Shown: positions 1-64,000 of the stretch, piece by piece
How the letters are laid out: each line of letters opens with the position of its first letter
How positions within the stretch are numbered: position 1 is the first letter of the stretch
IMG/VR virus record: IMGVR_UViG_3300032327_000778
Direction: 5' to 3' (one strand)
Length of the DNA stretch: 64,000 nucleotides
DNA from: an uncultured virus (IMG/VR IMGVR_UViG_3300032327_000778)
Lineage: Duplodnaviria; Heunggongvirae; Uroviricota; Caudoviricetes
The notes under the pieces: generated by a model
The model's database searches: none
Seen by the model: only the letters and a program-made list of their open reading frames with translations
What the model was told of the DNA's origin: nothing
Translations under genes and position numbers: made by a program

Positions 1-153
1 AAGATCCATTGCATCAAAATGATTGCGAACCAATACCGCGCATTTATTGTAAATGCGACCATTACGATCACAAATAACAATTGCAAAATCTGCAACGGTA
101 TCATTGCAAGTGGTTTCGGTGTCGAGAATTGCGAAAAACTGTTTTTTAGCCAC
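1..153 (-). CDS. DEDD-family 3'-5' exonuclease, N-terminal part (truncated by window edge)
   Basis: Manual translation from GTG at 153: MAKKQFFAILDTETTCNDTVADFAIVICDRNGRIYNKCAVLV...; ExoI motif LDTETT. Confidence 0.7.
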   Translation of the reverse strand, partial: MAKKQFFAILDTETTCNDTVADFAIVICDRNGRIYNKCAVLVRNHFDAMDL

Positions 154-192
154 GATTGATAAAGGTTAGCCACGGCACGACGCCGAGTTAAG

Positions 193-221
193 ATAATAAC
201 ACAAAAAACAGCCAAGTGCCA
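193..221 (-). promoter_or_regulatory. Possible leftward sigma70 promoter for the exonuclease cassette
   Basis: TGGCAC-N17-TATTAT on minus strand, positioned like the other leftward promoters relative to the repeat. Confidence 0.4.
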
Positions 222-225
222 GGAA

Positions 226-414
226 GTGCAAAAATACAACATAGGGGTTTTCCCCTATTGACAAAAAATTTTTGCCGTGGTAAAATTTTGGCGCCGCAGT
301 TGTTGTAAAAATACAACAGCACGAAAAATTTACGAAATTTTTCTTGACACGCGCCGCAAAATTATGGTATAATTTTGGCGCTATGTGTTGTTTTTTCGCA
401 ACACATTTCGTTAT
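226..414. repeat. Pre-early intergenic repeat copy A (two tandem promoter-hairpin units)
   Basis: ATAGGGGTTTTCCCCTAT palindrome 241-258; TTGACA(258)-N17-TAAAAT-TTTGGCGC; TGTTG-N8-CAACA; TTGACA(344)-N18-TATAAT-TTTGGCGC; hairpin ATGTGTTG..CAACACAT 383-406; CGTTAT. Confidence 0.9.
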
Positions 415-621
415 TTATTTTAAATACACCCGGAATTCAATTCCCATTGCAGAGCGAAAATGCAATTCGTCATATTCCTTGCTTAACTTATTGCAATCTT
501 TTATGCTAAAATACGGGCCGTCAATAATTTTAAAGTCTAGGCCATTAACCCAATCATCCCAGGTTGCCTTGCGGCCATAAGCACCACAACAATCTAGAAT
601 GTCATAATTTAAAAAATCCAT
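415..621 (-). CDS. Hypothetical small phage protein (68 aa)
   Basis: ATG at 621 with AAGGA SD; MDFLNYDILDCCGAYGRKATW... Confidence 0.7.
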   Translation of the reverse strand: MDFLNYDILDCCGAYGRKATWDDWVNGLDFKIIDGPYFSIKDCNKLSKEYDELHFRSAMGIEFRVYLK

Positions 622-623
622 GA

Positions 624-989
624 TCAATCCTTTAATGTAAGAGCACCATATGCAATGCCCAATTGAAATTCTAAATAACCTTGATCGCCCTGAGTCTCAT
701 ATTCAGCGTGCAACCAATTAACGGCCTCATTCCAATCAAAACCATGCATTTCCTGCAATGCGGCAATGCGCGCTTTGACAATTTCAAATGCGGCTGATTC
801 ATCAGCAATTCGCATACGTTCATTGCGATCACAAATAGTGTACAATTCAGCAATTGCCAATTCAAAATCGGATTCAATCCATTCGCTAGTATCAAGCCAA
901 CGGGGACGCACATTATGTGCATCTTTATAAAGATCCCAATGGGTAATTGCCAATTGTTCCAATTGGGTTAATTCATTCCATGCTTTCAT
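624..989 (-). CDS. Hypothetical phage protein (121 aa)
   Basis: Acidic ORF with WDLYKDAHNVRPR motif; TAATG-coupled to upstream peptide. Confidence 0.75.
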   Translation of the reverse strand: MKAWNELTQLEQLAITHWDLYKDAHNVRPRWLDTSEWIESDFELAIAELYTICDRNERMRIADESAAFEIVKARIAALQEMHGFDWNEAVNWLHAEYETQGDQGYLEFQLGIAYGALTLKD

Positions 990-1084
990 TATACCGCTCC
1001 GATAGCAACAAGATAAGCAACAGTTAATGCCGAAAAAATCAGCGCATAAAAAACAATTTTATCTGGATCGTTTCCGTTAATCAT
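989..1084 (-). CDS. Small single-TM peptide (31 aa), not in ORF track
   Basis: MINGNDPDKIVFYALIFSALTVAYLVAIGAV*; fills the gap between neighbours, TAATG overlap. Confidence 0.6.
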   Translation of the reverse strand: MINGNDPDKIVFYALIFSALTVAYLVAIGAV

Positions 1085-1085
1085 T

Positions 1086-1589
1086 TTAGTGTCCTTGTTT
1101 ACTTGGAATATATTCACCGCGAATATTGAAATAATCACATACCGCTTTTAAGTATTGTACGTTATCCTCATAGAATACCGCGTCGTCAATCATTGCCAAG
1201 TTAATATTAGCAGTTTTGAAACATTCAATCAAACCGTTAATCTTTAGCGTAGAACCCGATTGTTGATCGTCACGAGTGCGCGAAATAACATAATCAGGCA
1301 TACCCAATTTAGTATTTAAAAATTCCCAATCGGGTTCGTTCATTACACGCGCAGTCGCAATAATTGTATAACACTCTGGATCGTCCAAGTCATCCCAGAA
1401 TTTATTAGCCAATGGCAATAAACCATCCAACATTGCCAAGTGCTGATTATCTCGCCAGTAGCCAATATCAATTCGCTCACCTTCGCTGGTGAGAATAGTC
1501 CGGTAACGGTGACTGCTATCAACGATTGTTCCATCCATGTCATAAATTGCGATCCGCTTAATCATCTTGTTGCCTTGCGTTGTGTCCAT
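1086..1589 (-). CDS. dmp: HAD-family deoxynucleoside 5'-monophosphatase, T5 Dmp-like
   Basis: HAD motif I YDMDGTIVDSSHR, ATAR motif II, YEDN motif IV, LLPL segment as recalled for T5 Dmp; start 1589 (leaderless) or 1565. Confidence 0.75.
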   Translation of the reverse strand: MDTTQGNKMIKRIAIYDMDGTIVDSSHRYRTILTSEGERIDIGYWRDNQHLAMLDGLLPLANKFWDDLDDPECYTIIATARVMNEPDWEFLNTKLGMPDYVISRTRDDQQSGSTLKINGLIECFKTANINLAMIDDAVFYEDNVQYLKAVCDYFNIRGEYIPSKQGH

Positions 1590-1596
1590 GTAGAGA

Positions 1597-1626
1597 ATTA
1601 TACACGAAAAATCGGGTCGTGCGCAA
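1597..1626 (-). promoter_or_regulatory. Leftward sigma70 promoter, ATG 7 nt after -10
   Basis: TTGCGC-N18-TATAAT-TCTCTAC-ATGGAC. Confidence 0.7.
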
Positions 1627-1629
1627 ATT

Positions 1630-1813
1630 TGCGAAAATACAACATAGGGATAAACCCCTATTGACACACGGGCCAGGCTAGTGTATAATTTTGGCGCGGT
1701 CAGTGTTGTAAAAATACAACACAAAAATTTTAAATTTTTCTTGACACGCGCCCAATTTTACTGGTAAAATTGGCGCCACGGGTGTTGTTTTTTCGCAACA
1801 CCCTGGCCGTTAT
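1630..1813. repeat. Pre-early intergenic repeat copy B (two tandem units)
   Basis: TAGGGATAAACCCCTA; TTGACA(1661)-N17-TATAAT-TTTGGCGC; GTGTTGTAAAAATACAACAC; TTGACA(1741)-N18-TAAAAT-TGGCGC; GGGTGTTG..CAACACCC; CGTTAT. Confidence 0.9.
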
Positions 1814-1999
1814 TTATTCAATAACGAATTCCAATTTACGTTTTACGGTAATTGGATCTACCTCAAACCATTCTAAGTCATCAAAATCATCATCGGTCAA
1901 TTCAAAGGCAAATTGCAAGTCTTGCCAAACTTCCTCAATGCTATTACCCATTGAGGTGATGCTATCGTCGTTAATGCTTTTAGCCATAAACATAATCAT
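1814..1999 (-). CDS. Hypothetical acidic protein (61 aa)
   Basis: AAGGAG SD, ATGA overlap with upstream gene. Confidence 0.7.
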   Translation of the reverse strand: MIMFMAKSINDDSITSMGNSIEEVWQDLQFAFELTDDDFDDLEWFEVDPITVKRKLEFVIE

Positions 2000-2193
2000 T
2001 CTCCTTTGTTAAAAAAACGTGCAACGTCAACCAAGTGTTTAGCAGTACGATCAATCCGCTTTACTAAAGCCGGATAATCCAATTCCATCATCTCATGCAT
2101 TTTAACAGATTCTACAAAATAAATCAATTCGTCGCGTTTTAATTGCGACGTTTCGAATTTAGCCGCTTCCTCAATCAATTTGAATTTATTCAT
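1996..2193 (-). CDS. Hypothetical protein (65 aa)
   Basis: ATG at 2193 (MNKFKLIEE...), overlapping the upstream stop. Confidence 0.65.
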   Translation of the reverse strand: MNKFKLIEEAAKFETSQLKRDELIYFVESVKMHEMMELDYPALVKRIDRTAKHLVDVARFFNKGE

Positions 2194-2350
2194 CAAATCC
2201 CCAACCATTAAACAGTTTAGCCAATTTCGATTGTTTTTTATTCGGAATAACCTTAGGCTTAAATGGGCTATTCACGAATAGGGGCTTATGCGCCCGCGGA
2301 TCTGGTTTGCTGGCTTTTTTCATTGCCAAGTGCAAATGTAATTTTGTCAT
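2186..2350 (-). CDS. Small basic protein (54 aa), not in ORF track
   Basis: MTKLHLHLAMKKASKPDPRAHKPLFVNSPFKPKVIPNKKQSKLAKLFNGWGFDE*; AAAGGT SD; overlaps both neighbours. Confidence 0.65.
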   Translation of the reverse strand: MTKLHLHLAMKKASKPDPRAHKPLFVNSPFKPKVIPNKKQSKLAKLFNGWGFDE

Positions 2351-2418
2351 GATAAGTACCTTTCAATAAACCAGATTTTAAGGTAAAACATTGCGGTGAG
2401 TAGTAGTGCTGTTTCCAT
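2347..2418 (-). CDS. Putative leaderless hydrophobic peptide (23 aa)
   Basis: METALLLTAMFYLKIWFIERYLS*; ATG 7 nt after TATAAT; ATGA overlap with next gene. Confidence 0.4.
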   Translation of the reverse strand: METALLLTAMFYLKIWFIERYLS

Positions 2419-2425
2419 GTAGAGT

Positions 2426-2453
2426 ATTATACCCCAATTTTTAGAGAGTGCAA
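2426..2453 (-). promoter_or_regulatory. Leftward sigma70 promoter
   Basis: TTGCAC-N16-TATAAT-ACTCTAC-ATGGAA. Confidence 0.7.
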
Positions 2454-2478
2454 GCGTCCAGGGTGCGACACGATGACG

Positions 2479-2587
2479 CAGGGTTTCCCCTAGTGTGGTA
2501 TTTTTGCACACCCTATTGACACGCGCCGCAAAATTATGTTATAATTTTGGCGCCTCCGGTGTTGTTTTTCTGCAACACCGGATCGTT
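2479..2587. repeat. Pre-early intergenic repeat copy C
   Basis: AGGGTTTCCCCTA; GTGTGG-TATTTTTG-CACAC; TTGACA(2516)-N18-TATAAT-TTTGGCGC; TCCGGTGTTG..CAACACCGGA 2555-2582. Confidence 0.9.
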
Positions 2588-2794
2588 TTAAATTACATAA
2601 TTAACAATGCCGATCGTATTAGCAATTAAAAAGGCCCCATTAAGTGTGCCCAATGCTTTATCGCGTCGGACTAGGGCAATTATTAGCCAACTGACTGATC
2701 CGGTTAAAAAGCAAATATAACCCCAATTCATTATACCCATTGCAACCAGAAAAGATCCGAGTATGCTGCTAATTGTGCCAATCCATGCTAACAT
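2588..2794 (-). CDS. Small membrane protein (68 aa, ~3 TM)
   Basis: Three hydrophobic segments; adjacent to SprT gene. Confidence 0.7.
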   Translation of the reverse strand: MLAWIGTISSILGSFLVAMGIMNWGYICFLTGSVSWLIIALVRRDKALGTLNGAFLIANTIGIVNYVI

Positions 2795-3157
2795 TTAAAC
2801 ATCCATATTGTGATAAGTATCAGGGGACAATCCGTAGGATTGCATAATGCGTTGCCATGTTGGGCCATGCCAACGATTACCGCGTGGAGTGCCATTAAGG
2901 TTAAAGTCTACCTGATGTGCAATCTCATGCGGAATTGTTTCGTCCATAATCTGATCATAATGGGCAATAATAAACTTAGTGCCGATCTCGATATGATTGG
3001 TTTCCATCCAACACCGACCGGCTGTTTTAGTAAACCGACCATTTAATTGAATAGTTGGTTTATTAAAACGAATCAATTGAGGATATAACAAGGTGAAGTC
3101 GTGCCATACCTTGTCGGCCCGTTGCGTTACACGCTGAAGAATTAGTGACTTATCCAT
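2795..3157 (-). CDS. SprT-like zinc metalloprotease
   Basis: TAGRC, TIPHEIAH (HExxH), HGPTWQRIM and C-terminal H typical of SprT. Confidence 0.85.
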   Translation of the reverse strand: MDKSLILQRVTQRADKVWHDFTLLYPQLIRFNKPTIQLNGRFTKTAGRCWMETNHIEIGTKFIIAHYDQIMDETIPHEIAHQVDFNLNGTPRGNRWHGPTWQRIMQSYGLSPDTYHNMDV

Positions 3158-3164
3158 GACTAGA

Positions 3165-3192
3165 ATTATACACCAAAATTTGAGCAGGTCAA
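3165..3192 (-). promoter_or_regulatory. Leftward sigma70 promoter, leaderless start of SprT gene
   Basis: TTGACC-N16-TATAAT-TCTAGTC-ATGGAT; no room for an SD. Confidence 0.75.
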
Positions 3193-3305
3193 CTAGGGGT
3201 TTTCCCTAGTGTTGTATTTTCGCCCAGGGCCTTGACACGCGCCCAAATTATATGCTATAATTTGGCGCCAGCGCTGTTGTTTTTTTGCAACAGCCTGGTC
3301 GTTAT
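3193..3305. repeat. Pre-early intergenic repeat copy D
   Basis: CTAGGGGTTTTCCCTAG; TTGACA(3232)-N18-TATAAT-TTGGCGC; GCTGTTG-N8-CAACAGC; CGTTAT. Confidence 0.9.
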
Positions 3306-3307
3306 AG

Positions 3308-3339
3308 TTTAAATAAAGGGCTTTCGCCCTTTATTTAAA
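3308..3339. terminator. Bidirectional intrinsic terminator after A2-like gene
   Basis: TTTAAATAAAGGGC-TTTC-GCCCTTTATTTAAA. Confidence 0.8.
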
Positions 3340-3661
3340 TGGGTTTGCTATTAGCCAATGCATCAAAGATTGCCTTTAATGCTGACTTATTAGCCTTAGT
3401 GAGCGATTCAATGTCATTCTCAGGCAAGCGCAAGATTGCGCCAATTGCATCAGCAACAGAATCCTTTTTAACCACGGCTTCACCCGTTTTGGTTTTGTAT
3501 TCTTTTTTCTGATACACACCTTCACGAGACAACTTGGCAACAATCGAGCGAACCGATTTGCCCAATTGCATTGCCAATTGCTCAACGCTAATGCCAGCGG
3601 CATAATCGGCAACAAGCATTGCAGTTTGCTCAGGGGTATAGTTAATTGCTTTCTCAGCCAT
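3335..3661 (-). CDS. A2: T5 A2-like DNA-binding pre-early protein (108 aa)
   Basis: NYTPEQT, HTH-like GKSVRSIVAKLSREGVYQKK, SLTKANKSALKAI recall the A2 family; GGAG SD; dmp-like neighbour. Confidence 0.7.
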   Translation of the reverse strand: MAEKAINYTPEQTAMLVADYAAGISVEQLAMQLGKSVRSIVAKLSREGVYQKKEYKTKTGEAVVKKDSVADAIGAILRLPENDIESLTKANKSALKAIFDALANSKPI

Positions 3662-3683
3662 GCGATTCTCCAAAAATAAATAA

Positions 3684-3779
3684 AGGTAATGTGCAAGATT
3701 AGTTATCGTATAATCCTGCGTTGCGACGCTTGCTAAATTAACTGCTAACAAGCACAGTTAAGGTCAGTAGGCTTTACCT
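3684..3779 (-). ncRNA. Candidate structured 5' leader RNA of A2-like gene
   Basis: Four-way junction with G-U pairs valid only on the minus strand; see findings. Confidence 0.5.
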
Positions 3780-3806
3780 CTCTCAGTTGCTCTGTCCATG
3801 TAAATA

Positions 3807-3835
3807 ATTATACGGGAAGTCAGCGGAGAGTGCAA
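3807..3835 (-). promoter_or_regulatory. Leftward sigma70 promoter
   Basis: TTGCAC-N17-TATAAT-TATTTAC-ATGGAC. Confidence 0.8.
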
Positions 3836-3913
3836 GCCCAGAATCGCAGATGTGTTAGATTATTTTCGTATAAGAGTCGCCAGGTATATAAGAAAATATT
3901 ATATAGAAAAGTC

Positions 3914-3943
3914 TTGACGCGGGGTCGCCCTATGTGCTATAAT
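3914..3943 (+). promoter_or_regulatory. Rightward sigma70-like promoter in AT-rich region
   Basis: TTGACG-N18-TATAAT, followed by TATTATAT-GCAT-ATATAATA palindrome. Confidence 0.55.
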
Positions 3944-3984
3944 ATTATATGCATATATAATATATAATCATTATAAAAAATAGA

Positions 3985-4080
3985 CATAGGGGGGTTATCG
4001 GACGTTATGACTAATAGAACGATTAGGGCCCTCCCACACGGCCAACTTTAAGAAATTTTCCACAAAACTTTCGGTGCCAG
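3985..4080. other. Probable genome terminus / terminal-repeat boundary
   Basis: GGGGTTATCGGAC...CCCTCCCACACG..AACTTT.AGAAATTT resembles my recollection of the T5-like end sequence; lies between pre-early genes and the terminase side. Confidence 0.5.
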
Positions 4081-4233
4081 CTACCAGTGATGTACAACAC
4101 CCAACACAATTACCAAATTTGTTAATAGATAGCACAAGACTATTAGTGTTCTAATCCAACAAACTACGTCAGCCTCCTTGTCAGTTAAACCATACTTATC
4201 GCCTAATGCTTTAGCCCACAGTCTCCACATCAT
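4081..4233 (-). CDS. Small phage membrane protein (50 aa)
   Basis: MMWRLWAKALG...EAD...IRT...TN...HHW; GGAG SD; own promoter TTGAAA-N17-TATAAT at 4253-4281. Confidence 0.75.
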   Translation of the reverse strand: MMWRLWAKALGDKYGLTDKEADVVCWIRTLIVLCYLLTNLVIVLGVVHHW

Positions 4234-4312
4234 AATCTCCCAAGAAAATAATATTATACACCAATTTACTAAAATTTTCAACAGAGATTTTACCAGCGCT
4301 GAAAAATTTATG

Positions 4313-4342
4313 TTGACTTTTAGGTGCCTAAGGTGATATAAT
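4313..4342 (+). promoter_or_regulatory. sigma70 promoter for plcP-agt-terS-terL unit
   Basis: AAAAATTT upstream element, TTGACT-N18-TATAAT. Confidence 0.75.
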
Positions 4343-4364
4343 CTAGAAAATTACTGGAGGATAT

Positions 4365-5123
4365 ATGCACTACAGGGCCATTTTTATCTCGGACGTGCAC
4401 TTGGGTACCAAGGCCAGCAAAGCAGAGTTCTTGGGCAAGTTCTTAAAATCCAACACTTGTGATGAATTGTACTTGGTCGGAGACATTATTGACGGTTGGA
4501 AAGTCAAACAAAATAAGCTACGCTGGACAAACCAACACACTAATGTAGTCCGACACATCCTAGCCAAAGCCAATCGCGAAAAGACCCGAGTTATATACGT
4601 AGCTGGCAATCACGACGAGTTTCTTAGACCACTAATTAGTTACGGCTTAAAATTTGGTAGAATCGAGGTGGTAAACCAGTGTGAATATGTAGACTTGCAG
4701 GGTAAGCGCTGGTTGGTAACTCACGGCGATATGTTTGACGGCATTACTCGTTTAGCACCTTGGTTAGCTTGGTTAGGCGACAGTGCCTATGATTTCGTTT
4801 TAGGCCTAAATACACACTTTAACCAGTGGCGTCATCGCTTAGGATTTGGCTACTGGTCGCTATCGCAGTGGTTAAAGCATAAAGTAAAACGCGCAGTGGA
4901 CTTTGTGTTTAAGTTTGAGCAGACTATTACCAAGTACGCTGAAAAACGCAAGTTTAATGGCGTTATTTGTGGTCATATCCATCAAGCTGAGATTAAAGTG
5001 GTTGATGGTGTAGGTTACATGAATAGTGGCGACTGGGTAGAGTCGTGTACTGCACTAGTAGAGACCATGGATGGCAACTGGAGGATTATTAAACATGAAA
5101 ACAATCTTAGTAGTAACGGATAA
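4365..5123 (+). CDS. plcP: Metallophosphoesterase, PlcP-type phospholipase C (usually auto-annotated UDP-2,3-diacylglucosamine hydrolase)
   Basis: SDVHLG, VGDIIDGW, GNHDEFLR, HGDMFD, YWSLS, GHIH, GDWVESCTAL motifs; GGAGG SD; paired with a GT4. Confidence 0.75.
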   Translation: MHYRAIFISDVHLGTKASKAEFLGKFLKSNTCDELYLVGDIIDGWKVKQNKLRWTNQHTNVVRHILAKANREKTRVIYVAGNHDEFLRPLISYGLKFGRIEVVNQCEYVDLQGKRWLVTHGDMFDGITRLAPWLAWLGDSAYDFVLGLNTHFNQWRHRLGFGYWSLSQWLKHKVKRAVDFVFKFEQTITKYAEKRKFNGVICGHIHQAEIKVVDGVGYMNSGDWVESCTALVETMDGNWRIIKHENNLSSNG

Positions 5124-6090
5124 TGTACCCCAGCAAGTTAACGGAGTGGTTACAACGTTCCACAACTTGGAACTACAAGCAGATCGCGCTGGCTACCAGT
5201 TTGTATATTGTGATCCCCGGCAGTTCCCTAATTGTGGTGCTCCTGGTTATGGGGATATTAGGCTATCGTGGCCTCGTCAAATTGGCGAAAAGCTTAAAGC
5301 GGTAAATCCTGATTATGTGCATATTGCCACTGAGGGTCCACTAGGATTAGCAGCACGCTGCTGGATGGACAAACATGGCTGGCGGTATAACACCAGCTAT
5401 CACACTAAAATTCCAGAAGCCTTGAATAAATACTATAAAATTCCTACTAGCTGGACTTACCGGTACTTGCGCTGGTTTCACAAGCATAGTGGTAAGGTAT
5501 TGACTACTACGGCCAGTATGGTTTCGGAGCTTAAACAGCAAGGATTTTTAGGCGACATAATTCCCTGGACCCGAGGTGTAGACCGCCAACAGTTTTATAG
5601 TGGTTTAGGTAGTGAGGCCAGCATGCCTACACTGTTATGGGTTGGTAGAGTAGCGCCGGAAAAGAACTGCGAAGACTTTTGCAAACTGGACTACTTGGGT
5701 GCTCGTAAAATTGTGGTTGGTTCGGGGCCGCAATTAAAGTACTTGGCTAGTAAATACCCTGAAGTAGAGTTTGTGGGTATGAAAACCGGTGATGAATTAG
5801 CCAACTACTATCGTACCGCAGACTGCCTAGTATTTACCAGCCGTTGGGATACTTTTGGTATAGTAATGATTGAGGCTATGGCCTGTGGCACACCAGTTGC
5901 TGGTTATCCAGTTTGTGGTCCCAAAGACGTAATTGAATGTGGTCGTACTGGTGCTATCAGTGCTGACTTGAAACAGGCAGTAGTGCGTGCATTGGCAATT
6001 CCCAGACGTCAAGTAGTAGTAGGCAGCTATCGCTGGTCTTGGGAAAAGTGTTGGCAGATATTTGAGTATAATTTAGTGAGTAGATTGTGA
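5095..6090 (+). CDS. GT4 glycosyltransferase, Agt-like diacylglycerol glycosyltransferase
   Basis: QVNGVVTT, HIATEGPLG, TSYHT, LRWFH, WTRGVD, GRVAPEKN, DTFGIVMIEAMACGTPV; GGAGG SD before ATG 5095. Confidence 0.8.
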   Translation: MKTILVVTDNVPQQVNGVVTTFHNLELQADRAGYQFVYCDPRQFPNCGAPGYGDIRLSWPRQIGEKLKAVNPDYVHIATEGPLGLAARCWMDKHGWRYNTSYHTKIPEALNKYYKIPTSWTYRYLRWFHKHSGKVLTTTASMVSELKQQGFLGDIIPWTRGVDRQQFYSGLGSEASMPTLLWVGRVAPEKNCEDFCKLDYLGARKIVVGSGPQLKYLASKYPEVEFVGMKTGDELANYYRTADCLVFTSRWDTFGIVMIEAMACGTPVAGYPVCGPKDVIECGRTGAISADLKQAVVRALAIPRRQVVVGSYRWSWEKCWQIFEYNLVSRL

Positions 6091-6569
6091 ACCTGACCCC
6101 AACCACAGCACCTGCCGAGGTGCTTAATATATCACCAGAAGCGCTGGAAGTGGCTAACTGCTACTTGCAGTGCCAAGACGCACGCGCTGTGGCGGATAAC
6201 CTAGCAATGCCAGTAGAAAGTGTTTCAAACATTTTAGGCCGTAGAGAAGTCAAAGCCTATATTAACCAAGTATTCTTTGACTTAGGGTTTAACAACAGGT
6301 TTAAGATGCGTGCTGCTATGGACGCCGTACTCAAACGTAAATTTCGTGAGATGGAAGAGGCAGATGTTGGCAGCAATAAGGATATTGCTGAACTATTAGC
6401 ACTATCACATAAAATGTCAATGGAATTACTGGACAGAGAAATTCAACTGGAAAAGCTGCGTGCAGAACGCGCTGGACCTAAGTCGCAAGTAAATGTGCAA
6501 ATCAACGAAGGTGGTGATGGAACCAAATACGGAGCATTGATCTCAAAGCTCCTAGGCGATAAACTATAA
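6087..6569 (+). CDS. terS: Terminase small subunit, T5-like
   Basis: ISPEALEVANCYL...GFNNR...DI..LL...HKM...NVQIN; synteny upstream of terL. Confidence 0.8.
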   Translation: MNLTPTTAPAEVLNISPEALEVANCYLQCQDARAVADNLAMPVESVSNILGRREVKAYINQVFFDLGFNNRFKMRAAMDAVLKRKFREMEEADVGSNKDIAELLALSHKMSMELLDREIQLEKLRAERAGPKSQVNVQINEGGDGTKYGALISKLLGDKL

Positions 6570-6579
6570 GGAGTCTATA

Positions 6580-6855
6580 ATGGACGTAGTAAAATTAATA
6601 GGTGAAGTAGGATTCCCAATTGCTGCGGCCATTAGCGCAGGTTATTTTGTATTTTTAACACTAAAGTTCATCTTGGCTGGAGTAACCAGCGGAGTACACA
6701 ATCTTGCACAAATTACACAAAGCCTAGATGCCAGAATAGACACCATGACAGCTCAGCTAGAGCGTATTGATACTCGTGTAAGCTATGCACTAGGCTTAAG
6801 TCCAGACTTTACTAGAATGGCTCGTAGCGAGCTAAAAGATTTAAGGAAAGACTAA
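6580..6855 (+). CDS. Holin-like membrane protein (N-terminal TM + coiled coil)
   Basis: IGEVGFPIAAA TM motif; AAGGAG SD. Confidence 0.65.
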   Translation: MDVVKLIGEVGFPIAAAISAGYFVFLTLKFILAGVTSGVHNLAQITQSLDARIDTMTAQLERIDTRVSYALGLSPDFTRMARSELKDLRKD

Positions 6856-7142
6856 TGGATTCAGTAGAAATTATAAACCGTTATGGGTTTCCTGTATTAG
6901 CTGCCTTAGGTATGAGTTATTTTATTTACTATGTCTGGAACTGGGTAGTTAGTGACATAAAACCTACTATAAGTAAAGCTACTAATATTTTAATTAACTT
7001 AATTGATCGTGTACGTGTTCTAGACAACGACTTGATTCGTTTAAACGAAAAAGTAAATACTGTGCTACAACTACGTGGTAAATTAATTGAACTAGAGCGC
7101 ATAGAAGCTGGTAAAAAGATAAACGGGGAAAATAGTGCTTAA
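6855..7142 (+). CDS. Holin-like membrane protein, paralog of preceding gene
   Basis: INRYGFPVLAA TM motif + coiled coil; TAATG coupling. Confidence 0.65.
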   Translation: MDSVEIINRYGFPVLAALGMSYFIYYVWNWVVSDIKPTISKATNILINLIDRVRVLDNDLIRLNEKVNTVLQLRGKLIELERIEAGKKINGENSA

Positions 7143-8424
7143 AGTAAGCCGAGACGATGTAGACCGCGATGAAATTACTGAGTTTCCTATTGAAACCAGA
7201 TTTATTAAGTTGCCGATTGAAAACTACTTGAAGTTGTTAGGTGCTTGGGACACCATGAATCGTCCACAGATTGCCCTTATCAATGCCATTAACAATCCTA
7301 AGTATAGGTTTGTTTGTGCTGCATTGGCTAGGCGATTGGGCAAAACTTATATTGCCAATATTATTGCACAGCTGGTGTCACTAGTTCCAGGTTGCAATGT
7401 GCTAATTATATCACCTAACTATAACTTGTCTAGTATTTCATTTGAACTGCAACGCAAGTTTATCCGCCATTTTGACTTAGAAGTGGAACGTGATAACTTA
7501 AAAGATAAAGTTGTGGAGTTGTCGAATGGTTCGACTATCCGTATGGGTAGCTTAAGCACAGTGGACTCTACAGTTGGACGCAGCTATCAAATTATCCTAT
7601 TTGACGAGGCTGCACTAGGCGATGATGGTGAATCGGCATTTAATGTGCAACTCCGTCCTACACTAGACCGACCTAATTCAAAAGCTATTTTTATTAGTAC
7701 ACCTCGCGGCCAGCAAAACTGGTTTAGTAGATTTTACCAGCGTGGGTTTAGCAACGACTACCCAGAGTGGTGTAGTATCCAAGCAGACTATACTGAGAAT
7801 AGTCGAATGGCTGAGTCGGATGTGCAGGAAGCACGTCGTTCGATGAGCAAAGCTGAGTTTGAACAAGAATACTTGGCTAGCTTTAATGTGTTTGAGGGTC
7901 AGATCTACAGTTTTAACCGCGAAGTGGGAGTACTAGAATATGAACATCAAGACGGTTGCGAATACATTGCTGGCTGTGATCCCGGCTATCGTGATGCTAC
8001 TGCTTTCGTGGTTATTAGTTATAATCCTGTTAGTGACCAGTTTCATATCGTAGATGAGTACTTGAAAAGTGAGGCTACTACTGACAAGCATGCCACAGCA
8101 TTTCGTGAGTACTTAGACAAGTGGCAGGTAGAAGTGGTGTTTATTGATAGTGCAGCTGCACAATTTGCTGGTGACCTTGCCTATACTTATAACATTTCAA
8201 CTACTAAAGCCAAAAAAGATATACTACCAGGCATTGCTTATGTGCAGACACTAGTAGAAACTGGCAGATTGAAAGTAGCACCACACTGCACAAACGTACT
8301 AGACGTTATGGACCAGTATCGTTGGGATAGTCGTGAAACACTTACCCGCGAAAAACCAGTACATGATAAATTTTCACACATGGCAGATGCAATACGCTAT
8401 GCCTTATATACTTATACCCTATAA
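7135..8424 (+). CDS. terL: Terminase large subunit
   Basis: Walker A ARRLGKT, Walker B IILFDEAA, ISTPRG, nuclease GCDPG and HMADAIRY. Confidence 0.95.
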   Translation: MLKVSRDDVDRDEITEFPIETRFIKLPIENYLKLLGAWDTMNRPQIALINAINNPKYRFVCAALARRLGKTYIANIIAQLVSLVPGCNVLIISPNYNLSSISFELQRKFIRHFDLEVERDNLKDKVVELSNGSTIRMGSLSTVDSTVGRSYQIILFDEAALGDDGESAFNVQLRPTLDRPNSKAIFISTPRGQQNWFSRFYQRGFSNDYPEWCSIQADYTENSRMAESDVQEARRSMSKAEFEQEYLASFNVFEGQIYSFNREVGVLEYEHQDGCEYIAGCDPGYRDATAFVVISYNPVSDQFHIVDEYLKSEATTDKHATAFREYLDKWQVEVVFIDSAAAQFAGDLAYTYNISTTKAKKDILPGIAYVQTLVETGRLKVAPHCTNVLDVMDQYRWDSRETLTREKPVHDKFSHMADAIRYALYTYTL

Positions 8425-8951
8425 TGGCACACCCCCAACAAACCACGTTTATTAAAAATCTAAGTACCTGTTTTCCCCAGTATTTTTCAAGTAGTAGAGT
8501 ATTGGAAATAGGTAGCTTAAATATTAATGGAACAATTCGAGACTATTTTACAAACTGTGACTATACTGGCATAGACGTAGGGTCCGGCCCTGGAGTTGAT
8601 GTAGTTTGTTGCGGTTCTGAATATAAGTCTGAAGTTTTATTTGATATTACAGTAAGCACAGAATGTTTTGAGCACAATCCTCGCTGGCAGGAAACATTTC
8701 AAAATATGATTGATTTGACTATTTCAGGCGGACTTGTTATTGTAACAGTAGCAAGTACAGGCAGACCAGAGCATGGTACTAATCGGACCAGCCCTAGCGA
8801 TAGTCCACATACTTCTGATATAGACTACTATAAAAATCTTACAGTAAAAGATTTTGCAGTTAACTGGAACCTTGAAGAAATTTTTTCTGACTTTAGATTT
8901 GAATACTATTCTGGTGTTAGTGATTTATATTTTTTAGGAACTAAAAAGTAA
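8424..8951 (+). CDS. Class I SAM-dependent methyltransferase
   Basis: VLEIGS, YTGID, FDITVSTECFEH motifs. Confidence 0.85.
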   Translation: MAHPQQTTFIKNLSTCFPQYFSSSRVLEIGSLNINGTIRDYFTNCDYTGIDVGSGPGVDVVCCGSEYKSEVLFDITVSTECFEHNPRWQETFQNMIDLTISGGLVIVTVASTGRPEHGTNRTSPSDSPHTSDIDYYKNLTVKDFAVNWNLEEIFSDFRFEYYSGVSDLYFLGTKK

Positions 8952-8986
8952 TTGGTAGTAAAAACCAGCAATATAAAATTTTCACG

Positions 8987-9015
8987 TTGACCATATGGTG
9001 CCTTTGGTGTACAAT
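8987..9015 (+). promoter_or_regulatory. sigma70 promoter for dps-head operon
   Basis: AAAATTTT upstream, TTGACC-N17-TACAAT. Confidence 0.7.
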
Positions 9016-9045
9016 ATGAAATAATAATACCATAGCGGTGAAAAA

Positions 9046-9486
9046 ATGGACAAAACAGAATACTATCTAGAACTAAAACGAACATTTGCCAGTGAGTTTA
9101 GTTTTTACCTAAAAGCAGCAAATTTTCACTGGAACGTAGAAGGTATGTTGTTTTATCAACATCACGGCTTATTTGAACAAATCTATACAGAAGTGTATGG
9201 TGTAATTGATCAATTTGCAGAAGAACTACGCGCACTACAAATTGTAGCACCTGCTAGTTTATCCCAATTTGCACAGTTGACTTATGTTCAAGATGAGAAT
9301 ATGCCTGGCGACTGGCGTAGTATGCTACAAGAGTTGCTTATGGATAGCGATATGATGGCACTAAAGTTTCAGCAAATGTTTATGGTAGCTGAAGAATTTG
9401 GTGATCATGGACTGTCAAACTTCTTAGCAGATCGTCAAGATGCACACAAAAAGCATTCATGGATGCTACGTAGTTCATTAAAGTAA
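9046..9486 (+). CDS. dps: Dps ferritin-like DNA-protection protein
   Basis: FHWNVEG..F...H..FE..Y.E...ID..AEELR ferroxidase signature; HKKHSWMLRS. Confidence 0.9.
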   Translation: MDKTEYYLELKRTFASEFSFYLKAANFHWNVEGMLFYQHHGLFEQIYTEVYGVIDQFAEELRALQIVAPASLSQFAQLTYVQDENMPGDWRSMLQELLMDSDMMALKFQQMFMVAEEFGDHGLSNFLADRQDAHKKHSWMLRSSLK

Positions 9487-9915
9487 ATGGCAAAAAATAC
9501 AAATAAACGTATACCCGTTAAACACGTTAGAGATAAGGCCAAGTCAGCTTACGAAAAGCAAGATCACTGCTATATCTGTAAAACAAATCAAGACTTGGAA
9601 TTGCACCATCTTCACAGCGTAACACTACTACTAGAACGCTGGTCACAGAAAATGGGATATGATATTTCAACTGATGAGGGAATTTTAGCTGTTAGGGATG
9701 AGTTTATTGATAGCCATCGTCAAGAGTTATATGAGCAGGTTTACACCCTATGTAATCCTCATCATGTAGCGCTTCATGGTGTTTACGGTAAAACTCCTCA
9801 ACCTGGCAGCGAACCCAAGCAGCAGCGTTGGATTGAAATTCAACGTGATAAATTACAGGGTGGCCGTGAGATTCCTAAGCAAAGCTATGGAAGTTTCTTT
9901 AGCGAATTTTGTTAG
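9487..9915 (+). CDS. HNH nicking endonuclease, T5-like (between terL and portal)
   Basis: CYIC...LELHH, TLCNPHH..LH..YG; T5 synteny. Confidence 0.8.
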   Translation: MAKNTNKRIPVKHVRDKAKSAYEKQDHCYICKTNQDLELHHLHSVTLLLERWSQKMGYDISTDEGILAVRDEFIDSHRQELYEQVYTLCNPHHVALHGVYGKTPQPGSEPKQQRWIEIQRDKLQGGREIPKQSYGSFFSEFC

Positions 9916-9923
9916 GAAAACTT

Positions 9924-11111
9924 ATGGGTTTAATTACAGATAGCATGCAATGGATTCGTGAAAAACTGAATCCTGCACAGGCAAGAATTGCACAGCAGGA
10001 AGGTACACACGTTAATACAACTAGCAAGTTGTTGTATAAACAAGCCTTTCAGCAGTTACAGAGTGTAAATCGTAGTGTAAACATGGTAGTAAGCGCGTGC
10101 AGCTCACTAGACTACGATATTAAAGATAAATTATACGAGGGTGCCGTAAACGGTGTTAGGCAAAAGCAGCTAACTACTCTGCTTAATTTTAGACCTAACC
10201 CCTATCAAAGCGCTCAAGAATTTCGTCAAGCAATTTTTACAGACTTGTTATTAGAAGGCAATGTATTTATACATTTTGATGGTACATTTATGTATCACCT
10301 GCCAGCAGAGTATGTAGAAATCTTAACTGATACAAAAACTTTTATTAGTGGTTACCGATACAACGGATACATTGTATTTCCAGAAAATGAAGTATTTCAT
10401 TTCCGCGACCTAAGTTCACGTAGCATCTATCGCGGTGCCAGTAGGCTAGAAGCAGCACAAAATAGTATTAATGTTTTGCAAAGCATGCATCAGTTTCAAG
10501 AACAATTTTTTGATAACGGTGCTGTATTTGGTTTAGTACTTACTAGTGAAAATACACTTTCACAAGTAGCTAAAGAAAAAACTATTCAATACTGGTTGCA
10601 ACGCTACAGCACTAAAAGCGGTGGCAAACGCCCACTAATTTTAGATTCTGGCTTAAAGCCACATCAGATCAGCAATCAAAATTTCAAAGACATGGATTTT
10701 GATCAAGCTATAAAAACACACAACGAACTAATTATGCAATGTGTGGGCGTTCCACCACTACTAGTAGACGGTGGAAACAATGCTAATATTTCGCCAAACT
10801 TACGGTTATTTTATTTAGAAACTGTAATGCCAATTATTCGTAAGTACACCAGTGCGCTAGAACGATTCTTTGGTTATGACGTTGAAGCAATTACTGCAAG
10901 TGTAAGCGCACTACAGCCAGAATTAAAAGATATAGCTAGTTATCATGTATCGTTAGTTAATGGCGGTATTATTACACCAAATGAGGCTAGAGAAGAATTG
11001 CGGTATCAGAAAATTGATGGTCAGGATGAACTACGTATTCCTGCTAACATTGCTGGTAGTGCTGTAGATCCAGCACAGGGCGGTCGCCCCGCCACAAACC
11101 CTAAAGAGTAA
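9924..11111 (+). CDS. Portal protein (HK97-type, T5 pb7-like)
   Basis: EKLNPAQ, LLNFRPNPYQS, GVPP, GIITPNEARE, RIPANIAGSA. Confidence 0.92.
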   Translation: MGLITDSMQWIREKLNPAQARIAQQEGTHVNTTSKLLYKQAFQQLQSVNRSVNMVVSACSSLDYDIKDKLYEGAVNGVRQKQLTTLLNFRPNPYQSAQEFRQAIFTDLLLEGNVFIHFDGTFMYHLPAEYVEILTDTKTFISGYRYNGYIVFPENEVFHFRDLSSRSIYRGASRLEAAQNSINVLQSMHQFQEQFFDNGAVFGLVLTSENTLSQVAKEKTIQYWLQRYSTKSGGKRPLILDSGLKPHQISNQNFKDMDFDQAIKTHNELIMQCVGVPPLLVDGGNNANISPNLRLFYLETVMPIIRKYTSALERFFGYDVEAITASVSALQPELKDIASYHVSLVNGGIITPNEAREELRYQKIDGQDELRIPANIAGSAVDPAQGGRPATNPKE

Positions 11112-11123
11112 CAGGGAGAACAT

Positions 11124-13106
11124 ATGGTAGATAAAAATAAAGTACTTACACTAACGAGTACTTTTACTAAGAGTAATCTACCTACCAAAGATATGAGCAT
11201 TGATTCGATTATGATCGAGGGTTACGCAAGTACTGTCGATACTGATCGTCAAGGTGATATTGTACCAGCCACAGTATGGTCAAAAGGTATACAAAATTAC
11301 TTGAAAAATCCAGTAATTTTGGCTTATCATGATCATAGTGAGCCTGTTGGTAGGATGGTGGATCATAGAGTTGACAGTAAGGGTTTGTGGATTAAAGCAC
11401 GAATTTCTGCAGCTGCAGGTGAAGTCTTTAATCTTATCAAAGACGGTGTACTTACTGCTTTTAGTATAGGTTTTCGTATCGCTGATGCGGAATATAATGC
11501 AGCCAACGAGCTGTTTGTTGTAAAAGATCTGGAACTACATGAGATTTCAGTAGTGTCCGTGCCTGCAAATCAAAACACATTATTTAGTTTGTCTAAGTCG
11601 TTTAATACTGACGAAGAAGTTAAATCTTTCAAACTGCAATTTGCGCCCAAGTTGGAATCAGCTAAAGGGCTAGAGTCCCCTGTGGAAGCAAATAGCGACA
11701 CTACAAAGGAATGGAAAATGGATCCTAAAGATATTGAAAAATTGGTGGCTGAAGCTGCCGAAAAAGCTGCTACCCTAGCAGCAAAACAATTTACTGATGC
11801 TCAAGAAAAAGCTTTGGCTGAAAAAGCTGCTGCTGAAAAAGCTACTGCTGAACTTGACGCTAAAGTTAAAGCCGCTATTGCTAGCGTTCAAACAGTAGAT
11901 ACCGGTGCTGAGCGTCTATTGGCCGAAGTTGAGAAGCGTTTTGCTGCTGAACAAGAAAGCCAAAAAAGCGCAATTGCTGGTCTAGAGTCGGCTCTTAAAG
12001 AAAAAGCTCAAGAACTAGAAGCTATTCAAAAATCGCGTATGCAGTTCTTGGATGGCAAAAACGAAATGGCTTACAGCGACAAAGAAAAGGCAGTCCTACT
12101 AGCTAAAATGTCAAACAAGGGTCTTGAGGACACCAAGTTTGGTCGTGAAATGGTTCAAAAGTACGGTGCACACGTGCCTTCGGCTACTTGGGAACTTGAA
12201 GTTAGCTTTAACATGGAAGCTGAGATTCGTCGTCGTCTAGTGGTTGCTCCACTATTCCGCAACATTCAGATGCAGACCAACGTTATGCGTATTCCTATCA
12301 ACCCAGAAGCAGGTACTGCTCAGTGGATTGATAACAGCAGCTTTGGTGCTTATCCTGCTAACGTTTCAGCAGGTAGTGCTGGTGCAAGTGCTGGTAACAC
12401 AGCTATTCATGCTCTTAAAGAAGTTACTCTTAGTGCATATAAAGTGGCTACTAATGAGTACACCGCTTACGAAGAAGAGGAAGATAGCCTTATTGCTATT
12501 ATGCCTGTGATTCGTGACGGCATGATTCGTCGTGTTGCTCGCTCAGTTGACAAAGCTCTACTACGTGGCGCTGGTGGTTCAGGCGATCCAATTAGTGGTT
12601 TGTCGCTATTGGCTTTCCCAAGCAGCTCGACTGCTTACACAACCAATGCTAACCTAGCAACAGGTGCTAACGTTGCTACGCTACGCACAATGCGTAAGAA
12701 GCTAGGTGTTTGGGGTCTTGATCCTGCAGATGTGGTGTACATTGTTAATACAGCAACGTACTACAACTTGCTTGATGATCCTGTTTTCCAAACAATGAAC
12801 CAAGTTGGGCCTTCGGCTACATTGCTAACAGGTCAAATCGGCCAAATTGGTAACAGCCCGGTTCTAGTTTCTGGTGAACTAGACGGTGCCACAACTACAG
12901 CTGGTTCGGATTATGCATCTACCGCTGGTATTGTTGTAGCTCCAGGCAACTTCCTTATTGGTAGTCAGCGTGGCTTGCGTATTGATACGCAAGAGCTTGT
13001 GGAAACACAGCGCCGCGTTATGGTTGCTAGCCTGCGTACTGGTTTTGTACAAGTTACAAATAATGCTTCGCATGGTCCTGGCGTTTCGCGTCTGGTTGTT
13101 AATTGA
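11124..13106 (+). CDS. Prohead protease fused in frame to HK97-fold major capsid protein (internal capsid start at 11718)
   Basis: IEGYAS..DRQGD, LAYHDH, FSIGF, LHEISVVSVPAN protease motifs; Ala/Glu/Lys delta domain; capsid body. Confidence 0.9.
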   Translation: MVDKNKVLTLTSTFTKSNLPTKDMSIDSIMIEGYASTVDTDRQGDIVPATVWSKGIQNYLKNPVILAYHDHSEPVGRMVDHRVDSKGLWIKARISAAAGEVFNLIKDGVLTAFSIGFRIADAEYNAANELFVVKDLELHEISVVSVPANQNTLFSLSKSFNTDEEVKSFKLQFAPKLESAKGLESPVEANSDTTKEWKMDPKDIEKLVAEAAEKAATLAAKQFTDAQEKALAEKAAAEKATAELDAKVKAAIASVQTVDTGAERLLAEVEKRFAAEQESQKSAIAGLESALKEKAQELEAIQKSRMQFLDGKNEMAYSDKEKAVLLAKMSNKGLEDTKFGREMVQKYGAHVPSATWELEVSFNMEAEIRRRLVVAPLFRNIQMQTNVMRIPINPEAGTAQWIDNSSFGAYPANVSAGSAGASAGNTAIHALKEVTLSAYKVATNEYTAYEEEEDSLIAIMPVIRDGMIRRVARSVDKALLRGAGGSGDPISGLSLLAFPSSSTAYTTNANLATGANVATLRTMRKKLGVWGLDPADVVYIVNTATYYNLLDDPVFQTMNQVGPSATLLTGQIGQIGNSPVLVSGELDGATTTAGSDYASTAGIVVAPGNFLIGSQRGLRIDTQELVETQRRVMVASLRTGFVQVTNNASHGPGVSRLVVN

Positions 13107-13121
13107 TTTTTTAATCAATCT

Positions 13122-13150
13122 AAGACAGGGCTTTCGAGCCCTGTCTTTTA
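13122..13150 (+). terminator. Intrinsic terminator after capsid gene
   Basis: AAGACAGGGCT-TTCG-AGCCCTGTCTTTT. Confidence 0.85.
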
Positions 13151-13193
13151 CATGGGCTTCAAGGAGTCTATGTAAAAGACACAGGGGAAAACA

Positions 13194-13781
13194 ATGGCAT
13201 TAAATTTAATTACATTAGCTGAATATAAAACTTATGCCGGAATTAAAAGTACTAATTACGACAGAGAGATTGCTGGACTAATTCCCCGCGTAAGTGAACT
13301 GGTAAAAAAATACTGCAATAAAACTTTTGTAGACTATGTAGATGCAGATAAAATTGAGTACTTTAATGGTGCTACTAGTTTTGGCGGTAGTGGTCAGTCA
13401 AAATTTATTTTGCAAGAAAGTCCAGTTATTAGTGTTAGCGAGGTTGCGCTAAGCACAGACTACGGACAAAACTATACACCACTAGTACCTTATGTAGACT
13501 GGGTACAAGATGGTGACGAAGTTTTAGCAATTGGCTCACAAGGATTTATTAAGTATATTCGCGGTTATCGTGTTACTTATCGCGCTGGATATGATGATGT
13601 GCCTAGCGATGTTGCACTAGCAATTATGGATTTGATTAGCTACTATCGTCAAAATGATGCAGCAATTCACAGTACAAAAGCACCTGGTACTAATAGCGTG
13701 CAAATTGAGTATATTTCAACTACTCAACTGCCTGCTCATATTAAACGTGTACTAGATTTGTATAAATCGGATTACACATGA
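13194..13781 (+). CDS. Head completion / head-tail adaptor (T5 p144-like)
   Basis: LITLAEYK, V.YRAGY..VP.D..LA, PAHIKRVLDLY; synteny. Confidence 0.8.
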   Translation: MALNLITLAEYKTYAGIKSTNYDREIAGLIPRVSELVKKYCNKTFVDYVDADKIEYFNGATSFGGSGQSKFILQESPVISVSEVALSTDYGQNYTPLVPYVDWVQDGDEVLAIGSQGFIKYIRGYRVTYRAGYDDVPSDVALAIMDLISYYRQNDAAIHSTKAPGTNSVQIEYISTTQLPAHIKRVLDLYKSDYT

Positions 13782-15259
13782 GTATTAAAGACTTTACAGC
13801 AGCTATTCAAAGTGCTGCATATAGAACATGGTTATCTAAACTACAAGATAATATTCTTACTCAAAGTGCTAAAGAGTTACGTAAAAAAGAACAAACTGGT
13901 GCAAAAACCAGTTTTTATGTTACGCAAACACAGATTAGACAAATCTATGAGCGAATAACTGGTAAAGAAATAGATATTGGCACATTAGGCGAAATTTTTA
14001 ATGCTCTGCAAGAAGAAAATGAAAAGATAACTAATCCAGTAAAACGTAGAGAATCTGCTGGACAAGTTATTAATGTAGGAACTGGCGAACAAGCAATATT
14101 TTTTGAATCTATTGGCTTTGACACTATTAGTACTAAGTTTCAAGAAGTATTTGAAGATGATAATGTTAAAGCCGCATATGCAAATGCTACATCAAGAGAA
14201 TATGAGACCCGTAAAGCAGAATTAGAAGCACAATATGGCAAAGGTAGAGTACCTCAATCTCAATTAGACGAGATTAAAAAAGAAGCCGATAGACATGGCA
14301 CTTTTGGTTACTACGTTAATAAAGGTCATGTGATTAGTGTAGCAACTAATTTATTGAAAAAAACCAGAGATGATATTGACAAAGCCGAAGGTTTATCCGC
14401 CAATCAAAAAGAAGCTTTAAAAGCAGCTTTAAAAGCATATATTGCTAAACTCGAAGCAGACGATATTCTTACTAGTAATTTAAAACAAATTGATCAAACT
14501 ATTTATGCTAATTATGTCAAAGATAGTTATGGTAAATACCTAGTAGAATTTCAATTTGGTGTAGAAAATCAGCTTTCAGGGTCAGTAAGTGCTAATATAC
14601 TTCAAGAAATTAAAGATCTGTTTACATTAAAAACAGAAGATGCAGAAGCAGTTATAAAAAACTCACCTATATTAGGACAGGCATTATTAGAAACAGAAGG
14701 ATCTCCTAGTTTTATTCAAATGCTTGCTGATAATTTAACTGATATTATTCAAACTGGTAAAAGTAAGAAAAAAACTTATACTGGTCAAACTGCTGAAGTA
14801 GCTAGAAAATCTACTAAAGTAGTTAAAAGTAATAATAAAGCTAAAATTTCAAAACTTAAAAAAGTGCTTAGTGATATAGAGCAAACGCCTAATAAACCTA
14901 CAATTATTCAAGCTGCACCAATGCAAGCAGCTACAGATTTAACTTCATTATTAGCACTATTCAATGGTAAATTACGAGAAGCTATTGTTAAAAACATGGG
15001 CACTGGCACAAGTACCTCAGTATTAAATTACAGAACAGGTAGATTTGCAAGCAGTGCAAAAATTGAACGACTAACTGAGAGCAGACAAGGTATGATTACC
15101 GCTTTTTATAGTTATATGCGTAATCCATACGGAACTTTTAGTGCAGGTGGTGCTCAGGAAAATCCTAAGAGCAGAGACCCTAAACTGTTGATAGCTAAAT
15201 CAATCAGGGATATTGCAGTAGAAAATATAAAGAATAGATTAAGGGCGGTGAATGTATGA
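13778..15259 (+). CDS. Tail completion protein (T5 p143-like C-terminus, long N-terminal region)
   Basis: LNYRTGRFA...YM..PY..F...RDP..LI..SIR; synteny. Confidence 0.65.
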   Translation: MSIKDFTAAIQSAAYRTWLSKLQDNILTQSAKELRKKEQTGAKTSFYVTQTQIRQIYERITGKEIDIGTLGEIFNALQEENEKITNPVKRRESAGQVINVGTGEQAIFFESIGFDTISTKFQEVFEDDNVKAAYANATSREYETRKAELEAQYGKGRVPQSQLDEIKKEADRHGTFGYYVNKGHVISVATNLLKKTRDDIDKAEGLSANQKEALKAALKAYIAKLEADDILTSNLKQIDQTIYANYVKDSYGKYLVEFQFGVENQLSGSVSANILQEIKDLFTLKTEDAEAVIKNSPILGQALLETEGSPSFIQMLADNLTDIIQTGKSKKKTYTGQTAEVARKSTKVVKSNNKAKISKLKKVLSDIEQTPNKPTIIQAAPMQAATDLTSLLALFNGKLREAIVKNMGTGTSTSVLNYRTGRFASSAKIERLTESRQGMITAFYSYMRNPYGTFSAGGAQENPKSRDPKLLIAKSIRDIAVENIKNRLRAVNV

Positions 15260-15693
15260 GTAAACGAACTAGTATTGTAAAAGCCCTTGTTCAACAGCTT
15301 AACAAGATTAATGGTCAAGCGCCTTATCAAGTTAATATGTTTAAAAATTGTTATGCTAAACTAAAGTTTTGGGACGAGGTAAAAGACTTTCCAAGTATAT
15401 TTGTTACTCCCACCAATGAAATCCGAGAGTATCATCCTGCTGACTTTAAGTGGGGATTTTTAACACTATGCATCCGAGTTTACTGTCACGGTGAAACCAG
15501 CAGTGAACAATTAGAGAAACTACTAGAAGATGTTGAAACTTGTATTGATGCTAATAACCGATTAGTTTACAATACTACAACCGGATATGAAACGACTGAT
15601 ATGTTAATTCAGTCGATTACAACTGATGAGGGGCTATTAGCACCTTATGCAGTTGGAGAAATTATCTTACAAGTCCGTTATCAGATTATGTAA
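15256..15693 (+). CDS. Tail terminator (T5 p142-like)
   Basis: RTSIVKAL, KFWDEV.DFP, SITTDEGLLAPY.VGE. Confidence 0.8.
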   Translation: MSKRTSIVKALVQQLNKINGQAPYQVNMFKNCYAKLKFWDEVKDFPSIFVTPTNEIREYHPADFKWGFLTLCIRVYCHGETSSEQLEKLLEDVETCIDANNRLVYNTTTGYETTDMLIQSITTDEGLLAPYAVGEIILQVRYQIM

Positions 15694-15770
15694 GCAACCA
15701 TGCGGATAGTGCTAGCAACAGATAAAAGTCTAGTTAATGCACTTAGGCATTAAATAAAAAGGAATGAGAG

Positions 15771-17681
15771 ATGTCATTTAATTTAATTCGTAATAGTCGG
15801 ATGTTCTTCACGACTAATGTGGATGCATCGAGCGGGGTGGTAGCCTCCAGCGGATTCACATCAAGCAATACATATGAAATCCAAGTTCTAGATGGCTTCA
15901 GCTTTAGTCAAAATACAACGGCTGATGTGGTTACTCTAAATGAAGCTGGTGCAACACCTGTTCGCGGTCAACGTAGTTTTAACACGGCACTTGATCCAGT
16001 AGATTTTACATTTAGTACTTATATTCGTCCTGCTGACTCTAGCACTGCTGCTGGCGGTTTTAATAGTGGGATTCTTACAGTTCCAGGACCTTCGGCTATT
16101 ACTGCCAACGTTGCAAACGTTACAGTAGCGTTTAGCGTAAAAAATAGTGCAGCTAACGTAGTTGCCAATGTTTCGTCAAAAGTAATTAATTTTACATTAA
16201 GTCGTGCTGGTACTGCAAATGCGGCTTCAAGCACTGCTAGTTATTTTGCAATTACAAATAATCCTACAGTGGTTAGCAAAGCAGCTACAACAGGTGCTCT
16301 ACCTGCTACACTACCAACATTGACTACTAGCACAGTTAATATTCTAACTCCTGCATATCAATGGGCTGTTCAAACTGCTAGTACTGGTAGCTTTGCAAAT
16401 ATTAGTGGTGCTACAAGTAGTACTTACCTAATTAATAGCGGTGGTGCAGAATATTTAGCTGGTGCTAATACTGGTCCTAATGTTAATACTTATCGTTGTA
16501 TTGTAAATGGTACAATCAATGGTACAGCAGGTGTAGTTACTGACGATATTGAAGTGCCAGTTGTACAAGCAGTTGCTAGTGGTGTTGGTGCAATTGTAGT
16601 AGCTTCAAGTAGTTTGAATAAACCACTAAAAGCTGCAAACGGTTCAGCATTTACAGATGTAGATTTTACTACAGGCAGTGTTGGTATTAGTGTTTATGAA
16701 GGTGCTACTATTGTACCGTTTGACGGTGTTGGTACTGCTAGTACTACTAGTACATTCAAAGTAAACTATACTCCAGCACCTAGTAATGTTACAGTTAGTA
16801 CAGGTACTAGTGTTGTTACAGCTGAAGAAGCCGTACTCTGGAATGCACTAATGAGCACAACTAGTATTGGTAGTACTGGTGCTGGTTGGACAGAGACCTA
16901 TCAGTATGCAAAATTAGTTGCAGATTATTCGCAGGCTCACCAACTACAAAAGTTTGGTGTAATTATTGTACTAGACTCTAGCAGCTTTATTATTGATAAC
17001 TGTGCATTGGATAGTGCTACAATTGACTTTGGTCTTGATGCAATTGCAACAATTGCTTGGGCTGGTAAAGGTACTAAACTACGTCAGCTTCCTGGCCTAA
17101 CAGCTACTTCTGGTACAACAGTTACTTTTGGTAGCGGTTTAAGCGGTACAGCTAAAGGTAAAAACTACCAAGCACCATATATTGCTAATAAGTTGAGCAC
17201 TATGAGTGTTAAAGGCGGTATTAATGGTAGTGGTACAGTTTATACTGTAGCCTTAACAGGCGGTCAGATGGTTATTAGTAATAATATTACCTACTTGACG
17301 CCTGCTAACTTGGGTATTGTTAACCAACCTATTACTTACTTTACAGGTACACGTAGTATCACAGGTACTTTAAACGCCTACCTACGTACAGGTACAGTTG
17401 CAGTACCAAACAGTACAGCAACACTCCTAAGTGATATGTTAACACAAAGCTTAACCGATGTTAATCCTGCTTATGAGATGATTGTTGCAGTTGGTGGTTC
17501 TACTAACCCAATTCGTATTGAACTAGATGTTAGTGCCGCAGTGTTAACAATTCCTAGTATTGCTACGGAACAGGTTATCAGTACAAGTATTAACTTTACT
17601 GGTCAGGGCTATACAACCGCTAATCAGTTTGATATTTCTCAATCTAATGAAGTAGAAGTTCGTTACTACACAGTAGTCTAA
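15771..17681 (+). CDS. Major tail tube protein (T5 pb6-like) with internal insertion
   Basis: MSFNLIRNSR, TLNEAG..P.RG...FN..L...F.FSTYI.P, IDFGLDAIATIAW.G, TG.RSITG.L..YL. Confidence 0.88.
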   Translation: MSFNLIRNSRMFFTTNVDASSGVVASSGFTSSNTYEIQVLDGFSFSQNTTADVVTLNEAGATPVRGQRSFNTALDPVDFTFSTYIRPADSSTAAGGFNSGILTVPGPSAITANVANVTVAFSVKNSAANVVANVSSKVINFTLSRAGTANAASSTASYFAITNNPTVVSKAATTGALPATLPTLTTSTVNILTPAYQWAVQTASTGSFANISGATSSTYLINSGGAEYLAGANTGPNVNTYRCIVNGTINGTAGVVTDDIEVPVVQAVASGVGAIVVASSSLNKPLKAANGSAFTDVDFTTGSVGISVYEGATIVPFDGVGTASTTSTFKVNYTPAPSNVTVSTGTSVVTAEEAVLWNALMSTTSIGSTGAGWTETYQYAKLVADYSQAHQLQKFGVIIVLDSSSFIIDNCALDSATIDFGLDAIATIAWAGKGTKLRQLPGLTATSGTTVTFGSGLSGTAKGKNYQAPYIANKLSTMSVKGGINGSGTVYTVALTGGQMVISNNITYLTPANLGIVNQPITYFTGTRSITGTLNAYLRTGTVAVPNSTATLLSDMLTQSLTDVNPAYEMIVAVGGSTNPIRIELDVSAAVLTIPSIATEQVISTSINFTGQGYTTANQFDISQSNEVEVRYYTVV

Positions 17682-17696
17682 CAACTTAAAATATGC

Positions 17697-17718
17697 GGGG
17701 CTAGCGTAAGCTAGCCCC
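17697..17718 (+). terminator. GC-rich hairpin after tail tube gene (no U-tract; possible attenuator or stabiliser)
   Basis: GGGGCTAGC-GTAA-GCTAGCCCC. Confidence 0.5.
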
Positions 17719-17741
17719 ACTCCCAATAACAAAAGGTAAAC

Positions 17742-18161
17742 ATGTCTACACTTTCTCTTAAAAATCTACTAGTACCCTCTAAATCAGTAGAAACCGAATA
17801 TCCGGGCATGCCTGGGTTTGTGCTGCAGTTGAGTTTCTTATCTCGTGAACTGCTGCTGAACATTCGTAAGAAGTCTACTAAAACTTCATTTAAAAATCGT
17901 CAGCCACAAGAAGATTTTAACGAAGATTTATTTTTGCAGTTATACTGCGAACAAGCAATTAAAGGTTGGAAAGGCCTTAAACTAAGTTATTTGGAGCAAT
18001 TGGCTCCAGTTGATTTAACCGGTCAAGATTTAAATGATTTCCTAGAGTTCACTCAAGAAAATGCATTGTACTTAATGAAAAATTCCAGCAACTTTGACGC
18101 ATTTATTAGCGAACAGGTAAGCGATCTGGGAAACTTTTCTACAGGCAGCTCTACGAAGTAA
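17742..18161 (+). CDS. Tail assembly chaperone (G-like)
   Basis: Between tail tube and tape measure; IKGWKGL motif; slippery site near 3' end. Confidence 0.8.
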   Translation: MSTLSLKNLLVPSKSVETEYPGMPGFVLQLSFLSRELLLNIRKKSTKTSFKNRQPQEDFNEDLFLQLYCEQAIKGWKGLKLSYLEQLAPVDLTGQDLNDFLEFTQENALYLMKNSSNFDAFISEQVSDLGNFSTGSSTK

Positions 18162-18514
18162 CTGAGTTGCTAAAAAACTACATACAAAATAGTTCTTTGG
18201 CTATGACTAAGGAAGCATATTTTGAAATGTGTGAACAGCTAGGTAGCGAACCTGTAGAATCTGAAATACCTGTAGAATTTGATGACTTTCCACTAGATGT
18301 ACAACAAGCACTTAACGTCTACAAATTTATGCGAGACGATTGGGATGGCATGAATGGGGTATATTTAGGAAAATCCCTAACAGGCATTACTGAAATTTTT
18401 AATTTCTGCGACATTGATCCTAGCGATAGAAATATTGTATTTCAATTAATTAAGATAATTGATAATATACGTCAAGAAGATATAAACAGCAAAAAGAAAA
18501 GCTCGTCCAGTTAA
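18128..18514 (+). CDS. Tail assembly chaperone extension (T-like), reached by -1 frameshift
   Basis: G GGA AAC heptamer at 18128-18134; -1 frame open to 18514; DDWDGMNG.YLGK. Confidence 0.78.
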   Translation, partial: GKLFYRQLYEVTELLKNYIQNSSLAMTKEAYFEMCEQLGSEPVESEIPVEFDDFPLDVQQALNVYKFMRDDWDGMNGVYLGKSLTGITEIFNFCDIDPSDRNIVFQLIKIIDNIRQEDINSKKKSSSS

Positions 18515-18534
18515 CAAACCGGACGGGCTTTTTT
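18499..18534 (+). terminator. Intrinsic terminator
   Basis: AAGCTCGTCC...GGACGGGCTTTTTT. Confidence 0.75.
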
Positions 18535-18554
18535 ATTGTTTAAAAATTTCGGTA

Positions 18555-18583
18555 TTGACATAAAGTAGCCCATATGTTATAAT
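18555..18583 (+). promoter_or_regulatory. Consensus sigma70 promoter for tape measure / tail tip operon
   Basis: AAAAATTT upstream, TTGACA-N17-TATAAT. Confidence 0.85.
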
Positions 18584-18643
18584 GAAGCTACATAAAAATG
18601 TGTGGAATATTTAAAATTTTACATAAGATAACCTGGAGATGCT

Positions 18644-21600
18644 ATGGCAGGTAATACCGTAAATATTAAACTACAAGTCAAGTCTGACGGTAGTTTAGAA
18701 GCAAGTATTAATGATACCAAAGAACTTAACCGAGAGTTAGGCAAAGCTGTAAAACATGCACAAGAGTACAGTAAAGTAGGTGCCAGTGCTGATAGTATGC
18801 AGTACGGTCGTGCTCGTGGCGCCAGTGGCTTAACTGGTGCAGGTGCCCGAGACTTTGCTAACGAACAGCAAGGTCTTGGTGGATTAGTTCGCCTATATGC
18901 AACACTTGCTGCTAACACTTACGCGGCTGCCACGGCTTTTAACTTTTTGCGTGATGGATATAATGCAGCTATACAAGAGAATGCATTAACACAGTTAAGT
19001 ATTACAAGTGGTGTAGCTATTAATGCGCTAGCTAAAAATTTAGTAGCTGCCACGGATGGTGCACTTAATTTTAAAGACGCAATGGGTGCAGCCGCTAAAG
19101 GTGTTACTAGCGGTTTAAGCAGTAAACAAATGCTACAACTAGCTGATGCTGCTAAAAAAGCCGGTCAAACTATTGGTATTGATACTGCCGAAGCTATTAG
19201 CCGTTTAACTCGTGGTATTACAAAAATTGAGCCTGAATTATTAGACGAACTAGGTTTATTTACTAAACTAGACAAAGCAGTTACAGACTATGCGCGTACT
19301 GTTGGTAAAAGTGTTGGTAGTTTAACAGACTTTGAACGTCGTCAAGCTTTTGCTAATGCTGTGTTAAAGGAAGCTAAAGATAAATTTAATGATGTTAATA
19401 TTCCTGCTAATCCTTATGAAAAACTAGCAGCAGCATTAAGTAATATTGCACTAGAAGGTACTAAATTAGTAAATTTCTTTTTAATACCAGTAGCTGAATT
19501 TTTTACTAATAATACTGGTGCATTAGTTGGTGCTCTTACCTTAATTGCATCAAAAATTATAGGAATGGCAATACCAGCATTAAGCCAATGGCGACAAGGA
19601 TTAAATGATGCTGCAGAAGTAGCAAAACGTCGCGCATCAGATATTAACGTAAGTTTTGGTGATGCTTTTGCACAAAAAATTGAAGCAAAGTACAATATAC
19701 CAAAACTAAAACAAAATCTTGATGATGCAGCACAAGCATATGAACAGTCTAGACAACAATTTTTAGCAACAGATAAAGCATATGCTAGTTCAAAAGATGC
19801 ACAAGATCAAAAAATTTATGGCGCTCTTAGTAAAGGATTAAAAGGTTCAGAACAACTTAGTAGTGATACTACTGCCGCAATACAGCAAAAAATAGTTGAT
19901 TTACGTAAACAAGGATTAAATGTTAGTGAAGCAGATCGTGTTATATTACAAAGTACTGCGGATAAGTTGGAAAAACAATTATTAATCTATGAAAGATTAA
20001 TAGCGGCTCGTAAGGCACTTGCTGATGCAAATAGTAAGTATGATGCAGCTGCAGAAGCCCCTAACTTAGAAGCTAGTTTACGTGAACGAGTAAGCTTACA
20101 GGCTAGACAAAAAGCATTTATGAAAGGAGCTGTTGCCGCAGCTGGAGAAGATACACAAATTTTAGGTGTTAAAGATGCTTTTAAATTATTAAATGAAACT
20201 GTTAATAAAAATTCAGTTGGTTTAAGTGCATTTGATAGAGGCATGACAAAGCTTAAAGGTACTTTAGTTATTGTTGCAGCTGAAGCAGAACTTTTAGCTG
20301 CTGTTTTAAATAGGGCATTTTTTATTTTTACAACAATAGCAACTGCTGTAGCCATCATTGTAGATGCATTTAGTACTGCTGAAAAAGAAGCCAGTAAATT
20401 AACTAGTAGTATAGATGCATTGGAACAGACTGCCGGTTTAACTGATAAAATAATGGAACGTTTTGGTAAAAACGTAAACTCTGTAACATTTAATGCAGTA
20501 GCTACAAATGCCAAAGAATTATTCGATGGGCTAGAAAGTCAGTTAGATGACTTTACACAATACTTGCGTAAACGTAGCTTTGTAGAAGGAATAGTTGACA
20601 GTTTTAAAGATATTTTTGGTGCCGGTAATCTTGGAAATTTTAGGGAAAGTGCCGCAAAAGGAATTGTTGGACAATTAAAAACTCTACCAGCAGGTGAGGC
20701 AAAAAAAGAACTAGAAAATTATTTACAAAATAAAATAGGAGTAGGTAAGTTAACTGAAGAAGCTATATCTGGAGCACTTAAAGGTAAAGATGAATTTAAA
20801 ATACGTGATATAGTTAAAGATGCTAATGATGCTATTGGCAAACAAGTACAAATATTGCAACAACAAAATGGCGTGCTAAAGGATTTAAAACAATCACTAG
20901 AAGCTTTTGGCACTAGTGCTAAAAATTTAGAAAATACATTGTTGCCTAGTGATGCACTGTCAAAATTTGCATTTGATGCTGTAGATGTAGGATTAAAACT
21001 AACAAAAGCATTTGAAGATCCAAAAACTGCTGCAATAGGATTGCAAGAAGCATTAAAAGACCCTAAAGCGTTTCAATTATTAAACGTACAGTTTGAAAAA
21101 GCCGGTTTAAATGCTCAAGCATTAATAGATGACGAACGTGATGTTAATAAACTATTACAAGATCGTGCAGATATTGTTAAAAAACTTGATCAAGCTCAAG
21201 CTGCACAAACGCGAGGCGGTCAAGCTGAACCAGGCGTGTTATCAAACACTATTGCTGATCTGCAAAAACAGCTTAAAACAGCTGATTTTAAGATACAAAT
21301 TAAAAAAGACGGAATAGAAACCGTAACTAATACTTTAAGTAAATTAGCTAATGATGTAATTAGTGAGGCTTTTAGAATTTTAGACTCTAAAGCCAACGCA
21401 GCGCGCGCTCAAGCGCAAATTGGCGTTGAGCGCGCTATTCTACAAGGTGTACAGGGACCAGGTACTTCAGCAGCACAAGCTGACTTAGATCGTAGAGATC
21501 TTGCCATACAGCAACAACAATTAACATTTACAATTGACTTAGTTACTCAGGGACAGCAAGCTAGAATCTTACAAGAAAAACAACTTCTTGAACTACAAAA

Positions 21601-24259
21601 TATTAAGATTTTAACAGAGGTATCCAATAGACTTGGAAAAACCACTACTGCCGAAGAAGCTAAAATTTTAGACTATAATCAAAAAGCTGTTAAAGACCTA
21701 GACTTAGTTTATAAATCTCTTGAAAAAGGTGCCAAAGGAATCTCTAAAGATGATTTTAGTCAAATGTCAGCATCAGCACAAAAAGCTTATGTACAAGCCA
21801 GACAAGTTCAATTAGGTGCTGAATCGCAACAAGCCGCACTGGCTGGTAAAGGTAGAGAGATTAATGTTAGAGAAAAACTGGGTATTTTGCAAGAGCAACA
21901 AACGGTACAAAATCGTATTTTAAAAGACCAGCAAATTCAGGCTCAATTAGACTTAGACTCATTTAATCGCCAAGGCATTGCACTAGACTATTTAAGCGAG
22001 GGTGCTAAAATACGCAAAGATCAGCTAGAAGATAGTGTTAGGTTAAAAAATAATGAGATTGCACTAAAATCAATTGACGACAAGATTGCTCAAGATCAAC
22101 TAAGGCTACAAATAGCCTTAAAAGAAGGTGCTGGTAAAAAAGAAGTTGCTGCAATTAATGGTGCACTAGCAGAGGCTAAAGCGCAACGTAATAGTTTAGC
22201 TAATCAACAAAAACAGCAGGATATAGCTGCAAAAATTAAGCAAGTTCAAGATGAGATTACTAGAGCGCATGCTGCAACTAGTCGTGAAATTGAGCATCAA
22301 AATAAACTGCGCGATATTGCCATACAACAACAACGGCAAGATCTTGCTAATCAAGCCAGCCTTGTAGAATTATATAATAATGCTGGTTTAGTAACTGGAC
22401 AACAGCTAGCAGGCGAGCAAAAATTATCTCAAGAACGTAAAACCGAATTAGATTATCAGCAACAACAAAATTCATTGCAAGATAATTACGTTAAACAGTA
22501 CCTTGATTTTCAAACAAAAATTGATCAAGCTAAAGCAGCTAATAAAACATCTGATGTTACAGAATACGAACGTGCTCAAGACAGATTAAAGTTAGAATTT
22601 CAAAGTGCTAGCGCCGCTAATCTTAAAAATAATATACAACAAAAATTTCTAGATGCACGAAATGCAGAAATTAATGCATTAAAACAAGTTAGAGAATACG
22701 AAAATAAATTAGCTGATGCTGCAATGGCTAGATTAAAATCACAGCAAGAACTTAATAGTTTAAGTGATAGCAATATGCCCTATCTAACCGATAAAGTTTT
22801 AGAAAACCGTTTAGCTTTAGAAAAAGAAATTGCAGATGAAGGTTTTAGGCGTCGTCAACAAGAACTTGATGATATAGATCTAATTAATCAAAGACTAATG
22901 GTAGAGTTAAAAATAAAGTCTGCTATTGCTGGTATAGATTTTGACCCTACTGCTTATAATAATGAGCAGGCCAGAATAGATAATTTACGAAAGTCTTTAG
23001 GATTAGATGAAAAAAGTTTTGAAGTAAAACAAGCACAAGCTGTAATTAATAATAAACTTGCTGGGGATTTACAGCGACTACAAATGCAAAATACTCTTGC
23101 CGAACAAGGAAATAAAGCAGATCAAATTGCCCTAGATAATAAAGATCAAATGTTAAAAGCACAACAAAGTCTTAATATGTTAACACCACAACAAATTCAA
23201 GACCAACAAAAAATTATTGATTATGGTAAACTAGAAGCAGATACAACTGCTGCTAAACGAGCCGAAGATGATCGCTATACACAAGCAAAATTAGAAAATG
23301 CTGCTGCAATTAAAAGAACTTTAGCAGCCGATGCAAATGCTGATTTAACCCTATTAAATGATAAAAATAAGTTTCTTGACCAATCCCATCAAAATGAGAT
23401 GAAAAATATTGCACAAACTATGGCAGGTAGAAAAGCTGCAATGGATTTGCAATATTCTATGAATGAACGCCAAAAAGCTTATAACGACGCATTTGTTAAA
23501 ATGTTTGATGGTATGGCCGACGCTATTATTGATTTTGTTAATACTGGCAAGTTTAATTTTAACGATCTAATTGATAGTTTTATTAAAGATATTGCTAGGT
23601 ATGAATTACGACTGTTCTTATTTCAACAATATCAACAACATATTCGTCCTGGTTTAGGTCTTGGTGGAGGTGGAATTCCGGGAGCCGGTGGATTTAGTTT
23701 TGGAAACTTCTTTAGTGGTTTTGGTTCTTCTGGCACTGCAGGCAATGCTGGTAGTACGGGCATGGTTATGGATAGTACTATTGGTGGTGCCAGTTCTGTT
23801 GGTATGTTTGTTGCTAAAGGTGCGGCATTTGATGCTGGTGACAAAAAATTTGCCAAAGGCGGAGCATTTGATCAGGGTTATACTGTACATCCATTTGCCA
23901 GAGGTGGCAGCTTTACTAACAGCGTAGTAAATGAACCTACTATGTTTAAATTTGCTCAAGGCACTGGCTTAATGGGCGAAGCTGGTCCAGAAGCCATTGT
24001 ACCATTAATGCGAGATAGCAGCGGTAATCTTGGAGTTAGAACTGATGGCGGTAACGCTGGATCTCATGTAAATATTGTTATTAACAACAATACTAGTGCA
24101 GAAGTACAGACTAATGAAGCCACAGACGGCCGAGGAAATCGCAGTATTGAAATAACTATTGGCGATATGGTAGCAAGACAAATAGCTAGTAAAAATAGTA
24201 CACTACAACAAACTATGGGTGCAGTATACGGTAATAGACCTGCGCTAGCAAGGAGATAA
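18644..24259 (+). CDS. Tape measure protein (1871 aa)
   Basis: T5 pb2-like N-terminus (ARDFA..., EPELLDELG), long helical Q/A/K-rich body, FAKGG/GEAGPEAIVPL C-terminus. Confidence 0.92.
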   Translation: MAGNTVNIKLQVKSDGSLEASINDTKELNRELGKAVKHAQEYSKVGASADSMQYGRARGASGLTGAGARDFANEQQGLGGLVRLYATLAANTYAAATAFNFLRDGYNAAIQENALTQLSITSGVAINALAKNLVAATDGALNFKDAMGAAAKGVTSGLSSKQMLQLADAAKKAGQTIGIDTAEAISRLTRGITKIEPELLDELGLFTKLDKAVTDYARTVGKSVGSLTDFERRQAFANAVLKEAKDKFNDVNIPANPYEKLAAALSNIALEGTKLVNFFLIPVAEFFTNNTGALVGALTLIASKIIGMAIPALSQWRQGLNDAAEVAKRRASDINVSFGDAFAQKIEAKYNIPKLKQNLDDAAQAYEQSRQQFLATDKAYASSKDAQDQKIYGALSKGLKGSEQLSSDTTAAIQQKIVDLRKQGLNVSEADRVILQSTADKLEKQLLIYERLIAARKALADANSKYDAAAEAPNLEASLRERVSLQARQKAFMKGAVAAAGEDTQILGVKDAFKLLNETVNKNSVGLSAFDRGMTKLKGTLVIVAAEAELLAAVLNRAFFIFTTIATAVAIIVDAFSTAEKEASKLTSSIDALEQTAGLTDKIMERFGKNVNSVTFNAVATNAKELFDGLESQLDDFTQYLRKRSFVEGIVDSFKDIFGAGNLGNFRESAAKGIVGQLKTLPAGEAKKELENYLQNKIGVGKLTEEAISGALKGKDEFKIRDIVKDANDAIGKQVQILQQQNGVLKDLKQSLEAFGTSAKNLENTLLPSDALSKFAFDAVDVGLKLTKAFEDPKTAAIGLQEALKDPKAFQLLNVQFEKAGLNAQALIDDERDVNKLLQDRADIVKKLDQAQAAQTRGGQAEPGVLSNTIADLQKQLKTADFKIQIKKDGIETVTNTLSKLANDVISEAFRILDSKANAARAQAQIGVERAILQGVQGPGTSAAQADLDRRDLAIQQQQLTFTIDLVTQGQQARILQEKQLLELQNIKILTEVSNRLGKTTTAEEAKILDYNQKAVKDLDLVYKSLEKGAKGISKDDFSQMSASAQKAYVQARQVQLGAESQQAALAGKGREINVREKLGILQEQQTVQNRILKDQQIQAQLDLDSFNRQGIALDYLSEGAKIRKDQLEDSVRLKNNEIALKSIDDKIAQDQLRLQIALKEGAGKKEVAAINGALAEAKAQRNSLANQQKQQDIAAKIKQVQDEITRAHAATSREIEHQNKLRDIAIQQQRQDLANQASLVELYNNAGLVTGQQLAGEQKLSQERKTELDYQQQQNSLQDNYVKQYLDFQTKIDQAKAANKTSDVTEYERAQDRLKLEFQSASAANLKNNIQQKFLDARNAEINALKQVREYENKLADAAMARLKSQQELNSLSDSNMPYLTDKVLENRLALEKEIADEGFRRRQQELDDIDLINQRLMVELKIKSAIAGIDFDPTAYNNEQARIDNLRKSLGLDEKSFEVKQAQAVINNKLAGDLQRLQMQNTLAEQGNKADQIALDNKDQMLKAQQSLNMLTPQQIQDQQKIIDYGKLEADTTAAKRAEDDRYTQAKLENAAAIKRTLAADANADLTLLNDKNKFLDQSHQNEMKNIAQTMAGRKAAMDLQYSMNERQKAYNDAFVKMFDGMADAIIDFVNTGKFNFNDLIDSFIKDIARYELRLFLFQQYQQHIRPGLGLGGGGIPGAGGFSFGNFFSGFGSSGTAGNAGSTGMVMDSTIGGASSVGMFVAKGAAFDAGDKKFAKGGAFDQGYTVHPFARGGSFTNSVVNEPTMFKFAQGTGLMGEAGPEAIVPLMRDSSGNLGVRTDGGNAGSHVNIVINNNTSAEVQTNEATDGRGNRSIEITIGDMVARQIASKNSTLQQTMGAVYGNRPALARR

Positions 24260-24262
24260 ACT

Positions 24263-24634
24263 ATGGCTAATATTGATTGGCCTACTGCAAACGGTTTTCC
24301 ACAAGTCCCACAAAAAGGCTTTCAGGAAACTGTACAAGTAGGAGTTATTAGAAGCCCCATGGAAATGGGGCCTGCAAAAGTTCGTAGACGTAATGCTAGA
24401 ACTAGTACTATGAATCTTAGTTTTATTTTAACTACTGCTCAAACACAAACATTAGAAACATTTATAAAAAGCGACATTCGTGGTGTGGCAAGATTTAACT
24501 TTCCACATCCACGATTGTTGGGAACTAAAGTAGAAGCAAGAATTATACCACAAGGCGAAGGTGAATTCTATACACTAACATACCTAGCACCCGGATACTG
24601 GAGTGCTAGTTTAACTTTTGAAATATTGCCATGA
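24263..24634 (+). CDS. Distal tail (Dit) / lambda gpM-like minor tail protein
   Basis: WP..FP, IRSPMEMGPAKVRRR, G...FNFPHP; follows tape measure. Confidence 0.75.
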   Translation: MANIDWPTANGFPQVPQKGFQETVQVGVIRSPMEMGPAKVRRRNARTSTMNLSFILTTAQTQTLETFIKSDIRGVARFNFPHPRLLGTKVEARIIPQGEGEFYTLTYLAPGYWSASLTFEILP

Positions 24635-26016
24635 GAGGATTAAGTGAAGCCGCTGTAAGGGCTATGTATTCTTCAGAAACTGAAGAAGCAATTATACTAC
24701 TATTAACTATATACGACCCTAATGATAGTGAAACCGAAGTCTTACATTTAGCCGATAATTTTACCCAAAGGCTAGAGCAATATACTACTGATACTGATGT
24801 AGTATATGGAGTCAGCATAACAGGAGCGGCTAATCTAGGTACTGTAGACGTTCAAAGTAGTGACTATAATGGTACTACCGCTAATATTAATAGTTATTTT
24901 AAAATAAACGGCGTAACTGTTAATTATACTTTTGGTCGCGGACATACAGTCATGGTACTAAATCCAGCTACTTTTGCTGTTGAAAGTATAATTACGTATG
25001 ACACTTATGGTTTAGGTAATTCGCAATCACTTGAAGCAGGACTTCGAGCAATAGCCACTGGAAAATTAGTGTGTATTGGTAGCTGGGATGCCACCGCATT
25101 AGATCAATCAACCAGAGATTATATTAATCAACAGTTTTATACTACTAAAACTAATACTTGGGGACCTACAAGAATTACACATACTGTAATTGGTGTAAAA
25201 GGTAATCGTTATGTTAAACCTATAGAAGTAGTAACTGCAAACAGTTCAGGATTTTTATCTCATTTTGTATTAAATAGTGCTTATAATAATGGTACTAGTA
25301 TTAGTAGTACTAGTCCTGGTTATAGCACTATTTGGACTAGTGCAGAATTATTAGTTGGTAATACAGCGATTGCTCGTAGCACAAGCTCTAATTATATTGA
25401 TTTTTTAAATCAATATGGAGTATGGCTAAAGAACACTAGTGCTGCAACTTTTGATAGAACTGTAAATGTGTATTTTCCAAAAACTGCAAATTACATAATT
25501 ACTGGTAGTTGTGATAATTCTGGAGCAGTTTATATAGACGGTGTCCTAGTTTTAGGAATAAGTGATTTTGGTAATACATTTAATGCTTCGGTTTCGGTTA
25601 CGGCAGGAACACATAGTGTACGTTTATTAGGCGTAAACAGTGGTGGTCCTGGATCAATTGGTGTAACTATTGAGGGTACTGGTCTTTCAAAAGATTTTAT
25701 ATTTTTTCCAATGGAAATTACCTTACCATCAGAAAGCGACGATGGTAGTTCTAACTGTACAATTGCAATTAATTTTGTTAGCAAAGAATTAATTGATATT
25801 ATCAGAACAAATTTAACTGCGCCAGCTAAAATATTGTTACAACTTGTGCTGTCAAGTAATCCCGGATATGTAGAAGCTTCATTTTCAAACTTTTATATAA
25901 CTGGTGTAACCTATAGTACCCAAGGTGTAAATCTTGAGCTTAGTATGATTAATTATAGCACAGAACCTTTTCCTGCCTATAATTTTTCTCCAAAATATTT
26001 TCCAGGACTGTTCTAA
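24631..26016 (+). CDS. DUF1833-like tail tip protein with ~290-aa inserted domains
   Basis: N-terminal AMYSSETEE..ILLLTI and C-terminal FIFFPMEITLP...EPFP...F.P.YFPGLF flank an insert. Confidence 0.7.
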   Translation: MRGLSEAAVRAMYSSETEEAIILLLTIYDPNDSETEVLHLADNFTQRLEQYTTDTDVVYGVSITGAANLGTVDVQSSDYNGTTANINSYFKINGVTVNYTFGRGHTVMVLNPATFAVESIITYDTYGLGNSQSLEAGLRAIATGKLVCIGSWDATALDQSTRDYINQQFYTTKTNTWGPTRITHTVIGVKGNRYVKPIEVVTANSSGFLSHFVLNSAYNNGTSISSTSPGYSTIWTSAELLVGNTAIARSTSSNYIDFLNQYGVWLKNTSAATFDRTVNVYFPKTANYIITGSCDNSGAVYIDGVLVLGISDFGNTFNASVSVTAGTHSVRLLGVNSGGPGSIGVTIEGTGLSKDFIFFPMEITLPSESDDGSSNCTIAINFVSKELIDIIRTNLTAPAKILLQLVLSSNPGYVEASFSNFYITGVTYSTQGVNLELSMINYSTEPFPAYNFSPKYFPGLF

Positions 26017-29000
26017 TGTGGCATAATAAATATATAGGATTACCTTATAAAGCCAATGGCAGAGAGCACTCAGGTATTGACTGCTGGGGATTAACACGTC
26101 TAGTGTATAAGGAACAGTTTAATATTGATTTACCAAGTCTGGTAAGTGACTATAATGGTGACAGTGGTAAAAATGTTCCTGAACTAGTAAATATTCAGTT
26201 TGGTTTGAATTTGCCAAATTTGATAGAATACAATGGTGACGATAAAAATAGTCGTGAATTAGTTAATATTCAAAAAGAGTCTTGGCAACTAGTTACTACA
26301 CCAGAAATACCTGACGTATGTGTATTTAATATTTTAGGTCAGCCTACTCACGTTGGCGTTTATATTGGTAATAGAAATTTTCTACATATCAATGAAGGCC
26401 ATACTAGTATAATTGAATCACTGGATAACGCTAAATGGGCAAAAAGACTAGAAGGTTTCTATAGATACTCTTCGCGACAAATTCAATTAACCGGCGCTCC
26501 ACATCCACTACAAAATCAAATAGCTACCGACTGGGTAGCAGCAGGAAAAAATTTAGAAGAATTATCGGTATATATTAAACAAAAGTATCAAATTAGTGAT
26601 AGGTTGTTTGAAAGAATTATAATAGTTGTTGATGGTGTACCAGTTGATAAAATACACTGGCATACCAGAGCATTACTACCAGGCGAAACTGTAGCATACA
26701 GAGTATTAGCAGGTAAAAATGCTGTTAGAGCAGTATTAACAGTTGCTTTAATTGTAGCAGTAGCTACTTTTGCACCAATGGCGGGAACCGCTTTAGTTGG
26801 TCTTACAGGTGCTACAGGTATGGCTGCTACAGCCGTATATACTGTTGGATATATAGCTGCAGCAGCAGCAATAGGATTTGTTGGCGGCAAATTAATTAAT
26901 GCAATTGCTCCAGTTAGAATGCCCGATCCAGTAAATGATCCAGGTACTCCAGGAACCTTAAATCTGTTTAATGGTACAACCAACCAGATGAATAGATTTG
27001 GAGCCATCCCTGTTGTCCTAGGCAAAGTCCGTATGACAGGGGTACTTGGTGCACAACCTTATATTCACAGTTTAGAAAATAGTAATAATATTAGTACTAT
27101 ACTAATCTGGGGTTTTGGTCCACTGCTAATTGAAGATTTACAAATTGGTACTATACCTATTGCTAGTTTTTATAATGACTTAACTACAGGCACATTAAGT
27201 CAACTAGCGCCGGCACATCTTTATGGTTATTCCACAGAAGATCAGGAGAGTTTTAACAACCTTTACGGTCAAGAAGTTCAACAAGTATATGCAAGTGCTG
27301 GTGGGCCAGTAGAGTTAGTAAATAACGATACTTTAGGTAATCCTTGGACTGAAATTAGTTTAACTGATGAAGTTACTAGCATGGCTTTAAGCTTTACATT
27401 TCCACAGGGATGTAGAGCAATTAATGTAAAAGATGGAAAAATAAGTACTGCACAAACAGATATAGAAATTCAATATAAAACACATTATCAAGCCGATGGT
27501 GTAACAGAAAATAAAACTAATTGGATTACTACTGGTACATATGCTACATCAGTTAATTCAAATTTACTGACTCAGCAAACAAAAACTTGGGTTGTGCCTA
27601 TTCCAGCGCCTATTGATTTTCCGGAAACTACTACTAATCCTGACTATCCTACACTATATCAATGGTTTGTGATTAGTATTGGTCAAGGTGGTCGCCTTAC
27701 TATGACTGAGGGAACACCAACTAATGATCCTGCTAGCAGTGTACCGCCACGAGATTTAAAAAGTTATTTTTATCAGAAAAATTTTGCAAGTTTGTCAGCA
27801 GTAGCACAACCTTGGGTAAGTACCGGCGTATATAAGCAAAATGACTTAGTTAAATATAATGGCGTAACATACGCAAGTCTACAAGACAATAATACTAATC
27901 ATCCACCAAATGCTACAAATTTTAATCTATACTGGGTTTATCCAGATCCTAGCGGCTATTATTTATATGCAGTTAAACCTTTTATACCGCAAGGCGATAT
28001 AAAATTATATGAGTTTTGTTTAAAAACAGGTGTAGGACTTTTTGGCTCAATAGTAGATTTTAGAGGTACAGTAAATGTTAACTATACAGGATTTAATCTT
28101 ACAGTAACTAATAATACTAACAATAAGTTAGATTGGGTTCAAGAATCTGCTGGATCTGTAACTGTAACTATGGCTGGTGGAAAATTAACAAGTAGTGGCT
28201 ATGCAACAGGTACAGAAAATTTAATTTTTAACGGTACTAGTTTTAGTAATGTTGCTGCTTATAGTAGTAGTACTAATACTATTTCTACTTGGTCACCACT
28301 GTTAATTAATAATGGAATTTGGTCTACAACTGGAGATAATGTTGCGGATTTTAATGCAACTGTACAATTTCCAGTTACCGGATATTATACAATTGAAATG
28401 GCCGTTGTAGGTACGGCAAATTTATATATTGCTGGAGCTGATTATAATAGTCCTAATAATACTGGATTTATAGGAAAATTTGCTAACAATGTACTTGATT
28501 CGTATAAAACAGCAACAGCAAAATTACCATTAGATGTAGCGGAAATTACTCCTGTACTTAGTATTGACAATAACTTTTTTGGAACCAAATTTACAACTAC
28601 ACTTAATGTTACAAAAGGTACTAGAAAAATAAGGTTAATTAGTAGAGGTGACGCACCATTTAGTGCTGGTGGTAATTCTTATACTGGCAGAGTTGCACTA
28701 AGAATTACTTATATAGCCGGTGGTGATTTAAATCCTAATCCACAAACTACTAATAAACTTTCAATAGGTATTGCTGGTACTTATGAAAAACGAAAAGATC
28801 CATTTAATTATACCTATTGGTTTTATAATTTACCTAAAGCTAAATATGATATTAGAGTTCGTAGAGCAAATAGCGATAAAGATGAAGAGGGTGACTTACG
28901 ATTATTTTATAATGTACAGGTAAATTCTTTAACTGGATATAGTAATAATGGTCCAACAAATAATCCGCCAGGATGTTATTTAGCTAAAAGTGCTATTAGA

Positions 29001-30956
29001 CTTGAAAGTACGGGAAAAGTTAATGGTAGTGTAGATGGTATTAATGCATTAGTAACTACAAAAACATATGATTGGAATGGTACTGGCTGGAATAATAGTG
29101 ATCCTAATACACCTGTTAATACTTTATCAAATGGTACTCATTGGGTTCCTGATCAACCTACTAATAATCCTGCAAGTTTATTTATCTACGTTCTTACACA
29201 TTGCGCCAATGCTTATGCTGTACCACTAACAAAAGTACCATCACAAATTGATTTATTAAAACTACAAGAATGGCACACATTCTGCTTTGTTAAAAAATTA
29301 GCATTTAACAATGTACTTACAAATACTCAAAGTGTTATGGATACGCTTAGAGATATTTGTGCTGCTGGTCTTGCTAGTCCAGCACTGGTAAATGGTAAGT
29401 GGACTGTTGTTATTGATAGACCTAGACCCTATGTAACTCAATATTTTACTCCACACAACAGTTGGGGATTTTCATCAACAAAAACATTGCCTAGACTACC
29501 AGATGCACTAAGAATTACTATTCAAGACGAGTCTAAAGCATATCAACCAGACGAGTTCTTTGTATACAGAGATGGATTTACAGAATCAACAGCAAAAATT
29601 TATGAACAAATAAATTTTCCTGGTGTAACTAATAAAGCTCAAGCTATATACTTAGCTAAGTTTCACTTAGCACAAGCAAAACTTAGACCAGAAACTTATA
29701 GTCTTAATGTAGATTTTGAACACCTAGTGTGTACCAGAGGTGATCTTGTAAGAGTTTCGCACGATATTCCTGAGTGGGGTATTGGAACTGGCAGAATTAC
29801 AAAAATAGAAAATCCTACTGCTAATACAACTAAATTAACATTAAGTGAAGAATTCTACATAGAACCTAATAAAATATACATTATTAGAATTAGAACTGTA
29901 CAGGGTGCAGTTGTAAAAACTTTTAGCACGCCAGTTGCCATTGGCGCGGCTCAGTATATCAATGAAATAACGATTAATGAGCAGTTATTAACGCTATCTA
30001 CTCCACCACAAGTAGATAACTTATATATGCTTGGAATTACTACAACTTTAATACCTACCACTTATAGTGATTCTCAAGAATTAGTTGTGCTAGCCGTTGA
30101 AACTCAGAGTAATAATACTGCTAAACTTACACTTACAGACTATTCGCCAACGCTATATGACGATGATTTTTCAAATGATGTATTTTTACCTAATATTACT
30201 GGCGCACACACTGATGTATTAATACAGCGTATTATTCAAACACCAATTATTATTAATACAGATAGTGATCCATTGTATGCAGTACAAATATCGCCAGGTA
30301 TATACCAAAATACTTTAGTTGTAGCCATTGGACATCCTAACGGACTTCCAGCATTAGCAACTAAAATTCAACTTGCCATTGTTGAAGCAGAAGCGCAATT
30401 TAATGACGACACTCTATCTGGGGTAATCGTAGTTGATAAATCACAAAGTTCATTTAGCATACCTGGTTTAATATCTACCAAAGGTTATAAAATCAAGGTT
30501 AGATATTCTAATGCAACAGGTAGTATTACAGGACCTTGGTCTTATCCACCAGTTACTGTTTCTATTACTGGAAAAAGTGGAGTTGGTAGTAATACCATAG
30601 AACCACCACTAATAGATGTTTATTTAGATGATCACTATATTTACGCTAATCCTCTGAGTTTTGAACTACTAAACAATAGTGATTTTAAAACTTTTGAGTA
30701 TAGAGTGTATAGAAATCCTGGTGGTGGAGATTTCTGGCAATTAGGTACTGGTTTAACAGATATAAAATCAGTTCAAACCCGCGGGCCTGGTAGAATTAAT
30801 ATTATGGAATTTGATTTAGGCTCAGGTGTAGACCCTAAACCAAGGCTAAGTTTTGCAGGCATTCAATATAGAGTTGCTTGTAGAACCGTAGACACAAATA
30901 ACAACTATAGCCTTACTAGTTCTCTTGGAACAGTAATTGTGACTCATATAAAATAA
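26016..30956 (+). CDS. Fused NlpC/P60 (gpK-like) + gpI-like + central tail tip / host-specificity (gpJ-like) protein
   Basis: GIDCWGL..HVGVY..FLH; IPVVLGK; KYDIRVRR; TNNPA; RGDLV.VSHD; FN3-like C-terminus. Confidence 0.85.
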   Translation: MWHNKYIGLPYKANGREHSGIDCWGLTRLVYKEQFNIDLPSLVSDYNGDSGKNVPELVNIQFGLNLPNLIEYNGDDKNSRELVNIQKESWQLVTTPEIPDVCVFNILGQPTHVGVYIGNRNFLHINEGHTSIIESLDNAKWAKRLEGFYRYSSRQIQLTGAPHPLQNQIATDWVAAGKNLEELSVYIKQKYQISDRLFERIIIVVDGVPVDKIHWHTRALLPGETVAYRVLAGKNAVRAVLTVALIVAVATFAPMAGTALVGLTGATGMAATAVYTVGYIAAAAAIGFVGGKLINAIAPVRMPDPVNDPGTPGTLNLFNGTTNQMNRFGAIPVVLGKVRMTGVLGAQPYIHSLENSNNISTILIWGFGPLLIEDLQIGTIPIASFYNDLTTGTLSQLAPAHLYGYSTEDQESFNNLYGQEVQQVYASAGGPVELVNNDTLGNPWTEISLTDEVTSMALSFTFPQGCRAINVKDGKISTAQTDIEIQYKTHYQADGVTENKTNWITTGTYATSVNSNLLTQQTKTWVVPIPAPIDFPETTTNPDYPTLYQWFVISIGQGGRLTMTEGTPTNDPASSVPPRDLKSYFYQKNFASLSAVAQPWVSTGVYKQNDLVKYNGVTYASLQDNNTNHPPNATNFNLYWVYPDPSGYYLYAVKPFIPQGDIKLYEFCLKTGVGLFGSIVDFRGTVNVNYTGFNLTVTNNTNNKLDWVQESAGSVTVTMAGGKLTSSGYATGTENLIFNGTSFSNVAAYSSSTNTISTWSPLLINNGIWSTTGDNVADFNATVQFPVTGYYTIEMAVVGTANLYIAGADYNSPNNTGFIGKFANNVLDSYKTATAKLPLDVAEITPVLSIDNNFFGTKFTTTLNVTKGTRKIRLISRGDAPFSAGGNSYTGRVALRITYIAGGDLNPNPQTTNKLSIGIAGTYEKRKDPFNYTYWFYNLPKAKYDIRVRRANSDKDEEGDLRLFYNVQVNSLTGYSNNGPTNNPPGCYLAKSAIRLESTGKVNGSVDGINALVTTKTYDWNGTGWNNSDPNTPVNTLSNGTHWVPDQPTNNPASLFIYVLTHCANAYAVPLTKVPSQIDLLKLQEWHTFCFVKKLAFNNVLTNTQSVMDTLRDICAAGLASPALVNGKWTVVIDRPRPYVTQYFTPHNSWGFSSTKTLPRLPDALRITIQDESKAYQPDEFFVYRDGFTESTAKIYEQINFPGVTNKAQAIYLAKFHLAQAKLRPETYSLNVDFEHLVCTRGDLVRVSHDIPEWGIGTGRITKIENPTANTTKLTLSEEFYIEPNKIYIIRIRTVQGAVVKTFSTPVAIGAAQYINEITINEQLLTLSTPPQVDNLYMLGITTTLIPTTYSDSQELVVLAVETQSNNTAKLTLTDYSPTLYDDDFSNDVFLPNITGAHTDVLIQRIIQTPIIINTDSDPLYAVQISPGIYQNTLVVAIGHPNGLPALATKIQLAIVEAEAQFNDDTLSGVIVVDKSQSSFSIPGLISTKGYKIKVRYSNATGSITGPWSYPPVTVSITGKSGVGSNTIEPPLIDVYLDDHYIYANPLSFELLNNSDFKTFEYRVYRNPGGGDFWQLGTGLTDIKSVQTRGPGRINIMEFDLGSGVDPKPRLSFAGIQYRVACRTVDTNNNYSLTSSLGTVIVTHIK

Positions 30957-30965
30957 AGGATTATT

Positions 30966-33900
30966 ATGACAGTAAAAGCATATTTAAATCCTGGAATTAA
31001 ATCTTTAAACTTAAGCATAAGTAGTCCTACCGATACTTACAGTGGTCGAAACAGAAATGATTTGAGCACTGTTAAAGTATGGTGCTGCACAGTTTCTGGT
31101 TTTGATGTAACTACTTTTAGTCCATTTCCAGGTGACCCACCTACACTAGATAAAAATTTAGTTTACGACGGTTTAAGCCTACAGGTGCATATACCTAATT
31201 TAATACCTAATACCCAGTATTATGTTAAATATGCACTTGTATCCAATATAGATCCTAGTCCACTAGGTTACACTATTTTTGGAGAACTGACTTCATTTGT
31301 ATATGAAAATCCTACTGATGGTGAATTTTTACTAGCAGGTGATGGCGACGGTGGATTTCAAAACGTAACACTAGGTCCAGGACTAAGCCTTGACAATAAT
31401 GTTTTAACAACTTTTGGACTTGCAAAAACCACTGAAAGTTTTGTGGTTATGGAATACAGCGGTCAGCTGCTAAATGAGCGAAAACTAACACAAGGTGCTG
31501 GTATTCTTATTACTGACGATGGTCCTAATAACAAGGTGACTATTAGTTTAGGCGGTCTAGGAGCACTAACTAGTGTTGGTTTAGAGGCAGCCAACGACTT
31601 TTTCTTAAGTATTAGTAATAGCCCACTAGTAGCCAATGGAAGTATTGGTCTAGGCTATAAAGAGGGTATGGCTGTACCAGTTACTTCAGGTGGTACTGGT
31701 AGGATACACCTTGGTCAAGGCGTACTAATGGCTAATAATGCTGGTACGGTTAAAACAGGTGTGGCTGGAGTTGACTATCAAGGCCCTACTAGTGGTGCAG
31801 ATGTATTAATGGGCAACGGTACTGGCGGTATAAAAAACGTCAGTATTGGTGCCTTTTTAAACTTTCAAAATGGCGTGCTTGGTGTTGACTTTAGTCTTCC
31901 TGGTGGCTCTGGTGGTAGTAATGCAAATGTTGGAGGTACTGGCGGAAGTACTGGGAATAATACTTCAAATTCAGCTACTTCAGCACTAAGCAGTTTAATA
32001 TCAACTTTATTTCCAGTTTTAAACAATGGTATAGCCAATACCTATCCTATTATAAATAACGGTACTAAAGACAGGCCAAATATTGGCTTAGCTAATGCTT
32101 TAGCTGTAAAATATGGAGGTACCGGAGCTGAGAATCGAGATAATGCTAGACGCAATATTATGCCTCTTGCACTTGGCGTAAGTATGAAGGGCTGGGTATT
32201 GACATTAGATAGTGGTGGAATAGACTCTTACTGGGAACCATCTCAACTTTCTAAGGCAGCAGTAGCTCAAATGAATGCTACTGCACCACTTAGTATAGAA
32301 AATTTTGCAATAACTAGTTGGGATCCAGCTACACCAGGCGGTCGTGGAGTCAATATTAGTTTATCAGGTATTGTATCTATAGCACAAGGCGGTACAGGTG
32401 CTAATACTGTAATAGAAGCTAGAAAAGCTTTACTGCCAAGTTATGCTACTAAGGGTACAAAATTTTTACGCATTAACAGAGAAGAAACAGATCTTGAGTG
32501 GATAGATGTACCTATGCCACAGCTAAGCAATGGATACGTTATAGGTACTGGAAATCAGGGAAGAATTGACGGCGAAGCTGATGGTTACAAAGAACCAGCA
32601 AATATTTTAACTTTAAGAAGCGCCTATAATAACAATAATTATCCTTATGCTTATGGAAATATACTTACGCTAGGAGGTGAAGGTGGTAATGAGATATTTG
32701 TTGGTTGGCCTAATGTAGGCGGAGTTTCTGGTCAAAGTACTCAACACGCAAATGCTTACATACGTAGTCGTAGAGATATAAGTAATAATTGGAGTCCTTG
32801 GACACCTATTGTTACCAAAGCAAATTACCAAAGTCTAGGAATGTTTTCAAATGTTGCCGTTAGTGGCAGCTATACAGATTTATTAGGAAAACCGCTTTTA
32901 GCAAACGTTGCTATTACTGGTAGTTATGCAGATTTAGTAGATAAACCAGCTATTCCAGCAACACAAGTTAATAGTGACTGGAATGCCACAACTGGTGTAT
33001 CACAAATCTTAAATAAACCTAATATTCCTACAAAACTTAGTAATCTAGCAGATGTTAATACTGCTGGCGTAGCCAGTAATCAAATTTTAATCTATAATGC
33101 TAGTGCTAATGTTTGGAAGCCTGGTAATGCTAACTCACTTATAAGTGGACAAAGTGCAAGTGCAAATTATGCAGAAACTGCTAATAATGTAGCACAAGTA
33201 GTACCAATTACTTTAGGTGGTACTGGAGCTAATACTCGGCAGGGTGCGCTAAACGCCTTAACAGGCGGTGCACCACTAAATAAAATTTTACGTGGTGATG
33301 GTACTAATGCGGTATGGGGCAGTATTGTTTCCGGTGACTTAAACGGACTTAGTATTACTGCTAATCTTACTGGTAATGTTAATGGTACTGCACAAAATGC
33401 AAACGTTGCTTATAGTCTTGGTGGAAGTGCAGTTATTGCAATTATTAATGGCGGCACTGGTAAAAATAACAGACAAGATGCAATTAATGAACTAACTAAT
33501 AATATTAAAACAGAAGGGTATCATTTACGAATTGATGCTACCGGCAATGCTAAAATGGACAGCATTAAGGCCACAGATTTAGCAGGTCTTACTCTTGGTG
33601 CAAATGTTACTGGTAGTGCAGGTACTGTTACTACTACAGTTGGAATTAGTTTAGGTGGTACAGGTCAAGTCACTAGACAAGCCGCAATTAATTTTTTAGT
33701 TTCTGCTAATGCTACAAATATAACTACTGGTGGTGGTGGGGGAAGATACGTAAAATCAACAGATGGCATTAATATGGTAATGGCTAATATTGCTGCTACC
33801 GATGTACCACAATTAGACCAAAACACTACAGGAAGTGCTGGTAGTTTAGTAAGTACTTATATATTACCAGCTATTCAAGGTGGTACTGGTCAAGGTGGGC

Positions 33901-34889
33901 ACACTGCTTTTACAGTTGGAGATATTTTATACGCTAGTAGTCCTAATACCTTAAGTAAACTAGCTGGTATTGGTGTTGGTAACGTACTATTAGCTAAAGG
34001 TGTAGGAGTTGCCCCAGCTTATGGTAAGATAGATTTAGCTACTATGACTACTGGTCAACTTCCTGCCGGCTCTGGCGGTACTGGTGCTACTGGTACCACA
34101 GGAACCGGTAGTGCGGTACTATCAACTAATGCAGTATTAGTAACACCTAATATTGGTATACCTAGTGCTGGTGTATTGACTAATGTAACTGGATTACCTC
34201 TAACTACTGGAACCACAGGAGTATTGCCGATAAGTAAAGGCGGTACTAATGTAAGTAGTGTTACTGCTGGTGCACTATTAAAAGGAGGTACTGGAGGTAC
34301 TTCTATTGTTAGTGCCGTTGCCGGTACTGATTATCTTGCTCCTACTAGTGGTACTAGTATTCTTGCCGGTAATGGTGCTGGTGGTTTTACAAATGTTAGT
34401 TTGGGCGGACCGCTTACTTATACTGCTGGAACATTGAGCTCTACTGCATTAGATCCTAGTCTTCCGTATACTTGGACAGCTCTACAAATCTTTAATAAGT
34501 CATTATTTGTTGCACCTACAGAAATTATTGTTATTAATACCACTTCTCCTAATGGTACTAATTGTACACTAAATGCTATTACTGCACCAATTATGTGGAC
34601 TACGGCAAATCCAACGGCAAATTGGACTCTAAACATTACAGGCGTAAGTACACTATTAGCTACAAATAATAAATCTTTATCTATTGTTCACTTAGTATCA
34701 AATGGAACTCCAGCATATTATCAAGCAGCACTAAGTATTGATAGTGTGGCACAGTCTTCTGTAAAATGGCTAGGAGGTATTATACCTAGCAACGGTAATG
34801 CAAGCAGCATAGATATTTATACTTTTACAATACTTAAAGATAATACTGGAAGTTATACTACTATAGCTTCTGTAGCGAGGTATGCATAA
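30966..34889 (+). CDS. Tail fibre protein (1307 aa)
   Basis: Many xxGGTG repeats, SGSY.DL..KP repeats, Gly/Thr-rich; follows tail tip gene. Confidence 0.75.
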   Translation: MTVKAYLNPGIKSLNLSISSPTDTYSGRNRNDLSTVKVWCCTVSGFDVTTFSPFPGDPPTLDKNLVYDGLSLQVHIPNLIPNTQYYVKYALVSNIDPSPLGYTIFGELTSFVYENPTDGEFLLAGDGDGGFQNVTLGPGLSLDNNVLTTFGLAKTTESFVVMEYSGQLLNERKLTQGAGILITDDGPNNKVTISLGGLGALTSVGLEAANDFFLSISNSPLVANGSIGLGYKEGMAVPVTSGGTGRIHLGQGVLMANNAGTVKTGVAGVDYQGPTSGADVLMGNGTGGIKNVSIGAFLNFQNGVLGVDFSLPGGSGGSNANVGGTGGSTGNNTSNSATSALSSLISTLFPVLNNGIANTYPIINNGTKDRPNIGLANALAVKYGGTGAENRDNARRNIMPLALGVSMKGWVLTLDSGGIDSYWEPSQLSKAAVAQMNATAPLSIENFAITSWDPATPGGRGVNISLSGIVSIAQGGTGANTVIEARKALLPSYATKGTKFLRINREETDLEWIDVPMPQLSNGYVIGTGNQGRIDGEADGYKEPANILTLRSAYNNNNYPYAYGNILTLGGEGGNEIFVGWPNVGGVSGQSTQHANAYIRSRRDISNNWSPWTPIVTKANYQSLGMFSNVAVSGSYTDLLGKPLLANVAITGSYADLVDKPAIPATQVNSDWNATTGVSQILNKPNIPTKLSNLADVNTAGVASNQILIYNASANVWKPGNANSLISGQSASANYAETANNVAQVVPITLGGTGANTRQGALNALTGGAPLNKILRGDGTNAVWGSIVSGDLNGLSITANLTGNVNGTAQNANVAYSLGGSAVIAIINGGTGKNNRQDAINELTNNIKTEGYHLRIDATGNAKMDSIKATDLAGLTLGANVTGSAGTVTTTVGISLGGTGQVTRQAAINFLVSANATNITTGGGGGRYVKSTDGINMVMANIAATDVPQLDQNTTGSAGSLVSTYILPAIQGGTGQGGHTAFTVGDILYASSPNTLSKLAGIGVGNVLLAKGVGVAPAYGKIDLATMTTGQLPAGSGGTGATGTTGTGSAVLSTNAVLVTPNIGIPSAGVLTNVTGLPLTTGTTGVLPISKGGTNVSSVTAGALLKGGTGGTSIVSAVAGTDYLAPTSGTSILAGNGAGGFTNVSLGGPLTYTAGTLSSTALDPSLPYTWTALQIFNKSLFVAPTEIIVINTTSPNGTNCTLNAITAPIMWTTANPTANWTLNITGVSTLLATNNKSLSIVHLVSNGTPAYYQAALSIDSVAQSSVKWLGGIIPSNGNASSIDIYTFTILKDNTGSYTTIASVARYA

Positions 34890-36460
34890 TGCCAATGATT
34901 GCAACTACAGCAAGTATGAGTATTCTTGGATTTGGTGGTTTAGGTCATCAAGCCACTGGTAATCCAGGCATTAATACTGCCTGGCTTGCCAGAATTGGTA
35001 ATTTTGGTAATACTGGTTTTAATACTACAAATATTAGTACTCAAGTAGCAGTAGATCCTGCTACCGGTGATTTTTATATAGTTGGAAAAGACAATGGAGT
35101 TGTTAGTAACGGCGGCAATGCTATAATGAAAATTAAAAGTACTGGTCTTATTGAATGGCAAAAAATAGTAGGGGCATTTCAAGGTTTTTGTCATGCACAA
35201 GATTGTTGTGTTGATAGTGCTGGAGATCTCTACTGGGTTGGTACAAGTTACGGAACTCCTGGTCAACCTGCTGGTTATGCAGGCGGGGGTCAACAAGATG
35301 TGCTTTTTGGCAAGTATACTAAAACCGGTACTTTAGCATTTGCAAAACGAATGAATAGTACTTTTAGTACTGGTGGTATTGAATTTGGTGAAGGCATTGC
35401 GTATTCTGCATCAGATAACACTGTTGTGATTACAGGTAAAGGTTCACAATATGTGGGCACAAGTTTACTGGCTAATCGTTGTTTTGTAGCTAAATTTAAT
35501 ACTGATGGTAGTTTAGTTTGGAAATATTGGTATGCTGCAATATCTAGTTCTGTTGGTTTTTATGGCAAAGGAATTAGCGTAGATACTAGTGGCAATATTT
35601 ATATAAGTGTATACAGTAGTATTAATAACATAGGAAATACACTACTTGCATTAAATAGTAGTGGCGGTATTCGTTGGGCATATAGATTAAGAATAAATAA
35701 TGCCTCAGCAGCACAAATGGTACCATACAGAACTGTTACAACTAGTAATGGTAATGTAGCAATGGCAATATCTGGCAGTGCTACAGTACCCACTACTAAA
35801 TATTTTATTGTAGTTGGTATGTATAATTCCGGTGGCGGATTAATCTGGACAAAAGCTGTAGATAAAAATAGAGTTAGTACTTCACAATTTCCTTTAATTA
35901 CTGATACTGGACCAGGCACTCCTTTAACTTCTGGCCCTAACAATTTAATGGGCATTGCTGCAGATAGTAGTGGTAATATCTATGTTGCTACAAATGGCAG
36001 ATCTAATACAACTGCAGATTGTATACTACTCTACAAATTCGCAGCAGCAAATGGTGCTGTGCTATGGGTTCGTGCTATTTATATTAATACTGGGTCAATA
36101 CAAACTGTTCCTACCGGATTAACTTGTTTAGGAAATTTTTTATATCTTGTAGGTACAACTTATTTTGAAACTACAACTATCAGTAACTATGGAAACTATT
36201 TATTTGCTAAATTACCTATAGACGGTACTGCAATATCTGCTATTGGATATACAATAGACACTGGTATTAGTTATTTAAATACTGATGTAACTAGCTTTCA
36301 TACAGAAGTAGCTTTACCAAGTGGAATTGTTAGTGAATACATTGCAGGTGATGTAAGTCAGAGTAATACAACCATTTATGATGGGCTAACTGATACAAGT
36401 ACTTTAACACAATATACAAACACTATGACTTTACAATCTAAATTAATTTCAGTTCGTTAG
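34889..36460 (+). CDS. Beta-propeller protein, probable receptor-binding tip
   Basis: Repeats of VDxSGNIY...K.N..G...W; TAATG-coupled to fibre. Confidence 0.65.
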   Translation: MPMIATTASMSILGFGGLGHQATGNPGINTAWLARIGNFGNTGFNTTNISTQVAVDPATGDFYIVGKDNGVVSNGGNAIMKIKSTGLIEWQKIVGAFQGFCHAQDCCVDSAGDLYWVGTSYGTPGQPAGYAGGGQQDVLFGKYTKTGTLAFAKRMNSTFSTGGIEFGEGIAYSASDNTVVITGKGSQYVGTSLLANRCFVAKFNTDGSLVWKYWYAAISSSVGFYGKGISVDTSGNIYISVYSSINNIGNTLLALNSSGGIRWAYRLRINNASAAQMVPYRTVTTSNGNVAMAISGSATVPTTKYFIVVGMYNSGGGLIWTKAVDKNRVSTSQFPLITDTGPGTPLTSGPNNLMGIAADSSGNIYVATNGRSNTTADCILLYKFAAANGAVLWVRAIYINTGSIQTVPTGLTCLGNFLYLVGTTYFETTTISNYGNYLFAKLPIDGTAISAIGYTIDTGISYLNTDVTSFHTEVALPSGIVSEYIAGDVSQSNTTIYDGLTDTSTLTQYTNTMTLQSKLISVR

Positions 36461-36464
36461 ATAT

Positions 36465-36510
36465 AAAAAAAAAAATACCCACCCATTAACAGGGGTGGGT
36501 ATTTTTTTAT
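36465..36510. terminator. Intrinsic terminator (bidirectional form)
   Basis: A11-TACCCACCC...GGGTGGGTA-T7. Confidence 0.85.
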
Positions 36511-36511
36511 A

Positions 36512-36540
36512 TTGACACTTTAAACCCACCGTGTTATAAT
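36512..36540 (+). promoter_or_regulatory. Consensus sigma70 promoter for second fibre/lysis operon
   Basis: TTGACA-N17-TATAAT. Confidence 0.85.
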
Positions 36541-36600
36541 ATAACAAAATTACTATGTTATCATAATTTTTTTAGGTCTGTAACTCAAGGAGTTTTATCA

Positions 36601-36963
36601 ATGAATCCAGAAGAAAGTTACTCATTACTACAAGTTATAGGTGTAGGTTTTGCCGGTTTATTAACTATTAGTTTTCTATTACAAAAATTCTTGACTGGAT
36701 TTAAAACAGATAAAACAGAAAACTCTATACTTAATTTAATGCATCAAGAACTAGAGCGCATGAGCGAACAAAATACTAAATTAAGTACAGAATTAGGTAA
36801 GTTACAAGAAGAAGTAATTGAACTAAATCAACAAATTAGAAATTTAACTACTGAAAACCAACGTTTACATGAAGAAATTGCCACCCTTACTAAAGAGATT
36901 AGTAAGTTAAAAGACCTGTCCATTATTAAACATAAGGAAACAACATGGCACGATCAAGACTAA
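36601..36963 (+). CDS. Membrane-anchored coiled-coil protein
   Basis: One N-terminal TM plus heptad-rich region; AAGGAG SD. Confidence 0.7.
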   Translation: MNPEESYSLLQVIGVGFAGLLTISFLLQKFLTGFKTDKTENSILNLMHQELERMSEQNTKLSTELGKLQEEVIELNQQIRNLTTENQRLHEEIATLTKEISKLKDLSIIKHKETTWHDQD

Positions 36964-37565
36964 CTGATACAAGTCTAGACTTAATTACAGATGCTGGAGC
37001 CGTATTGTGGTCTATGGTTTATGGTGAGCAATTAGAATTTCCTATTACCTTAAATTTTATTATAGACGCAAGTGTTCAACCCAGCGGTAATTATAACTAC
37101 GAAGCTGTTGTAATTGAAGCAAAAAATGTATTAGGACAAACTGAAAAACCAACAGTTATTGACCCTAGTGCTACAACTACCAGATTATTTGTTAGATTGC
37201 CAGTATTTTTAGGTACCTGGAGCGCACCTCAAACGTATAATAAAGAAGAAGTAGTTTTATACAAAAAAATATACTATAAATTATTATCTGGTGTTGCTTA
37301 TACTAATACGATAACACCTGACTTAGATCCTAATTGGGAAATAACTCAACTTAATAAAATATATGTTCAATTTCCTAAAAGTTTGGGTAGTACTTGGAAT
37401 GTAAAACCACTACCAGATAGTGCTAGTTATGGATTTTTTGAGTTGCGTGTAACTGAGCCTACAGATCCAGTTTTTACTCGTACATTTAAACCTGTTCGTG
37501 GTATGGTAGAGTTGTTATTTAGTCCCACAAATGATACTGCTGACGTACTCAATCAAACCGTATAA
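36945..37565 (+). CDS. Virion protein, possible collar / fibre-attachment (BppU-like)
   Basis: YGFFELRVTE...RGMVELLFSP; internal W...TY...EVV.Y...YY module; context. Confidence 0.5.
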   Translation: MARSRLTDTSLDLITDAGAVLWSMVYGEQLEFPITLNFIIDASVQPSGNYNYEAVVIEAKNVLGQTEKPTVIDPSATTTRLFVRLPVFLGTWSAPQTYNKEEVVLYKKIYYKLLSGVAYTNTITPDLDPNWEITQLNKIYVQFPKSLGSTWNVKPLPDSASYGFFELRVTEPTDPVFTRTFKPVRGMVELLFSPTNDTADVLNQTV

Positions 37566-37576
37566 AGGAATCTAAA

Positions 37577-40500
37577 ATGGCACTAGGGATTACTACTACA
37601 AATACTACGCCGACTCCTATTACTACTGAAACAGTAGTTCCGGAAACGACTAATGGTGGAGTAATACCTGGTGTCACGCCTAATAGTAAAGATAGTTTAG
37701 TAACACAAACTAATACTACACCTACACTTGCAAACAATACCGTTGTTCCAGATCTTATAACTTCTGTTAGTACTACTGGAGTGACTACTACACAGGATGT
37801 AACGCCTATAACTGCAACTACAGGTAAATTTGCTAGAGGACTAGATAAACTAAAGTTAAAACATCCTATAGCTAAACAACCACAAAAAGTACTTGAAGAT
37901 ATTAGCACTACTATTGATACTTTTAATAGCATAGTTGCCTATGTCCGAGATATTGCAGACTCGGCATTTTTTACTGATAATTATATTGAATTTTCAGCTA
38001 ATAAAGGTGTAAGAACTCAAGGTACAACATCAGATTCTATTATTACTCAAATAGGTTATGGTAGAAAATTAGCAAGTGCTATTAATTTTGCAGACTTAGG
38101 AATTGAATATAACCTTAGTGCAAATTATAGTGATACAACTACACTTAGTGAATTTATTGATATAGCACTAAGGTATATCAGGGATATAACTGGGCAAGAC
38201 AGTGCTAGTATACTAGATGCAGAAATAAATAATTCACTTAATAGTTTTAAAACTGATACTAGTGTAATAACTGATGTTTTAGCTAATTTATTTAGTGCGG
38301 AAATAGCTAATCCTAGCCTAGCCCATATTGTTAGCGATGCCGAATATACATACAGTATATTAAAATTTTTAGAAAGCTACCTACTAGTTGCTACAGAAAC
38401 ACCAATAACTCCTTATAAGTTATTTGATGATCAATTACTAGTACAAGAAATTGATGAACGAGTCTGGAATATTTTTAGAAAATTTTCTGATGCTGTAGTA
38501 TCCACCGATGATTACTACGGTGCAAGCAATATTGACGATGATCAATATGCTAATTTTAATAAAGGTATTGCTGATAGTTTAGCGCTTGGTGACATTGTTG
38601 ATGTAATACCAGTATTTTCACTTTATATTGTACTAGCTGATTACTATAGCAGTATTGATACTCCAAATATTTTAACTAATAAATTACTAGACAGTAGTAT
38701 AAATTCTGGAACTAATGAATTAACAGAATTTACCACTATTAAAGGTGTAATAGATTCTATTAGATTTAATGAAATTGCACAATTTAATAATACGCTAATA
38801 AAATACAGTCCTATAACAATTATAGAAGATTTTATTGTTGCACAGGGCAGGACTTTATATAGTCCCGCACGCCCCGTAGATTCACCAAAGTTTACCGCAC
38901 AAAATCTAGTATTAGATATTGTAAATAGTACCGACGCTTTAATACCAGAAATGACTTTTAGAAGGTTATTACAAAGTACTGGACTACTTAACGATAATGA
39001 ACGTACTTTAAATGTTACAAAATACGCTATAAATCCTGTAGTATCAAGATCAGAAACTAGTATTTTAAAAGGCAGTTTTCTTAATCAAGAAACTGTAAGT
39101 AATTTAGATTATTTTTATCGTCAAGTAGACTATAAACGAACAATTATTGATTTAATTACTACTACAGACGATTATTATGGTGCGGCTAATATTGATGATG
39201 ATCAATATGCAAATTTTGATAAACGTGCTAGTGAAGAATTAAACCTACGAGAAAGATTTGCAAAGTATTTTACAACTGTAAAAGCCGATAGTTTTTACAG
39301 CATTAGTACACCTAAAATAGAATTAGCTAATTATTACTATGATTTAACCAGGGTATCAGAACTAGAATCTGCACAATATTTCAAAGTTAACAGAGATAAT
39401 TTAACTACAACTAATCCTATAGTTATAGATACTACTAAGCCGCTAGAAACGCTATTAGCTGTATCTGACCCTTATTTTTCAATATCAGAATTTAAAAGAT
39501 CATTTAATGATCAGGCAAATGCTATTAGTAGTAATAGTATTTTAGTAACTATTCCTGAAACAGACAGCGTATTTCAAACTGCAACTTTTAGTAGACTAGT
39601 TAATTATGTCAGAGAAATAGCAGAAAATAAAGTATTTAGTGAACTAGTTGTAAATACTGCACGATTGGGTAAGTTAGAAACAACAGCAATTCGTGACGAT
39701 TTTGAACGTAGATTTATTAGACAAACAGGTGATTCACAATTATCGCATAGTGAAGTATTTAGAAAAGTAGCTAACTATGTGCGAGTTATTGAAGATCTAA
39801 TTAATATCACAGATGACTATTACGGCGCGGCAAATATTGATGACGATCAAGTTGCTACAGTAAAAAAACGATTAACTGATCCTGTAGATATAAATGATTT
39901 AGATTTATTTATACTTAAAAATTTATATACTACAGCAAATAGTACTACAGCAATTTTAAATCCTATTAGTTTAAATTCAACTAAACCCATATTTGACATA
40001 ACTCAATCTAGTGAATTTAGTTACAGTAATGTTTTCAAAGTATTAACTGAACCATTAAGTTTATCAGAAATTAGGTATGCTAATGTAAGCAATGTGCTAA
40101 GAAGTACTTTAACTGCTACGGATCCTTATTTTTCAATTTCTGAATTTAATAGATTTTATATTGATAGAATAAATACTACTGATTATGTAGAGTCTATTAA
40201 TACCAGTATTATTAAATCTGATCAAGTATCTATACAAGATTATTATTCTAGGGTTGCTAATTTTTACAGACAGGTTTACGAAACAAAAACTTTATCTGAA
40301 CAAACTAAAGTATATTTTTTAAAAGAGGATGTTGAATTACTTAATACTGATGATAGTAAAGCAGCAAGAGTTAGAAAATATCCTGATAATGACCTAGTTT
40401 TACAAACAGATGATTTTAATACTGTTGTTGATTTTATTCGTAGTTTTCAAGATTTTGTAGATGTTACTGATGATTATTATGCTCAATCAAATATTGATGA

Positions 40501-41503
40501 TGATCAATATGCTGATTTTATTAAAAGTATAACAGATATTGTAACTATTGGCGAGGCAGTTGACGTACTGCCAATAACTTTTACACTTTATACTCCTCAA
40601 CAGGAATCGTTTACAAGTAGCGACAAGCCTATTTTATTTGTTAGTAAATATCCAAGTATTGAAACAGTATCTAACTACAAAGAATTTTATGTAGAATTTA
40701 ATAAATACACAACAGATACACTATATAACTATAGTTTACCTAAAGCATTTGTTAGTACGGTAATGAATGATAGTACTATTACTACTAGTGACAGTATAGA
40801 TTTTACAAACGTTGTTTATATAGACTTTTTATTAGAGATTATTGGCACCGACGATTATGAATATAGTTTAGAAACTAGAGCAGTAAAAGCAGACAGTATA
40901 ACCCCCTCTGATGTTTCTAGCTATATAATGGTATATAGACGAGCTTTAATTGAAATAATGGCTTTTAACAGCGGTATTGAAAAAAGATATATACAGGTTA
41001 ATAAAGACTTAGATAATACAAATAATTATGTGTATTTAACAAATAATGATGTACGTTACTCTAAACCTGGTAAAGGTGTTGCAGATCAAAGTTTTATCTT
41101 TGAAGATTTTGTTACTAGTTTAACCTCGTCTTTTGGTTTATATGATACAGTAAGACCTACAGACGATTATTATGGTGCAAGCAATATTGATGATGATCAA
41201 TATGCAACTTTTAATAAAACCGCTGTTGATTCCTTTACTAAATCTGAAAGATTTATATATTCAGCACTACTAGAAAAAAGAGAAACGGTTAATAAAACCG
41301 AAGAAATTAAACTAAATATTGGAAAAAAATTACTAGAAACACTACACTTTACAGAAACTTTTACGTACGATAAATACGCAGTTACACTATTCTCAGACCA
41401 AATTCTTAAATCCGATTCTGGAACTATTAATAACCAGAATTATTTTGCCAGTACTTATGTTGCGCCAGGATATGCCGGCACAAATAGAACTATTGGTAGT
41501 TAA
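37577..41503 (+). CDS. Long repetitive virion protein (1308 aa)
   Basis: Five TDDYY(G/A)xxNIDDDQ motifs about 220 aa apart. Confidence 0.75.
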   Translation: MALGITTTNTTPTPITTETVVPETTNGGVIPGVTPNSKDSLVTQTNTTPTLANNTVVPDLITSVSTTGVTTTQDVTPITATTGKFARGLDKLKLKHPIAKQPQKVLEDISTTIDTFNSIVAYVRDIADSAFFTDNYIEFSANKGVRTQGTTSDSIITQIGYGRKLASAINFADLGIEYNLSANYSDTTTLSEFIDIALRYIRDITGQDSASILDAEINNSLNSFKTDTSVITDVLANLFSAEIANPSLAHIVSDAEYTYSILKFLESYLLVATETPITPYKLFDDQLLVQEIDERVWNIFRKFSDAVVSTDDYYGASNIDDDQYANFNKGIADSLALGDIVDVIPVFSLYIVLADYYSSIDTPNILTNKLLDSSINSGTNELTEFTTIKGVIDSIRFNEIAQFNNTLIKYSPITIIEDFIVAQGRTLYSPARPVDSPKFTAQNLVLDIVNSTDALIPEMTFRRLLQSTGLLNDNERTLNVTKYAINPVVSRSETSILKGSFLNQETVSNLDYFYRQVDYKRTIIDLITTTDDYYGAANIDDDQYANFDKRASEELNLRERFAKYFTTVKADSFYSISTPKIELANYYYDLTRVSELESAQYFKVNRDNLTTTNPIVIDTTKPLETLLAVSDPYFSISEFKRSFNDQANAISSNSILVTIPETDSVFQTATFSRLVNYVREIAENKVFSELVVNTARLGKLETTAIRDDFERRFIRQTGDSQLSHSEVFRKVANYVRVIEDLINITDDYYGAANIDDDQVATVKKRLTDPVDINDLDLFILKNLYTTANSTTAILNPISLNSTKPIFDITQSSEFSYSNVFKVLTEPLSLSEIRYANVSNVLRSTLTATDPYFSISEFNRFYIDRINTTDYVESINTSIIKSDQVSIQDYYSRVANFYRQVYETKTLSEQTKVYFLKEDVELLNTDDSKAARVRKYPDNDLVLQTDDFNTVVDFIRSFQDFVDVTDDYYAQSNIDDDQYADFIKSITDIVTIGEAVDVLPITFTLYTPQQESFTSSDKPILFVSKYPSIETVSNYKEFYVEFNKYTTDTLYNYSLPKAFVSTVMNDSTITTSDSIDFTNVVYIDFLLEIIGTDDYEYSLETRAVKADSITPSDVSSYIMVYRRALIEIMAFNSGIEKRYIQVNKDLDNTNNYVYLTNNDVRYSKPGKGVADQSFIFEDFVTSLTSSFGLYDTVRPTDDYYGASNIDDDQYATFNKTAVDSFTKSERFIYSALLEKRETVNKTEEIKLNIGKKLLETLHFTETFTYDKYAVTLFSDQILKSDSGTINNQNYFASTYVAPGYAGTNRTIGS

Positions 41504-41524
41504 TTTTTTTAAAGGAAAATTGTC

Positions 41525-41986
41525 ATGTTAAATGATTCACTAAAAGCCAATGGCGTCTTGCAACTAACACTCTTAGATGCTGCTGGCAACGTTAAAGAAG
41601 AGTACCAACACGTTAATACAGTTGTTGGTACAGGGCTGGCTTATATTGCTAGTCGCATGAAAGACACTTCGGCTACCGCTATGTCGCATATGGGCATTGG
41701 TAGCGGTAGTACTGCAGCAGCAGTTGCAGATACTGCGTTGGGTAGCCAACTTGCACGTGTTGCACTAGATTCTGGTTCGCCATCAATTGTAACTACAACT
41801 GTTACAAATGATAGTATTCAGTATGTTGCCACATTTGCTGCAGGTACGGGTACTGGTGCTGTTACTGAAGCCGGTATTTTTAATGCAGGTACTAGTGGCA
41901 CAATGCTTTGCCGTACAGTATTTGCAGTTATTAACAAAGGTGCGCTGGATACCCTAGTTATCACTTGGAAAGTTACAGTAGCTTAA
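41525..41986 (+). CDS. Conserved phage structural protein (tail-collar / fibre N-domain-like)
   Basis: MGIGSG.TAA...DTAL, TEAGIFNA, ML.RTVF.VINK. Confidence 0.7.
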   Translation: MLNDSLKANGVLQLTLLDAAGNVKEEYQHVNTVVGTGLAYIASRMKDTSATAMSHMGIGSGSTAAAVADTALGSQLARVALDSGSPSIVTTTVTNDSIQYVATFAAGTGTGAVTEAGIFNAGTSGTMLCRTVFAVINKGALDTLVITWKVTVA

Positions 41987-42004
41987 TTTAAATAAGGGAC
42001 GATC

Positions 42005-43621
42005 ATGGCAACTATTGTCACAAGAGAAGTTGGGGCGAGTAACGTTGGTCGTCCCTTAACCAACACAGAGCTAGATAATAATTTTATTAATCTTAATACT
42101 GCTATTGCTAATGTATTGCCTAGTCAAACCAGTAATTCAGGATTATTTTTAACCACAAACGGTAGTGCAGCTAGCTGGTCAACTATTCCTTTTCCTACCA
42201 CTACTACCTATTTGGCTAATAGTGTTAGTTTAACTAATGGTGTGTATATTAGCGGTACTGTAAGCAGTATTCAGACCTATGGTGACTATGCTGCAGGTAA
42301 CTACTATAATTTTACTGATGGTACGGGTACTGGACCTGCTTGGATTTTGACCGTTGGATTTACTAATATAGTAAAATTTAATAGAGCTGTATTAAACATT
42401 AACTATAGCCCAAATTCAGGTCATACAATTTATGTAGATTTATATAACTACACATCTAGTAGTTGGGATTCTATTGGTAGTTATACTGGTTTAAATGGTT
42501 ATTATCAATTTGCATTAGAAGTACTTTCATCTACTCCGTATATTAGTGGCGGAGCTACACAACTTAGATTATATCATAGCAATGGTGGTAATGCTAGTCA
42601 TGAAACCAGAGTAGACTACATTGCACTAGAAAATTCTGTGCAAGGTGCCCAAGGCCCTAGAGGTGCAACAGGTGCAACAGGTGCAACAGGCTCTCCTGGT
42701 AGCGGCGTTCCTACTGGCGGCACTGCTAATCAAATATTAGTAAAAAATAGCAGTACAGATTATGATGTTAGTTTTGCAAATATTACCACAGGATATTTAA
42801 GTGATGTAACAATTACTAGCGCAGTTAATAATCAAATCCTGCAATATGATAGTACTACTAGTAAATGGAAAAATGTTACCTCTCCATATGCTCCATTAGC
42901 AAGTCCCAATTTTACTGGCACTGTTAGTGGTGTTACTAAGGCTATGGTTGGTTTAGGTAATGTTGAAAATACTGCATTAAGTACTTGGACTGGTAGCACA
43001 AATATTACTAGTTTAGGTACTGTTACTGTTGGCAGTGCACCAGCTAGTGATGTATATGCTTGGGCTAAAGCTGCAACCAAACCTAGTTATACTGCTGCGG
43101 ATGTTGGCTTGGGTAATGTTACCAATGAAAGTAAAGCAACAATGTTTGCCAATTCTACTTTTACAGGTACAACTACAATAGCTACGGCTAGTATGACTAA
43201 TGGATCAGTATCTACCGCACCTAGTAACAATAATGATTTAGTAAATAAAGTATATAGTGATAGTGGTACACAAACACTATCTAATAAACGAATTCAAACT
43301 CGAGTAAATGTAGCTGCTAGTTCAACTACTTGGGCTATTAATGCAGACAATTGTGATACAACTGAAATGGTTATGACTGGTGCAGCTGGTACAATGCTAA
43401 TAAGTGCGCCTACTGGAACTCCACTAAACGGTCAAAAATTAATTTATAAACTTCAATGTACTTATGCACAAACTTTAAGCTGGGCAAGTATTTTTCAAGG
43501 TTCTACTGATTTAAGCCTCCCCTCTCCTAGTAGCGGTAATAGTAAGTGGGATTTTTATGGCTTTATCTATAACTCTACTCCAGCAAAGTGGCAACTAGTA
43601 GCAAAAATGGCGGGATTTTAA
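42005..43621 (+). CDS. Tail fibre protein with short collagen-like segment
   Basis: PLTN.ELD.NF.NLN N-terminus; GXY repeat 42644-42700; VGLGNV.N repeats. Confidence 0.75.
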   Translation: MATIVTREVGASNVGRPLTNTELDNNFINLNTAIANVLPSQTSNSGLFLTTNGSAASWSTIPFPTTTTYLANSVSLTNGVYISGTVSSIQTYGDYAAGNYYNFTDGTGTGPAWILTVGFTNIVKFNRAVLNINYSPNSGHTIYVDLYNYTSSSWDSIGSYTGLNGYYQFALEVLSSTPYISGGATQLRLYHSNGGNASHETRVDYIALENSVQGAQGPRGATGATGATGSPGSGVPTGGTANQILVKNSSTDYDVSFANITTGYLSDVTITSAVNNQILQYDSTTSKWKNVTSPYAPLASPNFTGTVSGVTKAMVGLGNVENTALSTWTGSTNITSLGTVTVGSAPASDVYAWAKAATKPSYTAADVGLGNVTNESKATMFANSTFTGTTTIATASMTNGSVSTAPSNNNDLVNKVYSDSGTQTLSNKRIQTRVNVAASSTTWAINADNCDTTEMVMTGAAGTMLISAPTGTPLNGQKLIYKLQCTYAQTLSWASIFQGSTDLSLPSPSSGNSKWDFYGFIYNSTPAKWQLVAKMAGF

Positions 43622-43633
43622 TAGGTACCAATA

Positions 43634-46600
43634 ATGGCAAATAAAACTTGGCTTGGAAATGCTAGTACTTGGGCTACTACGACTCAGTGGAATCCAACCG
43701 GCGCAGTTGCAGCCGCTGACAATGTATTTATTAATGGTGGTACTGTTACAGTAGCTGGTCAAACCTGTGCTAATTTAAATATTGGTGGTAACTGTACTAT
43801 TGCAGGAACTAGCCTAATTGTTACTGGTAATTTGTATGTTGCCAGTGGATCTACACTAACGTTTAGTGGCACCTCAACACTTACAGTAAGCGGTAACTTG
43901 TATGTTGATGGAGCAATTCAACAAAGTAGCACTACAGGTAGTCTTGTTCTTGGTGGAGCAGGTAACGTTGAAGGTAGATTTGGTAGTAGTAGTAACTATG
44001 TAAGAGTAACCATTGCTAAAACTGCTATAGCTAATACGGTTACTTTTAGTACTGATTTACATTGCGAATATGTAAATACTACTACTGCAGGGTTTACATT
44101 TACTAGTGGCACCATAAATCAAAATGGCTTTACAATATATACTCGTACATTAAATAATGCCAGTGCCACTGCTAGAAACTGGGCTATGAGTGGTAACTTA
44201 TACATTACTTTAGGTACAACAGGTACAAGTGTTAGCGCTTCTCAAATTACTTGTACATATACAGATAGAGGTGGAGCAATTAGAACCAGTGGAGTAGTAA
44301 GTACACAAACTATGACATTTGGTAGTGGTGCTCCTAGTACTTGCCCTAGACTATTTTTAGATAATGATGTTACTTACGTTATTAGTGGTGCTTTGTGGGA
44401 CTTTTATCCAAATGGCACACACACAGGCGCTGCTACTTTAGTTGTATTTAATGAGCTAACGGATGCAGCTTCAACTAATAAAACGTATACTGGCATGACC
44501 CTAAACCGGGTAGCTTCTTCAGCTGGTACTAATTTAAGCACTAACTGTTCAGCAAGATTTGGTACTGTAAACTTTTATGGTGCTTGGACTAGCGGTACTA
44601 CTTATACAAGTTCAGCAACACATAACGTTGATTTTTGTCGCGCTAATACTATTACTAATATAGGAATTGCTAATTGCACTTGGAACTTTAATAATATTGA
44701 AATTGGTGCAACTTTTACTATAAACCAGCTTAGTACTGGTACAAAAAGCACAGTAACTGTTAATAAAGCTAGACCCATTAGTGGCGTAACTGCTACTACT
44801 AATACTTGGGGCTCAAGTGGTACTGGGACTGCTGGTTGGGATATTTTTATTGAAGACTGGGACGTACCTGGTAGTATTAGTCATGGTGGTGGTAACCTAT
44901 ACATTGGTTATGTTAGTGGTGCTAATACATATACTACTAATTTTACACACGCTACTACTAGTCGTGCACAAAATTTTGGTACTTATTGGGGTCAGCCAAC
45001 TTGGATTGTTAGTAAAAGTAATCAATCTGGTGCACCTACAAATGGTGCTGTAAATCTTAATGCAACTAATTTTACTTGTAATAGTACAAATGGTGGTTGG
45101 AAATTAGCTGGTACTGGTAGTAATGCTCTTGGGGCAATGAATAACACTACCCAACAAATTTTGGTTTATGTGACAGGTAGTAATGTTACAATTGGTAGTG
45201 GTACTATTGCTTACCTAGGCATTGAAGATGGCGGCGCAATTATTGCTAATAGTACCTTGACTATTAATAAAGGCTATATTTATCGCACTGGTGATAATCC
45301 CGGTGCACTTACAGGGTTAAATTTAACGTTAACTACCAGTGATAGTTATAATTATAACTTTGATAAAAAAATTGGTACACTTACTCTAGCTACTAGCAAC
45401 CAAACTTGGGCTTTAGATAATGTAGTGTGTACTAACCTTACATTATCTGGAGCTACGGGCTGTACTTATAATTTTGGTGGTGGAGCAGTTTCTGGCACTA
45501 CTGTTTGTAATGTAAATGCAACTTATAATTGGAATGGTGGCACTTTAGGCACTAGTACTGTATGGACTGTTGGGTTTTTCGTTATTAATAGCACTAATTT
45601 TAATGCAGGTGTTCTTACTTTTAATAGCGGACAATTAGTTTTAAATTCTAGTCTTAATACAATAAGTTTTACTAGTGCTAGTGGCAGTACTCGATTTATA
45701 AATTGGGTTCAACAAAGCAGAATTATTAGTAGTGGAACAGGCCAAATTACTATAAATAATCAAACCAATCTAACTTGGGGTACAATAGATAATGATCCTT
45801 ATTGGGTTGGTGGATTTGAGCACGGAGGTTCGGGGCAAGCCACTGGTTTAGCTTGGACTGCTACAGTACCTAGTTTTCGTTTTAATACTTGGCATACTGG
45901 TAGTGGAACTTATAGTGCTTGGTATACTCAAACTTTTAGAGCATTAGCCTACTCAACTTGTACTGGCGCTAGTAGTGTATTTATTGCTGGTGATTTTTAT
46001 GCTGAAAACGGTGTAATTTCACTTAATGGCATAGCACTAACACAAATATTTAGTAGCGGCACTATTATTATGGATGGTGATCCAATTAATATAGCTAGCT
46101 ATACTCATGCTATTAATGATGCAGGCCAACAATATTTAACCAGATTAATAGCAAATAGCATAACTTTAACAGGACAACGTGTAACTTATAATTTTGGCGA
46201 TTTAGCCAATGATTACTATAATTATGTAAAAATTACTACAACTGGTACCTTAACCCTAAACGGTAAAGATGCAACCTATAATTTATATAGAGTTAGAAGT
46301 TACCATACTACTATAGTTGCTGCTGTATCTACTAGCGATACAATGTATGTATATGTTTATGACTATCAACATAATCTTTATGGTTCTACAGATGGTGGTT
46401 GGACTGGTGTTACTAACGGCATTTTTACTATAACCAATGGTCAAGTAACTGTAATGAGTAATTATACTCTACAAACTTACTCATTTCAAAATGGTGATAA
46501 TGCTAGACCTAATAGAGCGCTTAGTTTTGGGGACAATGCTTATTTACAAACTAATGGTGCTGGCTTTATAACTACTATTTATAGCAGTGTTTGTACTTAT

Positions 46601-49600
46601 TACTGTCCATACGACAACTCTGGTTTTATACATAATTCTACTGGTAGTATAACTACTCCAGGAGTAAATCCATTAGGTCAAGATAATTGCATTAATCTTA
46701 CTATACAAAAAGCCGCAACAATTTCTACTAGTTTTACTTGTAGAAATTTTACTATAGTAGATGGTGGTGGGTTTAATAGTGCTACAGTATACGTTTTAAA
46801 AAATTGGACTGGTTATACTACTAACACTGTAAGTGGTTTAACTGTACAACATATATTATATAGCGGAGATATTACTTATACTGGTAATCCTGTTGGTCAA
46901 TATACTCATGCTGTTAACGATACCACTCTAAATGTGTATAATTTGCCAGCTATTAATGTAACACTATCAGGGCGGCGATGTACTTATAATTTAGGCAGTT
47001 TAACTAATCCTGATAATTTTTTATTTATTACTACTACTGGTACTTTAATAATAAGTGGTGAGTCTTCTACTTATAACTTATATAAAGTAAGAACTTATAA
47101 TACTACTATGCAGGGTGGCGTATCTACTTCTGATTTAATATATGTTAATTGTTACGACTATTCGCATAATTTTTATAATAATCTTAATCCTACAGCTTAT
47201 GATAAAACCGAGCCAACTGCTGGTACTTTTACTATAACTAATGGTCAATTAACTGTAAAAAGTGGTTATACTTTAGTTACCCATTCATTTGTTAATGCTG
47301 ATAATGCTAGAACTAATAGAGCTTGTAATTTTGAAAATAATGCCTATATTAAAACTCTTAATACTGGAACATTAAATGTTTTTTATGCTCCTAATTTAAT
47401 TTCAGTTAGCTGCCCATATGATAATTGTGGGTTTTATCACGACAGTACTGGTGGTGTTAATATTACCGGAACACCTACACTAAGTGATCCAAATAGTGCT
47501 TATAATTTAAAATTTGTTCGTAGTTTTGCCATGACAGGCATTAGCTATATAAGACATTTTAGTAATCAAGCCGATAATGACGGTCAAGGGGCTGGAACTA
47601 TTGCTAGTTTTGGCGGTAGCGGTACCATTAATGTTATGGGTAACGTAGATATAACTGGTAATATTTTTGATGGCAATATAGGAGCAAAAACTACTTGGCA
47701 AAGTTTAAACTTTACTTATCCGTGCACTAGCGGTGCTACGCAAACGCTTAGGACATATAGAGATATTATTGATATAGGTGGCGACCCTATTAATAGGATT
47801 AATATTCTTACATTATTAAGTACATTTACAGGTACAGTAAAATTAGTAGCAGATGGTTTTAAATGTGCTAGTGCTGTAATAGATGGTGGTACACTAGATT
47901 TAAATGGTCGCCAATTATATGCACTAACTAGTGTTAGCAGTACAAATGGAACTGCTAATAAAACAATTACTACTACTGCTACAAATTATACAATTCCAGG
48001 TATTTATATTAATGCTACTACTGGAACTCCTTGGAGTTTTGCGTATAGTAACCTATTATATAGTGACTGGCGAGTATGGGTATATGTTAGAGGTGGAACA
48101 GTATCGCATGGAGCTACAGCAAGACAAAGTCAATTTCAACCTAGTTTTGATTTAACAGAACGTGTTAGTGCTTATGCTTTATCACCTACTACTGCTTTTC
48201 AAGTAGGTAGTTTTAAAATTAATAATTATACTGTACCCACTAATAGTGTTTGGAGTGTTGGTGGTCCTGAATTTACATTTTATACAGGTGCTCAAGCAGC
48301 ACCAGCTAATTTTACAGTAAATATTATTGATGGTGGAAACAGTAAAACTACTACACAACTATATGTAGATAATAATACTTTTGCTTGGCCACAGTTTAAT
48401 ATCAGTACAAACTCTACAATAACTTGTCCTAATTTTAAGTTTAAAAATATTAATATAGATGCCGGCACTACTACTGCATCCGGTCAGTTTGTTGAAGTAG
48501 CAGGAGTTTTGGGTGCTTCAGGTTGGGGCAGCGGCACACTAGATATAGGTGGTAGTACTTGGGCATTTAGAGGATCAGGAACCGTTATTAATTATGGTTT
48601 TATTAGTGTTGGATTTTATACTATAAATACTGGTAAAACAGGTGTTTTACAATTTGACGGACTTAATAACACTAATCTAGGGGATCAATATGCAGGATTT
48701 GCTGCTGCTTATGACCTTAATATAGTTAATAATATTTCGTATAATACTGGCACTAGTGTTGGTACTTTATTTCTTGAATCTGGCTATAGCCAAGATACCT
48801 CAAAAGCTCTTCTTAATAATCTTACTTTTGGCTATAATACAGCCAGTATGACTTTTAGATCAGATAAACCTCCAGGTGGAGCCGGATTTCCTCTTAAGGG
48901 TTCTGGATTTAATTTAGGTAAAACCGCTACTAAATATCTTACATCAGTAGGTGGTAATTGGGGCAACAAAGGTCTTTATAATGTTGAAGCTACTAGCGTA
49001 ATAGATGCTAACTATCTTGACTTAACAAGTTGTTTTCCTGCTGGTGGTGGTGGTTGGTATGCTGGACCAAATAGTGTAGATCGTGGTGGAAACACTGGAA
49101 GTAATGGTTGGTATTTTTATAGCCCAGCAACTTTTAGCTTAAGCCGTAGCGCTAGCGCAGTTAATGAGGGTAATAGTGTTACAATTACTTTAACTACTAA
49201 TGCGGCTAATGGCAGTGTTTTACCTTATACAATTACAGGCATTACTAGTGCTGATATTGGTGGAGCTAGTTTAACTGGTAATTTTACAGTTAGTAGTGGT
49301 ACTGCTGCAGTTGTGCTTAATATAGCCAATGATTATACTACTGAAGGTAGTGAAACACTTACACTTTCATTAAATAATGGTTCGGCAAGTATTGCGGTTG
49401 CTATTAACGATACATCATTGACTCCTACGTATAGTTTAAGTAGAAGTATAGCTGCTGTAACTGAAGGCGATAGTTTTACTATTAGTTTATCTACTACTAA
49501 TTTACCAAATGGTGCTCTTGTGCCGTATACAATAACTGGTGTAGATAGTAGTGATATTAATGGTGCTAGTCTAACAGGTAATTTTACAATTAGTGGTAGT

Positions 49601-50365
49601 AGTGCTAGTTTAACTATTGTTACCACTTGGGATTATGTTAGTGAAGGTCAAGAAATTCTAACACTTACCCTAAATCCTACTTACGGTACAGGCAGTGCAA
49701 TTGCTGTTGCAATTAATAACAAATTACATCCTACCTATGCTTTATCTGTTACTCCTGCTGTTACAACAGAAGGAGGTAATTTTACAGTTACCTTAAATAC
49801 CACTGATGTACCAAATAATACCACAATACCATATACTATTACAGGTATAAGTAGTGCAGATATTACTGCTGCTAGTTTAACTGGTAATTTTACAATTGTT
49901 AGTAATACAGCTAGTGTAACATTTACTACTACCGCTGATTATTTAACCGAAGGCACTGAAACTTTTAGACTTACATTAGATACAATAGGTACATTTGTAG
50001 AAATAAATATTTTAGATTACTATAAAACTCGTACGTATGCTTTGAGCACTAGCGCAACTACTGTTACTGAAGGTGAAAGTTTTACTATTACCCTAAATAC
50101 TACAAATGTGTTTGATGCCACCACAGTACCCTATACAATTACTGGAGTTAGTACCGCAGATATTAATGGTGCTAGTTTAACTGGTAATTTTACTATTACT
50201 AGTGGTAGTAGTACTCAAACTTTTACTAGTACTATAGATGTTATTGTAGAAGGAACAGAAACATTTACCTTAACGCTAGGTAGTCCAGCAAGTGGATCAA
50301 TCAATGTTAGTATACGAGACCCAGTTGCTGGTAGTACTGGTAATTTTTTAAGTTTTTTTGAATAG
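43634..50365 (+). CDS. Giant beta-rich adhesin-like virion protein (2243 aa) with four C-terminal Ig/Calx-beta-like repeats
   Basis: T/G/N/S-rich beta-helix-like body; four V.EG...VPYTITG..S.DI..ASLTGNF...EG.E repeats. Confidence 0.75.
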   Translation: MANKTWLGNASTWATTTQWNPTGAVAAADNVFINGGTVTVAGQTCANLNIGGNCTIAGTSLIVTGNLYVASGSTLTFSGTSTLTVSGNLYVDGAIQQSSTTGSLVLGGAGNVEGRFGSSSNYVRVTIAKTAIANTVTFSTDLHCEYVNTTTAGFTFTSGTINQNGFTIYTRTLNNASATARNWAMSGNLYITLGTTGTSVSASQITCTYTDRGGAIRTSGVVSTQTMTFGSGAPSTCPRLFLDNDVTYVISGALWDFYPNGTHTGAATLVVFNELTDAASTNKTYTGMTLNRVASSAGTNLSTNCSARFGTVNFYGAWTSGTTYTSSATHNVDFCRANTITNIGIANCTWNFNNIEIGATFTINQLSTGTKSTVTVNKARPISGVTATTNTWGSSGTGTAGWDIFIEDWDVPGSISHGGGNLYIGYVSGANTYTTNFTHATTSRAQNFGTYWGQPTWIVSKSNQSGAPTNGAVNLNATNFTCNSTNGGWKLAGTGSNALGAMNNTTQQILVYVTGSNVTIGSGTIAYLGIEDGGAIIANSTLTINKGYIYRTGDNPGALTGLNLTLTTSDSYNYNFDKKIGTLTLATSNQTWALDNVVCTNLTLSGATGCTYNFGGGAVSGTTVCNVNATYNWNGGTLGTSTVWTVGFFVINSTNFNAGVLTFNSGQLVLNSSLNTISFTSASGSTRFINWVQQSRIISSGTGQITINNQTNLTWGTIDNDPYWVGGFEHGGSGQATGLAWTATVPSFRFNTWHTGSGTYSAWYTQTFRALAYSTCTGASSVFIAGDFYAENGVISLNGIALTQIFSSGTIIMDGDPINIASYTHAINDAGQQYLTRLIANSITLTGQRVTYNFGDLANDYYNYVKITTTGTLTLNGKDATYNLYRVRSYHTTIVAAVSTSDTMYVYVYDYQHNLYGSTDGGWTGVTNGIFTITNGQVTVMSNYTLQTYSFQNGDNARPNRALSFGDNAYLQTNGAGFITTIYSSVCTYYCPYDNSGFIHNSTGSITTPGVNPLGQDNCINLTIQKAATISTSFTCRNFTIVDGGGFNSATVYVLKNWTGYTTNTVSGLTVQHILYSGDITYTGNPVGQYTHAVNDTTLNVYNLPAINVTLSGRRCTYNLGSLTNPDNFLFITTTGTLIISGESSTYNLYKVRTYNTTMQGGVSTSDLIYVNCYDYSHNFYNNLNPTAYDKTEPTAGTFTITNGQLTVKSGYTLVTHSFVNADNARTNRACNFENNAYIKTLNTGTLNVFYAPNLISVSCPYDNCGFYHDSTGGVNITGTPTLSDPNSAYNLKFVRSFAMTGISYIRHFSNQADNDGQGAGTIASFGGSGTINVMGNVDITGNIFDGNIGAKTTWQSLNFTYPCTSGATQTLRTYRDIIDIGGDPINRINILTLLSTFTGTVKLVADGFKCASAVIDGGTLDLNGRQLYALTSVSSTNGTANKTITTTATNYTIPGIYINATTGTPWSFAYSNLLYSDWRVWVYVRGGTVSHGATARQSQFQPSFDLTERVSAYALSPTTAFQVGSFKINNYTVPTNSVWSVGGPEFTFYTGAQAAPANFTVNIIDGGNSKTTTQLYVDNNTFAWPQFNISTNSTITCPNFKFKNINIDAGTTTASGQFVEVAGVLGASGWGSGTLDIGGSTWAFRGSGTVINYGFISVGFYTINTGKTGVLQFDGLNNTNLGDQYAGFAAAYDLNIVNNISYNTGTSVGTLFLESGYSQDTSKALLNNLTFGYNTASMTFRSDKPPGGAGFPLKGSGFNLGKTATKYLTSVGGNWGNKGLYNVEATSVIDANYLDLTSCFPAGGGGWYAGPNSVDRGGNTGSNGWYFYSPATFSLSRSASAVNEGNSVTITLTTNAANGSVLPYTITGITSADIGGASLTGNFTVSSGTAAVVLNIANDYTTEGSETLTLSLNNGSASIAVAINDTSLTPTYSLSRSIAAVTEGDSFTISLSTTNLPNGALVPYTITGVDSSDINGASLTGNFTISGSSASLTIVTTWDYVSEGQEILTLTLNPTYGTGSAIAVAINNKLHPTYALSVTPAVTTEGGNFTVTLNTTDVPNNTTIPYTITGISSADITAASLTGNFTIVSNTASVTFTTTADYLTEGTETFRLTLDTIGTFVEINILDYYKTRTYALSTSATTVTEGESFTITLNTTNVFDATTVPYTITGVSTADINGASLTGNFTITSGSSTQTFTSTIDVIVEGTETFTLTLGSPASGSINVSIRDPVAGSTGNFLSFFE

Positions 50366-50373
50366 GATTAATA

Positions 50374-50736
50374 ATGATTAATGATGTAAAAGTAATTGTT
50401 GGTATTGTAATTATTGCTGTGCTATCTTTATTAGGGTATCATAGCTATAATGTGGTGCTAGAGCGTGGTAAACAAGAAGCACGACTAGAGTGCCAACAAG
50501 AAAAACAAAAGTATGAACTGGAAGTAAAACAAAAAATTCAAGACTTAGAAATAGCACTAGAACAAACAGCTATGGAAGGTGAGCGTAAAAAGCAACAACT
50601 AGGTAAAACTATCAAGGAAATTAAATCTAAGCTTAAACAACAACCAATTACTATTATCGAAAACGGTAAGTGTATCCCAGCTGTAATTTTTTTAGATAGT
50701 ATTAACGAAGCAATTTCTAAAGCCAATTCAAAATGA
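50374..50736 (+). CDS. Probable i-spanin
   Basis: N-terminal TM + coiled coil with Cys; precedes a lipoprotein. Confidence 0.65.
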   Translation: MINDVKVIVGIVIIAVLSLLGYHSYNVVLERGKQEARLECQQEKQKYELEVKQKIQDLEIALEQTAMEGERKKQQLGKTIKEIKSKLKQQPITIIENGKCIPAVIFLDSINEAISKANSK

Positions 50737-51023
50737 AAAAACTAGTAATAAGCCTTGGTTTATTACTCATATTGCTAAACGGATGTGGAATTTTCCAGAA
50801 AAAAATTCAGGAAATTCCACCTCCGGCAACCACTGGCAATAGGATAGTAGTAGAACCTAAACTGCTGCAAGCTTGTGAACTACTGCCACCACTGGTAGGC
50901 AACACATACGAACAAGTTGCAGATCATTATTTAACTGTCATTAACCTATATGGTCAATGTGCCCTTAAACAACTAGATAGTATTGCTACTATACGCAAAC
51001 TATCTAACCTGGATAAACCATGA
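50733..51023 (+). CDS. Probable o-spanin lipoprotein
   Basis: Signal peptide with lipobox LNGC; Pro-rich; C...P and Y..C motifs. Confidence 0.7.
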   Translation: MKKLVISLGLLLILLNGCGIFQKKIQEIPPPATTGNRIVVEPKLLQACELLPPLVGNTYEQVADHYLTVINLYGQCALKQLDSIATIRKLSNLDKP

Positions 51024-51439
51024 AAGAACATTTACGCTTCCGCAATATTTTTATGATTGGCGGTACCATTATTGTTATGCTGTACTTATTTATCAGCGAC
51101 CCTAATGGTGGTAATATGACAATCCCATTTTTAGCCAAATTAGCTACGCCTATTGTAGCTGTATGGTTTGCACACCTTGCACGTCGCGCCCTATTTGACT
51201 ATGCAGATATGGAAAGCCTGATGAAAAAGGCACGCGAAACCGCCACTGGCGCAGGTTTAACTTTTTTAGGACTTTGCCTAATTATCTACGGCCTACTATC
51301 ACTATTTGGCTCGCAGGTATACGCACAACCAGTAGCCAGCTATATTCCTGAACAAGCACATCAACATCTACCTATTCTGCAACAAGAAAAAAATAAACTT
51401 TGGGCCACACACCCAAAGTTGCATACCTTGGTAGTCTAA
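51020..51439 (+). CDS. Holin-like multi-TM domain, probably the N-terminal part of a holin-endolysin fusion
   Basis: Three TM segments, then VYAQP..YIP and the start of a soluble domain; frame break at 51412-51418. Confidence 0.65.
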   Translation: MKEHLRFRNIFMIGGTIIVMLYLFISDPNGGNMTIPFLAKLATPIVAVWFAHLARRALFDYADMESLMKKARETATGAGLTFLGLCLIIYGLLSLFGSQVYAQPVASYIPEQAHQHLPILQQEKNKLWATHPKLHTLVV

Positions 51440-51975
51440 TAGAGCTCGAGTCTTGCATACACTTAAAGCATCCACGATGTTGGAATCCTAAGTCTAGGCT
51501 TAAGAGTGCTAGAGAGGAAGGTGCAGGACTTGGACAAATTACCCGGGCTTTTAAACCAGATGGATCTATTAGGTTTGATGCTCTATCAGACTTAAAACAC
51601 AAGTATCCCAAAGAACTGTACGAGCTTAATTGGCAAGTAGTTTATGATAGACCAGACCTACAAATTCGTGCACTAGCATTAATGATGCGTGATAATTATC
51701 AAGCATTTGATAAATATGTGCCCGACAAGCGTGAAGCATATGCATTTGCAGATGCCGCCTATAATGGCGGCTTAGGTGGTGTTAATCACGAGCGTAGAGC
51801 TTGTAAATTAGCAAGTTGGTGTGACCCTAACCGTTGGTTTGATAATGTGGAGAAACTTTGTTTAAAATCTAAAGCAGCATTATATGGTAATCGTAGTGCT
51901 TGTGATATTAATCGTGAACATGTGGAGGGTGTATTAAATACAAGAAGTACAAAATACGAAAAGTATTTAAATTGA
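51412..51975 (+). CDS. Lytic transglycosylase (SLT) endolysin domain, in the -1 frame of the preceding ORF
   Basis: IELES catalytic Glu, GAGLGQIT, AAYNGGLG; no convincing independent start or SD. Confidence 0.8.
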   Translation, partial: PKVAYLGSLIELESCIHLKHPRCWNPKSRLKSAREEGAGLGQITRAFKPDGSIRFDALSDLKHKYPKELYELNWQVVYDRPDLQIRALALMMRDNYQAFDKYVPDKREAYAFADAAYNGGLGGVNHERRACKLASWCDPNRWFDNVEKLCLKSKAALYGNRSACDINREHVEGVLNTRSTKYEKYLN

Positions 51976-51995
51976 AACAACACACAGGAATCTCT

Positions 51996-52694
51996 ATGAA
52001 ACCTTCTTCTGGTAAAGCTTCACGCGAAGATAAATCTGAAAAATCTGAAAAATCTGAAAAATCTGGTAAAACCACTTTTACTGAGGTTAAACCACTTAAT
52101 TATATTCAAGGTATTTATCTTGAAGCAATACACAACAGCGACGTAGTTTTTGGAATTGGCAGTGCAGGAACAGGAAAAACATACGTTGCCGCTAGTTATG
52201 CTGCTTGCGAATTATTCTATAAACGCATTGATAAAATTGTTCTTACTAGACCCAACGTAGAGACCGGCCGCGGTATGGGGTTTTTACCTGGTGCTATTGA
52301 TGAAAAATATGCTCCCTATTTAGCTCCATTTGACAGTGTATTTAATCGCACACTAGGCCATGGTTTTTATCAATATGCACTAAAAAATAAGAATATCGAT
52401 CCTAAACCAATAGGTTTTATGCGTGGTAGTAGCTTTGACGATACTGTAATTTTAGTAGACGAAGCACAAAATTTGACTAAAATAGAGTTAAAAATGCTGC
52501 TAAGCCGTATAGGTAAAAACTGCAAAGTTATCCTAAGCGGTGACCCTAAACAAGTAGATATTATAGACAGCGGATTAGAAGATGCAGTCAACCGACTAGA
52601 AGGTTTAAAAAATATTGAAGTAGTTAGATTTTTAGACGAAGATATTGTACGCAGCCAAATGTGCAAACAAATTATTTTAGCCTATAATAATTAA
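51996..52694 (+). CDS. phoH: PhoH-like ATPase
   Basis: GSAGTGKT, LTRP, GFLPG, FMRG, DEAQN, GDPKQ.D; AGGAA SD. Confidence 0.93.
   Translation: MKPSSGKASREDKSEKSEKSEKSGKTTFTEVKPLNYIQGIYLEAIHNSDVVFGIGSAGTGKTYVAASYAACELFYKRIDKIVLTRPNVETGRGMGFLPGAIDEKYAPYLAPFDSVFNRTLGHGFYQYALKNKNIDPKPIGFMRGSSFDDTVILVDEAQNLTKIELKMLLSRIGKNCKVILSGDPKQVDIIDSGLEDAVNRLEGLKNIEVVRFLDEDIVRSQMCKQIILAYNN
52032..52065 (+). repeat. 9-bp in-frame tandem repeat (AAATCTGAA)x3.8
   Basis: Encodes KSEKSEKSEKSG in the PhoH N-terminus. Confidence 0.9.
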
Positions 52695-52731
52695 AAAAAG
52701 CCCCTTAGTATTGCTACTAAGGGGCTTTTTT
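52693..52731. terminator. Bidirectional terminator between convergent late and replication blocks
   Basis: A7-GCCCCTTAGTA-TTGC-TACTAAGGGGC-T6. Confidence 0.9.
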
Positions 52732-52732
52732 A

Positions 52733-53314
52733 TTATTCATCTAATTCCATAAACACGTCTACTAGAATATCTCTGTATGGTTGTTCAACCATGTGCAAAT
52801 CTAGCAGATAAGTATCTAGGTGACAGTTGCGTAATAGCTGAGCGTGATACATAAACTGACCAAATGCTTCTAAACTTTCACTAATATTTTGATTAGCGTA
52901 ATCTTCTAGGTATTGAGCCATTGCATTAAGCATATAATCAGGCATTTCAGATTTTGTAGTAATTTTGACTAGCTTAATAGCCTTGCCTTCGCGATCTTGC
53001 ATAATTTGATTGCGTTTTTGCTCAGACCAAGTATAACCACCATCACCACCCCACAAATCCCAAGCTACCCTACCTTTACTTGGAAAGCCTTCTTCGCCAC
53101 TATTAAAGCCAGTTGCACGTTTATCTACTTCGTGTCGGCTAAAAAAGCTAAACATTCTAAGTACTACACTAGCACTTAATGGTTCACGATTTTTAAGTTG
53201 ATTAGCACGAGCTAAACCTACTAGTGTACCGCCAGGTTCGCCATCTTCATGCCATTTTAGTGCTCTGCGTGCTGCACTTGCCATTCCCTCTGTAGGGGTA
53301 TAAGTTTCTGCCAT
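52733..53314 (-). CDS. Conserved phage protein of unknown function
   Basis: GT.VG.ARA.QL, RM.SFFSRHEVDK, PS.GR.AW.LWGGD.G domain; AGGAG SD. Confidence 0.8.
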   Translation of the reverse strand: MAETYTPTEGMASAARRALKWHEDGEPGGTLVGLARANQLKNREPLSASVVLRMFSFFSRHEVDKRATGFNSGEEGFPSKGRVAWDLWGGDGGYTWSEQKRNQIMQDREGKAIKLVKITTKSEMPDYMLNAMAQYLEDYANQNISESLEAFGQFMYHAQLLRNCHLDTYLLDLHMVEQPYRDILVDVFMELDE

Positions 53315-53329
53315 AATAACTCCTATGGA

Positions 53330-53530
53330 TTATCCGCCGCTCATGCGCTCTTCTACTGCAATACCCTCATCAATGCTGTGATGAATTGTACGGCCTTCTA
53401 GTTGTGATAACGCTTGCTTTCGCAATTTTTCGCTAAGTGGATTGCAAATTTTTCCAGGAAGCTCTTGTAATGCTACTAAAATTACATTAGCTTCTTCTTT
53501 AGTAATTGTAAAAGTAAATTCTTGTGACAT
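53330..53530 (-). CDS. Hypothetical protein (66 aa)
   Basis: MSQEFTFTITKEEANVIL.ALQELP; ATG just after nrdJ stop. Confidence 0.7.
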   Translation of the reverse strand: MSQEFTFTITKEEANVILVALQELPGKICNPLSEKLRKQALSQLEGRTIHHSIDEGIAVEERMSGG

Positions 53531-53534
53531 ATTA

Positions 53535-55499
53535 TTACCTAATTGGGCAAGCGCCAGTGGAACAGTCTTCGCCAACAATTTCATCAAAGCTGTTAGCATC
53601 GTCTAGAATAACTGAACCTAGTTGAGCTGCATAATCTTTATAAGTGCGCTCGTCTACAACTTCTTGTGGCAAGTAGAGATAACCTAAATCTTTAGCTGTT
53701 TTTGTAGGATCAGTACGATAAATAAAACTTACGCCTACATAACAGTCCCAATTATCAAGCAACCAAGTAATAATATCACTAATCTCACTAGGGTCATAGC
53801 TAATGGTTACACTAGTATTTTGCTGATTCCAGCTAGTTTGTAGCAACTTGTATCGGTCTAGTTGTACAACGGCACTTTCTAGATTAACTTCTTTGCCTTC
53901 AACTTTATCAAATACTACGCCATCCCAACAGACTGGAAAAGTTACTAACACACCACTATCATCTACTGGATGATTAATTACCTTGTAATTTGCTTCACGA
54001 AGTTTTTCTACAACTGGATCGTGCTTTGAAAACTGTACATTGTTAAAAATGTACTTACCTAGTGGTTTATGAACGCCTTCAGTAGTGTCCATAATCTTGC
54101 TTAAAGTACCTGAGGGCTTAACACACGTTACATTTTTAGGGCTAGGTAGTCCAAGTTCCTGAGCCATTCCAACTGCAGCACTAGTTGCTGTACGCTTTAA
54201 ATATTCGTAGTCATAACTACCCATATCTGGACGCATTGCAATACCAGTTAAACCTACGCCGCATAAACGCAAGAAATAATTATTAAGATGCCAACTTTCT
54301 TGCAGAATACCATCTTGTAAGTCAACACAAGTTTGACGATAATTAGCACGAGCAGCTAGGCGAATAGCAGCGTGTAGTCCGGCATTATCACCTTTAAACT
54401 TAGCTAAATCAGTTTCTGTTAGATTACAAAAACTCTTGTTTCCTAAGAGGATTTCTACACAAGGATTTGCACCTTTAAACCAAGGTGCACGACGCAGCGC
54501 TTCTACTTCATTGATAAAACCTGGCTCCGAACCGCCTGCTTCTTGCATAAGATGAAAAATCTTTTCTAAATCTTCGCGCAGTGGCTTTTCCTTGAATACT
54601 AAGCTATTATTACTTTGCGTACGGTGTTCGTTATTATGCAACCACCAATCTTTTTTAGCTACTGCAAATTCTTCCCACTCAGGCTGACCATAGTCAAAAA
54701 GAGCGATTTCAGCACTTCTGCGACTGCTAAGGATAGTACCCAGATGATTAACAATGTCCAGAATATCCATCCTAGTAAGTAGACTATCAGCCCTACCATT
54801 AAGAATATTGGCAATAGCAAGATATGCAGTACTAATGGCAGTATCGCCTGAAGAAATCCAACCATAACCTTTTAACCTTTCACCTGCGGGACGTAGTTGG
54901 CTAAAATCCAGAACCAGAGTATCAGCGGGATACTTACCAGCCATAAGTTTGCCAATAGATTTAGCCCAAGCTTCCGCGCTGTCACCAATTTGTAATGTCC
55001 AAGTTTTAGTTTCTGCATCCCAAGTTTCTGTATTATACTCTAGTCCGCCTTTGCTTGTGCGTACACTGCGAATTGTTTTGATATTCTTAATTGGTTTGGA
55101 GAATCCATTAAGAGTACCTACAATAGGTTTAAATCCTACACCACAACCTTGCAAAAGTAGCCATAGTACATCAACTACATCATAGACAGTTTCTACATGA
55201 GTAAAACTGCAATTAAATTGACTAGCTTCACGTGTTTTAGCTACTTGAGTACCGCCTAGCCAAAGTGTACGACCGCTCATTAAAACTTTACGATCAAGCA
55301 TTAACTGCTCTAGATCATAAAGTTCTGCATATTCGTGGTCATTGAGTTCACGGCCAAGAGCACGTTCCCACAACCATGCTTGATGGTCGATTACTCTAGC
55401 AACTGTTTCTTGCCAAGTTTCAAATTGTTTTCCGTCGTCTGAAGTTGGACGATTATATGTACGACGTGTAATTACCTGTGCTCTTGTTGAAACTGTCAT
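53535..55499 (-). CDS. nrdJ: Class II (B12-dependent) ribonucleotide reductase
   Basis: RRTY.R, FNCS, RRSAEI, NPCVE, TCVKPSGT, C-terminal C..GACPIR. Confidence 0.92.
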   Translation of the reverse strand: MTVSTRAQVITRRTYNRPTSDDGKQFETWQETVARVIDHQAWLWERALGRELNDHEYAELYDLEQLMLDRKVLMSGRTLWLGGTQVAKTREASQFNCSFTHVETVYDVVDVLWLLLQGCGVGFKPIVGTLNGFSKPIKNIKTIRSVRTSKGGLEYNTETWDAETKTWTLQIGDSAEAWAKSIGKLMAGKYPADTLVLDFSQLRPAGERLKGYGWISSGDTAISTAYLAIANILNGRADSLLTRMDILDIVNHLGTILSSRRSAEIALFDYGQPEWEEFAVAKKDWWLHNNEHRTQSNNSLVFKEKPLREDLEKIFHLMQEAGGSEPGFINEVEALRRAPWFKGANPCVEILLGNKSFCNLTETDLAKFKGDNAGLHAAIRLAARANYRQTCVDLQDGILQESWHLNNYFLRLCGVGLTGIAMRPDMGSYDYEYLKRTATSAAVGMAQELGLPSPKNVTCVKPSGTLSKIMDTTEGVHKPLGKYIFNNVQFSKHDPVVEKLREANYKVINHPVDDSGVLVTFPVCWDGVVFDKVEGKEVNLESAVVQLDRYKLLQTSWNQQNTSVTISYDPSEISDIITWLLDNWDCYVGVSFIYRTDPTKTAKDLGYLYLPQEVVDERTYKDYAAQLGSVILDDANSFDEIVGEDCSTGACPIR

Positions 55500-55507
55500 A
55501 TTATTCC

Positions 55508-56005
55508 TTATGCTCCTGTACTGCCAAATCCGCCAGTACCACGTTGTGTATCATTCCACACATCTACAAATTCTGCCAGTACCACAGGCATAATTACTAG
55601 TTGTGCAACTCGGGTTACTCCCGCCTCAATCCTATATGGTTCAGCTCCTATATTTTTTAGGATAACCATAATATTTCCACGATAATCGCTGTCAATTACT
55701 CCAACACTATGCGGAATAGTAATGCCTAATTTACCTTGTGAACTACGATTAAAAACAAATCCAGCATAGCCTTCTGGAATTTTAACAGCCACGCCACAAT
55801 CTATTAGTGCTTGTTCGCCAGGAGAAATACTAGTAGTAATTGTGCTAAATAAATCTGCTCCAGCATCTGTGCGATGTTGGCGTTTTGGTAAAAATTTATG
55901 GTCGTTGACTAGACTAGGAATTTTAACAGTATGAGTAACAAAACTGTTTCCAGCACTGCCCATATGAGTATAAAGTGTGCCAGAAGGCGTAAGAGTAGGT
56001 ATCAT
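55508..56005 (-). CDS. dut: Trimeric dUTPase
   Basis: AGADL, RSS, GVIDSDYRG, AQL, RGTGGFGSTG. Confidence 0.95.
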   Translation of the reverse strand: MIPTLTPSGTLYTHMGSAGNSFVTHTVKIPSLVNDHKFLPKRQHRTDAGADLFSTITTSISPGEQALIDCGVAVKIPEGYAGFVFNRSSQGKLGITIPHSVGVIDSDYRGNIMVILKNIGAEPYRIEAGVTRVAQLVIMPVVLAEFVDVWNDTQRGTGGFGSTGA

Positions 56006-56850
56006 AATTTTATATATTTGTTTAAGATTGTGTCAATTTGTTTAGTATTATCACCAAGTGCATCCCTGCAAAAGGTGACTAAATCCATAAGTTGGTAGTT
56101 GAGTAAAATTCTATCTCTACTTTGGTTTAGTGTTTTAATATACTTTAGTTTACTTTCAATAGGTAGTTCTGCCACTATGTCTATTGCAGTGCCGTATTCC
56201 TCAACTAATTGTTGTGCGCGTTTAGGGCCAATACCTTCTACGCCCAACACATTATCACCAGCATCACCCATTAAACATTTTATACTAATATAATCTTCGT
56301 GTGAAAAAGTATAGTGTGTGTGCCAATTATTGGCAGTAACTTCTTTGCGAGTTACATAACTAAATCTACTGGTATTGTCATCAATAAGTAAATCCCAGTC
56401 TTTATCGCTACTAATTAACCAGATATGATCAACAGCAGGTAGCAAATTACGAATACTAGTAATATATGCAGCAATATCATCTGCCTCAGTTTGTTTAAAT
56501 TGAATTACAGGGTAATCTGTAGTTTCACGAATGTGATCTAAACTAGCCTGATAATCTTCAAAAAACAATTCAAAAGCTGCTTTTTCTGCTTCAGTTTGTT
56601 CAGCAAATTTATCTTTGCGATTTTGCTTGTATTCAGGATAAATTTCTTTGCGATAACTACTGGAGCCTTGATCTGCCGCAATAACAACCCAGCGAGCTTT
56701 ATAACTTTTTTTAAGACTTTCTATTGTGCGCTTATAATCTTCTGCAAAATCTGTAGCGCCACTATGTTTCCAGCGAAATGCTAGATTAAGCGCATCTACT
56801 ACCATTAAGCAGTTTTCTTGTTCTGAGACTTGTTGAAATGTTTTACTCAT
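56002..56850 (-). CDS. D15: Flap endonuclease / 5'-3' exonuclease (T5 D15-like)
   Basis: VDALNLAFR, YKQNR, EADD, SSDKD, GD.GDN..GV.GIGPKRA. Confidence 0.93.
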   Translation of the reverse strand: MSKTFQQVSEQENCLMVVDALNLAFRWKHSGATDFAEDYKRTIESLKKSYKARWVVIAADQGSSSYRKEIYPEYKQNRKDKFAEQTEAEKAAFELFFEDYQASLDHIRETTDYPVIQFKQTEADDIAAYITSIRNLLPAVDHIWLISSDKDWDLLIDDNTSRFSYVTRKEVTANNWHTHYTFSHEDYISIKCLMGDAGDNVLGVEGIGPKRAQQLVEEYGTAIDIVAELPIESKLKYIKTLNQSRDRILLNYQLMDLVTFCRDALGDNTKQIDTILNKYIKL

Positions 56851-56851
56851 A

Positions 56852-57148
56852 TTACCCTGTAGTTATTAACCTTATAAAGCCAAATGCGTCAATGGAGACA
56901 AGCAGGAGGTAGTTAGCCAGCATACCAAATGAGCGCCTAGACCAAGCACACCAGGCATAAATAGTACAACCAGTAATCCAAGCGGGATAAAGAGCCATAA
57001 GTGGAGGGTTTGGTACTGTTCCAGCCATGATAGCAGCACACCCAATACTAAGAGTCCAAGCAACCAGCTCCATAATAAACCGATAACGATTGGATTTAAA
57101 ATCATGATATATCCAGTCTAAGGTTGGCTTTATTAAAATATTTTTCAT
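56852..57148 (-). CDS. Small membrane protein
   Basis: About three hydrophobic segments; promoter TTGACT-N17-TATAAT at 57154-57182 directly upstream. Confidence 0.7.
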   Translation of the reverse strand: MKNILIKPTLDWIYHDFKSNRYRFIMELVAWTLSIGCAAIMAGTVPNPPLMALYPAWITGCTIYAWCAWSRRSFGMLANYLLLVSIDAFGFIRLITTG

Positions 57149-57178
57149 CTAGTATTATACTAAAATTTTAGTGGTTAG

Positions 57179-57637
57179 TCAAGTGACAAATTCTGGTCGC
57201 TCATATGTCAACCAATCTTCAAGTAGCGAAACATAAAAACTATAAGGATCTCTTGATATATAGAAGTGATTATAAGTTTCTGGTATGCAATAATCACTGC
57301 TAAACGCTACAAATATTTTACTACGATCATGCTTAAAAATCAGTAGTGGTAGTTTATTTACTTGTTTTGCTTGACGTAAAGTTTGTTGCCAAAATTCTAG
57401 TAGTTGTGGTGACTTAGATGTTAATACAGCGCTAGTTAAATGATCATCTGCGTATCCCTTGGCCTCAACACAAAATATGTTGTTACAGTTAGGAATGTAA
57501 AGATCACCCTTTAATCCATGTTTTTCATCTAGTGCACCCGAACCAGGAACCCTCTCCCATCCCAAACGGGTATATTTTCTGAGAAGATCCCTGATTACTA
57601 ATTCAGTTCTAGCGCCTTTAGCCCTAGAGTCTACCAT
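57179..57637 (-). CDS. D14: PD-(D/E)XK nuclease / Holliday junction resolvase-like (T5 D14-like)
   Basis: DSRAKGARTE, RVPGSGA, KGD, CVEAK. Confidence 0.85.
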   Translation of the reverse strand: MVDSRAKGARTELVIRDLLRKYTRLGWERVPGSGALDEKHGLKGDLYIPNCNNIFCVEAKGYADDHLTSAVLTSKSPQLLEFWQQTLRQAKQVNKLPLLIFKHDRSKIFVAFSSDYCIPETYNHFYISRDPYSFYVSLLEDWLTYERPEFVT

Positions 57638-57918
57638 TACTTCTTAAGTAGTTCATCTGTAATAGTTGGCGGAATTGGTGGTGATTCTTCTGGTTCTGCA
57701 TAAACTGTAGAAGGTTCTGATAAATATGCTTCAATATTTACTCCACAAATTTCTTTTTCACCAGTACACCAATCTACTTTATAAATAAGTTTATCACCAT
57801 ACACTTTTAGTGTAGCAAACTCATCTTCAGTAATTGTATCACCAACAAAAAGTTCAGTTTCTCTGCCATCTACAATAGCAGTAGCTTTAGCATTAATTAC
57901 TTGTTCGATTTTATACAT
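57637..57918 (-). CDS. Hypothetical acidic protein
   Basis: ATG 57918 after GAGGG SD. Confidence 0.65.
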   Translation of the reverse strand: MYKIEQVINAKATAIVDGRETELFVGDTITEDEFATLKVYGDKLIYKVDWCTGEKEICGVNIEAYLSEPSTVYAEPEESPPIPPTITDELLKK

Positions 57919-57922
57919 ATTA

Positions 57923-59719
57923 TTATCCCTCGATTTTAGAAATGTTGTTTTGTTTAACAACGTGTACCTTTTCCAATAAGGGGTGGCTGAATCCGTGACT
58001 AACAAGGATAGTATTGAGAGATTCTTCTTTAAGTAAGACTTCAATTAACTTTTCCTTACCATCTACATCTAAGGCTTCTATAGTTTCATCCAAAACTAAT
58101 AGATTTATCCTGCTTTGACTTAAACTTTGCATTAGTTTACGAATTGCTAATAATGTTGCCACATTAACTCTGGCTCGTTCACCTCCACTAAGCGCAAGTA
58201 TATCAATATCTATTCCATTATCAGTAATAATAACATTTAATTTATCACTACCACTAATTTGAAAACTGATTTGGAATCTGCCACCACTAAGTTCGCCTAG
58301 ATACTCATTACTGATGCCTTCTAGGTCTTTAACAAGATTTTCAATTTTATACGCTACTAATCCTGTTGTACTAAATGTTTTCACTAAAGTATTAACAGTA
58401 TTTAATTTTGCAGTTAATTGTTTTGCTTTTGCAGTCCATTCATCAAGTTCTACTTCCATTTCAACTATTTGTGATTTAATCAATTCTAGTCGATTATTAT
58501 GGACTGTTACTTCTTGATTATATTTTTCTGCATTGGCAATATCTTGTTTTGTTTTTGCTATTTGTTGTTGCAAACCTTTTAATTGTTTTTGTAATATTGC
58601 TTCATCTAATAGACTATCAGGCAATTCCGTATCTATTAATTGATGGTACTTTTCCCATTCTTCTTGATTGCGTTTTGCAATATTCCAACTGTTAAGTTGG
58701 TCATTGTATTCTTTAATACGCTTAGTTTCTCGTTCACCTTGAGCTTTAGCAACTAAAACAATGCCGTCCTGCTCTGTGATTAAATTTTTAGTTTTTGTTT
58801 CATCAATAGCTTGTAAACAGGTAGGACAATTACCATGTAGTGCTTCCATTTTCTTTTTAAACATGGTTGCATCTTGAATAGTTTTATCGTACTCAGCTTT
58901 TTTAGTTATTGATACACTTATATCGCCATCAGGTTTATCTGGTAATGGCAATAAGTTAATTTTATCTTTTAACTGCTTATAAGTATTATTTTGCGTAATC
59001 TTTTTATTAGTTTTCTCAATATCCTGAATAGTAGTTGACAATCTACTAGCTTCTGCAACTAGACTATCGTCTAAAACCGATACTGGAGTGTAACCTTTTG
59101 TTTCAAAACTTGTTTTACTATACTTGTTAATCCATTGTTGAATAGTATCTAGTTTAGCTTGTGCTTGTGCAAGGTCTTTACCTACTTCCGCTGCTGCTTG
59201 TTTAAATACTTCTCCAGCCTGAGTATATTTGCCTAAATTAAGTAATTCAATTAAAAACTTTTTTCTAGCAGTATCAGCACTGGTTAAAAACTCTAGGCTG
59301 CCTGCATGACTTTGATAAACAATCTGTGAAAATGTTTTGTGATCAATGCCAATTAACTGTTCTACAAGTTTATAAGTAGTAGTGGCTGTATGTCCACTAA
59401 TATCTTCTAAACCTTTATAAAGTTTTACTTGTTGTTGTGTGCCGCGCTTTGTTTCAATCCTATATTCGCAGCCGTCTTTATCAAACACAAGTTCAATTTG
59501 ATAGTGTTTGTCTTTAATATAACGATTTAAAATATCGCCTTTTTTAATGCCTTTACTATTCTTGTTGAATAGGACTTCTTCTAAGATTAGCGCAACACTG
59601 CTTTTACCATGTCCATTTTTACCCACAAGCTGAGTAAGTGGACTTTGTGTAAAATCAATCCTATTGTTCTCACCATAACTAAAAGCATTAGACCAGCGTA
59701 GTTCTTTTAGTATTATCAT
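57923..59719 (-). CDS. D13: SbcC/Rad50-like ATPase (T5 D13-like)
   Basis: GKNGHGKS, CPTC zinc hook, LSGGE, LVLDE. Confidence 0.93.
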   Translation of the reverse strand: MIILKELRWSNAFSYGENNRIDFTQSPLTQLVGKNGHGKSSVALILEEVLFNKNSKGIKKGDILNRYIKDKHYQIELVFDKDGCEYRIETKRGTQQQVKLYKGLEDISGHTATTTYKLVEQLIGIDHKTFSQIVYQSHAGSLEFLTSADTARKKFLIELLNLGKYTQAGEVFKQAAAEVGKDLAQAQAKLDTIQQWINKYSKTSFETKGYTPVSVLDDSLVAEASRLSTTIQDIEKTNKKITQNNTYKQLKDKINLLPLPDKPDGDISVSITKKAEYDKTIQDATMFKKKMEALHGNCPTCLQAIDETKTKNLITEQDGIVLVAKAQGERETKRIKEYNDQLNSWNIAKRNQEEWEKYHQLIDTELPDSLLDEAILQKQLKGLQQQIAKTKQDIANAEKYNQEVTVHNNRLELIKSQIVEMEVELDEWTAKAKQLTAKLNTVNTLVKTFSTTGLVAYKIENLVKDLEGISNEYLGELSGGRFQISFQISGSDKLNVIITDNGIDIDILALSGGERARVNVATLLAIRKLMQSLSQSRINLLVLDETIEALDVDGKEKLIEVLLKEESLNTILVSHGFSHPLLEKVHVVKQNNISKIEG

Positions 59720-60669
59720 AGTTCTAGCTTGTCCGAGTAATTGTAAAATTCTTTTAGTGTTTCTGAAACTGCATCCTCATTAAGCTGTAGAATATAGGTT
59801 AAATATTCTTTGACTTCTTCGCCTAGGCTAAGTTCTGGATCTAGGATTAGCTGAGTTTCCTGTGCGCGTTTAACTACTTTTTTATCAATAAGATCGCTAT
59901 CTTCCAACTGCCCTAGTTCGTGTAAATCACCCTCAATTTCATAAATTGTGTGATGAAATTCAGTTTGCGGTTTAGGGTCGTGTACACCTACTGTTTGCTT
60001 AATTAACTGTGGAAGCTGAAAAGGCATCCAGATATGAGTTAAATTATCGCAGTCTAGTAATATAGCTCCAGTATTAACCTCATTACGGTGAAAGCTAGTA
60101 GTATAAGGGCTGCCTGGGTATAGAATGTTTCTTTGTGAGTTCTCATAGCTGTGTAAATCTCCTGCCAGCACTTTTTGCCAACGATCAAATAGTGCTAGAT
60201 CAACTTCTGGTTTAACGTGTGGTGGAATTTCTCCACGAACATGAGTACACAAAATCTTTTCATCAAAAGTGTATTTTGTAGTTTCTAGTTCTTTTAACTT
60301 ATTGTATGGTACAAAATCAATACCGTGTCTGGTATAGAAATCATCTACAATAGTTACTAGCGGATTGATCCTAGTAGTAGCACGTTTTAAATAACTTAGA
60401 AATGTAGTATCTTTTTTAAGCATTTCATGATTGCCTGGATAGACAATGCACTCTACATCAATACTAGCAATTAAGTCAAAGTATAACTCAACTTCATCCA
60501 TAGTTGGAAGTCTGTCGAATATATCGCCGCCTAAAACTACTAGGTCAGCGTGCCGTTGCATTTCTTTAAATTGATCAATAAATAGTTGAAATCGTTGTTT
60601 AGCCCATTCAACTGGAACATTTTTTTGACCTAGTTTTATGTGTATATCTGCTGTAAATAATATGTTCAT
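59716..60669 (-). CDS. D12: SbcD/Mre11-like nuclease (T5 D12-like)
   Basis: ADIH, GGDIFD, GNHE, GDLH, YPGSP. Confidence 0.92.
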   Translation of the reverse strand: MNILFTADIHIKLGQKNVPVEWAKQRFQLFIDQFKEMQRHADLVVLGGDIFDRLPTMDEVELYFDLIASIDVECIVYPGNHEMLKKDTTFLSYLKRATTRINPLVTIVDDFYTRHGIDFVPYNKLKELETTKYTFDEKILCTHVRGEIPPHVKPEVDLALFDRWQKVLAGDLHSYENSQRNILYPGSPYTTSFHRNEVNTGAILLDCDNLTHIWMPFQLPQLIKQTVGVHDPKPQTEFHHTIYEIEGDLHELGQLEDSDLIDKKVVKRAQETQLILDPELSLGEEVKEYLTYILQLNEDAVSETLKEFYNYSDKLEL

Positions 60670-60681
60670 GTTATACCAGAC

Positions 60682-60716
60682 AAAATAGCCCGCTAAAGCA
60701 GATACCTTAGCGGGCT
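60682..60716 (-). terminator. Intrinsic terminator after SSB gene
   Basis: AGCCCGCTAA...TTAGCGGGCT followed by ATTTT on minus strand. Confidence 0.7.
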
Positions 60717-60722
60717 TGTTGT

Positions 60723-61358
60723 TTAACCTAGCTCTTTTACGGCTTCTTGTTCGCTTTGAGAATTTTCTTCTTCTACACCAGCTTGAAGTTTTTCCAACAA
60801 TGCTTTTACTTCATCAGGGTTTGCACGAGGATATTTTTCATCAATAGGCAGTGCTTTTGCGGCCAATTCAAGTTCCTGAGCATTTAGTTTGCGGGGTTTA
60901 CAACGCAAAACTTGTAGCGTGTATTCTACGTTATAAGTAAGAGGCCCAGTTTTTACTCGTTTAAATACTACATCCCAACCAGTCTCAGGATCGGTAGGAT
61001 CACCAAGATCTTCTGCTGCTGTAATAATTTGTTCAAAAAGTTTCTTTTTTAGGTTAAGAACTTTGACTTTTCCGTCTTTAGGATCAATACAATTAACTGC
61101 ATAGCTCCATGAACACTTGAGATCGGGATGAAATTCAGGAACCCAATCTTTTTCCAAGTTGTCAAATTTTTCTTTGTCACGGCTAAACGCAAGACACTCC
61201 ACAGGAATATCTTTGTTGTTAGTACCACGAACCCAGTATACATAGCGTGGTAGTACGCCACCAATCAATCTGACTACATTCTCGCCGTCTTTGTATTCGT
61301 AGCTTTCAACTGAAGATTTTTGTGCGCGACCTTTTGTTTGCTTAAAGCTAAGTGCCAT
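60723..61358 (-). CDS. D11: Single-stranded DNA-binding protein (T5 D11-like)
   Basis: LPRYVYW, ECL.F, LKKKLF, GDPTD...GWD, acidic tail; synteny. Confidence 0.85.
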   Translation of the reverse strand: MALSFKQTKGRAQKSSVESYEYKDGENVVRLIGGVLPRYVYWVRGTNNKDIPVECLAFSRDKEKFDNLEKDWVPEFHPDLKCSWSYAVNCIDPKDGKVKVLNLKKKLFEQIITAAEDLGDPTDPETGWDVVFKRVKTGPLTYNVEYTLQVLRCKPRKLNAQELELAAKALPIDEKYPRANPDEVKALLEKLQAGVEEENSQSEQEAVKELG

Positions 61359-61360
61359 TT

Positions 61361-61747
61361 TTAAGTTTCCTCGTGTATAAATTTAATTTGTTTGTTTGCG
61401 ATTATTAAAAGCGGGTTTGACTTTATTTTGTCAAAGTCAATATCAGGATATAGTGTTAAATCTAGTGATTTAATGCCGTAAGTTTTATATAAACCGTAAT
61501 TTCGTAATCCGGCTAATCTAATATATTGTGCTCTATATGCTGAGTCTATGCCCGTGTTATTGAAAAATTGCTCAGGCTTTAGTAAAAAACTACTTCCTAC
61601 TCGTAGTCTGGATAATGGCTTGTATTTTTCGTGAACATTTTTTGGTATAGTCACACCTAGATAAAACTTACGCAAGGCTTCTACCATGTATTCGGCATTG
61701 CATTGTGTATCTCGTTCTAGGATTTTAAGGTTAAAAAATAAAGTCAT
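61361..61747 (-). CDS. Conserved T5-like hypothetical protein between D10 and D11
   Basis: G.SFL..P, Y..LA..RNY; promoter TTGTAA-N17-TATAAT at 61767-61795. Confidence 0.75.
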   Translation of the reverse strand: MTLFFNLKILERDTQCNAEYMVEALRKFYLGVTIPKNVHEKYKPLSRLRVGSSFLLKPEQFFNNTGIDSAYRAQYIRLAGLRNYGLYKTYGIKSLDLTLYPDIDFDKIKSNPLLIIANKQIKFIHEET

Positions 61748-61806
61748 TTCTCTGATCTAAGAATATATTATATCACAGTAAAGCTGGATTTACAAGTGTA
61801 AATTTT

Positions 61807-63102
61807 TTATACCAGTTCAATGTCCCAACCTTTACGCATATAAAATCCTAGTCTATCCCTATTTTGTTTTTTGTCTTGATAACCTGCAAATTGCATATCT
61901 AAGACTACTGGTTGCAGTTTATCCTCATGTTGCCGCTGAATTCTGCCTACAATTTGTTCTAGCAAACTATCATTTGCAATTGGTACTGCTAAGATAACAC
62001 AACTAAGCGAATTTATGGAGATGCCTTCGCTAAAGATTTGCCGGCTACCAGCAATGCACATTTTTTCTTTTGTGAGTAATTGCTGCTTGATTTGTTGACG
62101 TTGTTCAAAATTGGTTTCGCCAGTAACCAGCACACACGTTTCTCCAACATATTCCTTTACCTTTTGTAAAAATCCAACTCTGTCTGCAATAACTAAAACT
62201 TGATGACCAAGTACTACTTGAATTTTTGCTAGTTGTGAAATAAATGCTTGATAGTCTTCGTCCTCAGTGAGTGCGTTAATTTTTTCTACCCAGGTTGCAC
62301 CAGGTTTAAGAGTAATACCCGTTTGTATTAATTTAACTTCTGGATTTAGCGTATGTGATTGTGGTGGTTTGTATACTTTACTACCAAAAAAATCTGGAAA
62401 CATTATGTGTTTTCCGTCTTTTCTGTTCATAGTGCCACTAAGTGCTATTCTATAACGAGCATGAAAATCGTCTATTAACTGTGAAAAAGTATTAGCAGGA
62501 CAATGATGCGCTTCATCCAAAATTATAGTACCAAATTCTTTGGCTAGTTTAGCACTGTGTTTTACTAGAGTTTGAACATTGGCTACTGTAATAGCATGAT
62601 CTTCCCAATCTAGTTTGCCACCACCAATAACGCCTACTTGCATACCAAATAGTGTTTCTACTTCTTCAATCCACTGGTCTCGTAGTGCTGTGGTGTGCGT
62701 AACAACCAATGTTTTTTGCCCCAGTTTCCTAGCCACGTGTAGGGCTGTAAAAGTTTTGCCCCAGCCCACAAGAGCATTGATAAAACAAGTATCTGTAATT
62801 TCTTCATATACTGCCAATTGTGAATCGCGTAGGGGAAATTTTGGCTCTGGAAATGGAGCCGGTAAAATTATGCGTTTGTCTACAATTTCATAGTTACTAG
62901 GTATTAAATCTAATCTACCTTGCGGTATACTTAAAATGCCTTTAGGCAACAATTTATAGTTTCTGATAGTTTCTACTGTACTAAATTGTTTACTACCAGT
63001 GTCTTTATGAATTTTATAGGTAAGTGTTTTTATTATACGTTTAGATTCTTCTACACCTGGATTGTCCAAGTAAATTCTGTTACTTATAATTGCTTTTGCC
63101 AT
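61807..63102 (-). CDS. D10: SF2 helicase (T5 D10-like)
   Basis: GWGKT, DEAH, LSGT, QIVGRIQR. Confidence 0.92.
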   Translation of the reverse strand: MAKAIISNRIYLDNPGVEESKRIIKTLTYKIHKDTGSKQFSTVETIRNYKLLPKGILSIPQGRLDLIPSNYEIVDKRIILPAPFPEPKFPLRDSQLAVYEEITDTCFINALVGWGKTFTALHVARKLGQKTLVVTHTTALRDQWIEEVETLFGMQVGVIGGGKLDWEDHAITVANVQTLVKHSAKLAKEFGTIILDEAHHCPANTFSQLIDDFHARYRIALSGTMNRKDGKHIMFPDFFGSKVYKPPQSHTLNPEVKLIQTGITLKPGATWVEKINALTEDEDYQAFISQLAKIQVVLGHQVLVIADRVGFLQKVKEYVGETCVLVTGETNFEQRQQIKQQLLTKEKMCIAGSRQIFSEGISINSLSCVILAVPIANDSLLEQIVGRIQRQHEDKLQPVVLDMQFAGYQDKKQNRDRLGFYMRKGWDIELV

Positions 63103-63629
63103 TATACTAACCTGTGCGTTGCTTTAAATGCTTCATTATAAAATCCATATAATATATAGCCTAGGCCCCAGCGAAGTATGCCTGCATAGTATTGCTCTGG
63201 TTTAGGAGCATACATACACTTAAATCGCTGAGGTAGACCATCCACTTCTACTATAGCACCCATACCATTAAGCGGCAAAACTTTTTTAATCTTGTGCGCA
63301 GTCAGCTTGGCGCGACTAGATTTTCTGTACTGGAATATTTTTCCGCTATTATCAATAAACCAAGTTGTTTGTTTGGCTATTTTAATTAAATCGCCTAAAA
63401 AGTATACTGCTTGGCGTATAGGAAATAGTTTTGCGTCTACTATACTCAATCTACGCAAACCTAGTGTAGATCCTTGCACAGATTTATCATCTACAATACG
63501 TAAACCTACTTTAGTCTCTAGCGTGACCTTATCCACGTACTCTTTAGAGTAGTAGATAAGGTCATCCTCTTGAATTGGTTTATGTTCACCTAGTCTGAAT
63601 ACGGGCCAGCTTATCTCCAGTAAATTCAT
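63102..63629 (-). CDS. Conserved T5-like hypothetical protein between DNA polymerase and D10
   Basis: PVF.L, VDD....G.TLG.RRL, FID..G..F; synteny. Confidence 0.75.
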   Translation of the reverse strand: MNLLEISWPVFRLGEHKPIQEDDLIYYSKEYVDKVTLETKVGLRIVDDKSVQGSTLGLRRLSIVDAKLFPIRQAVYFLGDLIKIAKQTTWFIDNSGKIFQYRKSSRAKLTAHKIKKVLPLNGMGAIVEVDGLPQRFKCMYAPKPEQYYAGILRWGLGYILYGFYNEAFKATHRLV

Positions 63630-64000
63630 AAGTAGCCCTAAAATCTCCAAAACTATAGTCGTCGCCAATGTCTTGATCTACACCAATAGGTGTACCAGCA
63701 ATACTACAACCATGATTGTGCTGAGTATTTAGTTTAAGTATTTTACAGTAATTATCTACATGATCTTCTCTAACTATGGCTACAATAGAGTCATGCACAA
63801 GCATAAAAATCTTTGCATCAAGACCCTCTTGCACAATATGTCTAGCAGTTCGCATAGCTGCAAGCAAGTTAACGTCACTGGCTAGTGACTGTACTTCGGC
63901 ATTAATACCGCTACGTATTTCATGTGCTGCAATACCTTTATCGCTACTAAATACATTAGGCAACCTACGTTTGCGGCCAAAAAATGAATAAGTAAATCCA
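63586..64000 (-). CDS. Family A DNA polymerase, C-terminal part (truncated by window edge)
   Basis: FGRKRRLP, N..VQSLASD, motif C LVHDSI. Confidence 0.9.
   Translation of the reverse strand, partial: GFTYSFFGRKRRLPNVFSSDKGIAAHEIRSGINAEVQSLASDVNLLAAMRTARHIVQEGLDAKIFMLVHDSIVAIVREDHVDNYCKILKLNTQHNHGCSIAGTPIGVDQDIGDDYSFGDFRATYEFTGDKLARIQTR

What the first reader, a model, noticed from the sequence alone, without database searches (positions are those of the whole stretch)
226..3305. Pre-early genes arranged as cassettes between palindrome-rich repeats with outward-facing promoters
Seen: four intergenic elements (226-414, 1630-1813, 2479-2587, 3193-3305) contain six units of TTGACA-N17/18-TA(T/A)AAT-(T)TGGCGC followed by a TGTTG-N8-CAACA hairpin. 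These promoters point right, although every gene here is on the minus strand. Each element sits back-to-back with a leftward promoter, and in three of four cases abuts the stop codon of the next operon via a conserved CGTT(A/T)T. Hairpin flanks covary between copies (ATG/CAT, GGG/CCC, TCCGG/CCGGA, GC/GC). Known: repeated early promoter/stem-loop elements (T4-type PeSLs) can shuffle gene modules, and T5 first-step-transfer DNA contains repeats. Inference: a modular cassette array whose repeats make short or antisense RNAs, sequester RNA polymerase, or gate DNA entry.
Basis: partly seen in the sequence, partly recalled or inferred. Interest (0 to 1): 0.85.

Follow-up and report, generated by a model that had tools for sequence, protein, structure and literature searches.

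The report
Nick sites inside backward phage promoters
An uncultured lake relative of phage T5 borders the gene blocks of its likely first-injected DNA with textbook host-type promoters that point backwards, and the short word just behind each promoter is where assembled DNA pieces of related phages begin, so these are likely T5-type single-strand nicks built into promoters, a testable lead on why such phages nick their DNA.

Summary
In detail: six backward TTGACA..TATAAT..GGCGC units with a TGTTG-N8-CAACA palindrome lie only in 226-3305 of a T5-like phage, inside a probable terminal repeat. The same unit is in 72 of 75 related loci. The promoter and GGCGC are constant; the palindrome behind is exchangeable and behaves like a DNA protein-binding site, not an RNA hairpin (no G-U bias, few U-tails; the window's version lies before porin genes in Betaproteobacteria). 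GGCGC is likely a T5-type nick site: 13 of 126 related contigs begin exactly at G|GCGC on that strand (0.35 expected), the word is avoided elsewhere on that strand only, T5's nicks are R|GCGC on the same strand, and a homologue of the putative T5 nickase is present. Likely mechanism (inferred): virion DNA is nicked just behind the -10 box, so host RNA polymerase clamps there and brakes and delimits each early cassette. No RNA or read-level data were available. This scan noted the same element before on other genomes, including the nick and operator ideas; I tested both here.

The parts
226..414 (+). Element 1: TAGG..CCTA palindrome (242-257), two backward sigma70-type promoters (258-286, 344-373), likely nick points G|GCGC at 290/291 and 377/378, TGTTG-N8-CAACA palindromes 301-318 and 386-403
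   Evidence: nick inferred from relatives
1630..1813 (+). Element 2: TAGG..CCTA (1645-1660), promoters 1661-1689 and 1741-1770, likely nick points 1693/1694 and 1772/1773, palindromes 1704-1721 and 1783-1800
2479..2587 (+). Element 3: promoter 2516-2545 with palindrome over the -10 box, likely nick point 2549/2550, palindrome 2555-2582
3193..3305 (+). Element 4: TAGG..CCTA (3194-3208), promoter 3232-3261, likely nick point 3264/3265, palindrome 3275-3292
1..153 (-). Start of an exonuclease-like gene (cut by the contig end); heads a cassette in 42 of 49 architectures
   Evidence: exonuclease label from a DEDD-like motif, recalled
415..1589 (-). Cassette: dmp-like HAD phosphatase (1086-1589) and small ORFs (624-989, 415-627)
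   Evidence: T5 dmp hits relatives of this protein at about 40% identity
1814..2421 (-). Cassette of three to four small ORFs without family, confined to the window's subclade
2588..3157 (-). Cassette: SprT-like protein (2795-3157) and DUF6552 membrane protein (2588-2794)
3335..3661 (-). A2/D5-like DNA-binding protein, first of 3-4 paralogues in relatives, with its own terminator at 3311-3337
   Evidence: phrog_1725 hit, the family of T5 A2; profile of 185 paralogue segments finds T5 A2 at E 1e-5
9487..9915 (+). HNH-type protein next to portal, homologue of T5.153; candidate nicking enzyme (link to the sites inferred)
   Evidence: 37-52% identity to proteins of T5-like phages, several annotated as nicking endonuclease; same PHROG as T5.153; C, H motif residues invariant in 62 relatives

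Best explanation
Each unit is a DNA-level border module of the probable terminal repeat: a backward consensus promoter whose GGCGC, 1-5 bases behind the -10 box, is likely a T5-type single-strand nick site, flanked by palindromes that likely bind host proteins. Shown: the sequence design, its conservation, the contig starts at G|GCGC, the one-strand avoidance of the word. Inferred: the HNH protein beside the portal nicks that strand during packaging; on entry the nick leaves the non-template -10 strand with a free 3' end, like a fork-junction probe, so host sigma70 polymerase would bind very tightly facing the early genes and, with the protein on the next palindrome, act as a head-on brake that ends each cassette's transcription; sealing of the nicks would weaken this, so the brake would mark the infecting genome only. 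Cassette and palindrome swapping at the border would be a by-product of nicks and repeats.
For: Promoter design is not a pattern artefact: of 284 GGCGC sites with a -10 box, 278 have TTGACA (0-1 mismatch) at spacer 17/18, none at a control spacing; 359 of 385 backward promoters in the array carry GGCGC, 0 of 81 forward ones. Nick: 13 of 126 distinct contig starts on this strand begin exactly with GCGC, 0.35 expected; a further one in 26; 0 of 44 starts outside the array; 0 of 76 and 1 of 57 on the other strand; starts a few bases away from that point are single cases. GGCGC is avoided on this strand outside arrays (19 seen, 85.3 expected, rank 2 of 1024) but not on the other (81 vs 74.4), also where this strand is non-coding (1 vs 21 in the own early region). 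T5's four annotated nick contexts are R|GCGC on the strand coding for terminase, as here. The -10 palindrome ends at or one base past the nick point in 154 of 198 units. Palindrome as DNA site: G-T 20 vs A-C 26 mismatches, loops A-rich 28 vs T-rich 22, U-tail in 24 of 179; TGTTGY-W6-RCAACA in 24 of 31 genomes of a Methylotenera genome's family, 52 sites vs 1 control, and 7 of 12 sites in an order-wide sample precede Pfam porin/OmpA/OmpW genes. Fork-junction binding: PMC2613000 passages. Terminal repeat: contig depth steps about two-fold near window 4300 and near L012 13,240.
Against: No nick was seen in this genome itself: the starts come from relatives, and Logan contigs gave no pile-up of ends. 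Of the 13 starts only 4 (L031, L046, L258, L296), plus L068 by likeness to another unit of its contig, L536 and L027, could be placed right behind a promoter; two (L048, L330) match GGCGC without a -10 box and six had no clean homologue, one of them (L042) matching relatives that lack GCGC there. 110 of 394 GGCGC sites in the arrays have no -10 box, so the word does not need the promoter. The T5 tail RGG is not conserved. The other-strand ends mostly lie outside the array, so that contrast is not matched. In the own late region the strand bias is weak (12 vs 14). T5 and four cultured relatives lack the promoter-RGCGC unit (0 of 5), and nickless T5 mutants are viable (PMC3517423 passage). The brake function is untested.
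Confidence: 0.5

Rival explanations
1. Nick sites are real but serve DNA entry rather than transcription: polymerase and host proteins bound on both sides of each nick act as pawls or stop points, giving a many-step version of T5's two-step injection, each step released by an A2-like paralogue.
For: About ten units spaced 0.7-1.4 kb over the probable terminal repeat; 3-4 A2-like paralogues; innermost unit about 400 bases inside the repeat's inner end, as T5's nick in the injection-stop region; T5's nick is followed at once by a palindrome.
Against: No A1 homologue in this contig or the 75 loci, only in one more distant locus, L243; the role of T5's own nick in the stop is not established; no entry data.
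Confidence: 0.2
2. Ordinary antisense promoters: intact DNA, GGCGC is only a G+C-rich discriminator or start-site word, and the units make antisense or short RNAs that silence or terminate the early cassettes.
For: Perfect consensus promoters facing the 3' ends of the genes; stable hairpins.
Against: Does not explain contig starts at G|GCGC only 1-5 bases after the -10 box in contigs of up to 80 kb, nor the one-strand avoidance; no RNA-type pairing bias or U-tails; no Rfam match.
Confidence: 0.15
3. PeSL-like recombination cassettes: the repeats exist to shuffle gene modules; nicks, if present, only promote exchange.
For: Neighbours kept 88% inside vs 59% across units; same promoter followed by a different palindrome exactly behind GGCGC in public contigs.
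Against: Shuffling needs no exact -35/-10 spacing or fixed backward direction; the closest relatives (L002-L014) keep one gene order; genes also move inside cassettes.
Confidence: 0.1
4. The contig starts are an artefact of assembly or library making at repeats and hairpins, or a double-strand cut by a restriction-type enzyme.
For: Several other contigs break inside the repeats; one contig ends at GGCGC plus adapter (L224).
Against: Repeat breaks scatter, while 13 starts fall on one base with different following letters (C, A, G); a restriction site would be avoided in both orientations, not one.
Confidence: 0.05

Closest known systems
Phage T5 single-chain interruptions (R/GCGCRGG; AY543070 annotation; PMC3517423 passages)
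   Same: Same 5' end word GCGC after a purine, same strand relative to terminase, homologue of the putative nicking enzyme, one site near the inner end of the terminal repeat followed by a palindrome.
   Different: T5 has five major nicks over the genome, none in a sigma70 promoter by my pattern; here about ten sites cluster in the repeat, 1-5 bases behind a -10 box, and lack the RGG tail.
PeSL cassettes of T4-type phages (PMC2839356, abstract and section 13 read)
   Same: Repeated intergenic sigma70 consensus plus stem-loop, stem-loop may overlap the -10 box, borders of variable small genes.
   Different: PeSLs face their gene and end in a Shine-Dalgarno and start codon; these face away, drive no ORF and carry a reserved GGCGC.
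T5 injection-stop region / repeat regions (bioRxiv 10.1101/866236, parts 1-3 of 6 read)
   Same: Non-coding repeats and palindromes in the first-injected DNA that include host-protein sites; A2 and dmp homologues nearby.
   Different: T5 has three repeat regions with DnaA boxes; here a small module repeats at every cassette border and the pre-early genes read into the genome.

Membership tests
T5-type nick site | 5' end begins GCGC after a purine | tested here: met
   13 of 126 contig starts, G before GCGC in homologous units; indirect, in relatives
T5-type nick site | One strand only, the strand coding for late genes | tested here: met
T5-type nick site | RGG after GCGC (T5 major-nick consensus) | tested here: not met
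   following triplets mostly AAA, CAG, CAT, CTG
T5-type nick site | Homologue of the putative nicking endonuclease | tested here: met
   9487-9915; enzyme activity is an annotation only
T5-type nick site | Physical interruption in virion DNA | not testable with these tools
   no raw reads offered
PeSL | sigma70 consensus with stem-loop in intergenic repeats | tested here: met
PeSL | Promoter faces a gene, with Shine-Dalgarno and start codon at its 3' end | tested here: not met
   units face stop codons of opposite-strand genes
PeSL | Gene modules exchange at the element | tested here: inconclusive
   88% vs 59% adjacency, pairs not independent
T5 first-step-transfer region | Long direct terminal repeat | tested here: inconclusive
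   two-fold depth steps in two runs suggest about 7.8 kb; contig depths only
T5 first-step-transfer region | dmp, A2 and A1 genes | tested here: inconclusive
   dmp and A2 homologues present; A1 not found in this truncated contig or 75 loci, found in L243
T5 first-step-transfer region | Two-step DNA entry | not testable with these tools
   uncultured phage
Structured small RNA | Conserved hairpin with G-U tolerance and terminator tail | tested here: not met

The most novel reading that the evidence does not exclude
Nick-gated promoters: the packaging machinery writes a one-use mark into each promoter of the first-injected DNA, so host polymerase clamps on only the incoming genome and meters its entry and expression cassette by cassette until the nicks are sealed. 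This would give the first function for T5-type nicks and a many-step form of two-step injection.
Probability: 0.2. Interest if true: 0.92.

Novelty: new variant of a known kind. Interest (0 to 1): 0.76.

Why it matters
The purpose of site-specific nicks in T5-like virion DNA is stated as unknown (PMC3517423 passages). A large lake clade that places the nick word at a fixed spot in a consensus promoter ties nicks to RNA polymerase and gives a simple bench test with short synthetic duplexes and E. coli polymerase. It also shows that contig starts in public metagenomes can map virion nicks of uncultured phages, and the host-type palindromes hint at the host (Betaproteobacteria).

Tried and rejected
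No RNA holder listed for 1-6000, so expression is untested. Logan contigs of 8 runs gave no end pile-ups; contigs cannot show them well. Rfam on 1-4400: two matches far below threshold. DNA search of 1-6000 and protein search of the A2-like gene in cultured phages found no close relative. The idea that TGTTG-N8-CAACA is a HexR site (recalled) was not borne out: neighbours were porins, not sugar genes, and the passages of PMC5343134 gave no motif; the binding protein is unnamed. TAGG..CCTA as a host site: 21 of 61 genomes, fewer sites than the control, not supported. SprT query found one locus only. A bidirectional promoter over the -10 palindrome was rejected by eye: no -35 on the other strand. 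A KasI-type double cut was rejected because the base after GCGC varies. Polymerase sequestration by number is unlikely with about ten sites per genome (inference). Searches for a printed description found none in this open-access library; most subscription papers, including the original T5 nick and genome papers, are not in it. No supplements were opened; those of the T5 preprint are closed and may list further repeats.
Full report
Setting. The window is the first 64 kb of an 89,832-base viral contig. Terminase, portal, protease-capsid and tail genes follow from 6087; the large terminase is 41-50% identical to those of T5-like phages. The genome carries a two-piece tmRNA matching the betaproteobacterial family, and public holders are mostly freshwater metagenomes. 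The contig is cut inside the region of the finding. Contig depth roughly halves beyond window 4300 in run X1 (160-199 vs 81-95) and beyond L012 13,240 in run X17 (135-182 vs 83), which suggests a direct terminal repeat of about 7.8 kb; these are contig-level depths, so this is a hint. The region holds homologues of T5 A2 and dmp; A1 was found only in one more distant locus, L243.

Observation. All six units, the four elements, the leftward promoter-like sites, the stop-codon contacts and the flank pairs are in the sequence. They occur nowhere else in the contig.

Conservation. The A2-like protein fetched 75 loci (best 80 of 123 matches; some are near-identical). 72 of 75 have at least one unit. 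Inside the array 359 of 385 backward consensus promoters are followed by GGCGC within four bases, outside 18 of 100, and 0 of 81 forward promoters. Starting from GGCGC instead, 278 of 284 sites with a -10 box have TTGACA with at most one mismatch at spacer 17 or 18, against none at a control spacing. 260 of 286 distinct units have an 18-base spacer and 192 an extended -10 TG. T5 and four cultured relatives have no such unit (0 of 5).

The palindrome. What follows GGCGC is nearly always a palindrome (arm of 10 or more in 157 of 286, 1 in shuffles) but not the same one: TGTTG..CAACA types in 54 of 286, several other classes in the rest, among them 13 parS-like and 5 sigma54-like sites (labels from recalled motifs). 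Stem mismatches show no G-T preference (20 vs 26 A-C), loops flip between A-rich and T-rich, and only 24 of 179 stems have a T-tail; Rfam has nothing. The window's palindrome is a real bacterial intergenic motif: Methylophilaceae were conspicuous among the 120 loci of a collection scan, 24 of 31 genomes of that family hold 52 sites against 1 control, and 7 of 12 sites in an order-wide sample (7 of 41 genomes) precede porin, OmpA or OmpW genes. Its protein is unknown. The upstream TAGG..CCTA palindrome was not enriched in 61 genomes.

GGCGC as a nick site. T5's annotated nicks read R|GCGCRGG on the strand that codes for terminase (PMC3517423 passages); the units lie on the same strand here. Of 126 distinct contig starts on this strand, 13 begin exactly with GCGC (0.35 expected), and one more has a single extra T where relatives have G; of 76 ends of the other strand none (these mostly lie outside the array). 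In a set fetched by the candidate nickase, 0 of 44 starts outside the array, 1 of 26 nearer or inside it (L536, right behind a promoter in its homologue) and 1 of 57 opposite ends show GCGC. Seven starts could be placed behind a promoter, two at GGCGC without a -10 box, six not at all. A sharp start on one side is what end repair of a nicked, sheared molecule would give (inference). Outside the arrays GGCGC is avoided on this strand (19 vs 85.3 expected in 30 non-redundant flank sets, 215,684 bases) and not on the other (81 vs 74.4); in the own genome 14 vs 31.2, and 1 vs 21 where this strand is non-coding, though only 12 vs 14 in the late region. A palindrome over the -10 box ends at the nick point or one base on in 154 of 198 units. 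The gene at 9487-9915 is the homologue of T5.153, annotated as nicking endonuclease in several T5-like records. Against: no direct nick evidence in this genome, no RGG tail, and 110 of 394 array GGCGC sites lack a -10 box.

Cassettes. Gene maps show blocks headed by the same genes and reordered between subclades; adjacency is kept in 88% of comparisons inside a block and 59% across a unit (50 architectures, pairs not independent). The closest relatives keep one order.

Mechanism. A nick 1-5 bases behind TATAAT on the non-template strand leaves a free 3' tail covering the -10 box. Fork-junction DNAs with such tails form heparin-resistant polymerase complexes (PMC2613000 passages), the discriminator governs open-complex lifetime (PMC4496709 passages), and non-template nicks behind a promoter favour R-loops (PMC4083084 passage). 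I infer that incoming virion DNA presents clamped polymerases facing each cassette's end, helped by a host protein on the next palindrome, and that sealing the nicks (reported for phiKF77 in PMC3517423) relaxes the brake. I put the nick reading at about 0.75 and the whole mechanism at 0.5. A role in stepwise entry is the main rival.

Known and new. It works like a PeSL border and like T5's nick and injection-stop region but is not a PeSL (faces away from genes; PMC2839356 abstract and section 13) and not the T5 major-nick consensus. Papers seen: 10.1101/866236 parts 1-3 of 6; passages of PMC10644984, PMC3517423, PMC5343134, PMC4496709, PMC2613000, PMC4083084 and 10.64898/2026.04.02.716235; others as search listings only. 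Searches found no description in the open library. Earlier notes of this scan describe the element on other genomes; the nick and operator ideas were in my notes, and the hints on contig starts and one-strand avoidance came from note e1-6132103 and were then tested here.

Noticed in passing
L001:6583-6946 (G000 76,415-76,778): Phage-borne two-piece tmRNA of the betaproteobacterial family, tag ANDEVFALAA, beside tRNA-Thr; eight tRNAs in the same 20 kb.
   Followed up: partly
L489-L500, G001 family: TGTTGY-W6-RCAACA is a recurrent site before porin/OmpA/OmpW genes in Methylophilaceae and some other Betaproteobacteria; regulator not identified.
   Followed up: partly
window 4365-6090: Metallophosphoesterase plus family 4 glycosyltransferase behind a strong promoter at 4313; earlier notes call it a PlcP-Agt lipid-swap pair.
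   Followed up: no
window 3914-4050: A seventh backward consensus promoter without GGCGC, followed by an A/T-only tract and a G/C-run segment conserved in relatives, near the probable genome end; possible packaging or end signal.
   Followed up: no
L077:9300-9750 (T5 injection-stop region): Beside the DnaA boxes there are Fur-like and LexA-like boxes (labels recalled), and the nick is followed at once by a perfect palindrome.
   Followed up: partly
inner part of arrays, e.g. L012:11380-11400: A second class of GGCGC without -10 box, mostly preceded by TGCACT or CCACT (110 of 394 sites); two contig starts match such sites.
   Followed up: partly
L243: A relative with the same cassette genes plus an A1 homologue after dmp and a unit with a variant -35.
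   Followed up: partly
window 9046-9486 and 8424-8951: Dps-like protein and SAM methyltransferase inserted between terminase and portal.
   Followed up: no
G000 77,364-79,638: Cluster with a collagen-like Gly-Pro-Pro repeat protein and spore-surface-like small proteins among the early genes (likeness judged by eye).
   Followed up: no

Follow-up and report, generated by a model that had tools for sequence, protein, structure and literature searches.

In tailed phages, unequal protein amounts from a single late operon are mostly explained by the strength of ribosome-binding sites and by terminators. Among the phage RNA structures that act in other ways, boxB, which N binds, has a stem of 5 bp capped by a pentaloop rich in purines, whereas the coat operators of MS2 and PP7 carry a purine bulge on the 5' side, the identity of which matters, in a hairpin that includes the start codon it represses. 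A T7-type RNase III site comprises about two helix turns (around 20 bp), and processing by RNase III in T7 leaves protective structures on the products. On the protein side, genes of other phages have already been annotated as 'capsid protease fusion'. The operator of T4 gene 32 consists of a pseudoknot and an A/U-rich stretch bound by gp32. In the account of this mRNA given in one report, RNase E cuts it 71 nt before the start codon, the RNA upstream of the cut decays rapidly, and among T4 mRNAs those of gene 32 are the most stable (PMC3014915).

Here we describe a folded RNA signal that hundreds of uncultured T5-like phages share only before the starts of their capsid (site 1) and tail-tube (site 2) proteins, and one copy of which lies within a coding sequence, where it shapes the choice of codons and even of amino acids. 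Like the T4 gene 32 site as that report presents it, the element lies tens of nucleotides before a highly expressed gene within polycistronic transcripts and is conserved in related phages (PMC3014915). Unlike the gene 32 leader, it consists of a defined hairpin whose tip is invariant, and it occurs twice per genome. As with lambda nut, each genome has two short, cis-acting RNA hairpins whose loops are rich in A and which stand ahead of terminators, but the present element has a 4-nt loop instead of a GNRA-like pentaloop, carries a 3' bulge and immediately precedes ribosome-binding sites of the late operon. The MS2 and PP7 operators are also small hairpins with one bulged base and a 4-nt loop whose sequence is read by a protein; here, in contrast, it is the 3' strand of the stem that carries the bulge, a base that varies among relatives (A, U or C), and the hairpin stands about 35-45 nt 5' of the ATG at both sites, with 37-44 nt between its end and the ATG. 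The likeness to T7 RNase III sites, where intergenic hairpins of long phage transcripts are interrupted by internal loops, is limited by a helix total of only 15 bp (site 2) or 14 bp (site 1), shorter than in typical substrates, and by conservation that is concentrated at the apical loop region and not in the helix body. Lambda C/Nu3 offers a parallel, in that an in-frame internal start lets one ORF give a second product in larger amounts, but in our case a dedicated conserved RNA structure precedes the internal start and is duplicated before the tube gene.

Two related hairpins before the capsid and tail-tube starts

We analysed a 64-kb stretch of DNA from an uncultured virus, referred to as the window, in which protease and capsid protein are encoded by a single ORF upstream of the tail tube gene (Table 1). 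From T5 biology, we take the capsid and tail tube proteins to be the two most abundant virion proteins. The fusion ORF matched PF04586 (1.6e-17) and PF05065 (7.9e-06), and its single frame was kept in relatives.

A sequence-only reading of this DNA had claimed that one bulged hairpin precedes both starts, and its description proved accurate. Site 1 contains CAGCTAAAGGGCTAG at 11659-11673, 59 nt 5' of the in-frame ATG 11718, and site 2 contains CAGATAAAAGTCTAG at 15719-15733, 52 nt 5' of the tube ATG 15771. The two are identical at 12 of 15 positions and differ by one swap of a C:G for an A:U pair and by one loop base; the U:G closing pair and the 3' bulged A are found in both. In the plan common to both sites, a C:G pair and a single bulged base on the 3' side lie below a 4-bp stem that starts A:U, G:C and is closed by an AAWN loop. 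With regard to the outward extensions that had been proposed, AAC/GTT and GTGC/GCAC at site 2 are real and kept as helices, whereas GGA..TC/GA..TCC at site 1 exists in the window but has not been maintained in relatives, in which a different outer helix is conserved (Table 1).

Table 1. Features of the capsid and tail-tube region, with positions in the window.
Feature	Position	Strand	Basis
Prohead protease (S78) and HK97-type major capsid protein, single 660-aa ORF	11124..13106	+	Pfam
Site 1 structured element: outer helix 11636-11644 / 11688-11696 around apical hairpin	11636..11696	+	RNAalifold, 51 distinct sequences
Site 1 apical hairpin: stem 11660-11663 / 11668-11671, loop 11664-11667, U:A and C:G lower pairs, bulged A11672	11658..11674	+	60/60 orthologues
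Internal Shine-Dalgarno sequence (SD) AAGGAA (11706-11711) and in-frame ATG 11718 (M199), proposed nested capsid start	11706..11720	+	
Two adjacent strong hairpins after capsid stop: A 13123-13146, then U-run, B 13147-13176	13123..13176	+	
Site 2 structured leader, 51 nt, three helices: P1 15700-15703 / 15747-15750, P2 15708-15712 / 15739-15743, P3 15717-15723 / 15728-15735	15700..15750	+	Fold, RNAalifold and pair counts, 30 distinct leaders
Site 2 apical hairpin: stem 15720-15723 / 15728-15731, loop 15724-15727, A:U and C:G lower pairs, bulged A15732	15718..15734	+	34/34 orthologues
Tube SD AAGGAA (15759-15764) and ATG 15771	15759..15773	+	
Tail tube protein gene, 636 aa	15771..17681	+	tblastn to T5-like major tail / tail tube proteins, 35-39% identity
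GC-rich hairpin directly 3' of tube stop codon	17695..17720	+	

The degenerate pattern put forward in the sequence-only reading matched the window only twice, at sites 1 and 2, with 0.01 matches expected from shuffles, but this test is circular because the pattern came from these very two sites. A structure-only descriptor, which required C:G, the bulge and an AAWN loop but allowed any lower pair and any 4-bp stem, was not rare, giving 4 matches in the window versus 2.4 +/- 1.6 in 200 shuffles, of which 46 reached 4. Folding energies of single sequences were unremarkable (z -0.9 to -1.8), the site 2 tip alone is weak (-2.5 kcal/mol), and the minimum-energy fold of site 1 in longer context pairs differently. 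It is the sequence common to both sites, together with its conservation in relatives, that sets the hairpin beyond chance.

Conservation, covariation and copy number

Among relatives reaching down to ~45-50% protein identity, the hairpin was present at the orthologous place in 133/133 anchored loci for site 1 (60/60 distinct sequences) and in 58/58 loci for site 2 (34/34 distinct sequences), and all 45 loci that span both sites had both hairpins.

In the tube leader (30 distinct sequences), 92.9% of cells were paired versus 19-51% when partners were slid, and compensatory change was seen in 8 of 15 pairs, including 7 of the 9 in P1 and P2. The covariation score of 0.317 compared with <=0.087 in controls and was reached by 0/500 shuffles. 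At site 1, 98% of cells were paired versus 26-37% with partners slid (51 distinct sequences); one pair was A:U in 22, G:C in 16 and broken in 13, the other one-sided changes were all G:U, and the paired changes in the outer helix were synonymous. When the tips of both sites were pooled (74 distinct sequences), 99.5% of cells were paired and the loop was 4 nt long (A-A-W-N) in 74/74. The positions C, G, U-A-A, C-U and G were invariant, while the first stem pair was A:U in 70 and G:U in 4, the third A:U in 46 and C:G in 28, and the lower pair A:U in 36, U:A in 27, G:U in 6 and G:C in 3. Either site taken alone shows almost no variation in the tip, and since the two-sided change of the tip is mostly the fixed difference between sites 1 and 2, it represents few evolutionary events. 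That the tip hardly changes while P1 and P2 of the tube leader covary freely suggests sequence-specific reading of the tip. The coding sequence around site 1 is constrained beyond what the protein requires: the strongest synonymous-constraint peak in the four genes profiled covers nt 11652-11687 over this site (z 3.5, 74 distinct genes), and invariant codons make up 15 of 27 in residues 150-215 versus 15 of 137 elsewhere (Fisher p 1.2e-6).

The element occurs in two copies per genome, both on the late-gene strand, in the 64-kb window and in one complete 99-kb relative. A combined two-site model found no third copy, with nothing else above 12.9 bits in the window or above 14.6 bits in the 99-kb relative; a loose pattern had one additional match in each of the genomes G002 and G004, on the opposite strand and non-pairing. 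Collectively, the orthologous placement of both hairpins in all relatives examined, the two copies per genome and the compensatory or wobble changes that keep pairing argue for one shared cis element and against chance, as the sequence-only reading had proposed. A covariance model built from tube-site tips alone (R1) scored site 2 at 33.7 bits, but site 1 was not among its 15 window matches at E<=10, and the identity of the two sites as the same element therefore rests on paralogue comparison and parallel conservation, not on an independent model match. Two further R1 matches were discarded: 52802-52823 lies past the terminator of the late operon, antisense to an ORF on the minus strand, and 19767-19792, inside the tape-measure gene, recurs only in a contig of 100% identity and is missing from relatives that cover the place.

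Rfam 15 gave 0 matches across the whole window at gathering thresholds and nothing overlapping 11636-11696 or 15700-15750 even at E<=5. We found no near-identical DNA in named phages and no description of the element in the limited set of literature searched by full text. The motif is absent from both classical Demerecviridae checked, DT57C and Vibrio phage VspSw_1, where protease and capsid genes are separate and intergenic gaps are short. In one collection, we counted 449 relatives of the fusion gene.

Layout around the ribosome-binding sites

At both sites, and likewise in most tube leaders of relatives, the base of the structure is placed 8-9 nt 5' of the SD, which points to a link with translation or with 5'-end formation. 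No SD-hiding structure was found, the SD being unpaired in single-sequence folds and in the site 1 consensus fold. The tube start and the internal capsid start have the block AAAGGAATG at -13..-5 in common, and AU-rich single-stranded stretches lie 5' of both structures. On the 3' side, the pair of hairpins after the capsid gene is present, with differing sequences, in the window and 22/22 relatives examined, and a strong hairpin of unrelated sequence follows the tube gene in the window and in 18/18 relatives with the tube 3' end covered.

Near-perfect sigma70 promoters occur in the late block, the next one after the terminator-like hairpins of the capsid gene being at 18555-18583. A consensus scan found no sigma70 -35/-10 pair (16-18 nt spacing) positioned at either site to give a transcript with the SD, and the sequence 3' of the hairpins is not conserved as a -10 in relatives. 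Weak sigma70 matches at 11301-11330 and 15545-15573 were rejected as internal promoters, as neither has a synonymous-constraint peak.

Candidate roles and the nested capsid start

Judged from sequence, the hairpin within its folded leaders most likely controls the amounts of capsid and tail-tube proteins in a large uncultured T5-like group. We see about an even chance that both sites are copies of one cis-acting plus-strand RNA element, the tip of which is read sequence-specifically by a trans factor for post-transcriptional control; the sequences show the element itself, its conservation of RNA type, its copy number and its constant place relative to the ribosome-binding sites, and what we infer are the existence of this factor and the direction of its effect. 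Both copies would act as plus-strand RNA inside a long late transcript, where each multi-helix structure would leave the AAGGAA SD exposed and carry the nearly invariant hairpin at its tip, and the supporting helices, free to covary, would serve to hold that tip in place. Recognition would be by a trans-acting RNA-binding protein or endoribonuclease, of phage or host origin, and the outcome could be higher or coordinated translation of capsid and tube and/or a processed, hairpin-protected, long-lived mRNA segment whose 3' limit would be the conserved strong hairpins. Searches with Pfam and PHROGs (52 ORF queries) recognised no candidate RNA-binding protein or nuclease among the window ORFs. 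A more specific version, which we hold only tentatively and at less than even probability, is that the tip is the operator of a dedicated RNA-binding protein or endoribonuclease in a two-operator late regulon that would co-set capsid and tube supply post-transcriptionally, one operator lying within the fusion coding sequence, where codons would keep the fold and a nested capsid gene would be created. If the function were confirmed, the element would constitute a new cis-regulatory RNA family and a clear example of protein evolution held in check by RNA structure, would explain a large capsid excess from a protease-capsid fusion and would provide a compact module to try in expression design.

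Considering that hairpins of this generic shape are common and that the tube-only model misses site 1, one might ask whether there is an element at all, or whether site 1 is kept for the peptide S-A-K-x-L alone and resembles site 2 by chance. This is largely refuted by the synonymous constraint and pairing data and seems to us scarcely credible: codons are fixed and not just residues, the codon within the site 1 hairpin gives G, K, E, Q or N-G variants (x being G, K, E or Q) with pairing always kept, the islands of conservation in a linker that varies elsewhere fall on the RNA helices and the SD, and 0.01 matches per window are expected for the exact pattern that both sites have. We also consider it highly improbable that the signal works at the DNA level, be it as a late promoter element, as a hairpin in single-stranded DNA or as the target of a DNA-binding regulator. 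The motif does form a partial palindrome, in distant relatives site 2 looks like an A/T-rich -10-like box, and single-stranded DNA could also tolerate G:T wobbles, but the flanking helices covary over 51-61 nt, which neither promoter nor operator needs, the asymmetric G:U-type changes fit the coding strand only, and the bulge breaks the dyad. The non-sigma70 late signal considered in the sequence-only reading is disfavoured by the same RNA-type covariation and coding-strand wobbles, by the presence of only two copies per 99-kb genome without a conserved -10 downstream at usable distance, and by the sigma70 promoters in the late block, a type that T5 late genes are reported to use (PMC7472727).

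An RNA-level role without a specific partner has more in its favour, yet we regard it as unlikely. Here, a passive structural leader would free the ribosome-binding site from upstream pairing and/or shield the 5' side of the mRNA after an upstream cut by host RNase E, consistent with structures that end 8-9 nt before an unpaired SD, with AU-rich single-stranded stretches 5' of both and conserved 3' hairpins bracketing both genes, and with the upstream RNase E cut and stability reported for T4 gene 32 mRNA (PMC3014915). However, a structural hairpin should covary as freely as P1 and P2, whereas the tip has the same C, G, U-A-A, C-U and G in 74 distinct sequences from both sites, and a tip as weak as that of site 2 would add little protection. 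Nut-like antitermination, in which the nascent hairpin would load a factor on RNA polymerase for read-through of the post-capsid and post-tube hairpins, is in our view quite improbable. It would account for two small hairpins with A-rich loops per genome, as in lambda with its two nut sites, and for strong terminator-like hairpins one gene later; without read-through, the U-run hairpin after the capsid gene would starve the genes up to the 18555-18583 promoter. Against it, the loop has 4 nt and not the five of boxB, no boxA-like flank common to sites 1 and 2 was seen by eye in alignments, the fixed spacing to the SD is unexpected for a nut site, and Pfam and PHROGs recognised no N-like protein in the 64-kb window (52 ORF queries), small basic proteins being hard to detect.

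Under the preferred reading of a tip recognised in trans, site 1 would allow M199, the internal start, to yield more capsid protein than there is full protease-capsid fusion; this excess is our assumption, because a good SD likewise precedes the fusion start upstream. By reading alignments of relatives, we found no conserved frameshift signal 5' of site 1. The nested start itself, for which the sequence-only reading had argued, gains support from two directions. The DT57C protease aligns to fusion residues 25-161 and the DT57C capsid protein from residue 211, so that T5-type protease and capsid align on either side of it, and a second synonymous-constraint peak at 11688-11735 (z ~3.2, 74 distinct genes) covers the internal SD and ATG. 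At the proposed start, W-x-M-D-P is conserved.

Two hairpins ahead of the proposed internal capsid start and the tube gene

The sequence of the window marks its phage as a distant T5-like siphophage; its capsid and tube proteins share 34-39% identity with their counterparts in Demerecviridae of Vibrio, Klebsiella, Salmonella and Escherichia. No close match at the DNA level was found among named phages, nor any cultured member of the group. Its late genes, including those for terminase, portal, a protease-capsid fusion, head completion, tail terminator and tube protein, form a single plus-strand block from ~4365 to 52694, which is closed by a strong bidirectional terminator. A sequence-only reading had picked out two 15-nt bulged hairpins in this block and proposed that they are a shared cis element raising capsid and tube output. 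Site 1, inside the fusion ORF, and site 2, upstream of the tube gene, were recovered with the positions and letters it gave. They are identical at 12/15 positions, each folds with a C:G pair, a bulged A, a 4-bp stem with a U:G closing pair and an A-rich 4-nt loop, and the stems differ by a single C:G to A:U swap, in agreement with that reading. When the window was scanned with a degenerate pattern, sites 1 and 2 were the two matches (expected 0.01 per window), the pattern itself having been built from these sites. Hairpins of this general form abound (the window has 4, shuffles 2.4 +/- 1.6) and the folding energies of the sites are ordinary (z -0.9 to -1.8), and the case therefore depends on relatives.

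At site 1 the base of the structure is 9 nt upstream of an AAGGAA Shine-Dalgarno (SD) sequence and at site 2 it is 8 nt upstream of one; the SD is unsequestered in the predicted folds at both sites, and AAAGGAATG at -13..-5 is common to the internal capsid start and the tube start. In T5-type phages, protease and capsid protein are encoded by separate genes. The DT57C protease aligns to residues 25-161 of the fusion and the DT57C capsid protein from residue 211; the proposed nested capsid start, M199, therefore falls within the linker, at the point where a capsid gene standing alone would begin.

Features of the late block that bear on the two hairpins
Feature	Coordinates	Remarks
sigma70 promoter, 11/12 match	4313-4342	head of plus-strand late block
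S78 prohead protease and HK97-type capsid protein, joined	11124-13106	660-aa ORF; late block, plus strand
Site 1 outer helix	11636-11644 / 11688-11696	RNAalifold, 51 distinct sequences
Site 1 hairpin	11659-11673	in-frame ATG 11718 (M199) 59 nt downstream
Two adjacent strong hairpins after capsid stop	13123-13146, 13147-13176	U-run after the first; window and 22/22 relatives examined
Tube-leader element, window copy	15700-15750	
Site 2 hairpin	15719-15733	tube ATG 15771 52 nt downstream
Tube protein	15771-17681	636 aa; late block, plus strand
GC-rich hairpin directly after tube stop	17695-17720	no plus-strand U-run; window and 18/18 relatives with tube 3' end covered
sigma70 consensus promoter, perfect (TTGACA-17-TATAAT with TG)	18555-18583	just upstream of tape-measure gene
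PhoH-like ATPase	51972-52727 region	final late-block gene; strong bidirectional terminator after it, ~52700-52727

Conservation of the two structures in relatives

Relatives were collected by three scans of IMG/VR, using as query the tube protein (20 loci), the fusion protein (80 kept of 449 relatives) and the fusion protein of a distant member (52 loci). Loci were anchored by short peptides and those without these peptides were left out of the counts; because some contigs recur across scans, counts are best taken over distinct sequences. All relatives checked for it keep protease and capsid protein fused within a single frame. Tube proteins range from ~376 to 880 aa (loci L004-L153), a spread that suggests lineage-specific inserted domains, and only three relatives align over at least 85% of the window tube protein.

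In the relatives, the motif is conserved at orthologous positions. The site 2 hairpin was present in 34/34 distinct orthologous sequences (58 anchored loci), its core unchanged even at ~45% tube-protein identity, and RNAalifold placed two more helices, P1 and P2, around it. Over 30 distinct tube leaders, 92.9% of cells were paired vs 19-51% with slid partners, the covariation score was 0.317 vs <=0.087 in slid controls, and 0/500 shuffles reached the observed pairing or covariation value. Compensatory changes were found in eight of the 15 pairs, seven of these in P1 and P2, while four of the six pairs of the apical hairpin (the tip) were invariant. The site 2 leader is a structured RNA in which the outer helices are scaffolding and the tip is sequence-constrained; most tube leaders also retain the 8-9 nt spacing between structure and SD. 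A stretch within the tape-measure gene (19767-19792) repeats 12 + 6 bases of the sequence flanking the site 2 hairpin, and was rejected as it occurs only in a 100%-identical contig and is absent from other relatives.

The site 1 hairpin was found in 60/60 distinct sequences (133 anchored loci), with its codons fixed beyond the residues as TCA-GCT-AAA, a variable codon and CTN. The variable codon is G, K, E, Q or N-G, and a purine opposite U and G opposite C are retained throughout. Across eight lineages, invariant codons numbered 15/27 in residues 150-215 vs 15/137 elsewhere (Fisher p 1.2e-6). In a synonymous-identity profile of the portal, fusion, head-completion and tail-terminator genes (74 distinct genes), the top peak of all four fell on nt 11652-11687 (z 3.5) and a second one covered the internal SD with its ATG (z ~3.2). 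Pairing at site 1 extended to 98% of cells vs 26-37% in slid controls. In the outer helix, one pair is A:U (22 sequences) or, through synonymous changes on both sides, G:C (16), and it fails to form in 13; the remaining one-sided changes are all to G:U. The protease-capsid linker is variable apart from the islands Q-F-A, S-A-K-x-L, A-N/K-S and E-W-x-M, which coincide exactly with the strands of the site 1 helices and the SD; as read from these alignments, the RNA therefore appears to constrain the protein here.

The strong hairpins downstream of both genes keep their positions and differ in sequence between lineages. Within 13107-13193, the 3'-terminal GTCTT of the first post-capsid hairpin could instead pair with AAGAC (13177-13181) after the second, a possible terminator/antiterminator-like arrangement.

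One element or two, and copy number

The architecture is parallel at the two sites, which counts for one element. We collected tips with a loose regex, which gave 75 distinct matches, one of which (L107, far from both sites and non-pairing) was dropped. The 74 remaining tips share the invariant positions C, G, U-A-A, C-U and G, pair in 99.5% of cells when pooled, and tolerate like changes at site 1 and site 2, namely U:G or U:A as closing pair and a first pair that shifts from A:U to G:U, with A, U or C as the bulge. On the other hand, a model built from site 2 tips alone did not recover site 1 at E<=10, and the two-sided tip changes are largely the fixed difference between site 1 and site 2, both of which count against a single element, as does the looseness of the regex behind the 74 tips. 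A combined model was run over the window and over a complete 99-kb relative that has terminal repeats; each gave two matches of 28-30 bits and no further one above 14.6 bits. The count is therefore two copies per genome. The motif precedes these genes in the uncultured relatives; in the two classical T5-like phages examined, it is absent at both places. Rfam has no matching family, and the element is not described in the literature as far as our full-text search reached.

Possible readings of the element

We regard the conserved RNA structure as very probably real and give hardly any credence to there being no element at all. The scaffold covaries, wobble falls on the coding strand, the SD distance is fixed and the tip is invariant, a combination that speaks for a plus-strand RNA whose tip would be read by a specific trans factor; we put the chance of such factor-dependent, post-transcriptional reading at about even. 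Translation might thereby be enhanced or coordinated; alternatively, cleavage and protection could yield a long-lived mRNA segment bounded by the 5' structure and the 3' hairpins. For site 1, each of these would give the M199-started capsid protein an advantage over the fusion. A precedent for cleavage plus stability is the T4 gene 32 mRNA, for which an RNase E cut 71 nt upstream of the start codon, rapid degradation of the upstream part and the most stable transcripts of T4 are reported (PMC3014915). No partner protein was recognised among the window ORFs with Pfam and PHROGs.

A passive stabiliser or insulator is an unlikely substitute for a factor-read tip, weakened as it is by tip invariance. 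Nut-like antitermination would suit the terminator-like hairpins that follow both capsid and tube genes, but neither the loop type nor the SD spacing fits and no boxA-like flank common to both sites is evident in the alignments, which makes this reading rather improbable. Less credible still is a signal at the DNA level, such as the non-sigma70 late signal once considered, since covariation, the bulge and the copy number oppose it, as do two sigma70 promoters of the window (4313-4342, 18555-18583); T5 late genes are likewise reported to use sigma70 promoters (PMC7472727).

Two further observations concern the late block. Between the terminase and portal genes, 9046-9486 encodes a ferritin/Dps-like protein (Pfam PF00210, 2.1e-17), which PHROGs labels as DNA-binding protein. 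The 13-base word CAGTTAAACTAGC occurs three times (~49277, 49883 and 50183, minus-strand reading) within the 2243-aa ORF 43634-50365, and probably reflects a repeated protein segment.
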